This document shows, piece after piece, positions 1 to 64,000 of a stretch of DNA of 64,000 bases. The notes below the pieces were generated by a model that ran no database searches, had not been told where the DNA came from, and saw only the letters and a program-made list of their open reading frames with translations. The stretch lies in the NCBI GenBank assembly GCA_964016885.1, contig OZ024741.1, positions 148,304,001 to 148,368,000 of the forward strand, read 5' to 3'. A program made the position numbers and the translations under genes. This DNA comes from Eledone cirrhosa. Lineage: Eukaryota. Positions within the stretch are counted from its first letter, which is position 1. Every line of letters starts with the position of its first letter.

Positions 1-3000
1 AGAAACCTGAGGTGGAAGTAGCCTTGTTGCTAACTGCAATAAATATGTTGTGTGTCCCATAAGAGAGGTGTGCAAGAGGGAACTTCTCTTAGACATGTCT
101 CTAAGATGTGATCCCACTGAACCTTAAAGGTATTTTTGCATGTCCACTAAAAGTTCTCTGTGAAATGTCTGGCTGCATCTGCACTTAACTCCTACTCCAA
201 GTTGGATAGGGCTTAGTACCTTGCTCAAATCATCCCTGACTGACCTGCCAGCTATCTAGGCTGGAAGTCATTGAAAGACATTACCCACTGCAATGAGTCT
301 GATGCTTCTATCATTCTACTTCAACATAATCAAGTTGGCTGAGAAAAAAAGATCACAGACGTGGTGTGATGTCAGCATGGAGAAGATTGTTTGTTGGAAC
401 AGTAACCAACCAGAGTAGACATACTACCACTTCAGCAGTGTGTGGCAAGATTAGATTTCTTAGGTGGCCAGGTTACAGGCCATCTACTCTGCCACTGCTG
501 CTCCTTTGGAAGGATTTCAAGGCCGCTATCATGTCTCCACAGGAAGTGGTCAGGCAATGTCACAGGCAGGGGCTTGGAAATCTCTGATATCAGCTGAGTG
601 GTGGTGGTGGTGGGGGAGATGCTTAAGGTGGAGAGCAGCTAGTGGGCCGGAGTAATGTTTTGCTCAAAGCCAGCTCACAGACCACAGCAGAAACGTCACC
701 CTCAATTAGTTTACAATTGATCTGGTTATGTAAACATATCATACAATCAGAAGAGGGCTGCATGTGTGGTGTTGGCATAGGTGAACAGCAGGAGAGAAGG
801 GAAAGGCTAGTTGCCTGAGGTGGGAGATCACTACCAAGACCTCATCTGGGCGTAGAGAGGTTAGGTAATGGATTTCATGAAAGGGTTGATAGTGTAAAAT
901 GTTTCTTGACTTCTATATTGTTGCTTGATCTGCAAGACAATGCTGCTGAATCTTTTTTGAATCACAACCAATCCTCTTAACCCTTTTGTTACCATATTAC
1001 TAAATACAGATATTCCACAAAGAAAGATCAACTTTTATCTATCTACTCTCAGCTGAACTCCTGTATTAATAATTCTATCTAACATAGGCACAGGGACAGC
1101 AATTTGGGGGATGGGTTGGTTAAATCAACTCCAGTACTTGACTGATACTTTATTTTATTGACTCTGGAAAGGTGATAGGCATAGTTGACCTTGGCAAGAT
1201 ATAAACTCAATAAATACCTCAATGACATTTTACTTGACATTCTATCAATCATACCAATCCATCCAGCCTTAACTTCTGTATGATGATGCCATCAAGTTAC
1301 CAGCAGAGACGGTCACATTTTATTGCCCTACTTTTATATAAGATCCATTGAACTATGTTCAACTCCTACATGAACTCTTGACTATCACTTGTCCACAATG
1401 GGCTACAGTACAAGTCCTATAATACCTCACCAAATGACTGCATTTGTTTGCTTACAGTGATGTAGTTAAGAAACCACTTCAAACACTCAGTGCCGTCTAA
1501 GGGGTTGGGGTGGGGATGATGCACATTTATGTATTCTGTGGTTATGTAGGTAAGGGTCCCAGTACATTGCGTCGCCTATAGCCCTATAATGTTGATAAGA
1601 CTGTCCTGAAGATGTCTGATACAGTACTACTTAGTTCTGTTGTGCAGAACTCTCAAGTCTTTTGTCCTGAAAATACTTAGTAGGTAAGATGGTGTTAACA
1701 TTGATCCTCTAAGGCCAGCACATTGAGAAAGTTAACAGTACTTCAACCAACCAGCTGTGAAGGTGATGGATTAGTGGTTAGCGTATTTAGCTCACAATCA
1801 TAAGATTATGAGTTTTATTTGTGGCAATGCATTGTGCCTTTGAACAAAACACTTTATTTCAGTTGACCAAATTGAGTTGTGCCTGTAATTCAAAAGGCCA
1901 GCCTTATCACCTGCAAGAAAGGTCTCTGTGAGTGGTGCAAGTTTAGGTAGCAAAGAGGGAGCCCGAATACAGATCCTTCATAATTAAGTAACTGCAGTGT
2001 AAGTTGTAATTTAGATTAAGTCGTATAATTTAATGGGAGACTTCAATGCACATGTTGGCACTGATATGGAAAGGAGTGATTGAAAAGAACAGTGATCTCA
2101 ATCTAAATATAAATGGAGAGGTCTTATTAGACTTCTGTTCTAGTAATGGGCTCTCTATTATGAAAATGTGGAAAAGAGGATAGCTGTAGTGTGTCGGCTG
2201 AGTGACTGAGAGTTGAGGAGGTTGTATACGATGCATTATATGAGAGTGGATAGGACCCTGCTCCTAGCCAAACTACGATGTTACTAGACAGAGTATCCAG
2301 AAAGTGGTCAGGAGTTGCGAAAGATGTCAGTCTATCGATCTCCACCCCAGGTGTGCAGGAGATGGGTAACATACCAGTGGAGCACAACTAGAAGCGATTT
2401 CACCAATAGAGGCAGTGTTCTGGTACAACATGTAGACTCAAGTGGGACAGGCCGAGGAGCCAGTACCACACAGGGCGATATATAGATATGATTGGCGACA
2501 TCCATGCATGTTATTACAACAATCTGTAGAAGAGAGAGAGAATGCGTTTGTACAAGTGGGAACGCCGCTCATCCAGGTGGATGATGGTCTTTGACATGGA
2601 GTGATATGATGGGGTGATTGATCCTTGAGATCAGGGATGAGGGAGGGACTGGGTGTTTGAAGTGCAGAAGAGGTCTTGCTGGAAGCATGGACAGTGACAT
2701 GACATTAGCAGTTCGTGGGTCTCTCTGTCAGGAAGTTGTACCATGTGGACGTGCATGTTCATGAGTGGTATGATTGAGTATGTGAGATTTCTTAAATGCT
2801 TTTGCTGGACGAAAAACAGCTGAACATCCGTACAGGTGGTGCAGAGCTGGATTAGCTATTAAGCAAAATAAACACGTTTAAGGCATCAAGAAAAGACGGG
2901 CACCATTTTATTTAAATAAGGACAGGCTAAATGCATCAAGGAAAGAGGGTCACCATTTTATTCAAATTGAATGTATTTGTCATTCCCCAAATATTTTTTC

Positions 3001-3408
3001 AGACTTTATATACACTTTTAAGTACTTAGGTCCTCAAAAGAACAATATAGCGATGAGAGATTGGGAAGGAGATTCGGTATAATTATAGCGACACAAAGTT
3101 TGTAGCATTGCCTGGTGAGACAGCTCTACTGACAGACAGGTATTATTGCACAACGTTATGTAAATATTGTTATTGCACAATATTATCTCAATATTGTGCA
3201 ATCTACGTTTTACGTTTCAATTTCAAATTATATTTATAAACAGGTTTATCAATCACTTTTTAATAACTTTTAATTAATAATTACATGTATAAAGCTACTT
3301 TTAGCTGTTAATACTTTGGTTGTAGCGTTTTACGTTTTAAGGGAGAAAAGTCAACAAACTTTGGTTTGAATACGACAGCTCGGCTTTGAATACGTCTGTG
3401 ACTGTGAC

Positions 3409-3444
3409 TATATAATAGAAACCCGCACCCAACTCTTCCTCTTT
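3409..3444 (+). promoter_or_regulatory. RPS27 core promoter: TATA-like TATATAA (3409-3415) and TCT/5'TOP polypyrimidine initiator CTCTTCCTCTTT (3433-3444)
   Basis: The pyrimidine tract matches the YC+1TYTYY TCT motif (+1 about 3439), about 30 bp after TATATAA and 26 bp before the RPS27 ATG. This layout is typical of ribosomal protein genes. Confidence 0.75.
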
Positions 3445-3464
3445 GCATCGTTTCACAGAGCAGC

Positions 3465-13452
<9,988 letters not shown>

Positions 13453-13493
13453 CTAATGGAATGACTTGAAGCTATGTATGTGGTTTAAAGTGA

Positions 13494-13499
13494 AATAAA
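13494..13499 (+). terminator. RPS27 polyadenylation signal AATAAA
   Basis: AATAAA about 40 nt after the stop codon, followed by T/GT-rich sequence. Confidence 0.7.
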
Positions 13500-15504
13500 G
13501 ATTCAGTATGATGTACCTCATGTGTAAGGGTTTTTATTTTATTACTCATGTGTAGTAGGATGGTGAGTTGGTAGAGCATTAGATTAAATGCTGTAGTTTT
13601 TGTTCTGGATCACCTTTGCCTTTTATATTTTCTGGAATGATAATGTACCAATTCAATGCAGTAAATTGCTATAATTGTTATTTTGTCATACAGGATGCCT
13701 TGTATCTGTTTCAAATTGTTTTGAGATTAAATTGTGTCTCCTGTTACCTGCAAATGGTGACATAATGAGATTAGGGCCCCTGTTAATATGCAGGAACTAC
13801 AAAGCATGGTTGGGATGAAAGAAAAACAGTATAAGAGGAATCAAATGTATGTGAGAGAGAAGTCTGCTGGTATGCATGTGGTGCTTATGGATGATGGTTG
13901 TTGAGGTGAAGAAGTGCTAGGAGATCCCAGCAGAAGCAAGCTGTAGTAGAGGAAGACCTGGGCAGAGGTGGTAAGAGCAAATCTCAAAACATTGAACCTG
14001 GCAGATGATGGAGCACAGTTGGTGGAAAGAAGCAATGCTTGAGAAGACCTCTGCATGCAAGCATGAAAAAGTAGACATAAAAGGATGGCTGTCTATATGA
14101 TGCGGCCTCAACTTACCTCTGTAGGTGTGACCTGTAACAGCAACAACTCAAGTACAATAATGCCAGGATAAATTTTATTTTAATATCAATGGAATTAATA
14201 TATTTTATTACTGAAGAGGTATGATGTAGTTTGAAATTTCTCAATTATTAACTTCATCCTTTGTGTTTCTATTTTCGACATGTTTTTGGTTATTCCATTC
14301 TTTCATTATTTTTTATAAAACAAAAATGTTCAGAAACCCAGAACTACTTTGGCAGTAAACTTGCATAAGAAACTGTTTGATTTGATAAAGATATAATTTA
14401 AATATTGACATAGACTTTGGAACATTCAGTTGTCATACAAATTACCCCTTTTGATACCAAATCAGCCATTGTTCTATGATACAAAGTTGTTTGTTTTAAC
14501 TCTTAACATCCTGCAATGATTTGGCAATAAATATCTAAAAACAGGTTTGTTAACTCATGATTATCAGATCTTTACTAGTGGACAGAGCGTTGTGAAATAA
14601 TGCTATTTTTGTATGTTTTTAAGAATGTTTGCTGATGCAGTTTCTTGTGGTACAGGATATGGGTTAGTGTTTATATTTATCTAAAATCTTCCATCACAAA
14701 TTTATCTACCAACCATTAAGTTGAAACATTAACAATTTGCAGAAAGTAATCAGAAAAAGAAGAAAAAAAAGACATGCACACTTAATTACACGTCACAATA
14801 AGTGGTGTATTTAGATAATGTTTCAAACACAAGCTAATTAAATGAGAAAGTCTGTTATATTACTAAATCTCTCCAAATTCTTGATTATTTGAAAATCATA
14901 AGCAGTGTCTTTCATTAGAAATATGATTAGGAAAGGGTTAACTGATTCTTACATTTGTTGATTATGTCTTTGCTGTTCATGATTTAAACCTTTCAATATG
15001 AAATCACCTGATTCTATTATTCAGAATCTGTTTTGAAATGTTTATCTTTATTTAAAGACCTTCCATCATAATTTTATGTAAAAACGTTTTTTAAGTTATG
15101 CCCCAAAACACCAGCTTAATAATGAAAAGTTTCATCACTAAATTATTGAAATTAATGACAGAATTATTTTACCAAATGTCATCAAATTCTTGGATAATTT
15201 CATAATTATTAAAAAAGTCATAGGCAGTGTCTTTCATTAGAAACAAAAGGGATTAACCCTTTCCTTACCATATTTTTAATAAGACACTCTAAGATTTTCA
15301 AATAATTTTGAAAATTACCAAGAATTTGGAGGGATTTAGTAAAATACCATTCTCTGATGTTTGGAGCATAATTTAAAGGTTCTTACATAAAATTATGATG
15401 GAAAGTTTTTAGATGAATATAAACACTTTAAAACACAGATCATAGAACCAGCAGCAGCTTGGTATCAAAAGGGGTTAAAGAAATAGAAACATTTTGCTGC
15501 GTAA

Positions 15505-15662
15505 CCCTTTAGCATTTAAACCGGCTGTAACCACCCATTCATACTGATGTTAGGGTATTGTTCTCAAAATAAATATCAAAATCTCATAGATTCGATATTG
15601 TGTGAGATAATTATGTGATGCGAAAATACAATAGTAAATAGAGTAATGTAAACGCTAAAGGG
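15505..15662. mobile_element. piggyBac-type MITE
   Basis: TIRs CCCTTTAGCATTTA / TAAACGCTAAAGGG with flanks GTAA and TTAA. Related AACCCTT...AAGGGTT elements cluster at about 14440-15480 and 25468-25700. Confidence 0.65.
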
Positions 15663-16314
15663 TTAAAGAATGGAATACACAAAAAAATTCTTGAATTGTA
15701 AGAGCTCCACATTTGGTAAAGGAAGCATATTTGTTGGATTCTCTTATAGGAAATCTCCCAGAAACAATATATATATATTGACAGTCGCTCGACTTTCATC
15801 AAATCGGACCGAAGAAACAAGGTTTCTGTTGGTCTTTCCGATTGCTAATACTTTCTATCGGTCGCAACTCTAGGTAGAAGGAGCAACGTGAAATAGAGTC
15901 TTGCTCAAGGACAACGCATCGCCCGGTCCAGGAATTGAACTCACAACCTCACGATTGCGAATCCAATTCGCTTGTCACTCAGCCACACACCTTCACATTA
16001 TATATATATATATATAAAATGCGTCACAAAAACATTCGAAAGTAGGAGATTACTTTAAATCCAGAGTCTTAACCCTTACATGACAGTATTTCCAATGAAA
16101 TACATGCTATCTCAATTAATGAAGAATTTTGAGGGATTTACTAAAACAGTAACTTAACATATGGTTCTTGTATAAAACTATGTTGGGAGATTTTAGTGTA
16201 AATAAGAAACCTTGAAAATGGGTGGTTTTGTTTCAGAGAACCAGAGCCAGTTTTGGCTGGGTTGATATCAAAATGGTTAAATATATTTTTCAGAAACTGA
16301 AATTGTTTGATGTT

Positions 16315-16436
16315 TTAATTGAGGTCTTTTTCCACAATAATTTGTGGCTTAAAGTTGACTTCCTTTTTGGCTTCTTCAAATAGATATTCAACATGGTCTT
16401 GGGGTGCACATCCAATTCTGAAGAAGGTAATTTCAC
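16315..16436 (-). CDS. Fusion gene terminal exon (EITFFRIGCAPQDHVEYLF...DLN*)
   Basis: ctattttttag|GT GAA ATT; YrdC C-terminal R-x-G motif; TAA stop. Confidence 0.88.
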
Positions 16437-19400
16437 CTAAAAAATAGAGATGCTTTTTTAAGATAAACTTTTTCTCTCAAATAATTTACTTCCAGTCCCC
16501 TCTAATAAAGAAATTTGGGGTTCGATTCCTCATAAGTATCTCTATACACTCTTCTCTTGTCCAATCCTTACTAGCAGAGAAAGAGGACATTCAATGATGA
16601 TGATTATTTAATATAAAGCTAGCATTGCCAAATATTTTTTTCTACATTCATTATTCCAAATTCTTTCATAAGTTGTATTGTATTTTGAAGCTGTATGTTC
16701 TATGAACTCCTAATGTAGGGTTAATTGTTTTATGGATACAACACTGGCTCCAGACGAGGTACTGTAGGACACCTAACCCTGTAGATCAAGCTAATCCCAG
16801 TCTTTTTCATCAATATTTTATGTTCACTTTCATGTGGGTCAAAGGCTGTGATTAAACTGGTTGGAGAACCATATCTTGCTCATATGTTCCATGTTTAGCA
16901 TGGTTTCTATAGCTGGATGCCTTTCCTAATACCACACTAAAATGTTAAACAGTAACAGACCTTGTATTCAATGGTGTATAAAACATAGATATTTGGTAAA
17001 TCACCACTGTCTTAACTTAAGGTGAGGTTCAGAGTTCCATGTTGGAGCCTCTCTGTGATCAGTTGGCCTGCAAGAAATAGCAGTCAAACTACACTTTACA
17101 GCCTTGATTAATATAGGTAAAGTAAATGGGCCTCCATAAGCTTCAATGATGAATGTTTCAGTTGTCTGATCAACCAGAATAGCTTTTTTTTAAAAATTGA
17201 GTAAGTGGCTGAGCATTCCCAGACACATGGGTGTCCTCTAATATAATTCTGTGACATTCAGTTTGACAAGATTGACTCTTTAAATTACAAGTAGAATCTA
17301 TTTTATATTATATAATGTAGGTGGCTGAATATTCCATAAACATGTACCCTTAATATGATTTTCAGTGTGACAAGGCTGGCTCTTTGAATTACAGGTAATC
17401 TACTCAATTTTACTCACAAGTAAATGACACTTGCATATACTATATTGATATATTTGATAATACAGACCTGGGTATAGCAAGCATTTTAAGGTCCTAAAGC
17501 AAGGGTTAGCCTAGTGGGCCTCATGACATTTCATTCTCAACATGAAGTTGTTTATGGACAATGTTTTATGGCTGGATGTCCCTCTTGGAGCCATCTCTTA
17601 GTTCATGCAAGGATACATTGTAGCTACTCTAAACTAGATACATACAGTGCAATATAGTCCTGTAAATGAAGATGGTTACAACTGGAATATCTGATCATGG
17701 GTCTGCTGAATGGGCAGGAGGGGGGTGTTGGTCAGGCACTAAACAACAATCAGGTTCTAAACAGAAGTATTTACCTTGACTGATATTTAAACAGTTTACC
17801 ACAGTCGATGGAGCAGTTTCGCGAGATTCTCCATCACAAATCATGCCATCGATTTTGTGACCTGTGAGAAACAAAAAGATATATCATAATTAATTAGAGA
17901 ATAATAACTAGTTATTTTTTTCTTGTCATGACACATTCATTAAAATTTGTTAGCGATACAAAATTAATGAATAAACAATTAAATATCATATCCCTTGTTG
18001 GGTATGTCCAAAGAATGGAGGATATTTATTACTGAGACAAATACGCTACTTATATTGTACTACTAGAAAATTTATATCAGAGTAGGCCCCCAGCAGATAT
18101 ACAGGGATGTGGCTAACAAACTACTGCAGTTGGCCCACAGGTACTGAGGACAACAAACCTGTATCTGATACCTGAGGAGCTAGGGGATCAGTTCATATGT
18201 GGTGACATGAAGGGTATCCAGCCGTAGAAAACCCATCGGGATTTCTCTTCAGCTGTGTCAAAGACAACAACCTCCCAAGTGCCATGAGAAAATGCATTCT
18301 GTAGAGTGCAGTAACCTATGTCTGAGAGGTCAGTAGTTCTGACACTGTCTGTGACAACCTGTCCAACTCTTGCTAGCAGGAAAAATGGACATTAAATGAT
18401 CTCTATCCCAGTGATCATTGCTGCTTCTAATAGACAACTTTTGACTAACAATATGTCTTGGGCCAATGAGGGGAGCCTCCATGTGTTCAACATTTTAGAA
18501 ATTGCTGCCCAAACCCTCACAGGTCACTTAAAAAGACTAAATTAAATAATGTAGTCTTGGGTGGTCAAATCTGGAATGTCTTTGGTTACAAGTCTGCTTG
18601 ATCAGTGCCTGGTTTGGGACTCAACAACATGACTATATCTGTGTGCTGGATCTCTGCAGGTTTGTTGTTTGGACAACAGAATAGCCTGCTTGTGAAATAC
18701 ATAAGTGGATGAGCATTCTACAGGCATATGCTCTCTTAACGTAATTCTCAAGGAGATCCAGTGTGGTAAGGCTGGCTCTTTAAATTACAGGTACAACTGA
18801 TTTTGCCAGCTGAGTAGACTGGAGCAATGTAAGATACAGTGTCTTACCCAAGGATACAATGTGCTACTAGGAATAGAATTCATGACCATGCAATCATGAG
18901 CTGAACACCCTAATCCCTAAGCCACATACCTTAACTTACAAAACACAACTAAGACAAAATATAATAACAAACCTAAGCTTTCAAGGACCATATCATGGTG
19001 AATACTGTCTTCTCCACCACTTGGGTTGGCTGAACTCAAAGCCACAGGACCTGTCAGTTGTGTCAAATAAGCCAAAATCGAAGAATCAGGAATCCGAATA
19101 CAAACACTATTTTTATTTCCAATATATTCTACAGCATCACCAAGTCCTAGATTTAGCAACCACTCGCCCTTTGGTACTACACAACTTATTTTACCAGGAT
19201 AACACAAGCGCATAAAAGCCCATAGAAGGTTGCAGAAATCAGGTTTTGCTTCCTCCAGTTGCTTTAGATTTGACAGACAGATGCAAATTGGTTTTTCAGA
19301 AGGTCGCTCTTTGACTTTGTAAATGTTTCTTATAGAACTTGGTATCTTGCATAATGCTGCCAGTGCATATACTGTATCAGTTGGTACACCAACGATTCCA

Positions 19401-22400
19401 CCATCAGTTATTATTTTGGCAGCTTTTAGTATGGCAGAAGTACGTTTGGACGTAAATGTTGGACATATCTTGGTCAGTCTAACTGGTGGCTGGCTTTCCT
19501 ATAATGAAAATGTTACAACTTATCTTCAATGATAAAATATATTAAGTATATTAACTCTTAACATTCTAATTATTGAGCAGAAAATACTTAAAAACAAGTT
19601 TGTTAATTCAAATATTTATATCAACTTTATTAGGGAAAATTTGCAGTAATCTAAAGACTTGCATTTTTAATGTGATGCAGCTAGAATAAGGTAACACATC
19701 ACATAATTTTTATTATTTATGAAAATATTCAGTTTAGCTGTCAAGATTATTTTAAGTTAAGAAACCAGATTATTGCAATCTAGACCAGGTATAGATTAGT
19801 CTTAAGTGTTAGTGAGAGAGAGGCTGATACTTATTTTATCAATCTCTATTTGTCGAGGACACAAACAAACAGTACATGTAAACTTAGACACAGTTGTATA
19901 AAAGAACAATTCAAAATGTTCTTACTTTTAATATAGGATCTCCCAAAGGTACAAGATGGCCCTGTAATGTTCCATTTGTCATTCCCGCAAAGGTTCCATA
20001 GAGTGAGATAATTCCTTCAATAAGAAAAATTATTTTCTCATATATTTACATATAATCGTTTCCTCCACACCACCCCTATCTGGATATGTCTTATTAGTTA
20101 CTTTTTTACTATTTTACTGCTTTCAGACATTGGACTGCAATCATTCTGATGCACTACTTCGATGGCTTTAGTCAATTGTATTGACCTCAGCTCGTTTTTC
20201 ATGTCTAGAACATATTTTATCTATCTCTATATATAAAGAGACGTTCACATACATATATCTATCTATATACTACTAAAACTCTGTGATTGCTTGCTTGCTT
20301 GTCTGTAATGTAATACAGCCATAAGGGCGCATAATGGGAAAATACTTTGAAAGGAACTTAACCCTGAAATGGGAATACAAATGGAAAAAAAACAAGTTTC
20401 GCATAAATTGGATCACAGGTTTCCGAGGAGAATGGAAGAGAGAGAAAGCTGGTGGTGGTGTATATATATATAATAAAGGAGGTGTGGTAAGGAACCAGAT
20501 GGACCATAATGCACCAGAGTACTCAATACTTAGGGTAGTAGAGTGGGTAATAGGAAAATGTATGACCCTGATGGCAGAGCTCAAGCTGTTTCGAAGGCTA
20601 TTTCTGGACTAAATTAGAATTTTTAGAGTGGTAAATAAATAGCCAAACTTTTCAAGGGGTAATTCCTTATATGGGAAGATTGTAGTTGTCAAGAGAGATT
20701 GGTCAAAATTTCTTGTAAACAGAATTAAGTCTATCATGACAGTGGGTGGGAAGTGGTGTGGCTGAACTTGCCTGGAGAACAATGAGGGAGTGGGTGGAGC
20801 CGGTCAAGTGTTGAAAGTGAAATCTGTACAGCAAATTCTAAGGAGTGTTTATGAAAATAGGCCAGAGGAAGCAGGAGAAAAAGGATTCCAGGGAAAATAG
20901 AGAAGAGTTATAGAATGGGTAAATCAATTGAGATTAATAAAACAAATATAAATCAATAAAACAAATATAAACATAAAATTGGATAGTAAGAAGTGTATAG
21001 AATTCACTTTCAAAGCTTGACCAGCTCCACCCACTCCCTCATTGTTTTACAGGCAAATTCAGCCACCCCACCTCCCACCCACTGCCACGATGGACTTAAT
21101 TGTGTTTACAAGAAATTTCGACCAATCCTCTTAACAACTACAATCTTCCCATATAAGGAATTACCCCTAGAAATTTAGTCCAGAAATAGCCTTCGAAACG
21201 GCTTGAGCTCTGCTGTGGGGGTCATAGATTTTCCTACATATATATGTGTGTGTGTATGTGTCTATGACCAGTGTATATAGATCACATATATACACACATG
21301 CATATATGTATACACACACATATATACACACATGCATATATGTATACACACACATATTTATATATATACATACACACAAGTATATATATGGGCCTTCCAG
21401 TTTTATTTCACATTATATACATGTCTGTGTATATTTTAATTATCTAAAAATTATTTTTAAGTGAACGTGACCCGACGGGTCACGGGTGGTTTAGTATATA
21501 GATAAAATCTATTTGTTTTTCTTATGTAAAATTGCCACAATACATATATCAGCTATGAAATAGTTGAATATATTGGGTAAATTACTCTTGGTGATGGAAA
21601 AAAAGATAGACAGCGACTACAGCAGTCATCTCTGTCAACGTTTTTGTTTGTGAGTCAAACATTCTAACCAATAATCCACACACTTTCCTTGACTGAGACT
21701 AAATTGGGGCTATAGACTACAATAACAATGCACACACTCCCATCTGTACCAAAATCATCCCCTCTTCCAATCCTACTACCACACCACCTCACTATAGTCC
21801 TCCCCCTCCATTCAAAGGAATACACAAGGTACAAGCTTACCTGCGAGCAAAGCTGTGACGAAGTTCATCCACGGCTGATGAATACCAAAACATGTGATGA
21901 CGAAAGCTATCATGTTGAGTTCAAAGAACAGGGTGAACGGGATCCATATCTTATGAAATGACATGACGAAGAACATACCCAGGGTATGTAGGGTGATTAC
22001 AGCCAGTGATGCTGGCCGGAGAGCGAAAGCAAGGGAGGCTATGAAGATAGAAGAGAAATACATGAAAATCATATAAAAACTTCTATTGTTAAGGTTAAAC
22101 AAGCAGGGCCTCTTCTTCACCCACTTATTTCTGAGAGGGGGTGCAGAATTAGCAGACACACTTTTTAGAAGAAACTATCTCCAAATGATTTGGCTGGATC
22201 TCCAATTAAGACCAACTGAGCTTGTGGATGTCATCCAACCATCTTGCTCATGGTCTACTTCTGGATCGCCTGTCAGTTGGATTTGCCCATAAAATCTGTC
22301 CTGCAATTCTTTTCTTACATATTTTAACCATAAGTATACATTGTATAAGAATCGAGGAAAGAGGTCAGTAATTCATTTCTTTATTATCTCTGATTTCTTT

Positions 22401-25400
22401 GATACTGTGCTGGATTTTCGTGTTAAGACAGGAGCTGAGCTCTCAACTGATCACCATCTAGTTATCTTCAACCTGAGACTATCTAAAGTCAAGAAAACCC
22501 ATAAAACTGGGGTCAGGATCAGGTATGTGGGTACTATTGTATGCAAATTCAGAGAACTCCCTGTACAAACTTGGATGTCAAAACAGAGTGGGGAGACAGG
22601 GCCTTCAAGAAAAAAATTTAAAGGCAGAACAAAATTGCTTTGGGTCCTCAAGAGTGGCATAGTAAAGGAAAGACCAATGATACAAATGACATGTTTTAAT
22701 GCATGGAAGACAATTACACAGACTGTAGACATAGTATTAAATAGATTAGATGAAGCAGATGGAGAAAATCAAGTATCTTGGGGTCATACTCAGGAGTGAT
22801 GGATGGAAGCTGAATTAACTGCAAGAATTGCAATAATGGAGTAACATTTCTTGATAGTGTTCAGAGATCAGAGAGTTGTTCCAGATAGTGCCACTATTTC
22901 TCTGAATTGAGAGATTGCAGCTCCGATATTATGGGTATCTAGTTAGAATGTCTCAGGAAAGAATCAAAGGACAGATTTTATGGGCAAAGCCAACTGAAAA
23001 GTGATGATGGTTGCTTCCAATAAGACTCTCAGGAAGGTATGTCCGAGAATTTTCCCCAAAAAACCATCTCAGGAATAAATGGCTGGAGAAGAAGGAAAAG
23101 AAGTGAACAGGACAAGTATCTTAAGAAGTTTAGAGACATTTTAGATAGCCAATAAATTATTGAAAAATGCCTAATTATTCAAAATGAGAGGTTTTGTACA
23201 CAAAGTGAGTGCAAAATATAGAATAAAGAGCATACATACGATTTATTAAAAATATAGACCAGCAAATCCAATAAAATGTGTGCACAAATAGCATATAAGT
23301 TTTTGCTAAACTTCCACAAGTATATGAACATCTGGCAACGTAGAGCAACAGGGCTACTCCAGTGACTAATAGCCATGGTAAACATTCAGTGCCGTGTGTG
23401 ATCTCCAAAGAAGAAATACATATGCATGAGATACTGTTGCCAAGAAAGCAAAGGGTTTCGACCACTTCATCAGGTGCAAGGCTTTCGTCATAATACTTTA
23501 CTTTGGCACCAACACTCCTGCAAAGAATATCAGAATTTTTTGTTAAATTTTTATTATTACCCCCATCTCTAAGATGTGTGTAATAGTAAAAAAAAAAATT
23601 AATTTTAAGGGTGGTTGGTTTATAGGTTTTGTTAGAAATTTGAAAATGAGTATGGCCTTCAAAACTGTCGTCAATTACTTGTTTTCTGTGGTTCCACCAC
23701 CCAAGAACTGCATAACACCCACCCCAAAGATGGTGTAATAAAAATTTACCAGAAATTTTTTGAGAGTTCGTCAGTCATTCAATCACTAGTAAGTGGAAGT
23801 GAAAAGCAGTACAAACCTTGTGCAAGCTGTTAGTCTCTCAAAAAGATGGCGCAGCTTTTCAACATCGTAGATCTCTGCACCAACGTAAAGGACAGTTTTT
23901 TCGGCAATTGAGTTAATCATATAGGACATTGACATGAAGAGACTAAATATAGCAATTAAACAACATGGAACTCCAAAGGTGAAATTGTAAACAGGTATAG
24001 GTATGTGATCAAGAGAAAGAATAATAAGCAAAGTGAAGAGTAAGTTGTATAAATACAGGATTTTAGTTTGGCACATTGAACATACCAACAAGATCAACAT
24101 AACTACCAACAAAGCCCATTGGCCATAAAAATTAGTGCGAAAGGTTTCTATGCGTGCAAAATCCATGGTCACCAGAAGTTCAGTGATGCCTTTTGATGTC
24201 CAGAATATTGTATAAATGATGTACACAATTGCATTAAAGAAATCTTGGCGGAGAAATGAATAATAGCTGGCTGATAAGTGGCAAAATAAACTATTTAAGA
24301 ACATTGGGATTGCTGCACGAAAGTCTGTGAAGAAGCCAAAATGATAAAAAGCAAGCACTGTGGCAGGGACTACATTGCCTATAAACCCCATTCCCATTGG
24401 TTCAGCATATTTTGTGTTTTTCTTTTTTTCATTTTGTTTTGATTTTGGTGCTTTAGTTCGAACAAGAAGAACATCGTAAGGAGCATTTCCAAACCCAGGT
24501 AAAATATATCTTTGGCTGACTCCTTTTAATGTCATTACAACAACGCCATATATTCCAGATAAAGCAATAATGATTTCGAATGCAGCAGCAACACGTCTAC
24601 CCCAGAGAAAAAATAGACCAACACCTTCAAAAATCAATGCGATCATGATAGCAACCAGGACTGGAGGCATGATGTAGTTCACTGTGGCAGCACACACACT
24701 GAGGATGACAGAGAGAGCCATGAAACCAATCATTCCAGGTAAGACTCCATATTGCATTGTTGTTTGTGGCAAAGATGTCATCAGTATATGGTTGATACCT
24801 TGAATTGTCCAAAGGGAGGCAAAGACAATGAAAGCAGATCCAGTCAGGTGGTCATTACGTCGATAAGACATAAACCCGGCTAGTAATTGCAGAAATCCTC
24901 CAATCACAATCAAATGAACACCTACAATATAAAATAATACTTATTAATTACATGTCACACTTTACAAGTCTAATTGATTACTTGTTATATTGACACACTC
25001 TGTCCTTTCATATGGGATGGGGTTGGACCTCAGATACTTACGACAGCAAGTGTTCTAGTTCTTTGAACAGCAAAATAGCCTGCTCATGAAATTAATGTAC
25101 AAGTAGCTGAGATTTGTACAGACACATGTACCATTAATGTAGTTCTAAGGGAGATTCAGCTTGACACAGTGAGTGACAAGGTTGTCACTTTGAATTACAG
25201 GTGCAACTAATTTTTTTCAACTGAATGGACTGGAGCAATGTGAAAATAAAGTATCTTGCCCAGAGACTCAACGTACCACTGGGAATTGAACTCACAACCT
25301 TAAAATCATGAACCAGGCATCATAACCAGTAAGGCACGTGTCTTCACATCCTTTCATTCAAATGTTACGAGTATGCTATGTCTACAAGTTTACACTTCCG

Positions 25401-26683
25401 CATGTTTCAGACCAAAACTTTTTAGTCAATCTTATGTTCAGATGTCACTGCTGTCATCTAGGGGATGAACCCTTTTGATTATCAACCCACCCAAAACCGC
25501 CTCTGCTTCTATGAAATAAAACGATCCATTTTTAAAACTTCATAATTAGATTAAAATCTTTCAACATAATTTAATATATATATGTCTCAAAAGTCATTTA
25601 ATAATGAAATAGTTAATCATTTTTGTAAATCCTTCCAAATTCTTCATTAATTAATTGGAATGCAATATATTTAATTTAAAATATGCATACGAAAGGGTTA
25701 AAATATTTTGTGAAAGACATCTAACAATAAGGCTTTAAAACAGTTTAACAAGGCTTGTAATCTATGGACTTTACCAGATAAGGGTCAGATGCATGTTTTC
25801 ACTGCTCAGCTAAGGCAGCACTGACAAACAGATAGTTTATCACTGAGGGCCAGAGGATTGTTTCCACTGCTTAGCTATGGTGCATTTCATTTTCATTCCA
25901 ATCTTTGTGTAGCGGCTATGCTTTCAGTTTTTCGTAAAATTTTTCTGCTGTTATTTTATTTTACTTATTTATCTAGTCCAGCGAGCCATCGGGCATTGCC
26001 AAAATGCATGTATGGCCAATCTGCTTCTGCTAAAACTCTAAATAAAATTAACACCCATACACAAATAAGGGTTCATTTCACTTTATCTAGGTAGCACATA
26101 AATTTAAAACAACAAAGAACCATAATCGGTGCTTACAAATCCATTGATCATATAGAATTACACCCAAAAAATAACCTCATCCTATAACACTAAGCTGTAT
26201 CGCTTCATCCATGCGATAATATTCTATTATTCTATTAGTGTAGTGAAAGAACAGTGGTAAGATTTTAAAATTGAAACATTTATAAAACATGAGAAAGAAT
26301 ACATAACCATCGCTACCCCAATGATACGAACCTGGATAGTGTGAGAGAATGATCGCTGCTATACAGAAACCCAAATGCAATCAGCCTTGTGGTCCCAAGA
26401 GAGGGAATGGTGAAAGCCTTACTCCAGAGGATAGTGATGGAGACATATTTAAATAGGATACCAACTCACAGGGCTCACTCTTGTTGGTGGCTAACTCTAA
26501 GTAAAAGGTAAAATGTGAGAACTTACCAGCAAGGATGAGAGCAGGGGGAGAGCCATTTTCATTAAGGATGTTCTCCACAGCTACTACAATGGCTGCCATA
26601 ATGTTAGCGATGAGCCCAAGGGCACCCGGCTCAGCATACAATATAGCAGCAAACGCTTCATTTTCTTGTTTAGGTGTTTCCAT
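16315..26683 (-). CDS. 853-aa fusion protein: three GPR1/FUN34/YaaH (SatP/Ady2-type) membrane repeats plus a C-terminal YrdC/Sua5 (TC-AMP synthase) domain. Coding exons: 26683-26527, 24921-23817, 23517-23240, 22038-21841, 20014-19926, 19498-18973, 17861-17775, 16436-16315
   Basis: All 7 introns are GT-AG with matching phases (1,2,1,1,0,1,1), and the 2562-nt CDS is open to TAA at 16317-16315. Channel motifs: YAEPGALGL, GGFLQLLAG, YAEPMGMGF, LYGTFAGMTN..VPLGDP. YrdC motifs: VPTDTVYALA, KERPSEKP, YPGKIS, IRIP, SSANPSG, PSTVV. A splice acceptor just before 26691 implies an upstream exon. Confidence 0.9.
17775..17861 (-). CDS. Fusion gene exon 7 (HKIDGMICDGESRETAPSTVVNCLNISQ)
   Basis: ctcacag|GT CAC ... 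CAA G|gtaaat; YrdC 'DG...PSTVV' motif. Confidence 0.9.
18680..18925 (-). mobile_element. Second tRNA-headed SINE family; copies at about 25070-25350 (-), 15875-15995 (-), 57810-58080 (+), 1760-1910 (+)
   Basis: Recurrent TTGAATTACAGGTACAAC..GACTGGAGCAA..GTCTTGCTCAAGGA..GAATTGAACTC core. Confidence 0.7.
18973..19498 (-). CDS. Fusion gene exon 6 (YrdC/Sua5 domain core)
   Basis: cattatag|GAA AGC ... TTA G|gtttgt; encodes GGIVGVPTDTVYALA, KERPSEKP, SSANPSG. Confidence 0.95.
19926..20014 (-). CDS. Fusion gene exon 5, the 89-bp linker exon (last TM of repeat 3, GIISLYGTFAGMTNGTLQGHLVPLGDPILK)
   Basis: ttttcttattgaag|GA ATT ... TTA AAA|gtaaga. Phase 1 to 0 is exactly what is needed to join the channel exons to the YrdC exon. 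Confidence 0.85.
20262..21494 (+). mobile_element. Non-autonomous Helitron-like element in a fusion-gene intron
   Basis: 5' TCTATATACTACTAAAA followed by (GCTT)n; 3' hairpin CGTGACCCG-A-CGGGTCACG (21466-21484) followed by TTAG|T. Confidence 0.55.
21841..22038 (-). CDS. Fusion gene exon 4 (repeat 3 TM helices)
   Basis: tttctcttctatcttcatag|CC TCC ... GCA G|gtaagc; hydrophobic, phase 1 to 1. Confidence 0.85.
23240..23517 (-). CDS. Fusion gene exon 3 (N-half of channel repeat 3)
   Basis: ttgcag|G AGT GTT ... AAT C|gtatgt; encodes VETLCFLGNSISC...FYWICWSIF. Confidence 0.85.
23817..24921 (-). CDS. Fusion gene exon 2 (rest of channel repeat 1, all of repeat 2)
   Basis: Long hydrophobic ORF 23786-24913; tgtag|GT GTT CAT ... 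ACA AG|gtttgt. Confidence 0.92.
26527..26683 (-). CDS. Fusion gene coding exon 1 (repeat 1 TM1 signature YAEPGALGL)
   Basis: tttcag|GTTTAAAG-ATG...GCT G|gtaagt. Confidence 0.85.
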
Positions 26684-28967
26684 CTTTAAACCTGAAACAG
26701 AAACAAGAAACACTTGTGTAGTAGTAGTAACAAATATTTCTTTTTTGTTGTGTCCAAATAACTGGTGGAGGTCTTGATATGAAGGCTCTTTTTTTTGCCC
26801 CACCCCCTTCACACAGCTGATTCTGAGAAGATGTACCAGCTACTGCTCTTTCTCCAGTTTATGAAGAATTTGTTGAACATTGAATTTGAAAACATTGAAT
26901 AGTTTACACCAAACAGAAAAGAACATGAACTGAATACATACCATTAGTTCCCACCATTTTTACTACCAAGGAGCCCACACTCCCCCCTGCAACAACTACT
27001 TCCCCTGTACAGTGAGAAAAGCAATAAAAAAAGAGAAATGGTTATACTTAAAGAAGATTGGACACCAAACAGTGTGTATATATGTTGTTATTTTAAAAAA
27101 AAAATTGAAATTTTGAACTTAAGTTCATGGACAACCAGATGCTCAAAGAGCCTCAGGGATACATGACCCCTCAGGAATACATGGACTACCCGCAAGAATA
27201 CATGGATTCCCAGTCGTTCACAGATCTACAGGGACACTTAGACCACCCAGTTGTTCATGGGTCCCCAGCTGTTCACAGACCCCCCCCCCCCTAGGGATAT
27301 ACGGGTCATCAGCTGTTTACAGAATCCCAAGCTGAGAACCACTGATATATAGATCATTCTAGTCATCACGATGAAGGCCACAAATTAACTTTATTCTACT
27401 ATTTTCTTCCTATCTCTTTCTCAACAATTTACTCATTTTATGTACCCTTTGAAGTTCAAAACATCAGCTAGATGCTGCCTCATGTGAGGATTGGATCACA
27501 AAGGTGTTACCTCCCAGAGTATGTACCCCCTCCCCAATAATTATATTTTTTTCCTTAAACTACCAAAATATACATCTATTTGTATATGCCCTACAATTTA
27601 TGTACATGTTATGTTTATCGCATATCTTGGTTGATATTTGATAATAACAGCTAAACTAATCATTACAACTAAATTGACCAAATCTCCCCCCCATTCAGAA
27701 ATGCTTCCATCAGCCCTGCATTGACTGCAAAAACTTATATTGATCAGTGAATTATTGTTCAATTCCCCATCAACATAAGCGGATAGATAAATTAATGCTA
27801 GTGGGTCCAGAAATTAGAATTCCACATTGAAAATTAAAACAATTAAACTTCAGAACAGAATAAACATTTAAAAGTAAAAGATATATCAATAAATGGGAAG
27901 ATGTATGAATTAGTGTTAGGTTTCAATATTGGACATTAAATATTCAGAACTAATGATTAACAACTGAATGTTCTGAATTGAAAAATTAAAAAATTAAGTA
28001 GTGTCCTATGAAGTACACGACCTATATAACGTATGAGAGACAGGTAGAGAAGCTTAATAATCTGGTTACTAATAAACCCAAATAGGAAAATACTGAGAAC
28101 CAATAATGAAATATAGAAAGCAATTGTAAAGCATAAAAGGTAATAATTAATTGATTAATTAGTTAGTTAATCTCTCATTCAATCAATTAAATAAAACTGA
28201 AAATATGAAAAAAAAAATGAAAATAAATAGAAAATGAATAAGTGAATTGTGCTGAAATGGAAAATAAAGATACACGATACAAATGATTAGAGTTGACGAA
28301 CTATAGTGAGTTCAGTTATTATATATACTAAACTGGCATGTTCTTACATGGGTACTTCGGTCCAGTAGGTTCCAGTAATCCACATATAAATTCACTGGCT
28401 GTCTATCTGTCCGATGAGGCAAGAGAGGGAGAAAAGTCAGGTCCCACAGGTGAATCTCATAGCAGAGTTCCATGGAAAGCAATGGGTATTGCAGAAAGAT
28501 CAGAGGTTTCAGGTTGCTTTTGATCCTCTTAGTTGTCTGGTTGAAAGTTTGCCCTCTATTAGGCTAGGTTTGTCCACTAACAGGAATATCCAATACTCCC
28601 TACAGTGCAGGGATTTGCCAGAGTTTGCTGATAGCAGAGGCCTTTACTTCATCATATACATCATATACATCATAAAGCATTCAACAGTTAGGAGCTATAT
28701 TTTTACAGTAAACATGTTGACTAATTGGGATTGCATATGCAACACAACAATCAGTGAACAATGATGCAATTCAATTTAAGAACTCAATGTCATATTTGGA
28801 AGAAAATACATGATGTTGAGTGCTTAAATCATTATTCACTGATTGATGTCTTGTATATGCAACCCTGATTAGTGAATATGTTTACTGTAAGTATATATAT
28901 ATATATATATATATATTTATAAGTTATAAATATATATATATATATATATATATAAATATATATAAAT

Positions 28968-31900
28968 ATCATCATCATCATCATCATCATCACCGTTTTA
29001 CGTCCGTTCTTCCACGCTAGCATGGGTTAGACGGGTTGTCCTGTTGTGGGCAGTGTCTGGTCGGCTGACCATGCCTTGCTCATACAGGAACTGATCTGGC
29101 TTGATTTCTACAGCTGGATGCCCTTCCTAACACCAACCTCATTTACAGTGAGTGCTGGGTGCTTTTTCGTGGCGCCTACACGTCCACTTTACAGTGTGGG
29201 CTGGGTGCTTTTTTGCCGTGGCACCTCCACGACCACCTTGCGGTGGGGGGAGTGGGGGCATATTGTTTATATGCTTCAGCATGTACCCATGGGAGGTCGG
29301 GTACCCTGTATTACTGCGTGACGCCAGAAGTCACGGTCGTGTGTCATTGACTTTGAGAGGTGTAGTTGGGTAAGGTCAGCTTTTATCACCTCATCCCAAG
29401 TCATCTTGGGTCTCCCCACTCCGCGGTTTCCATCAACTTCTAGTGCTCTGCACCTTTTTATGCAGCTGTCATCTTTCATACGCATCACATGTCCATACCA
29501 GCGTAACCGCCTCTCCTGCACGCAGCATTTGATTCCTCTTATGCTCAGTCTCTCTCTCAATTCCTTTATGCTTTGTCGTTCACGTATATTACTGTTACAC
29601 ATCCATCGGAGCATGCAGGCTTCGTTTCTCTCTAATCTACGTAAGTCTTCCACCTTCAGCGCCCAGGTCTCACTACCATGCAACATCGCTGTTCGGATAC
29701 ACGCATCATACAGTCTGCCTTTCATTCTGAGGGAGAAGCCTTTTGCAGCTAGCAGTGGTAGTAGTTCCCTAAACTTCTTCCATCCCGTTCTTACCCTAGT
29801 TATTGTACTTTCTGAGCACCCACCTCCGTTGCTAATTCGGTCACCTAGGTAGCAGAAGCTGTCTACTGTTTCTACAGGGCCCTCCCAGAGATTGGTGGTA
29901 CTTGTTTCCTGTGGCTGTTTGCTTGCTGTTTCAGCACAGCTGCTGCATGTGAATCCTACATTCTTAATTAAGCTTCCTGAGATCCCGCTACATCTCTTGT
30001 GTACCCATTGTTTGCATTTGGGGCAGAGAATGGAGTTCCTACCTACACCTTTCCTACATACTGAGCAAGGCCATTTCCCTGAGGGGATCTGGGTTCTGTT
30101 TTCTCGTCTACTTATAAGGACCTTAGTCTTTGTCATGTTGACTTTGAGGCCCTTTCTCTCTAGTCCCTGCTTCCAGGTTTGGAATTTATTCTCTAGTTCT
30201 ACCATAGATTCAGCTATGAGTGCGAGGTCATCAGCATACAGGAGTTCCCATGGGCATCCGGTCTTAAACTCCTCCGTTATTGCCTGCAGGACTATGATGA
30301 ACAGGAGAGGGCTAAGAACAGAGCCCTGGTGGACCCCAACCTGTACGCTAAATTCCTCGCTATACTCATTGCCAATCCTAACTTTGCTGACTGCTCCCCT
30401 ATACATGGCTTGTACCGCTTTCACAAGCCATTCATCTACTCCTAGTTTTCTAAGAGCCCACCAGATTACTGCACGTGGAACTCTGTCAAAGGCTTTCTCA
30501 AGGTCGACAAATGCCAAGTAGAGTGGCTTACTTTTAGCTAGGTACTTTTCCTGTAATTGCCTCACAAGAAAGAGGGCATCAGTGGTGCCTTTCCCTGGTA
30601 CAAACCCAAATTGCATCTCGTCTATATTCACCCGGTCCCTAATCAGCTGTGCTATAACTCTTTCTGTTACTTTCATGACCTGGTCCATCAACTTTATACC
30701 TCTATAGTTTCCTCTATCTAGTGCATCGCCTTTACCTTTGTAGCAGTTGACAATGATGCTACTGCACCAATCTTTTGGTATGGCCCCCTCTAGTATTACC
30801 TGGTTAACGATACGTGTGGTTATAGTGTGACCTACAGACCCAGATGCCTTCAGCATCTCGGCAGCTATACCCGATGGACCGGTTGCCTTCCCTATCTTCA
30901 TATCTCTGATTGCCTTACTTACTACGCTGCCGCTGACTTGTACTGCTGGTCCCTCTATAGGGTCTACGTGGGGTAGGGTCTCTTCTTCCCATGCATTCTC
31001 CTCATTTAGTAATCTATCATAATGACTCTTCCATGCATCTTTCTTCTCAGCACTTGTGAGGGCAAGCTCACCTTTATCATTCCGGATACACTTCTCTCCA
31101 ATGACATCACAACTATCTCTGACACACTGCCTCGCAATCTTGAATACCTCCTGTTTCTGGTCCTCACGTTGTAAAACATGCTTGAATTTTCTATCCTCTG
31201 CTTCCCTCCTAGCTAAGTATACTTGTCGCCTAGCTTCCCTCTTGGTCTCTATGTAATGTACCCTGCTCCCCCCGTTCTTCCATTCTTTCCATGCCTGTCT
31301 CTTGGCCTTGACTGCTTCATCTACCTTATTGTTCCACCACCAAGTCACTCTCCTGCTGCTTGAGGTCTTACTCCAGCCACAAACCTCATCCGTCGCCTCT
31401 AGTAAGTTATTTTTTAGGAACTCCCAGTTCTCTTCTACGTTAAATGTCTCTATCTGTTCTTCTTTACTGTCGTAGGCGTTGAGTAAAATATCTTTAAATC
31501 TGTTACTGGTTGAGGGGACTTTCAGCTTCCAGATCTTTCTTCTCCAGGTTGGCCTCTGTTTCAGGGCTCGTCTAGTTCTGACCGTGAGGTCGCTGACAAC
31601 TAAGCTATGTTGGGATGTACATTCCTCACTAGGGAAGGCTTTTGTGTTTACGACCGTCCATCTGTCACGTCCTCTGATGAGGATAAAATCTAACTGACTA
31701 GAGTGCTCCCCTGATCTATAGGTGATCAGGTGGTTGTCGGGTTTTTTAAAGTTTGTGTTACATATCGACATGTCATTGGCGTCGCAGAATTCTAGAAGTC
31801 TGAATCCTTCCTCATTCCTTGTGCCAACTCCATGGCCTCCATGTACTCTATTGAAGCCGTCGCAGTGTTTACCTACGTGTCCGTTAAAATCTCCTGCAAT

Positions 31901-33105
31901 GATTAGGAAGTCCTTGTCGTCTGTTAGAGCAGTAGTGTGTATTAGGGACTCGTAAAACCTATCCTTAAGTTCGTCTGGCAGCGCCGATTGGGGTGCGTAA
32001 GCTGATATTATTGTGGTAATTGTCTTATTCAGGACTAGTCTGAGTTTAATGATTCTTGCATTTACCCTGTACACTGAGATTACTTTATCTACCCACTTGT
32101 CAGCTAATAGTATACCTACACCACCCATCCCATCGTCATTTCCCACCCAGAAAAATTTGTAGCACTGGCTTTTTCCTACAAGGACTCTAGCAGACCCTCT
32201 TCTCCATCTAGTCTCTTGCACACAGCATACATCAACTTCCTTTCGCTCTAGCATTTCTACGATTTCTCCTGCTCTTCCTTTCATTGAGCCTACATTGATG
32301 GTACCAACTCGGAGTTTTGGGCATTTGTCGACACTCGTAGGGGAGGGTCTCTGGGTTGGCGCTTCACGTGGGTGCTTGGTAGCTCGCAGATTCATATTTC
32401 ATCTATTGATTCAGAGTTGCTCGTGTATTCCCAGCTCATCCATCCATAACGGTGGGAAAATTGAGGGCTAGAAGAACAGTGGTGGTGGGGTAATGGCAGG
32501 GTGTGTTGGGATGCGCCAGAGGAGGAGAGAGTTAGTTAGGCAGGTAGTAGCAGCAGCAGTGGAAATGGCATGCTAGGTTTGATTGGTCGAATAGACTATG
32601 GTGGTGTGTGGGGGTGGGGGGAGGGAAATTGTGAGGTAGGAACTGAGGGTCGCATGGTAAATATCCAAGTTAATACTACATCAGTAAAATTAACAATAAT
32701 AACGTCATGAAAAAACTACTAAGAGAAACCCTCGAAAATTTATCGCTAATACAGCAGGGAAAATTTAACGCTAATACAGCAGGGAACATCATAATATTAA
32801 CGACAATATGTAGGCTAAAATACCTTCGTAGATTAGATGGATGGCTGGAAAAATTGGAATCAGCTCTAGTGATACATTTTAGCAGAGAAGAATGGGAAAG
32901 TGTCTTATCTCTTCAATATTTTCAGATTGAATGAATTAGGTTAAAGACAGGGTAGTAAGCCTTAAAGAAGTGCATAGAGAGGGGGGGGGGGGTAGGAACT
33001 GAGGGTCGCATGGTAAATAACTGAGAGAGATACAATAGGATTAGAATACCGCATGGTAAATATCCAAGTTAATAAGTTAATACTACATCAGTAAAATTAA
33101 CAATA
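28968..33105 (-). mobile_element. Full-length RTE-clade LINE
   Basis: Intact ORF, 3'UTR with (ATG)n tail at about 28968-28992, 5' region with an internal duplication, embedded in (TA)n. The 5' boundary is approximate. Confidence 0.9.
29276..32395 (-). CDS. RTE LINE ORF, 1039 aa: APE endonuclease, reverse transcriptase and PHD-type finger
   Basis: APE motifs: TINVGS, QETRW, SAYAPQ, GDFNGH, QLDFIL. RT motifs: NYRGIKL, QFGF, FVDLEKAFD, GVHQGSVLSP, LLYADD, YLG. C-terminus: RLRWYGH, GRPK. No stops. Confidence 0.96.
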   Translation of the reverse strand: MNLRATKHPREAPTQRPSPTSVDKCPKLRVGTINVGSMKGRAGEIVEMLERKEVDVCCVQETRWRRGSARVLVGKSQCYKFFWVGNDDGMGGVGILLADKWVDKVISVYRVNARIIKLRLVLNKTITTIISAYAPQSALPDELKDRFYESLIHTTALTDDKDFLIIAGDFNGHVGKHCDGFNRVHGGHGVGTRNEEGFRLLEFCDANDMSICNTNFKKPDNHLITYRSGEHSSQLDFILIRGRDRWTVVNTKAFPSEECTSQHSLVVSDLTVRTRRALKQRPTWRRKIWKLKVPSTSNRFKDILLNAYDSKEEQIETFNVEENWEFLKNNLLEATDEVCGWSKTSSSRRVTWWWNNKVDEAVKAKRQAWKEWKNGGSRVHYIETKREARRQVYLARREAEDRKFKHVLQREDQKQEVFKIARQCVRDSCDVIGEKCIRNDKGELALTSAEKKDAWKSHYDRLLNEENAWEEETLPHVDPIEGPAVQVSGSVVSKAIRDMKIGKATGPSGIAAEMLKASGSVGHTITTRIVNQVILEGAIPKDWCSSIIVNCYKGKGDALDRGNYRGIKLMDQVMKVTERVIAQLIRDRVNIDEMQFGFVPGKGTTDALFLVRQLQEKYLAKSKPLYLAFVDLEKAFDRVPRAVIWWALRKLGVDEWLVKAVQAMYRGAVSKVRIGNEYSEEFSVQVGVHQGSVLSPLLFIIVLQAITEEFKTGCPWELLYADDLALIAESMVELENKFQTWKQGLERKGLKVNMTKTKVLISRRENRTQIPSGKWPCSVCRKGVGRNSILCPKCKQWVHKRCSGISGSLIKNVGFTCSSCAETASKQPQETSTTNLWEGPVETVDSFCYLGDRISNGGGCSESTITRVRTGWKKFRELLPLLAAKGFSLRMKGRLYDACIRTAMLHGSETWALKVEDLRRLERNEACMLRWMCNSNIRERQSIKELRERLSIRGIKCCVQERRLRWYGHVMRMKDDSCIKRCRALEVDGNRGVGRPKMTWDEVIKADLTQLHLSKSMTHDRDFWRHAVIQGTRPPMGTC

Positions 33106-33169
33106 ATATATATATATTTATAGTTATAAATATTTACTAGTTGTAACCCAACAATTTTAAATATAACTT

Positions 33170-33244
<75 letters not shown>

Positions 33245-33259
33245 TATATATTCTTATTT

Positions 33260-35137
33260 TCGTAAACAGCAATAACACTAACCATGTTAAGGCTGCGCAC
33301 AGTAGTGGAGTGGCTAGTGTGGCCATGTGTGAGAACTCCACGACCGTCAACAAGCAATTGCACAACAGGAAAAAGAACGGGATGTCGCATCTCAGAGTTG
33401 CTACACTTAATGTTGGCACTCTAACAGGTAGATCTGGTGAGATTGCAGAGATGCGGGAGAGAAAGCATGTGGATGTGTGCTGTGTGCAAGAGGTGCAAGA
33501 CTAATCGCAGGCAAACATCATAGTTATAAGCTTTTCTGGGTGGGTAATGATGATGGGTTAGGTGGGGGTGGACATATTACTGGCTGAGAGCTGGATCAAT
33601 AAGACAATAGAGGTAGTTAGAGTTAGTAATAGAATAATTAAGCTTAGATTAGTTGTAGGTAGGAGACTACTGACAATCATCTCTGCCTATGCTCCCCAGG
33701 CAGGCCTAGGTAAAGAAGAGAAAGACGGCTTTTACGAGCAACTTTTACAAACAGCCTCAATGACAGAGGACAGAGACATCGTTATGCTAGCAGGGGACTT
33801 CAATGGACATGTTGGACAGCTCCAGGATGGATACACTGGGGTACATGGTGGGAACGGTTACGGCTCAAGAAATGAAGAAGGAGTGAGGCTTCTTGAATTT
33901 TGTGATGCAAATGCACTAACCATTTGCAACACTAACTTCCAGAAGCTTACCAACCACCTAATAACCTACAAATCAGGTGAGCACATAAGCCAAATTGACT
34001 TCCTGCTAGTTAGACAGTGAGACAGACAGATGGTGTCAAATACTAAGGCTTACCCTGGGGAAGAATGTACCCCACAGCATAGTTTAGTCGTTAGTGACAT
34101 CTCAGTAAGCATGAGAAAGAATGAGAAATACAGGAAGGTGTGGAAAAGAAAGGTCTTGAAGCTAAATACCTTTCATTAAAATATAAATTTAGCAAAGCCC
34201 TTCAAGATGCGTACGACGAAAAAGATGACGATTTAGAGTTGCATGACATAGATGATAACTGGAATTTCTTGCGTGACAACTTACTGCAGGCTACTGAAGA
34301 AACTGGTGGTTGGGGCAGAGCTTCCATCAGACAGAGATTGACCTGGTGGTTGAACAGCACGGTAGATAGGGCCATTAGAGACAAAAGACTGGCATGGGAA
34401 ACTTGGAAAAATGGTGGGAGTAGAGATGGATACATAGCCGCTAAGAGAGAAGCTAGAAGTAATCGCAGTGATAGACTCATTTTTCCAATGCAGGTGGGTT
34501 CTATAGAAGTGGTTGATAGCTTCCGGTACCTAGGTGATCAGATTAGCATGGGAGGGGGGTGTTCCGAGGCCATAGTATCTAGAATAAGGACGAGTTGGAA
34601 GAAGTTTAGGGAGCTACTCCCTCTGTTGACAAAGAAGGGTTTCTCCCTGCATACGAAAGGACGGTTATGTGATGCCTGTGTCAGATGCGCGATGCTGCAT
34701 GGTAGTGAGACATGGGTAGCAACTGCAGATGATATGAGTCAGCTGGAGAGAAATGAAGCAAGTATGCTCTGTTGGATGTGCAATCTCAATGTGCGTGAAC
34801 GACCAAGCATGGACGAGTTGAGAAAGAAACTGAGTATAAGAGGGATGAGCTGTGGTGTGCAGGAGAGAAGGCTGAGATGGTATGGACATATGATGCGCAT
34901 GGAGGATGACCGATGGGTGAAGAAGTGCCAGGAAGTCCCAGTGGAGGGAAGACGCAGTAGAGGTAGACCACGAAAAACATCGGCGGAGGTGGTGAGAGCA
35001 GACCTCAGATCGCTGAAACTCACGGAGGAGATGACGAAGGACCGTGACAAGTGGAGAGATGCTGTGCTGAATAGGACCTGTCCCACCCTTGCAAGCAGGG
35101 AAAAGCGGACGTAAAATGATGATGATGATGATGATGA

Positions 35138-35140
<3 letters not shown>
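33260..35140 (+). mobile_element. Internally deleted RTE LINE (APE joined to the C-terminus, RT core missing)
   Basis: TLNVGT, SAYAPQ and GDFNGH are present; the sequence jumps from AAKREAR to VEVVDSFRYLG near 34460; (GAT)n tail then (TA)n. Confidence 0.9.
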
Positions 35141-35197
<57 letters not shown>

Positions 35198-35289
35198 GTG
35201 TGTAGTGTAAGTATGTATGTATGTATATATATATATATATATTGCTTCAATTTAATGCCTTAAATGTTCAAGCCTTCTGCTATCAACCC

Positions 35290-35830
35290 ACAAACGCAGG
35301 GCCACAACAACAAAAGTGTACTGTACCTAGGTATTGACATGAGTAATGATGCATCGTTTCATGCACACATTCCCAGAATGATGGCAATGTGAAGACGATT
35401 GGTAGATTAGATTCTGGGGACTTTTAGGGCCGGAGATCCGAAAACCATGTTGGTCCTCTGGAGGACTTTCGTTCAGCCAACTAGACTATTGCTCTCAGCT
35501 GTGGTCACCTCACTGTGTCATACTAACCACAGAACTTGAAGCAATCCAACGAAGCTCCACCAAGAGGATTGCCTCTGTGAAGGAGATGAGGCTGAACAAA
35601 CTAAAGTGCTACACTCTGGACCAAAGACAGGAGAGATATGCTGTGATATACGTATGGAAGATCCTCAAAGGGCCAGCACTAAACTTCAGCATTGAGACCT
35701 TGACCAGCCCACAAACAGGGCACCACTGTGTAGTGCCAAAGGTTTCATCCTTCACATGAAAAATAAGAACCAGATATGGCCTGGGGTTTGAAGGCCCTCG
35801 GCTCCTTAATAAGGAGTGTTTGTGGACTCT
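35290..35830 (+). mobile_element. Degenerate CR1/L2-group LINE RT C-terminal fragment
   Basis: Translated pieces YLGIDMS, LDYCSQLWSP, ELEAIQR, LKCYTLDQRQERYAVIYVWKILKG. Confidence 0.7.
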
Positions 35831-35846
35831 TCCCCCACAACCCCCT

Positions 35847-35877
<31 letters not shown>

Positions 35878-36430
35878 AGTTTAGATCGATATCCAGTGAT
35901 TTCAATCTCGTTGTTTAAAATTTGCTCAATAAATTCATTTGGAGCACACACATAGGATTAATTGTAATACAACATTCTCAGTCAGAAGCCTAAGCTATGA
36001 AAACAGTGTAATTATTGTATCGACGGATTAACATATGAAAACGTTAAAGTATTCACAATTTCATCAATTGAAACAGCCAATATCCTCCTAGTTTAGTACA
36101 CACAAACCCACGTCTAAGCCCGTATAGAACTGTTTCAAATTCCGTGGAGAATCTGCAGGTCATCGATTAATAATAAATCCATAACCAGCAAATTCCAGGC
36201 AAGGGAATTCTCAGCGTACAGCAGTCCTATGAGGGATTTCCAAAAATCTACCTTAGCACTAAATTTTCAAGTCGGTACCGGTATCCCACACGTGACATTA
36301 ACTGCTTGTCGATCAGCAAATGACAGCAGCAATGGCTGACTGGCTGATGTTGGCGGTAATACTCAATATAGCAGCATGAATCCACCAATATGGAGCACTT
36401 GGCTATAATTTATATATATATATATATATA

Positions 36431-38737
36431 ATGGAAAATTTGAACAGGAACAAAACAGAGAGGCAGTACAACGAATGTTTATTAATTTCACGCTCTGGAG
36501 AGTGGGGTGGTGGTAGGGAACGACGTTTCGGCCATAAGCCCTTCCTCAGGTGAGAAGTGTGTGGGAATAGAATTCAAAGGGTGTGTAGGGGAGTGGTGGA
36601 GAGACATATAGCGAAAGGAAACGGTGCGAATGAAATTAAAAATAAAAACAAAAATAAAGCATGATCAAAATAAAAAGAAATGAAATAAAAATAAATATAA
36701 AAGCATGATCAAAATAAACTGAAATTAAAAAGGGGTAAAACAGGTGGTGGAAGGGTGTGGGGTGTGTAGGGGTGGTGGCGGGTGGAGTGGGGAGAGGGAG
36801 ACGGGGTGTCCGAGCGGGGAGGGCTGGAGGTGGTGTGTGTGTGTAGGTGTATGTGTGTGTGTGTGTGTGTGTGTATGTGAAAGCAAGGGTTAGGGGAAGA
36901 ACGGGGTTGCATGTTCAGGAAGAGGTGTGTGTGGGGGGGGTGTAGGTCGGAGTGTCTGTGCGTGTGTGGATAGAGGGGTGGGGGGAGAGGAATCAGGAGG
37001 CTGAGGGTGTAAATATGTGGTGGAAAGCACGTGTGTGTGGGGTTTAAGCGTGTTGTAGGTGTAGGTGGCGTGTGGGAGAAAAAACATTTTTTGGGTGTGT
37101 GTGTGTGGGTGAGTTATATAGGTGATTCCGCAAGAGGATGGTTGAAATGCTGGTAAATTCCTATGATGTTAGTAGATTCTGCGGTGGTCAAGTTCCACAT
37201 ACGAGTATTCCATGAAGAGATGGTCGGAAGAGGAGAGATGTGGGGTGCGCGCGCAACAGGAAGTGGTCAAGGGGGTGGGAGTGTTGTGTGTCTGTTTGTG
37301 CTGGGAGGTGGTCAGAGGGCATAGCAGCAGTCGGGTGGAATGGTAAAGGGGCGAGGATGGGTAGGTGTGAAAGTTGGAGTGAGGAGGGTGTGTGTGTGTA
37401 TTAGTAGAGGTGTTAGTGGGATGAGTGAGTGTGGAGAAAGGGTGTGGGTGGAGCGGGGAGAGAAGAGTGTGTGTAGTTCGATGGAGGGAGTGTGGTGTAC
37501 TGGTGTGTGTGTAGTTTGATGAAGGGGGTGTTAGTGGGTATTAGTATACGGGAGGTGGGGAAAGGGTTGAATGTGGGTGTGAGTGGGGGTTAGTGGTGGT
37601 AGGGTGTGTAGAGTTGGTGGTGTACGAGGGTGTCTGGGTACGTGTGCGTGGGGTTGGGGGTGTTAGTGATGTTAGTTGCGTGTGGGGTGGGTGGTGTAAG
37701 TGGGTACGTGTGTTCGTGTGCTTGGGGTCAGGGGGTATTAGTGAGGTTAGTTGCGGGGTGGTGGGATGGAGGTGTGGGGGTGAGGGTTAGTGGTGGTAGT
37801 AGGGTGTGTGTTTAGTGTGAGCGCGTGTATATATGTGCCGGTGGGTGTGTGCGTGTGATAAGGAGGGGGGAGAAGAAGGGAGGGATGTTAGTATGTTAGT
37901 TGGGGAAGGGTGGTCGGATGAGGGGTGGAGTGGAGGTGTTAGTATTGTTAGTTGTGGGGTGGGAGGTGAAAAGGAGGGGTGTTAGTGGTGTTAGTGGGGG
38001 ATATGTGTGGGGGGAGGGGGGCGGTCGAAGGCTAAAGGAATAAGGGTGGGGAGTTCAGGCCGGGGAGAGTGTGGGTCTGTAAGATGAAGATGGTTCTTTG
38101 TTCGACTCTAAGGAGATTGGCGGGTGTTCCGTGACATTGGAGTAGGCCACAGACTGTGAGATGGCGTGCGGAATGTCCAGGGGCACCGAAGTGGCGGGCG
38201 ATGGGGGAACTACAACCGAGACGAATATCCCGGAGGTGCTCAGTGAATCGGTCCGCCAGGCGACGTCCCGTCTGTCCGACGTAAGTCGCGCTGCACTCCA
38301 TGCAGCGAAGTCCGTAGACTAGGTTGGAGGAGGTGCAGCGGAAGGCATGCCGGACAGAGAGAGAGTGGCCGTTGGGACCCTGGAAGGTGGTGGTGTTGGT
38401 GATGTGGGGACAGGTGTTGCAGCGGAGCCTAGAAAAGGGAAAGGAACCGGGTGGGGAAAAAGAGCGTGGGTTGGGGGATAGGGAGCTGTGGACGATGAGG
38501 GTGCGGAGATTGCGTGCGCGTTTGAAGGAGGGGAGTGGTGGGGTTGGGAAGATGTGGGAGGTGGAGGGGTCGGACTGGAGGCGTCGGAAGAGGCGGCGGA
38601 TGGTGCGGTGGAGGGGTAAGGTGGAGGGGTGGTAGGTGATGGGGAAGGGGAGACGGTGGGTAGGTGTGCGGTGGCGTGGGGTGAGGGTGGTGGAGCGGTG
38701 GAGAGCACGGGCGCGAGTGAGAGCGGTGTGGACGAGA
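36431..38737 (-). mobile_element. Penelope-like element, 3' part (Neptune-type linker, GIY-YIG, long C-rich 3' region)
   Basis: Minus-strand translation TYHP...FKRARNLR...RCNTCPHI...CTSSNLVYGLRCMECSATYVGQTGRRLADRFTEH...GLN. Hammerhead-like CTGAGGAAGGGC-TTATG-GCCGAAACGTCG at about 36518-36550. Ends in (TA)n. Confidence 0.85.
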
Positions 38738-39162
38738 AGATCAAAAGATGGTTAAATGAGTTCCATGTATTTTATTATGCGCATTTCAAAAACAAATATC
38801 ATCATGCAATAACATTTGTGTTTTCATCAGATAAAATGGGAAGACACGATATGAAGGTTAAAAACACTTGTGGATAGTGCAGTTTTAAATCAACATATGA
38901 AAAGTAGTTTTAGATTGATGTGTGATATTGGGGGAAAATTTTTTTAGGGGGGGGGGTGTTGGAAAGGATGAAAAAGAGGAGGAGATGAGAGTAAAAAGTG
39001 GAGGGGGAAGAGTATAATGAGGAAGGATGAGATAGGAGGAGAGATGGGTGATAGAGAGAGAGAGATAGCTTTTATAACTGAGAAAAATATATTGTTTTAC
39101 ATAGAGAGGTTGAAAAACCGTTGGAAGATAATGTATAAATTAAAAGAATTTGAAAATTAACG

Positions 39163-39305
39163 AATATTATTAAACCCTTAAATATTATTCTTAATACATA
39201 TTAACATTTTCTTTCCATCGCACATATTATTAAACCCTTAAATATTATTCTTAATACATATTAACAATTTCTTTTCATCGCACATATTATTAAACCCTTC
39301 AATAT
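39163..39305 (+). repeat. 60-bp tandem repeat, about 2.3 copies; also at about 42770-42945
   Basis: Unit ATATTATTAAACCCTTAAATATTATTCTTAATACATATTAACATTTTCTTTCCATCGCAC. Confidence 0.85.
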
Positions 39306-39655
39306 ACAAACCTTAACTTTTCATTATTTTTCTCTTCGTTAATTTTCAAATTCTTTTAATTTATACATTATCTTCCAACGGTTTTTCAACCTCTCTATGT
39401 AAAACAATATATTTTTCTCAGTTATAAAAGCTATCCCCCTCTCTCTATCACCCATCTCTCCTCCTATCTCATCCTTCCTCATTATACTCCTCCCCCTCCA
39501 CTTTTTACTCTCATCTCCTCCTCTTTTTCATCCCCCCCTCCTCAAAAAAAAATTTTTTCCCCCAATATCACACATCAATCTAAAACTACTTTTCATATGT
39601 TGATTTAAAACTGCACTATCCACAAGTGTTTTTAACCTTCATATCATGTCTTCCC

Positions 39656-39724
39656 ATTTTATCTGATGAAAACACAAATGTTATTGCATGATGATATTTG
39701 TGTTTGAAATGCGCATTATAAAAT
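39656..39724 (+). ncRNA. Type I hammerhead ribozyme in the pLTR; copies at 43286-43354 (+, C3U) and 38769-38837 (-)
   Basis: ATTTTAT-CTGATGA-[AAACACAAATGTTATT/GATGATATTTGTGTTT stem II]-GAAA-T-GCGC-A-T-T^-ATAAAAT. Confidence 0.85.
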
Positions 39725-39932
39725 ACATGGAACTCATTTAACCATCTTTTGATCTTATATATTATGTATACTCCAGTCCTACAAACTGTAGAGTGCTTCT
39801 TATCCGATATCTGCATTGCTTTATTGTACTACAATAAAACTCACCTCCTACATTAACTTGCTCCTTAACGGTTGAGCGCTAACTCTCATATTGGATACCT
39901 TTTGATGGTCCTTTACCTTTTTCTTCTACAAC

Positions 39933-42332
39933 ATGGATTATTACAACATAACCAATTCAACTAAAGACATTCCTATACCTGGTAAATCTGAATTCACCAA
40001 ACTTCTAATTGAAAAAACCGACTCCTTTGTAAGAAGACTTAGATGGACAGCTTATTTCTATGACCAGCGCCTAAAAGGGAACTTCTATACCAAGGAACAT
40101 AACTTCCTCGATCATCTATTTAATTCTAGAAGAAATCCTCCTCCAACAAAAATCTAGTGCAATTCGAGGAAGAGTTAACAAATATTATAAAAAATCTTAA
40201 ATTCAAGAGATACCCTTACAAAGGACAAGAGCACCTTGTAAATCTCAAGAACACAATTTCAAACCTAAATTCCTCAAAAAATGTTTTAGTCCACTCTGAC
40301 AAAACCAATAATTTATATGGTATTTCCAAGGATAATTATAACAACCTTATCCTAAAGCAACTTAGGAAAAAATATCGTAAAACCAACCATGATAATTTAG
40401 AATCCATAAACTTTGAAGCCTCTGAGATTATGTCAAAACTTGGCATCGGAAAAAAGACCGAACCATTCCTCCCAAGAACTCCGAGGATAAATCTCAAGGA
40501 TCACAAAAACAATTTTCGCACTGAACTACCTGTTAGATTAATCGCCCCCTCTAAATCAGATCTGGGGGTTATTAGTAAAGCCATCTTGGATAGAATTATC
40601 CCACAGGTTTGTTCTAATTGCTCTTCTTTGAACTTAAATTTATGGTTTGGTACTTCTGAAGTGATTGGCTGGTTCAACAAATTGAATAATAAAAACAAAC
40701 TAAAATTTGTTCAATTTGATATTGCCAGCTACTATTCTTCTATTTCGCCTTCACTTCTCAACAATGCTCTATCTTTCGCATTTAAATATTCTGACATCAC
40801 CACAGATGAACTTCACATCATTCTCACCGCACGTAAAACCATCCTTGAGTTCAACAATGAATATTGGACCAGAGCTGATACCTCTAACAACTTCGACATC
40901 ACAATGGGAGCATCCGATTCATCCCAATTGACAGATTTAATTGGTATCTTTATTTTGAACTCTTTGAGTCGGAAAATTCCTCAACTTCATGGTGGAATTT
41001 ATCGTGACGATGGACTCTTTACTATCTTAAACTGCAACATAGTTAACCTTAATATTATTAAGAACAATATACGTAATCTCTTTAACCAACATAACCTAAA
41101 AATTGAATTTGATAACAGCATCAAACTAGCTAATTTCTTGGATGTATCTCTTAATCTTGACACTGGCCTATATTACCCTTACCATAAAAACAATGAGAAC
41201 CTAAATTATGTTAATTTTAAATCTAACCACCCTACTAATCTTAAGAATGCTATAGTTAGTAATATTGGAAAAAGAATATCTAACCTATCTTCTAATAAAA
41301 AACATCTTTGATGCTAACGCCAATTACTATAATAACGCGCTTTCTAAAGCCGGCTATCCTGATAAAATCAAATATAATAAAGAAACAAATTCTAGAAGAT
41401 CTTACAGTAGAATAATTAATCATGATCATTCCAATAACTTTAATAAAAGACCTAGATACAAAAACATAATCTGGTATAATGCTCCTTTCTCCATCTCTAT
41501 TAATAATAATATTCCTAAATTATTCTTTAGTGCCTTAAATAAATGCTTCCCTCCCTCACATATCTATAGTAAAATATTTAACAAACACACTATAAAATTT
41601 TCCTATTCGACATCCTCCAACATTTCCAACATTATCTCTCAACACAACAATAAAATACTAAATACTAAATCTCTTCCTTCCAACACTGAATATCATAATA
41701 ATAGTAATAGTACTCCCGACGTCATTGTAAACTCTAGGCTAATTTCTGCAAACCCAAATACAACGTCAAACACAACTTCGCTAAATGTTCTTAATCCCAT
41801 TCTAAATCAAGAAACCATTATTCCTATCGCAAATAACTTCTCCAATCCAATTCCTTCTATAGATAACACTAGGTCACTCGTTAATAATCTCTCTAATCGC
41901 AATTGCAATTGCCCTGCTAAAAATAAATGTCCTCTCAACAACCATTGTCTTGATAAAAACTTAATCTAAGAATGTAAAGTTATAACTGACACCAATTCCT
42001 TCACCTATTTTGGCTCCACTTCCACCTCCTTTAAAGCTCGTCTTTATAATCATCATTCGTCTTTTAAATACCAACTTAAAAGAACCAACACGGCTCTCTC
42101 AGAACTCATATGGTCCTTGAAAGACAAAAATATTAAATATAACATCTCCTGGAAAAAGGTTTCTTCTGCTTCTTCAGACTTGAACAGTTCTCTATCCAAG
42201 ACTTGCAATCTCTGTCTAAATGAAAAATTTACCATTATATCTAATTTAGATTCTATAATAAATAGAGGCACTGACTTGTTTTCTATCTGCTTGCATAAAT
42301 TCCACAGAACTTTCCATAAAGTATACAGCTAA
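39933..42332 (+). pseudogene. Disrupted RT plus GIY-YIG ORF of the Naiad-type element
   Basis: ORF pieces broken by frameshifts near 40150 and 41300 and a TAA at 41967-41969. Confidence 0.88.
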
Positions 42333-43478
42333 TATCCTAAACTTTATCAATTCAGAATCCTTTTCTCAAAGGCACATATATATATATATACTTCTTTAAA
42401 AATATACCCATCTTTCTACCTTATTTCAAAGTTATTTATTATACATTATATAATACTTGTTACTCATTCTATATCACTCCTATTTATCACTTCCCTTTCT
42501 TCCTTTTCCTTTTCTTTTCTTTTTCTTTTAATTTCTAACCCCTAATCTGTACCTTTTCTCACTGTGCCTAACATAGAAACAATTATTACACTATACAATA
42601 TATTCTTACTTTATATCACCTTGAAAAAATCCTTCGTAAACATAAACATTTTTTTTTTTTGACGTTAGATTATTCATCCTCTATTCATTATTTTTTTCTC
42701 ACTTTCATCTAACTTATTCATGCTCATCTCACAATATATCCTTACTTACATTACTTTTGTTTTTTTAATAATACATATCAACATTTTCTTTCCATCGCAC
42801 ATATTATTAAACCCTTAAATATTATTCTTAATACATATTAACATTTTCTTTCCATCGCACATATTATTAAACCCTTAAATATTATTCTTAATACATATTA
42901 ACAATTTCTTTTCATCGCAAATATTATTAAACCCTTCAATATACAAACCTTAACTTTACATTATTTTTCTCTTCGTTAATTTTCAAATTCTTTTAATTTA
43001 TACATTATCTTTCAACGGTTTTTCAACCTCTCTATGTAAAACAATATATTTTTCTCAGTTATAAAAGCTATCCCCCTCTCTCTATCACCCATCTCTCCTC
43101 CTATCTCATCCTTCCTCATTATACTCCTCCCCTCCACTTTTTACTCTCATCTCCTCCTCTTTTTCACCCCCCCCCCCTCAAATCCCCCCCCCCAATATCA
43201 CACATCAATCTAAAACTACTTTTCATATGTTGATTTAAAACTGCACTATCCACAAGTATTTTTAACCTTCATATCATGTCTTCCCATTTTATTTGATGAA
43301 AACACAAATGTTATTGCATGATGATATTTGTTTTTGAAATGCGCATAATAAAATACATGGAACTCATTTAACCATCTTTTGATCTTATATATTATGTATA
43401 CTCCAGTCCTACAAACTGTAGAGTGCTTCTTATCCGATATCTGCATTGCTTTATTGTACTACAATAAAACTCACCTCC

Positions 43479-43510
<32 letters not shown>

Positions 43511-43513
<3 letters not shown>

Positions 43514-46500
43514 AAAAAGATGAAATCGAAAATGCAACTGGAGTCTTATTTTTTTAAATATATATATTTATTTGGTTCCTTTACCGGTTTCGCAGTTCTT
43601 CTGCTTTTCAAAAGTAGAGTTGAGATGGAGGGTCTGTGGTTTTTCTCACATCTGGTTGGGGTTGGTCTTAGAATGTTACTTGTTTTATATGGAAAAAGTG
43701 GCTCGAAACGCCACGTTTTTAGAGAAGTAATTTGATTGGTTGGTCAATAAGTATAATAAATTTCGCGCCAGTTCGCGTTACAAAGTTCTTCAAACAAGGT
43801 GTGTGTGTGTGGGGTGGGTGGGGTTTGGGGGGGTTCATATATGAGTGAAGTTTGGTTGGTTGATGCACATCAGCTTTCGCACCAGTTTGTTTGAATTTCT
43901 TTTTACTTAAAAAAAGGGGCTCACGAAGGCTTTTTTTTTTTATAAATGTAATTTGATTGGTTATAAATAAAATTATGGCTGTCACGTGAACAAGTTCTAT
44001 AATTTCGCGCCCGTATTTGGGAATTTATTTTGTAGCCTTTTAGAGAATTTTATGGCAAACAAAAGATAATGGTCAAGAGAAATGGGATGGCGGGAATTGT
44101 TCTGGTTCAGTGAATATGGCTGGTTCGCTGGTGTGTCAGAATTCAGACGTTCGAGCGTTTCGAGCCACTTTTTTCCATATAAAACAAGTAACATTCTAAG
44201 ACCAACCAGATGTGAGAAAAACCACAGACCCTCCATCTCAACTCTACTTTTGAAAAGCAGAAGAACTGCGAAACCGGTTAAGGAACCAAATAAATATATA
44301 TATTTAAAAAAAAAAAAGACTCCAGTTGCATTTTCGATTTCATCTTTTTTTCTTTATACTTTCACTCGTGTAGGACACCTCGGTTATTTTTCATTTTGTA
44401 AAAAACCTCACTTTCTAATACATACCCACCACACTATGACGGAAAATGCCACCAAAGTCTCAACAAAACAACAATTCACTGAACCAGGACATCTTAAATG
44501 AACTCAAAGAGATTTCCTCTAAACTTTCAATTTTGACCAACAAAGTGGACCAAATACAAATCTATAAAAAAGGATCACACGAAGAAACAGAAAATACCCA
44601 AGAGACGAATATTACTCCAGCATTAACTAAACTAATCGAAACCATTGAAACAACAATGCTCCAAAAGCTGGAACAACCATTAGAACCCAATCTACGAGAT
44701 GTCCACTCAGTGAAAAACACCCTAATCAATATATGAACTCAAAAGCTCACAGCCCGCAAATTCGCCTTTTGGAATCTCCTAAAAGATAATGGCAAGGCAG
44801 ACATATATGAAAAGTAGCTAAAACCCATCCCGAAATAAAATCATTTTTTAGACCAAGGCTACATGACCCACGACACCCGGTGGCACAAACCGATTTTGAA
44901 AAACCGAAAAATAATCAACCTTTCAAATACAAACCTCTCCAACAAGTTAAAATTCTCTCCAAAGGACTGAAATTTACACCAACACCACAATACTCTAACC
45001 TCAATGAGATAAATGACGATATCTCACACTTCTGTAGAAAATTACGTCTCACATAGGAATTCTTTGACAAGGAGAATAACGACCAATCAATTGTACGGAA
45101 TAAAAGCAGTTACAATCCAACAAAAGGTAGAAACAGAGTTCTGGACAAATTTTGTGACCACATAGCTACTTTCCCATACCATGAACTACCGCAACCTAAA
45201 CCCAAACCCAACACGAGTCGAAGGGAATGGGAGATCATCCATGAACTAAAAAACAATACGGACATTATAATTAAGGAAGCGGACAAGAGAAGTACTGTTG
45301 TCATTATGGATGCTGAAAAATATAAAAATTCTATGCTCTCTCTCTTACAAAATACTAATTACTATGAAAGAGTAAAAAACTACCAGCAATCAAAAACAAT
45401 GACCAGATTAAACACACTGATTTGTCGATACCAGGAAGACTTAACTAAAAAGGAACGCGATTATTTAACACATTTTGAATACAAAACCACCAACCTTTAC
45501 GGACTTCCGAAGATCCACAAGTGTAAAATAATTAACGATGCCTGTAAACAATCCACCTCAGCCTGCGTGAACACACAATACCCCACAGACCTTAAATTAA
45601 GACCAATTGTAGCGGGCCCACAATGTGAAACACATATACTGAGCAACTTTATAGACATACTACTAAAACCAATTCTCAAACACATACCAAGCCTTGTAAG
45701 AGACGATCTGGACCTCTTAAACCATCTCCCCAAACATGTCAACAACGACGCTATTATTTTGTCTTTTGATGTAGTGAATCTCTACACAACGATCCCACAC
45801 CAATACGGACCAGAAACAATAGGATTCTGGCTAGAGAAATATCCCAATGAGATACCTGGCAGAATAGAAAAAAGCTTCATCTCCGAGGGATTAAAATTTA
45901 TCTTACAGAACAACTTTTTTTATTTCGATGGTAGTACTTACAAGAAAATATCGGGGGCTGCGATGGGTACAAAAGCCGCTCCAACTTATGCCAACTTAGT
46001 CATGGGATACTTAGAAGTCCAGATATATGAACAGTCCAAATCAAAATACAGATTGAACTTCCACAAATATTTTTCAGAGAATTGGAAACGCTACTTGGAT
46101 GATTGTCTCATTCTTTGGTCCCATACACTCGACCAACTGAATGATTTCAAAAATTTAATTAACGGCATCAATAACCACATCCAATTCACAATGGAATACA
46201 GCCAAGATCAACTCCCTTTTCTGGACATCTTAATCTTAAAAAAAGACACAAATATTGAAACTGACATACACTACAAACCAACAGATTCCAAATAATACCT
46301 GCTATTCACCTCCAACCATCCAAAGCACACGAAGACGAACATTCCTTTTAACCTAGCAAGAAGAATTTGCACAATTGTCTCCAATTATGAAACGTGAAAT
46401 AAAAGACTTCAAGAATTAAAGGAAATTCTACTCGAAAGACAGTACCCACCATTACTAATAAATAATGGAATAGAAAGGGCTAAAGCAATAGGCATTGATG

Positions 46501-48676
46501 AATTACTAAAACAGAAACAAATTCAAGGTACGACCAATATTCTATCATATATCTCAACACACAACCCAAGAAATGCGGAAGCTTACAACACTATTCACAA
46601 GAACATCCCACTATTGAAACAAGACCCAAGAATGAAAAAAGCCCTTGAAACACACAAAATAATCAAAAGCAAAAGACAACCAAAATCACTGAAAACATTA
46701 CTCACCAATGCCAAATTACCTACCACAAACCCACAACCAACTGTCAAAAAATGTGGTCGCTCTAATTGTGGAACTTGCACTCACCTCATTGAAGGCAACA
46801 CGTATACATTTCAATCAGGACAAAATTTTGCTGTAAAAAATCACTTCACTTGCTCATCAAAAAATCTAATTTATGCCATTAAATGTAAAGGATGCAATGA
46901 AGATTATATAGGACAAACTAAACTCACACTCAGAAACAGAATGACAGTTCATCGCCAACAATTACGAGATCCAACCACGAGACAGATACCACTAAGCGCG
47001 CATCTAGACATATGCGCAACTAATAAGACACCCAAATTCCAAGTCTTCCCATTTTACCTTTGCGCTGACAATACAACAGAACAAATACGAATAAATAAGG
47101 AAAATATGTTTATTCAAAAATATAGACCAGCATTAAATATGGTTTAATATACATTATGTCAACACCATAACATGCTAACCATCCAAACAGACGCACACAC
47201 ACACACATAACACCTTCTACTTTAGAAAATAAAAACCCGAACTAAATAAACCTTAACATACGTTTGCGCTGACAATACAACAGAACAAATACGAATAAAT
47301 AAGGAAAATATGTTCATTCAAAAATATTTCTACTAACGGAATCATTCCCCCCCCCCCACACAAAATATATATTCTCTTCATCTTAACATGCTAACCACAC
47401 TCCCACACACACATAACACCAATACACACACACATACCCCCCCCATAACCCCTTCCCCCATTTCTACTAATAGAATCACTTTCCTACAAACATACACACA
47501 CACAAAATATATATATTCTCTCCATCTTAACATACTCCCACGCACACACATAACACCCATATATATACACACACACACCTCCCTCCCCCATTTCTACTAA
47601 TAGAATCATCTTCCTATACACACACACACACACGCAAGCACACAAATAAAGATACATATCTCTATTTTCTTTATTTCAATAGAAAGTCTGAATTCTGACA
47701 TTCCAGCGAACCAGCCATATTCACTGAACCAGAACAATTCTACCATCCCATTTCCCTTGACCATTATCTTTTGTTTGTCATAAAATTCTCTAAAAGGCTA
47801 CAAAATAAAGTCCCAAATATGGGCGCGAAATTTAATGAACTTGTTCACGTGACAGTCATAATTTCATTTATAACCAATCAAATTACATTTATTTAAAAAA
47901 GCCTTCGTGAGCCACTTTTTTTAAAGTAAAAAGAAATTCAAACAAACTGACGCGAAAGCTGATCTGCTTATTCACGTGACTGCATCAACCAACCAAACTT
48001 CACTCATATATGAAAAAACAACCTGCCATATTCACTGAACCAGAACAATTCCCCCCATCCCATTTCTCTTGACCATTATCTTTTGTTTGTCATAAAATTC
48101 TCTAAAAGGCTACACAATAAATTCCCAAATACGGGCGCGAAATTTAATGAACTTGTTCACGTGACAACCATAATTTCATTTATAACCAATCAAATTACAT
48201 TTATAAAAAAAAGCCTTCGTGAGCCCCTTTTTTTTAAGTAAAAAGAAATTCAAACAAACTGGTGCGAAAGCTGATGTGCATCAACCAACCAAACTTCACT
48301 CATATATGAAAAAACAACCACCTTGTTTGAAGAACTTTGTAACGCGAACTGGCGCGAAATTTATTATACTTATTGACCAACCAATCAAATTACTTCTCTA
48401 AAAACCTGGCGTTTCGAGCCACTTTTTTCCATATAAAACAAGTAACACTCTAAGACCAACCAGATGTGAGAAAAACCACAGACCTTCCATCTCAACTCTA
48501 CTTTTGAAAAGCAGAAGAACTGCGAAACCGGTAAAGGAACCAAATAAATATATATATATTTAAAAAAAAATAAGACTCCAGTTGCATTTTCTATTTCATC
48601 TTTTTTTCTTTATACTTTCACTCGTGTAGGACACCTCGGTTATTTTTCATTTTGTAAAAAAACCTCACTTTCTAAT
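43511..48676 (+). mobile_element. Penelope-like element, Neptune-type, with inverted 5' pLTR pieces (43511-44150), partial direct pLTR (44157-44420) and a 3' pLTR with an internal duplication (47685-48676)
   Basis: RT 45306-46295 (LYGLPKIHK, LRPIVAG, FDVVNLYT, GAAMGT, RYLDD, LPFLD); GIY-YIG 46614-47147 (CGRSNCGTC, NLIYAIKC, YIGQT). Several stops; (TA)n flanks. Confidence 0.9.
48501..48536 (+). ncRNA. Minimal hammerhead ribozyme with U3-A8 core variant; copies at 44247-44282 (+) and 43579-43614 (-)
   Basis: CTT-TTGAAAA-GCAG(AAGAA)CTGC-GAAA-C-CG-G-T-A^-AAG. Confidence 0.6.
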
Positions 48677-49528
48677 ATATATATATGTGTGTGTGTGTAA
48701 AATATTTTTTTAGATCTGCTTCAATTTTCGTATTAGCTCCTTGGTTTATGCCGGTGTTACTGGCGGTGGTGTTGAAAGACATACCTATTATTCCATCCTC
48801 AATTTTGAGTAATTGAATTTCCTTCAAAACAACTTCAGCGATTTCCTAAGCCATCTTCTCACGGCGACTGGTTCTTGCTCGATAAACTGTTGAGCGGGAA
48901 ACCGAGCAGACACATTATGATCAAGACTCTTCGCAATGGCAATGTATGAATGGCGCCAAGAGATGGCTTTAATTGTGGTGATTTTCGGGGCGGTGATGAC
49001 CTGAAGATTTCATCATCATCATCACTAATAGCTGAGCTAGATGATGAACTACTTTCTCTCACTTCTTGATTTCTTCATCCTGCTTTCTCTTTCTTACTTT
49101 CATATCACGAATTTTCTTTTCTTTCCTCTAAATGGCTCTGACTTGATCTGCATCAACACCAGCCAGAAGTGAAGACATCCGATCTTCCCGCTGTATCTCA
49201 AGGAAAGCTCTGTCTTCAGATGGGACATCCATTTGTTTGAGAACATCCTGGTTTGAAATGTCAAAAATTTGCTCAAGATCACCTTTCCAAATGCTTTGTC
49301 AGTCATCCTTGACTTTTCTTTTTTCTGTCCTTGATATTCCTTATACAATTTCTCGATTGAAGTGCGGATGTTTTGTTTCCGGTTCTGGTAGGGATATTTG
49401 CTTTTCTCCACACTTCATGGATCTTCTGGTAAGTGTTTTTTTATGGCAACTGAAATTGATGTTACCGACGTTATCAAGCACAGCAACATACGAATCTTTG
49501 CAGATGATTTCAGAAGATCATCAACGGA

Positions 49529-50960
49529 GTGGGAAACAAAACATGCCTTCAATTAGATCTACTTACTGTTATCCAATGGGTGGGAAAAAAACAATATGCT
49601 ACTGAACTAATCCACTTTGGAAAAGAGGGTGCACTGAAACTATCATATTCTCGCGGGTGGACCAGAGCCATACGGACCCCCGAAAACCATGATGAATTAA
49701 AGAAAATGATCGCACATACGGTGGGGGCTAGTATAAAACTAACCCTTAAGGAACATATGTTCAAATTTAATGGCAAAACAAATGCCCAAGAGGAGGGGAC
49801 AGCCATTGGCGTTAGCATTGCAGGTGACATAGCTAACCTCTTTATGCTATGGTGGGACAGAAGACTTAAGGAACAATTAGACGACAATTTTATAACCATG
49901 ACTATGTACTCCCGCAAATAGCTAACTCCATCCACCAGAGTATTAAAGTTACTATAGACTACCCAAATAAACACCCCAACCATAGATTACCCGTACTAGA
50001 CACAGAACTCTGGTTGGAAACTATTAGTGATAGAACGCAAATCCTCCATTCACCTTATGCCAAACCTATGACCTCCAAATACCTGATCCACCGAAACTCA
50101 GCTGTTTCGGACCACATAAAAATCAACACACTGATTGCGGGCTTAGTAAGAGTGATGAGGAACGTGTCCCACATGTGCAACCCCAAAGAATTAGAGAGAC
50201 ACATACAACACTTCATCCATCGCATGCAGTTCTCTGGCTACAACCAGAGAGACAAGATCAGGGTATATAAAGGAGCTAGAACCAAATGGGCAAAGATTGT
50301 AGAAAATGATGCAAATGGACTTGCCCCATGTATATGAGCAAATTTTGGAACAGAATAGAAAGGATTAGGAATAAGGCAAATAAAATAAACTCATGGTATG
50401 ATAGCAATGAATATCAGAGTGTGATGTTCGTCAATAGAACATCTAGAGACGAACTAGTTTATAGATTTAGAAGGGCCCTAGACAAGCTCAAATTAAATAT
50501 TAAGATAGTTGAAAGACCAGGTATTCTCATAAAAACCCTAATTAGTAAAACATACCCATTTCAAAGACTCCCATGTGCTGATAGGAAATGCATAGTCTGA
50601 AAGCTAAGCCCGCAAATTAACTGCAAAACTCGGAACGCAGTATATAGCATAAAATATACTGAGGGACAGTGTAGGAATAAGAATATAATATACATAGGTG
50701 AAACAGCCCGTATCATAGGAGAAAGGATAATTGAACACTGGCGAGAACTCCAGGATGGAAAAAACTCATCAGTACTCCACCAACATGCCAAAATAGAACA
50801 TAGGGGCACATTAGAGAACATAGAAATAAAAATTCTATCCACACACAGAAAAGATGCAATGCTCAGACAAATCACAGAGGCAACAAATATAAACGAACTC
50901 CCCAACCAAAATTAAACAGAAAACATGAGTGGAATAGCAACATCACAACTAGTAATTAAG
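49529..50960 (+). mobile_element. Degenerate Penelope-like RT plus GIY-YIG fragment of another family
   Basis: FKFNGK..QEEGTAIG..IAGDIANLFM, LPVLD, YAKPMTS, NCKTRNAVY, YIGETAR..GERI.EH; frameshifted. Confidence 0.75.
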
Positions 50961-51553
50961 GACAAAATGAAGACATACAGACACACACAAAAACCAAACT
51001 AACAAAACAAATCAGACACACACAGATAGAACAAATAATAATAAATCTCCTTATAATATATAACCAGAAATTTCTCTGTCTGTCCGACGCGTAGAGAGAG
51101 AGTGAGAGTGAAAGAAAGAGACAGACTACAAGAGGGGGGTAGCAGGAGGGAGAGAGAGAGACGCTGGAAGAGGGGAAGGAAAGCTATGTCTTGCTGTCTG
51201 CATTACGATACATATATATATACACACACACACTGAGCGCGTCATAATGACGTAATGCATACAGACAGATATTATAAGGGCGCAACGTTATATCTATGTA
51301 TCTATCTAAAAAGAAAGACTAAGAATTATATAGAGAGAACGCTAAATCGCCTAATGCGGTCCCTAGGGCATTGAAAATTTTAAATAATTTTTGCTCAAAA
51401 CACTCACAGGACCATAAGTATTACATGTCTAAAGTTTGAAAACAATCGGTTGGATGGTTCTCAAGTTTTAGTGAGCTGACAGACAGACATTCTCTGTTTT
51501 AGATATATAGACTAGCAGAAAACCGCCCCACCCCCCGGGTGGTTTTCTGCTAG

Positions 51554-52888
51554 TCTATATATATAAAACAGAGGATGTCTGTCTGTTTGTCTGTGTAAAT
51601 CCCTAAAACTCGAGAAGTACCCGACCGATTTTTTTCAAACTTTACATATGCGTTACTTATATTTCTTGAAGTGCAATGGGCTACAAAAATTAACTTTTTT
51701 CTGCCCTAGGGCTCGCATTAGGTGAAAAACCGCATTTTAAAGGCATTTTAAGGCTTTTTTGAGGCGTAACTTAAAGATAATCCAGCTGATTTCCTCGAAA
51801 TGTGCACCACACATTAGTTAGTCCCCTCGCATTGCTGTGGACAAAAAAAAATTCCGATTCCATTAACGATTTCTAGGAAATTTACGAATTAGCATTGGGC
51901 ATTACATGCCATTTTCATTTTCAATATAAACGCTACTTAAACATCGTAAGTAGCGTATAATATTTCGATAAAAATTTGATTTATTTAACAGAGGACACAA
52001 CACTTACTTACTTTTAAGCAGGACCCTTTTCGGGGGATTGAGGAAATGAGGAGAACCTTAAAATTTTTGTCGGCGCCCTGTTGACGCTTCGTGCTTTCTT
52101 CACGTGCAGATCCGGACCCTGTGTACGTTGCCGTGTTATTGACACCGTAAAACTCACGTCTGTGCTACTTCTACTAAGACCCCTTTTGTTGCACCTACAC
52201 TGCAGTATGAACGCCCTGCGCAAGTACGCCGAACAGCGGTTGTGCTAATTCCGCGGTGACCCCTTTTGTCACACCTTTGTTGCTGTGTAAACGCGGTGCA
52301 ACCAGTGCCGCCCAGCGTTTGTGCTAATTGCACTATGACCCCCCCCCCCCCCCCCCCCCCTCTGCTGCAGCTGCGTTGCCACGCTGATTTCGTCATCTCA
52401 ATATCCCTACTTAAACGTACATCCCTACTTGGTTTTCACACAATTGACTACGTCGCTCCTTCAGACTGACGTGTGTTCCCCATCCGTGACGTATTTCGTG
52501 AACAGACTTACGACATACATCGCCCCACAACATTTACTTACTCCTTTCGCATACAGGATTTCCGCAATCAGTCCACTGTCCGGATGACTGGGTGCGAATC
52601 TATAAAACTCGAAAAGTACCTAACCGATTTTCTCCAAATGGAAGAAAAATCATACTCAAAGATTTAGTACACTTAAAGAGTATCCAGCTGATTTTCTTCA
52701 GATTTTGCACATGCATGCAGATGTTTCATGATTCGGCCTGATGGTGTTCTACGTTTCCAGTGTGATGAACAATCATTCCCTGAGAATAAGGGAATTCAAA
52801 AAGTACACAGCTACATTCCTTAATCTTTGCATATGCGTGTTGCTATTTCTCGTTTCCTACCCCGTGCAACGCCGGGTCCTGCTGTTAG
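51554..52888 (+). mobile_element. Non-autonomous Helitron-like element
   Basis: 5' TCTATATATATAAAA followed by (TCTG)n; 3' CCCGTGCAACGCCGGG hairpin followed by TTAG|T. Confidence 0.6.
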
Positions 52889-52990
52889 TAAATATATAAA
52901 ATAAAACACACACACACGGATATAACGCATTCGCAAACTAAGCACACAACACACAAAAACAAGATGGTGTAGGACAGAACAAAGGAGAGA

Positions 52991-53190
52991 NNNNNNNNNN
53001 NNNNNNNNNNNNNNNNNNNNNNNNNNNNNNNNNNNNNNNNNNNNNNNNNNNNNNNNNNNNNNNNNNNNNNNNNNNNNNNNNNNNNNNNNNNNNNNNNNNN
53101 NNNNNNNNNNNNNNNNNNNNNNNNNNNNNNNNNNNNNNNNNNNNNNNNNNNNNNNNNNNNNNNNNNNNNNNNNNNNNNNNNNNNNNNNNN
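52991..53190. other. Assembly gap (200 N)
   Basis: Run of N. Confidence 1.
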
Positions 53191-53460
53191 TCTCCTTGCC
53201 TCTCCCACTAGTTCTGGAGGTCCTATAGAAACATATAATATGTTGATAATTTTGGAAAAGCTACTAACGTCACATCTGTCCAATGTCTTCTCTGAAGTCA
53301 ACAGAGCTGATCATCCATTAATAGATAACTTTAGTCTTTGGTTTGTGCTGTAGCTTTCGTAATTAGACCAAGAGTGATACCCTGCAAGTGTATAAGTCAT
53401 TCCCAGGGGCGTGGGTAGCCAAGTCAGATCCCCATGATAATATACGTAAAAATATTAAGG

Positions 53461-53615
53461 GTGGTGGCTTGACAGAGTTGGTAGAGCGTCGGATAAAATG
53501 CCATTGGGCGTATTTCTTTTGGCACCTTACATTCTGAGTTCAAATCCCGCCAGGGTAAACTTTGTCACTCATCCTTCCGGGGCCGATAAAATTAAGTACC
53601 AGTCAAGTACTGGAG
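53461..53615 (+). mobile_element. tRNA-derived SINE; related copies at about 55864-56022 (+), 56400-56510 (+), 60868-60985 (+), 54830-54965 (-), 61570-61710 (-)
   Basis: A-box-like TGACAGAGTTGGTAGAGCG and B-box GAGTTCAAATCCC, followed by a shared core (CATCCTT..GGG.CGATAAAA..AGTACCAGT..AGTACTGG). Confidence 0.8.
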
Positions 53616-56600
53616 TTGTTATTTAGAAATCAACTAATATAAACATATAGTATCATCAACATTTTTTTTTTTTTACTAAATCAAAAATATATTCATAATA
53701 TTAATTATAGGGGAATTTATCTTGCCTTATGACTAGAAAACACACCAATCATGCAGTTACAATTAAGTTCACGTACAAATAGAAACGGCTTGGGTCTTAA
53801 AACCGACCTAGACATCCGAATATACAAGCCAAGTAAGGTGTTTTTAAAAAGGCCAACAGTTAACTATGCAAACAAACTCCTCTCTCCACGTCATTGATAT
53901 TACCCAGGGAAAAGGTAAAGGCAGATACAACTTGGCTCTAGTGACTTTTAGGCAAACTAAGAATGCAAAGGACTAAAAAAGATACCGCAAGGCATCATAT
54001 CTCGCGTTCTAGCAATACCCTTTATTTCACGTTGCTCCAGTCCAGTAAGTTGGTAAAAATAAATTACGACTATATTATACCTTTTCTTTGAACAATATTG
54101 GTAGCATGGAGAGGGGAGACTGGCGTGTTTAGGCAACTGCTGTTCTTCCACAAGGCTCCTACTTTGAAGAGGAACCTTCTAGGTGCAAAATCCACGGTCA
54201 GTCATGACCGAGTGGTGTGTGTTGTTTAAAACTGGTAATAATAAACACTGTATTTCCCGGCATTGAGTTAATTAAGTTAATTTTGAGTTGATAAACTTTA
54301 AAAAAAAATGATCAGCTTAACATAAAACGAATTACGTAACCTTCGGCCGCCAAGACGGGGTAAATTTTCCAGATTTATTAAAAAAAAAATAATAATCGTC
54401 TCCCACGCCGAGAAATGCGGTAAATATTGGTAATAAAAAGGGGTAGTCAATCGTGCATTTAGTTAATAGAAATAATCGCGAAGAATTTTTTTTTATTGAC
54501 TCATAAAAAGAATTGATTACACATTCGGTTCCTGGAAATAACTGATGTATATTAAAATCAACATGTGTGTCACAAGACGTTTATTAATGCAAATACACTA
54601 GCATATTGTGTAGAGTTGACAACGTAACAACAGGAGATGACAGTTTCAGACGTTAGTGCAGTTGGCGTTGAGGAAGGAGGGATTGGCCAGTATCGACGGC
54701 GACGAAGAAGTCTTTTAGGTATTCGCTGATTTGATGATGGTGGTGGGGATAATAACAATAATTGTTTCTACTTTAGGCACAAGGCAGGCAATGTGAAGGG
54801 GTGGGGAAAGTCGATTAAATGGACTCCACTGGTGCATTATTTTATCAACCCAGTAAAGATGAAAGGCAAAGCTAACCTCGACAGGATTTGAATTCAGATC
54901 GTAATTGGGCGCAACTCTATGCAATAAAGCATGTTGTCCGACGCTCTACCGATACTGCCAATCCACCACTATAATAGTAAAAGTAGTAGTAGTAGAATAG
55001 CATTCAAATATCTCTCCACCCACAGTGTCTTAAATAATGATGATGATGATGATGGATTCTCTATCAGTTTCGACGATAAATTATTTGGTCACAGAACGCC
55101 CAGCTTGTGAATTAATTTGTAGGTGGTTGAGTATTCCACGGACACGAGTACCCTTAATGTAGTTCTCAGGCATAACCAGCATAATATTAAATGTGGCAAG
55201 GCTAGACTTTGGAATTACAGGTACATACCACCCGACAAGTTTCCACACAGATTCTGTCTTCCCAGTTTGGGTCAAGCCGAGGCTATGGTAAATAATACTT
55301 GCTCATGATACATTTTGTTACTATAGTCTTAGATATACAATGTATCTAGAGAAGAACGAAGTGGTTACGGCCGGAGCGCTTTTGATCGAAGGTCTGCTCA
55401 GTCAGCGCTGACCTAATGTTAAAGAAAATTGTGAAATTCCCTCAAATTACGACTTAGTTTCTTCAAAAAGGAGAAACTTTTGATAGTTGTAGATATGCAC
55501 ATTTTAGCTCGAGACGGGCAGGTTGATCATTGCTAGAACATCTTTGATAAAAAAAATCTATTCATTCGGGACTGGCCATGGGTTAAACAACAACAAGAGT
55601 ACAAGGAAAGAGAACGAGGGGCTGTAGTCAAATCCCTCTAAAATTACACTGCACAGCTTTAAAAAAGGACTCTGTGTGTAATGTAGTCTCTTGCACACAT
55701 TAAAGGAAAAAGGAAAATATATATTATATACTTGATATGTTATAGTGCGGCAGACAGGATTCACACCAAAAAGAGAGTCCGTTGCTTAAACCCTCACGAA
55801 ACAAGGATAAGCTCGGGTCAGGTGAAAGAATTTTGATTTGCGTTTTGGTTTAACTTTCACTATAGGCGGCGAATTAGCAGAGTCGTTAGAATGTCGGATA
55901 GAATACTTTATGGTATTCGTTGCGACTCTCAGCGTTCTGAGTTCAAATCCTGCCGAAGTCAACTTTGCCTTTCATCCTTTCGAGGTCGATAAAAAAAAAT
56001 GCCAGTCTAGTACTGGGGTTGATTGTTCCTGTATATCTCTTTCTCATTTCCTCTCTCTTCACTTTTTATCTTTCTCTGGAAGAAATCTGCTGTACTCGGG
56101 TTTGGAGAAGGATGGGGTCCGCCAGGCTTAAAATGCTTAAAATGCCGTATGTCAATACGGCGCCCTTCGACTCTATCAGAAATTACGGGACCATACATAC
56201 ATAACTTTCACTATACATTTAGCTGAGTCGTTACGATGTTGGATTGAATCGATGGTGGTATTTGTTTCAGTATTCAGTTCTCAGGATTCGTTTTCACGGA
56301 CCTGACTTATTAAAATAAGTGAAAACAACACTGATGTCAAATATTTGCAGAAGAGAATGGTGTATATATGGAAAAAAAGTATTACAGAATAAAGCAATGA
56401 ATTGGCAGGGTTGTTAGAGTGTCGGATAGAATGGTTTGTGGTATTTATTCCGATGCTCTGCGCTTTAAGTTCAAATCCCGCCGGGGTTAACTTTATCGCC
56501 CCGATTGAAAAAATGAATGACAAAATATCATTCTTTTGTAGGAGAGGTATTTTACTCTTCTTGAGAGAGAGATAGTGAGAGAAAACACAATATATGTTAG

Positions 56601-57031
56601 AAGGTAAATCGATTCGAAACCACATCATTCTTTCAATCGCCATTACTAAGACATTTTTTGGCGTTGGGTGCTGCTGCTGCTATTAATAGTAAGTATATGA
56701 AATAGTTTTCTTACAAAGCATGTAGTTTATGCAAATTAGCTTCAGTTTTATCCCCGTTTGACCACGAATAAATAAATAGATATTTAAAATTGTAAATATT
56801 GCTTATAAAACATAAATTGTCGGATCGTACTAGTAACGAATTTTTAGCAGGCTGTCTTTAATGTGAGTATATTCAACGACTTCAATCAAATTTTTGCATC
56901 TAAAGTCGAATGGCAATAATCATACCTTATACCTTCATTGGAATAGCGTTAGAGTAATCTCTTTTTTTGTTCTTCTCTTTAAAGCACATAGAAAATCTAT
57001 ATTCTTCACAAGTTTTACTTTTTCATTGCAG

Positions 57032-59539
57032 ACAAGACCAAATGGACCAAGAAAACTATAATAATGAAATAATGCAAAGAATAAACTCTTTATTGGACAA
57101 TACTTTAGATTTAACGTGTTTGACATCTGGAAGTGTGCCGACAGAGCAATTTCGAGGTATCATTTTCAGTATCTGTAGCGAAAATTAACAACGTATGTTA
57201 TTAACGTAAAACTTACCTATTGTGGTTTTTGTATTTTCAGATGCCGGTCTTTATTCTCCCGCATCAGGAGTTCCTCCTTCCAATTCTTCAACCCCATATT
57301 ATCCATTTAATGCGTCGCGGTCAGACAGCAGCACTACATGTAATTTTATTTTAGCTGTTTATTTTGTCAATTCTTTAATAAATAGAACTCCAACGTGAAA
57401 CTGAAAAAAACTAACAGAACCGTTGAAATTTCTTACAGATTATACCCCAGAACGACACTCGAGTGCACGCGTGGTGTCATCACACAATTCTTCCAGGTTA
57501 AGTTTATATTCTAACTTCAATTTTATCGTATTTGTTAAACAATACGCTTACTTGATTTCTTTATCATTATTTTTTTCACCTTTTTTTTTTTTCTATTTCA
57601 GCGACTATGGCTCGCTTTCACCTTTCAGTCCTACCTCCAAATGTATGTCTCCAGTAGAGAGGTTACTCTATAACCAAAGTCCCAAAGCTCGCTCGCAACC
57701 AGTGCAATCTGATTATGAAAAGTCACTCTGTCATGCTGATATTGATACTGCCACATTAGTAGATCTAATGGTAAATATGTACACACGCGCACATACACAC
57801 ACATGGCTTAGTTATGATGATTAGATCAAGATCATAAGGACGTAATTTCGATTCTCGGAGCGGGTGGCGAATGTCTTCGAGCAAGATGCTTTATTTCACA
57901 ATGTCCCAGTTCACTCAACTGGCAAAAATAAGCTGTACCTGTAATTTAAGTGACTAGATTTGTCACGTTTAATCACACCGAGAACTATGAGTGCACATGC
58001 CTGTTGAATGCTCGGATACGTTAACTTCATAGACAGTTCGGTTGATTGAATCAACTGGAATATTCATCGTCTGAATCGACGAAGGTCTAACATTTTATAT
58101 CTAAAGAATTGAAGGTTTAAGGAGCGTGTAGTAAGGTTGAAATTTAAGACCATACGTTGCTTGATACACTGTCTACCACAACATATTAAGTATAATATAG
58201 TTGAGACGGAAAAAATGAAAGAATCGCCCACGGGAATTGAACTCCGCTTGTTTCAATCCCCGATTTTATTTAAACATAGCTAATATGCACTGTAGCAGCC
58301 TTTGCATCAAGTAAAACATACCCTTAAAATATTTTATGCAATTTTCAGTAATTGATCGGAAAGATCAATATTATTATACGGATGAATGTTTTTCAGTGCA
58401 CTCTAAATATCGGTTCAACTAACCAATATGAAGGTAGCAACAATACAACGCAATACCAACATCCTAGCCAAGTAGCAGTCACATCGGCTATAACTAATGC
58501 AACAGCGACCCAGCCTTTACTATCTGCCGATATCTGGACTGACAGAATATGGACAATGAATCCTTTATTTTATAGCCCCGACCCCTTGGCCGTGGACCAA
58601 GCGGCCAAATTGCACAGGAATGCCGCAGGTAAGTTTTACAAATGTTTCGGAGAACTATTTGAAACTTCGGAAATTGTATTTATTTGGTAATTGATTTGAT
58701 CTGAGACGTATGTGCTGAAACTGAAGCACCATGGAAGAGCCCTTTAAGCCATTAAAAAGTTCCGCACAAAAATGTTAAATTTAGTTTTAATTTATCACGT
58801 ATTTCTTGGTGTCAACATTTTCGTTGCATTGGTTACGGTCCGATCATTTTAGTTTTACTGCAACTAGATGTGCATCGAACATTTTGACACCAAGAAATAA
58901 TTGTTTGAAATAATGTAAAGTGAATTTAACAGTTGAAAAATATTTTTTTCGAGTTGCTAAAATGACTTTTCTAAGATGTAATCACTTGTAAACCGTACGA
59001 TGAAAAAAAAAAAAAAAAAAAAAAAAAAATATCTATATATATATATATATATATATAAAAAATATATATATATATATATATATGGAAAGTTATATTTAAA
59101 ATTGTTGGGTTACAACTAGTAAATATTTATAACTGATATAAAAGCACTCGACAAATATTTGGAGTATATTTACAATATTAAATAAATGGAGACTATATTT
59201 ATAAAACCATATTTATTTCATTATATATATTTCGGGGATATCATATTAACAATATACTATGCCTTCCTCAGACAAAATACAATATAAACAGTTTTATAGA
59301 TAAATATATTCGACATACCGTAATAACACCGACTTGCATTTGGAGAGGTTAAAACTGCCCGTCTTAACCTCTCCAAATGCAAGTCGGTGTTATTACGGTA
59401 TGTCGAATATATTTATCTATAAAACTGTTTATATTGTATTTTGTCTGAGGAAGGCATAGCATATTGTTAATATGATATCCCCGAAATATATATAATGAAA
59501 TAAATATGGTTTTATAAATATAGTCTCCATTTATTTAAT

Positions 59540-59580
<41 letters not shown>

Positions 59581-62348
59581 TGAATTAATTGAATTAAATA
59601 TGGCATTTTCTTATTCGCTTTCGTACAGCTGTCTCTGAAGCGAGCTGCACATGGAGTGGACAAATATCACTTAAGTATCACGAAAATCCTTCTTATTCCT
59701 GTAAAGTATTCTTGGGTGGTGTACCGTGGGATATAACAGAAGGTAATCAAAAGTTTGGATTTATGTCAACCTAATTTTTCGAATTTCCATGTATTTGAAG
59801 AATTACTATTTTTTTGTAAAACTTATATCGGATTTAATTAAAAATATAATTCAAGATTGTCTCCAGGCTACATTCAACAAGTATGGTGCTGTGAAAATAG
59901 AATGGCCCGGTAAGGATGGTGAGTTTAAAATTAAACTTGAGCTCATTTTCTCTACATTTTGTAAAAGAGCCAAATTAGATATGGATCGTGATGCACTTGA
60001 TTTATTAACCAGTCGTGTAATTAGTGACGTGATAATTTTACGCATGGGTGGGTATTTTCCAGTGTTTTCGTTGTTGTTTCAAGATCCCGCCAGACAAAAT
60101 TGTGAATGCGCTACTCGTGATGTTTACGAGGGAGATGCACTGAAAAAGCTAGTCCAACTCGCTCGCTGGGATCGATCTTGCAAATTATCTCTGTAACAGT
60201 CACGTTAAGTAGGGAGGGGGTTCGATGGCTCATGACGCCAGATGTTTCCACCGTTATGGAGAAATATATTGGAGAAATATATTGGAGAGTGGCCGGTACT
60301 TTTTCAGCTAATTTGTGAATGGATTAAATCTTAAAGTTCTTCAGATGACTTTGTATCACAATGTTATTTATATTGTAGGTTATGTCTATTTGTTATACAA
60401 ATCTGAAATATCAGTTCACAGACTACTGCAAGCGTGTACCCATGATTACCACGGAAATGAATATTATTACAAGATTTCTAGTAGAAGAATTCGATCAAAA
60501 GAGGTAACTTAATATGTCCAACTAAAATATTAAAGGTTTGCCAAGTTGCACAAATAAGATGAACTTACTATTGTACTCATCTTCCGATGGTTTTGAAAGC
60601 AATATTAGTTTACAATATATGAGACTGATCCTTTGAATTACAAATGCAGTCCATCTGATGGGCTTCCAAACAATTTCGGTCTACCTAATTTCACTCGCAA
60701 GGCATATATTGATCCGATGCCACGCAGTGGGATCAAACCCGGCACTTAATTGGGAAACAAACTTTTTAACTATTCGACGGTAACACTGAAAATAGTTAAC
60801 ACTGCTTTTAATTCTTAAAATCTCAACTAGTCAGCAATAGAATTCAGTATATTTGAAATTATGTAAACGGCTGTGAATTGGTAGTGTCATCAATACGTCG
60901 GATAGAATGCTTTGTTATATTCGTTCCAGCCTTTTGTCCTTTTGAGGTCGATAAAAAGTACTAGTCCAGCACTGGGGTCGATCTTCCTCTATATTTTTCT
61001 CATTTCCTTTTTATCATATTCCTTCTCTGGAAGAAATAGGATGTTAAAACCTGCGGAAGGGATAGGCTACGGTATGTCACACAGCGTCCCCCACGATTCT
61101 ATCAGGAGTTACGGCTCCATACATACAAACAACTGTGTAATCTCCCCCTTTGACATTCGACCGACTGTACATCGACACTTGACTATTGGTGTGGAAATAC
61201 AGGATTAAACAAATTGTTTTTCTCTGGTTTAAGATTCAAGTGATACCGTGGGTGCTGAGTGACAGCAATCATATAATTCGACCCGTGCATAGACGAAACT
61301 TTAGCAAGACTGTGTTCGTTGGAGCCCTCCATGGTATGTTAACTGCTGAAACTCTGGCCAATATTATGAACGATTTGTTTAATGATGTGGTCCACGCTGG
61401 TATCGACACGGACGTTCATAAATATCCCATAGGTAAGTAAGCTCCTAATGTTCAAAATATCTTCACTTAACAATCGCGTGCTATTTTTTTTCTTCTTCTT
61501 TTAACAAAAACTAATTTTTTCTTCTTTGCTACAAAAACTAATCTTGTATCTAATCTTAATTTCTAATTTAGGCACAAGGCCAGCAATTTAGGAGTGGTTA
61601 GTCGAATATATTGATCCTGAAAGGATGAAAGGCAAAATTAACATCGGCAGAATTTGAATTCAGTAGAGCCGAACAAATTCTAAGCATTTGTTCGACGCTG
61701 TAACGGCTGCCATTCCCCTGTCCTACATATCTAATTTTAATTAAAAAAATAAAATGTTACTTTATTTTACCGATCCACTGATTTAGATATTAAGTTATTT
61801 ATTTTTTTTTTTTTATCTTAACTTTAAAAATTGTTTTTAGAATTCATTAGACAACGGTTTTAAATCTGAATGTGGGTGAAATTTCGACCCCGAAGTAGAG
61901 CTCCCCATAATTCTACGTGGTAGCTTGATATACTTGTAACAGCAACCAAATTCCTCTCAAATTCTTGCGAAAGAAAGTCACACTAAACGGTCCTAGATAC
62001 AAATGGACGAGTCGATTACGACTAAAAGGTTTTTAAGTATAGGCCTGCTTTATTAGTTGATATGCGTCTACATACTCACTGGTTGCTCACGACTGGAACG
62101 TCTTTGATCATTGGCCTGCTATATTTGAGTTGATTCTAATCTACGTGATAAATATGATCTTGACTGCTCGAAAGATTTTTTTTTTTTTTTTTTTAGAGAC
62201 TAAGTGTTTGGTCAAATAATTGCAGTGGATTTACTTGACCAAACGTTATTTTTTAATGCATCTACGTACACATGAGAATATTGTAAGGTTTGTATACGAA
62301 CACATTAGTCTGTATATAGAGCTAAGATCAAAGTAATATTGAAATCGA

Positions 62349-62379
<31 letters not shown>

Positions 62380-62880
62380 TTTATTTTTTTTTTAATGCTG
62401 ACAGATTGATAGAATCACGCTTAAAGAAGCCCCCCCCCCCCCATGAAGTGGAATGGCTGATGCGACAGGCAGTGCCGAGTTTACCATTGTGATTAAGTGT
62501 GCTTGGCCTCGTTGGCTAGGGAAACGCATCTTCCTGCTAACACAAATTTCTACTAACACAAATTTCTACTTCCTTCAGGGCCTCGTAAATTAACTAACAC
62601 AGGGCCTCATTTGTCCTAAATCTGGCACTGGCAACAGGTATTGCTGGCTGTTCTTTGTGGAAATGTTTTGCCCATCTTGTCTGCAGGGTACAGCTGATGG
62701 CATATTTTACCCTCACCTCTTATCTATTTTAAAAACCATTTTTGTTTTAATCAACTATAGATATATTCTGTTTTCTTTCCTCAAGGTTCAGGACGTGTAA
62801 CATTTAGTACCTATAGAAGTTACATGAAAGCTGTCCAAGCAGCATTTGTGGAAATCAAAACACCAAAGTTTTCTAAGAAG
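57032..62880 (+). CDS. CPEB1: Cytoplasmic polyadenylation element-binding protein 1, partial. Exons: 57032-57156, 57241-57339, 57439-57496, 57602-57770, 58397-58628, 59629-59742, 59856-59918, 60379-60503, 61234-61432, 62786-62880. The ZZ-finger exons lie beyond the window.
   Basis: Phase-consistent GT-AG chain encoding [108 protein letters not shown] (CPEB1/Orb-type RRM1 and RRM2). In-frame ATG at 57042; the true start is uncertain. Confidence 0.95.
59171..59545. repeat. Near-perfect palindrome (arms 59171-59352 and 59364-59545, 11-nt loop, 1 mismatch seen), derived from Penelope pLTR, with a hammerhead on each strand
   Basis: Direct base-by-base reading of both arms; flanked by (TA)n. Confidence 0.92.
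59437..59502 (+). ncRNA. Type I hammerhead ribozyme, sense to the CPEB1 pre-mRNA
   Basis: TATTTTGT-CTGAGGA-A-[GG..CATATT GTT AATATG..CC]-GAAA-T-ATAT-A-T-A^-ATGAAATA; 8-bp stem I with two G-U pairs. Confidence 0.7.
59629..59742 (+). CDS. CPEB1: CPEB1 exon, start of RRM1
   Basis: tacag|CT GTC ... GAA G|gtaatc; encodes [21 protein letters not shown]. Confidence 0.96.
61234..61432 (+). CDS. CPEB1: CPEB1 exon, RRM1/RRM2
   Basis: tttaag|ATT CAA GTG ... ATA G|gtaagt; encodes [20 protein letters not shown]. Confidence 0.96.
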
Positions 62881-63530
62881 GTATATTTGTCACTAAGAAA
62901 TAGATAGCACTAACACATGACTCGGATTATAGGTGTTAATGAGCCCATGTGGAATATTTATGCATAATAAACATAGATTTAGTCCCACTGAGTATTTAAA
63001 GCAGTGATCATGTTGCTACTTTAGCATCAGGGTTAGGAGTTGATACATCCATTCCATTTCATCATCGTTGCTATTCAACATTCGCTCGCTTGTTTATACT
63101 CTATGTAAAGGAGCTTTCAACGAAGGTAGTTGATTTACAAAGTCTATAACTTGACTGCCTTTCATATCTTGGCATGAGTCGGTGCTGATGACTAATTACA
63201 GTGAAACATGTATCTTACTCTGGTGCGAAGGTTGCCCTATCTCTCTCATTCTTGCGCTCTGTCTCGCTGTGCTAAACGAGAAAAGAAAACGTGAGGTAAT
63301 TTAATCCATTGTTTTACGATCGTTTCGGAAGGCAAAAGTATGACTGAACAGACTAATTCATACAATCAGCCCCGGGAAAGCACGCACTCACTGTGTGTGT
63401 GCGCCACATCACCGAATTAATATTTTGTTTGCCGTAATTCCTCTTAACTAATTATGCAATCTGAACCTGATTGTCACCAGGGTCTTACATAACCAAGTCA
63501 TTGAAATGTTTTTGCAACAAAACTTCAAAA

Positions 63531-63583
<53 letters not shown>

Positions 63584-64000
63584 TACACACTGGCTCTGTA
63601 ACTGCTAACAGTATTTTATAAGGGTTCAAAACCAACTTTTTAGTTTAACAATACTTTTATTACAAGTTTTTTCACAAGTAAAAACTTGTAATAAAAGTAT
63701 TAACATAGATAACGAAGATATCTTGTGCATATACATTTTTGTACGTATACGTTTATATGTATGTTTATGTAAATATAAACACGCACACATATATAAATAT
63801 ATTTACTCACACACATACTTACGCGTGATATAAACAGCTTCACAATGATTTCTACTGTAGGCACCACAATGCCATCAATTTGGGGAGAGGTAAAAGTCGA
63901 TTAAATCGAACAATAATAGCCAATGTGTGTAGCAAATCTTAAACTGCTCGTCTTCTATAGTTTGTCACCCAACTCCTTCCTCAGTCATCTCCCTTTCAGT

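What the first reader, a model, noticed from the sequence alone, without database searches (positions are those of the whole stretch)
16315..26683. Animal gene fusing a triple SatP/Ady2-type carboxylate channel to a YrdC/Sua5 TC-AMP synthase domain
Seen: eight minus-strand exons splice in phase into one 853-aa ORF. The 89-bp exon 20014-19926 carries the last channel helix and converts phase 1 to phase 0, joining the membrane part to the YrdC exon with no stop. Established: GPR1/FUN34/YaaH proteins (E. coli SatP, yeast Ady2/Ato) are small stand-alone acetate/succinate/ammonia channels of microbes and fungi. YrdC/Sua5 is a soluble enzyme that makes threonylcarbamoyl-AMP from Thr, ATP and CO2/HCO3- for t6A37 tRNA modification. 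Inference: this is a membrane-anchored channel-enzyme, a paralog distinct from canonical YRDC. It could feed bicarbonate or carboxylate directly to the enzyme, use the YrdC fold as an ATP/Thr/HCO3- sensor that gates the pore, or export a carbamoyl-type product. I know of no functional description of this architecture, though automated annotations may list similar predicted proteins.
Basis: partly seen in the sequence, partly recalled or inferred. Interest (0 to 1): 0.92.

Follow-up and report, generated by a model that had tools for sequence, protein, structure and literature searches.

The report
Octopus channel-enzyme linked to itaconate immunity
This octopus gene joins three acid-channel units to an enzyme domain borrowed from tRNA modification; the design is already described from vertebrates but has no known job, and its partner gene and neighbours in other animals point to an immune metabolite pathway that placental and marsupial mammals seem to have lost.

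Summary
Confirmed: eight GT-AG coding exons give an 853-aa protein, three AceTr/SatP repeats plus a YrdC domain with an intact KxR/SxN site. The architecture is not new: Ghasemi et al. (PMC13316224) describe it in vertebrates, function unknown. Added here: (1) this is paralog A of an ancient A/B pair (teleost si:ch211-153b23.3/.4) found in molluscs, amphioxus, vertebrates and platypus. A and B share a contig length in 21 of 22 species; trees and shared introns argue against the suggested vertebrate-to-protostome transfer. (2) A and B decay as mirror images: A keeps repeat 1 and the catalytic Arg, B keeps repeat 3 and lacks it, as expected for a 3+3 heterodimeric ring. (3) The pair tracks IRG1L, the itaconate synthase: similar range, YrdC neighbours in a synteny study and in contig L138, and zebrafish co-expression (r 0.79-0.90). 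Canonical YRDC lies elsewhere (C18). Best reading: catalytic subunit of an inducible channel-enzyme in an IRG1L metabolite module, not a tRNA enzyme. Dimer, substrate and product are inferred; in this octopus the genes are dispersed, and there is no read, structure or assay evidence.

The parts
26527..26683 (-). Coding exon 1 (aa 1-53): ATG and TM1 of AceTr repeat 1 with E18-P19-x-x-L22-G23-L24 (NPAPLGL equivalent) and N27 at the F of the FLY constriction
   Evidence: start matches Argonauta P0003 residue 1
23817..24921 (-). Coding exon 2 (aa 53-421): rest of repeat 1 (invariant G60 G61 Q64 R73 D76 H77 W90), conserved basic linker, repeat 2
23240..23517 (-). Coding exon 3 (aa 421-514): first half of repeat 3; an internal GT after 23435 would remove 65 aa, as in two octopod annotations
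21841..22038 (-). Coding exon 4 (aa 514-580): repeat 3 helices
19926..20014 (-). Coding exon 5 (aa 580-609): last helix of repeat 3; phase 1 to phase 0; the phase-0 intron after it is shared with fish-like A contigs L121/L131
18973..19498 (-). Coding exon 6 (aa 610-785): YrdC/TsaC core with T649, T651, A654 (Gly in canonical YrdC), K672-x-R674, K678, R744, S764-S765-x-N767
17775..17861 (-). Coding exon 7 (aa 785-814): YrdC with S803-T804
16315..16436 (-). Coding exon 8 (aa 814-853, TAA at 16317-16315): R820; the preceding phase-1 intron is shared with fish-like A contig L131 and with L138

Best explanation
The gene encodes subunit A of a two-subunit membrane channel-enzyme. A and its paralog B each supply three AceTr repeats, so an A/B heterodimer would rebuild the six-unit SatP ring (inferred). 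In the order A1-A2-A3-B1-B2-B3 the two best-kept repeats (B3, A1) touch and the two most decayed (A3, B1) touch. A carries the working YrdC site; B keeps the amino-acid/bicarbonate residues but lacks the ATP-binding Arg, so it would be regulatory or altered. The complex is not the housekeeping t6A enzyme. It belongs to an inducible module with IRG1L/pIRG1 (cis-aconitate decarboxylase), a 2OG-Fe(II) oxygenase, a VOC and a GAT-domain gene. Most likely chemistry (inferred): YrdC-A adenylates an N-carboxy amino acid from CO2/HCO3- and ATP, as TsaC does, but for a small-molecule product rather than tRNA. The widened, polar pore (Phe to Asn) passes that product and/or itaconate across the membrane. 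Shown: anatomy, motifs, paralogy, linkage proxies, co-expression in zebrafish. Inferred: dimer, membrane, substrate, product. My odds by step: real fusion 0.97, not the main t6A enzyme 0.85, functional tie to IRG1L 0.7, A/B heteromer 0.6, this chemistry 0.3.
For: Motifs (redundant, related rows). In A: K672 131 of 131, R674 131 of 131, S765 and N767 130 of 131, T/S at 649 131 of 131, S803 130, R820 126. In B: K kept in 121 of 121; the Arg column is Q98/L10/D4/E3 (115 of 121 shown); Arg four places later in 121 of 121. [quoted passage not shown] Mirror decay, columns at least 90% conserved: A R1 54/193, R2 33/183, R3 10/175; B R1 6/190, R2 8/172, R3 28/184; hhalign to AceTr B R1 0.3, B R3 97.4. 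Pairing: A and B share a longest-contig length in 21 of 22 species with both values, including 0.3-0.8 Mb scaffolds; consecutive locus ids in Babylonia (twice), Nucella, Pecten, Mizuhopecten and Saccostrea echinata; teleost names .3/.4. IRG1L tie: VOC, YrdC, 2OG-Fe and GAT genes are syntenic to pIRG1 and IRG1L, whose range is molluscs, amphioxus, lamprey, gnathostomes and platypus but not therians (10.1101/2022.06.17.496652 passages). In L138 an MmgE/PrpD gene ends 1.4 kb before A-type YrdC exons. In this genome a PhyH-like exon lies about 13 kb head-to-head from pIRG1. Zebrafish .3 and .4 correlate with irg1l (r 0.88, 0.90) and each other (0.79) over 18 conditions; sult5a1, ch211-207n23.2 and .5 also correlate (0.65-0.88), the other 23 genes at most 0.52. 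They share a WGCNA hub; irg1l.4.5 and a PhyH-like gene are in a top-50 infection list and irg1l.4.5 in a top-5 list. Losing the FLY Phe lets ScAto1 carry succinate (PMC13316224 passage); A repeat 1 has Asn there in 82 of 85.
Against: In this octopus the module is dispersed: A at C2:148.3 Mb, B at C2:21.95 Mb, pIRG1 and PhyH on C21, an ElbB-like hit on C5, a VOC hit at C2:416.1 Mb. The 140 longest non-repeat frames beside A and B gave only transposon domains and MYCBPAP (short exons would be missed). Aquarana A and B sit on different-length contigs, and several same-contig pairs have distant ids (Pinctada, Rhinophrynus, Microcaecilia, Cetorhinus). L138 seems to have A-type YrdC with no room for the channel, so the channel can be dispensable. 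Non-animal single-copy forms show no IRG1/PhyH neighbours in the loci tested. The IRG1 authors saw no obvious functional clustering, and their Fig. 2 was not seen, so that their 'YrdC' is A/B is my inference. All expression data are zebrafish, from lists of selected DEGs. IRG1L can be mitochondrial-matrix, while the first 30 residues of A and B lack a basic presequence-like charge.
Confidence: 0.45

Rival explanations
1. Gated itaconate/dicarboxylate channel: the AceTr ring exports or imports itaconate (or succinate, aconitate), and the YrdC domains only sense ATP, bicarbonate or an amino acid to gate it; no new product is made.
For: Polar residue at the FLY Phe in all five repeats tallied, B repeat 1 not tallied; SatP itself carries succinate. 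B lacks the catalytic Arg yet its YrdC is as conserved as A's (94/223 vs 102/221 columns). Non-animal forms add a GAF-like domain, typical of regulation.
Against: A keeps the full catalytic set in essentially all rows. YrdC is more conserved than any repeat. L138 appears to keep YrdC-A beside IRG1 without the channel.
Confidence: 0.25
2. Membrane-anchored auxiliary TC-AMP synthase fed with bicarbonate by its own channel, raising t6A in stimulated cells; A and B act as independent homodimers.
For: All residues named for ATP and Thr binding and the TsaC signature Thr/Ser are present in A; TC-AMP is diffusible (PMC6004061 passage).
Against: Canonical YRDC is intact elsewhere. The family has replaced the Gly of the TVYG motif (Ala127/Thr4 in A; Gly in 79 of 80 bacterial rows and in own YRDC). 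It does not explain B, the mirror decay or the IRG1L link.
Confidence: 0.13
3. Self-protection or clearance module: the co-induced genes remove itaconate or its adducts from the producing cell rather than build a new compound.
For: The module seems to go with the often mitochondrially targeted IRG1L/pIRG1 and is missing with it from therians (no therian row among the 240 listed). GATD3/DJ-1-like and VOC proteins are often repair enzymes (recalled).
Against: No tested step links a YrdC adenylation to itaconate turnover; non-animal fusions show no IRG1 neighbour in the loci tested.
Confidence: 0.12
4. Two adjacent genes or a prediction artefact, with transcripts ending in intron 5.
For: AATAAA at 19714 and 19631 in intron 5; no reads for this species.
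Against: AT-rich intron; full-length fused proteins across molluscs and chordates, some on transcript-sized contigs; the same intron position in fish-like contigs.
Confidence: 0.02

Closest known systems
Vertebrate Ato/AceTr-Sua5/YciO/YrdC fusion family (Ghasemi et al., bioRxiv 10.1101/2025.05.26.656167; iScience 2026, PMC13316224)
   Same: Three six-helix AceTr repeats plus C-terminal YrdC, about 900 aa, two clades, proposed dimer forming a six-unit ring; the window protein falls in one clade.
   Different: The paper calls protostome members few and possibly transferred and proposes two protomers without naming A/B. In the passages and supplement text seen it has no adjacency, heterodimer, active-site split, IRG1L link or non-animal GAF-bearing forms; its figures were not seen.
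AceTr family (E. coli SatP 5ZUG, yeast Ady2/Ato1; PF01184)
   Same: Homologous six-helix repeat; hits 5ZUG and 5YS3.
   Different: Triplicated and fused; NPAPLGL is E-P-x-x-L-G-L in repeat 1 only; FLY reads Asn/Ile/Phe in repeat 1.
TsaC/YRDC/Sua5 TC-AMP synthases (PF01300)
   Same: Fold family, KxR/SxN, Thr-binding Thr/Ser/Arg, TsaC-type Ser/Thr and Lys.
   Different: Own clade (100/100) apart from this genome's YRDC and 16 bacterial rows; membrane-tethered; Gly to Ala in TVYG; paralog B lacks the Arg.
TobZ / HypF YrdC-like domains (PMC9654439 passage)
   Same: Precedent for a YrdC domain adenylating a carbamoyl group for a non-tRNA product.
   Different: Those use carbamoyl phosphate and a fused Kae1 domain; none is fused here.
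pIRG1/IRG1L syntenic block (Szeligowski et al., bioRxiv 10.1101/2022.06.17.496652)
   Same: YrdC, GAT, VOC and 2OG-Fe genes beside IRG1L/pIRG1; similar animal range.
   Different: Authors did not identify the YrdC genes as channel fusions or treat the block as a pathway in the passages seen; block dispersed in this octopus.

Membership tests
Triple-AceTr-YrdC fusion family (Ghasemi et al.) | Three AceTr repeats | tested here: met
   hhalign 98.6/94.8/93.9 on A-family repeats; window protein E 9e-15, 1e-5, 0.07 against a small bacterial AceTr HMM
Triple-AceTr-YrdC fusion family (Ghasemi et al.) | C-terminal PF01300 domain in the same chain, about 900 aa | tested here: met
Triple-AceTr-YrdC fusion family (Ghasemi et al.) | Orthology to one vertebrate clade | tested here: met
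   Clade A with proteins named si:ch211-153b23.3, 98/99 and 99
Triple-AceTr-YrdC fusion family (Ghasemi et al.) | Dimer forming a six-unit ring (hypothesis in the paper) | not testable with these tools
   Structure and complex prediction gave no model
AceTr/SatP carboxylate channels | Homology to PF01184/SatP | tested here: met
   Profile hits to 5ZUG E 9e-11 and 2e-8; the window's exons alone miss Pfam
AceTr/SatP carboxylate channels | NPAPLGL motif at TM1 | tested here: inconclusive
   Repeat 1 has E-P-x-x-L-G-L (E83, P83, L81, G83 of 85), repeat 2 E-P-M-x-x-G, repeat 3 none
AceTr/SatP carboxylate channels | Hydrophobic FLY constriction | tested here: not met
   Phe position is Asn in 82 of 85 (repeat 1), Asp/Asn in repeat 2, Asn in repeat 3
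AceTr/SatP carboxylate channels | Carboxylate transport | not testable with these tools
   needs assay
TsaC/YRDC TC-AMP synthases | KxR/SxN tetrad | tested here: met
   K672, R674, S765, N767; not met in paralog B
TsaC/YRDC TC-AMP synthases | Thr-binding T33/S181/R195 and TsaC signature Thr/Ser138 | tested here: met
   T649, S803, R820, S764
TsaC/YRDC TC-AMP synthases | Being the genome's YRDC ortholog | tested here: not met
   Separate intact YRDC on C18; separate branch, though that single row is long
TsaC/YRDC TC-AMP synthases | TC-AMP synthesis for t6A | not testable with these tools
   needs assay
IRG1L/pIRG1 syntenic module | Physical linkage in this genome | tested here: not met
   A and B on C2, pIRG1 on C21
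IRG1L/pIRG1 syntenic module | Linkage in other animals | tested here: inconclusive
   One contig (L138) plus text of the synteny study; no survey could be run
IRG1L/pIRG1 syntenic module | Co-regulation with irg1l | tested here: met
   Zebrafish orthologs only:

The most novel reading that the evidence does not exclude
Molluscs and chordates inherited a microbe-style, immune-inducible biosynthetic gene cluster (IRG1L, 2OG-Fe oxygenase, VOC, GAT-domain gene, and an A/B heterodimeric channel-enzyme). It makes and exports an undescribed ureido/carbamate metabolite beyond itaconate, and therian mammals lost it. A is the catalytic subunit, B a pseudo-enzyme partner; the fusion descends from a homodimeric GAF-bearing form still seen in non-animal eukaryote contigs.
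Probability: 0.3. Interest if true: 0.92.

Novelty: new member of a known kind. Interest (0 to 1): 0.66.

Why it matters
The fusion family was published with no function. The paralog pairing, the split of catalytic residues and the tie to IRG1L turn it into specific tests in zebrafish, where both genes and irg1l are named and co-induced. If right, fish, birds, amphibians and farmed shellfish have an immune metabolic pathway and a carboxylate or itaconate channel that therian mammals lack. It would also be a YrdC domain used for small-molecule chemistry in animals, and a clear case of a homo-oligomer becoming a heteromer by complementary decay.

Tried and rejected
Read evidence: no RNA holder listed among 3 runs, and the one read-laying run returned nothing, so junction use and the short exon-3 form are open. 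No structure model: the first job failed and the tool accepted no new jobs. PF01184 search of the own genome: 0 of 11 candidates, a sensitivity limit, since profile methods hit. BLAST self-comparison found no internal repeats. Atlas on full P0169: no usable hit. Bacterial relatives of the YrdC exon are only 29-38% identical (best 80 of 362); none of those 80 loci had an AceTr frame or a match to the octopus IRG1, PhyH or ElbB exons within 3 kb, so no bacterial source cluster was found. Cluster look-ups did not name the non-animal forms or 8 of 10 distant representatives. The sigma-70 scan of intron 5 is irrelevant to an animal gene. Earlier-findings look-ups were empty. Vertebrate-to-mollusc transfer rejected: molluscs lie outside vertebrates in A and B in both trees, and 4 of 5 octopus B introns match bird-like contig L137. 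An older transfer between stem lineages is not excluded, because amphioxus placement is inconsistent and no AU test was run. Origin from eukaryotic YRDC is unresolved (one long outgroup row). Not-in-print claims rest on searches of an open-access library only.


Full report
Observation. Exon 6 is a YrdC domain (PF01300, E 4e-27; Sua5/TsaC structures). The membrane part escapes Pfam exon by exon and in a genome search. The family profile, however, hits SatP at E 9e-11, and its three repeats match bacterial AceTr at hhalign 98.6, 94.8 and 93.9. Exon 2 is 95% identical to an Octopus bimaculoides protein, so the host is an octopus or a close relative. No reads could be laid; seven Logan-only relatives on 2.8-3.5 kb contigs span the junction. 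Two octopod annotations use a donor after 23435 and drop 65 aa of repeat 3. The dropped stretch is 64 of 65 identical in P0002 and homologous in Patella, so the long model is the family norm; the short form may be an isoform.

Known status. The architecture is in print: Ghasemi et al. describe vertebrate Ato proteins with three six-helix domains and a C-terminal Sua5/YciO/YrdC domain, two clades, a few protostome members read as possible transfer, a dimer hypothesis and no function. I saw the preprint abstract, passages and section 3.6 whole and iScience passages and supplement text; figures were not seen and may show mollusc rows.

A second paralog. The same genome has another triple-AceTr-YrdC gene, B, at C2:21,934,149-21,961,459, and a canonical YRDC on C18 with intact motifs. 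Searches with B (120 of 369 listed) give B orthologs in cephalopods, gastropods, bivalves, amphioxus, lampreys, sharks, teleosts (si:ch211-153b23.4), amphibians, reptiles, birds and platypus. A (120 of 237 listed) has the same range, without a lamprey row, and is si:ch211-153b23.3. No therian, arthropod, annelid, echinoderm or cnidarian name appears among the listed rows; unlisted rows were not seen. Trees of the YrdC domain (61 rows; 16 of 80 bacterial rows used, frameshifted L113 left out) and of full length (43 rows) give A and B as separate supported clades, each with molluscs outside vertebrates. Octopus B shares 4 of 5 introns with bird-like contig L137, and octopus A shares two introns exactly with fish-like contigs, one within a codon and one not. 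Late vertebrate-to-mollusc transfer is therefore unlikely; an older transfer is not excluded, since amphioxus groups inconsistently.

A and B look like partners. They share a longest-contig length in 21 of 22 species where both are given (a per-cluster proxy). They have consecutive locus ids in five mollusc species, twice in Babylonia; some pairs have distant ids, and here they are 126 Mb apart on C2. Conservation runs R1>R2>R3 in A and R3>R2>R1 in B; B repeat 1 no longer matches AceTr. A keeps KxR/SxN and the Thr-binding residues in nearly all 131 rows. B has lost the Arg in at least 115 of 121 rows, has an invariant Arg four places on and a Trp at the His67 position, yet is equally conserved. 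The role of these residues is from PMC10321239, PMC6004061 and PMC10484737 passages. Single-copy forms in intron-poor non-animal-looking contigs (L108-L120, P0161/168/169; taxon not established) combine A's KxR with B's Trp, add a GAF-like C-terminal domain, and branch outside A+B. That is the pattern expected when a homodimer duplicates and the copies decay in complementary ways. This is inference; no complex could be folded.

Pathway context. A preprint on IRG1 evolution (abstract, passages and Discussion seen; Fig. 2 and supplements not) reports VOC, YrdC, 2OG-Fe(II) oxygenase and GAT genes beside pIRG1 and IRG1L, with a range of molluscs, amphioxus, lamprey, gnathostomes and platypus but no therians. 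Its authors saw no functional clustering. My own data add contig L138, where an MmgE/PrpD gene ends 1.4 kb before A-type YrdC exons, apparently without the channel. In this genome a PhyH-like exon lies head-to-head with pIRG1 on C21. In zebrafish.3.5 and irg1l are hubs of one module (PMC11140123 passages). irg1l.4.5 and a PhyH-like gene are in the top 50 of an infection data set (direction not shown in the passage; 283 of 337 host DEGs were up; PMC6980646). irg1l.4 and .5 are three of a top-5 upregulated list (PMC9228135). Across 18 conditions in PMC8877790 table rows.3 and .4 correlate with irg1l at 0.88 and 0.90 against at most 0.52 for 23 of the 25 genes outside the .3/.4/.5/irg1l set; the two exceptions, sult5a1 and ch211-207n23.2, may be co-induced. 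That .5 is a GAT-domain gene is recalled, not checked. PMC11489432 and the medaka preprint only list the genes. Against: in this octopus the genes are dispersed, and the flanks of A show no cluster gene among the longest frames.

Mechanism. Established: TsaC/Sua5 makes N-carboxy-threonine from HCO3-/CO2 and adenylates it; TC-AMP is unstable and yields a cyclic oxazolidinone carboxylate (PMC6004061); YrdC domains serve non-tRNA carbamoylation in TobZ and HypF (PMC9654439); opening the FLY Phe admits dicarboxylates. Seen here: an intact site in A with Gly to Ala in TVYG, and Asn at the Phe position. Inferred: an A/B ring whose A subunit activates a carbamate for a small product, and whose pore passes that product or itaconate (0.45 for the overall reading). 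Rivals: a gated itaconate channel (0.25), an auxiliary t6A enzyme (0.13), an itaconate clearance module (0.12), an artefact (0.02).

Verdict. The gene is real and a new member of a described but functionless family. The pairing, active-site split, IRG1L tie and GAF-bearing forms were not found in print in searches (open-access library only). Interest 0.66; the biosynthetic-cluster reading has probability about 0.3 and would merit 0.92.

Noticed in passing
G000 C2:21,934,149-21,961,459 (L007, L009, L010): Paralog B, six coding exons, with a long low-conservation C-terminal tail; ortholog of O. sinensis P0216.
   Followed up: yes
L138:180-4930: IRG1-like MmgE/PrpD gene followed within 1.4 kb by A-type YrdC exons with no room for the membrane repeats: possibly a stand-alone form.
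   Followed up: partly
L108-L120; P0161, P0168, P0169, P0325, P0326: Non-animal-looking single-copy triple-AceTr-YrdC proteins with a C-terminal GAF-like domain; taxon not established.
   Followed up: partly
G000 C21:34.13-34.16 Mb and 24.24-24.26 Mb (L147-L149, L155-L156): Two near-identical pIRG1 copies (exons 97-99% identical); the PhyH-like neighbour was found beside only one of them. Segmental duplicate or assembly duplicate.
   Followed up: partly
window 23240-23434: Possible alternative donor after 23435 giving a form without 65 aa of repeat 3, as in two octopod annotations.
   Followed up: partly
window 29276-32398 (-): Uninterrupted 1040-aa endonuclease/reverse-transcriptase frame of a LINE-type element, with decayed copies at about 9400-11200 and 33500-35100; classification by eye.
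   Followed up: no
window 40130-47147: Further reverse-transcriptase-like frames, some with nuclease-like C-termini (Penelope-like by recall).
   Followed up: no
window about 52,990-53,190: Run of N (assembly gap).
   Followed up: no
L176:3930-4283 (G000 C2 about 148.41 Mb): MYCBPAP exon, the only non-transposon Pfam hit among the long frames flanking gene A.
   Followed up: no
P0123 cluster; P0032/P0037: Several near-identical A copies in the catfish Tachysurus vachellii and tandem ids in Pelodytes, suggesting local expansions.
   Followed up: no
P0156 cluster and rows named YRDC/SUA5: Many bird and amphioxus fusion proteins are annotated simply as YRDC or SUA5, which hides the family in expression studies.
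   Followed up: no
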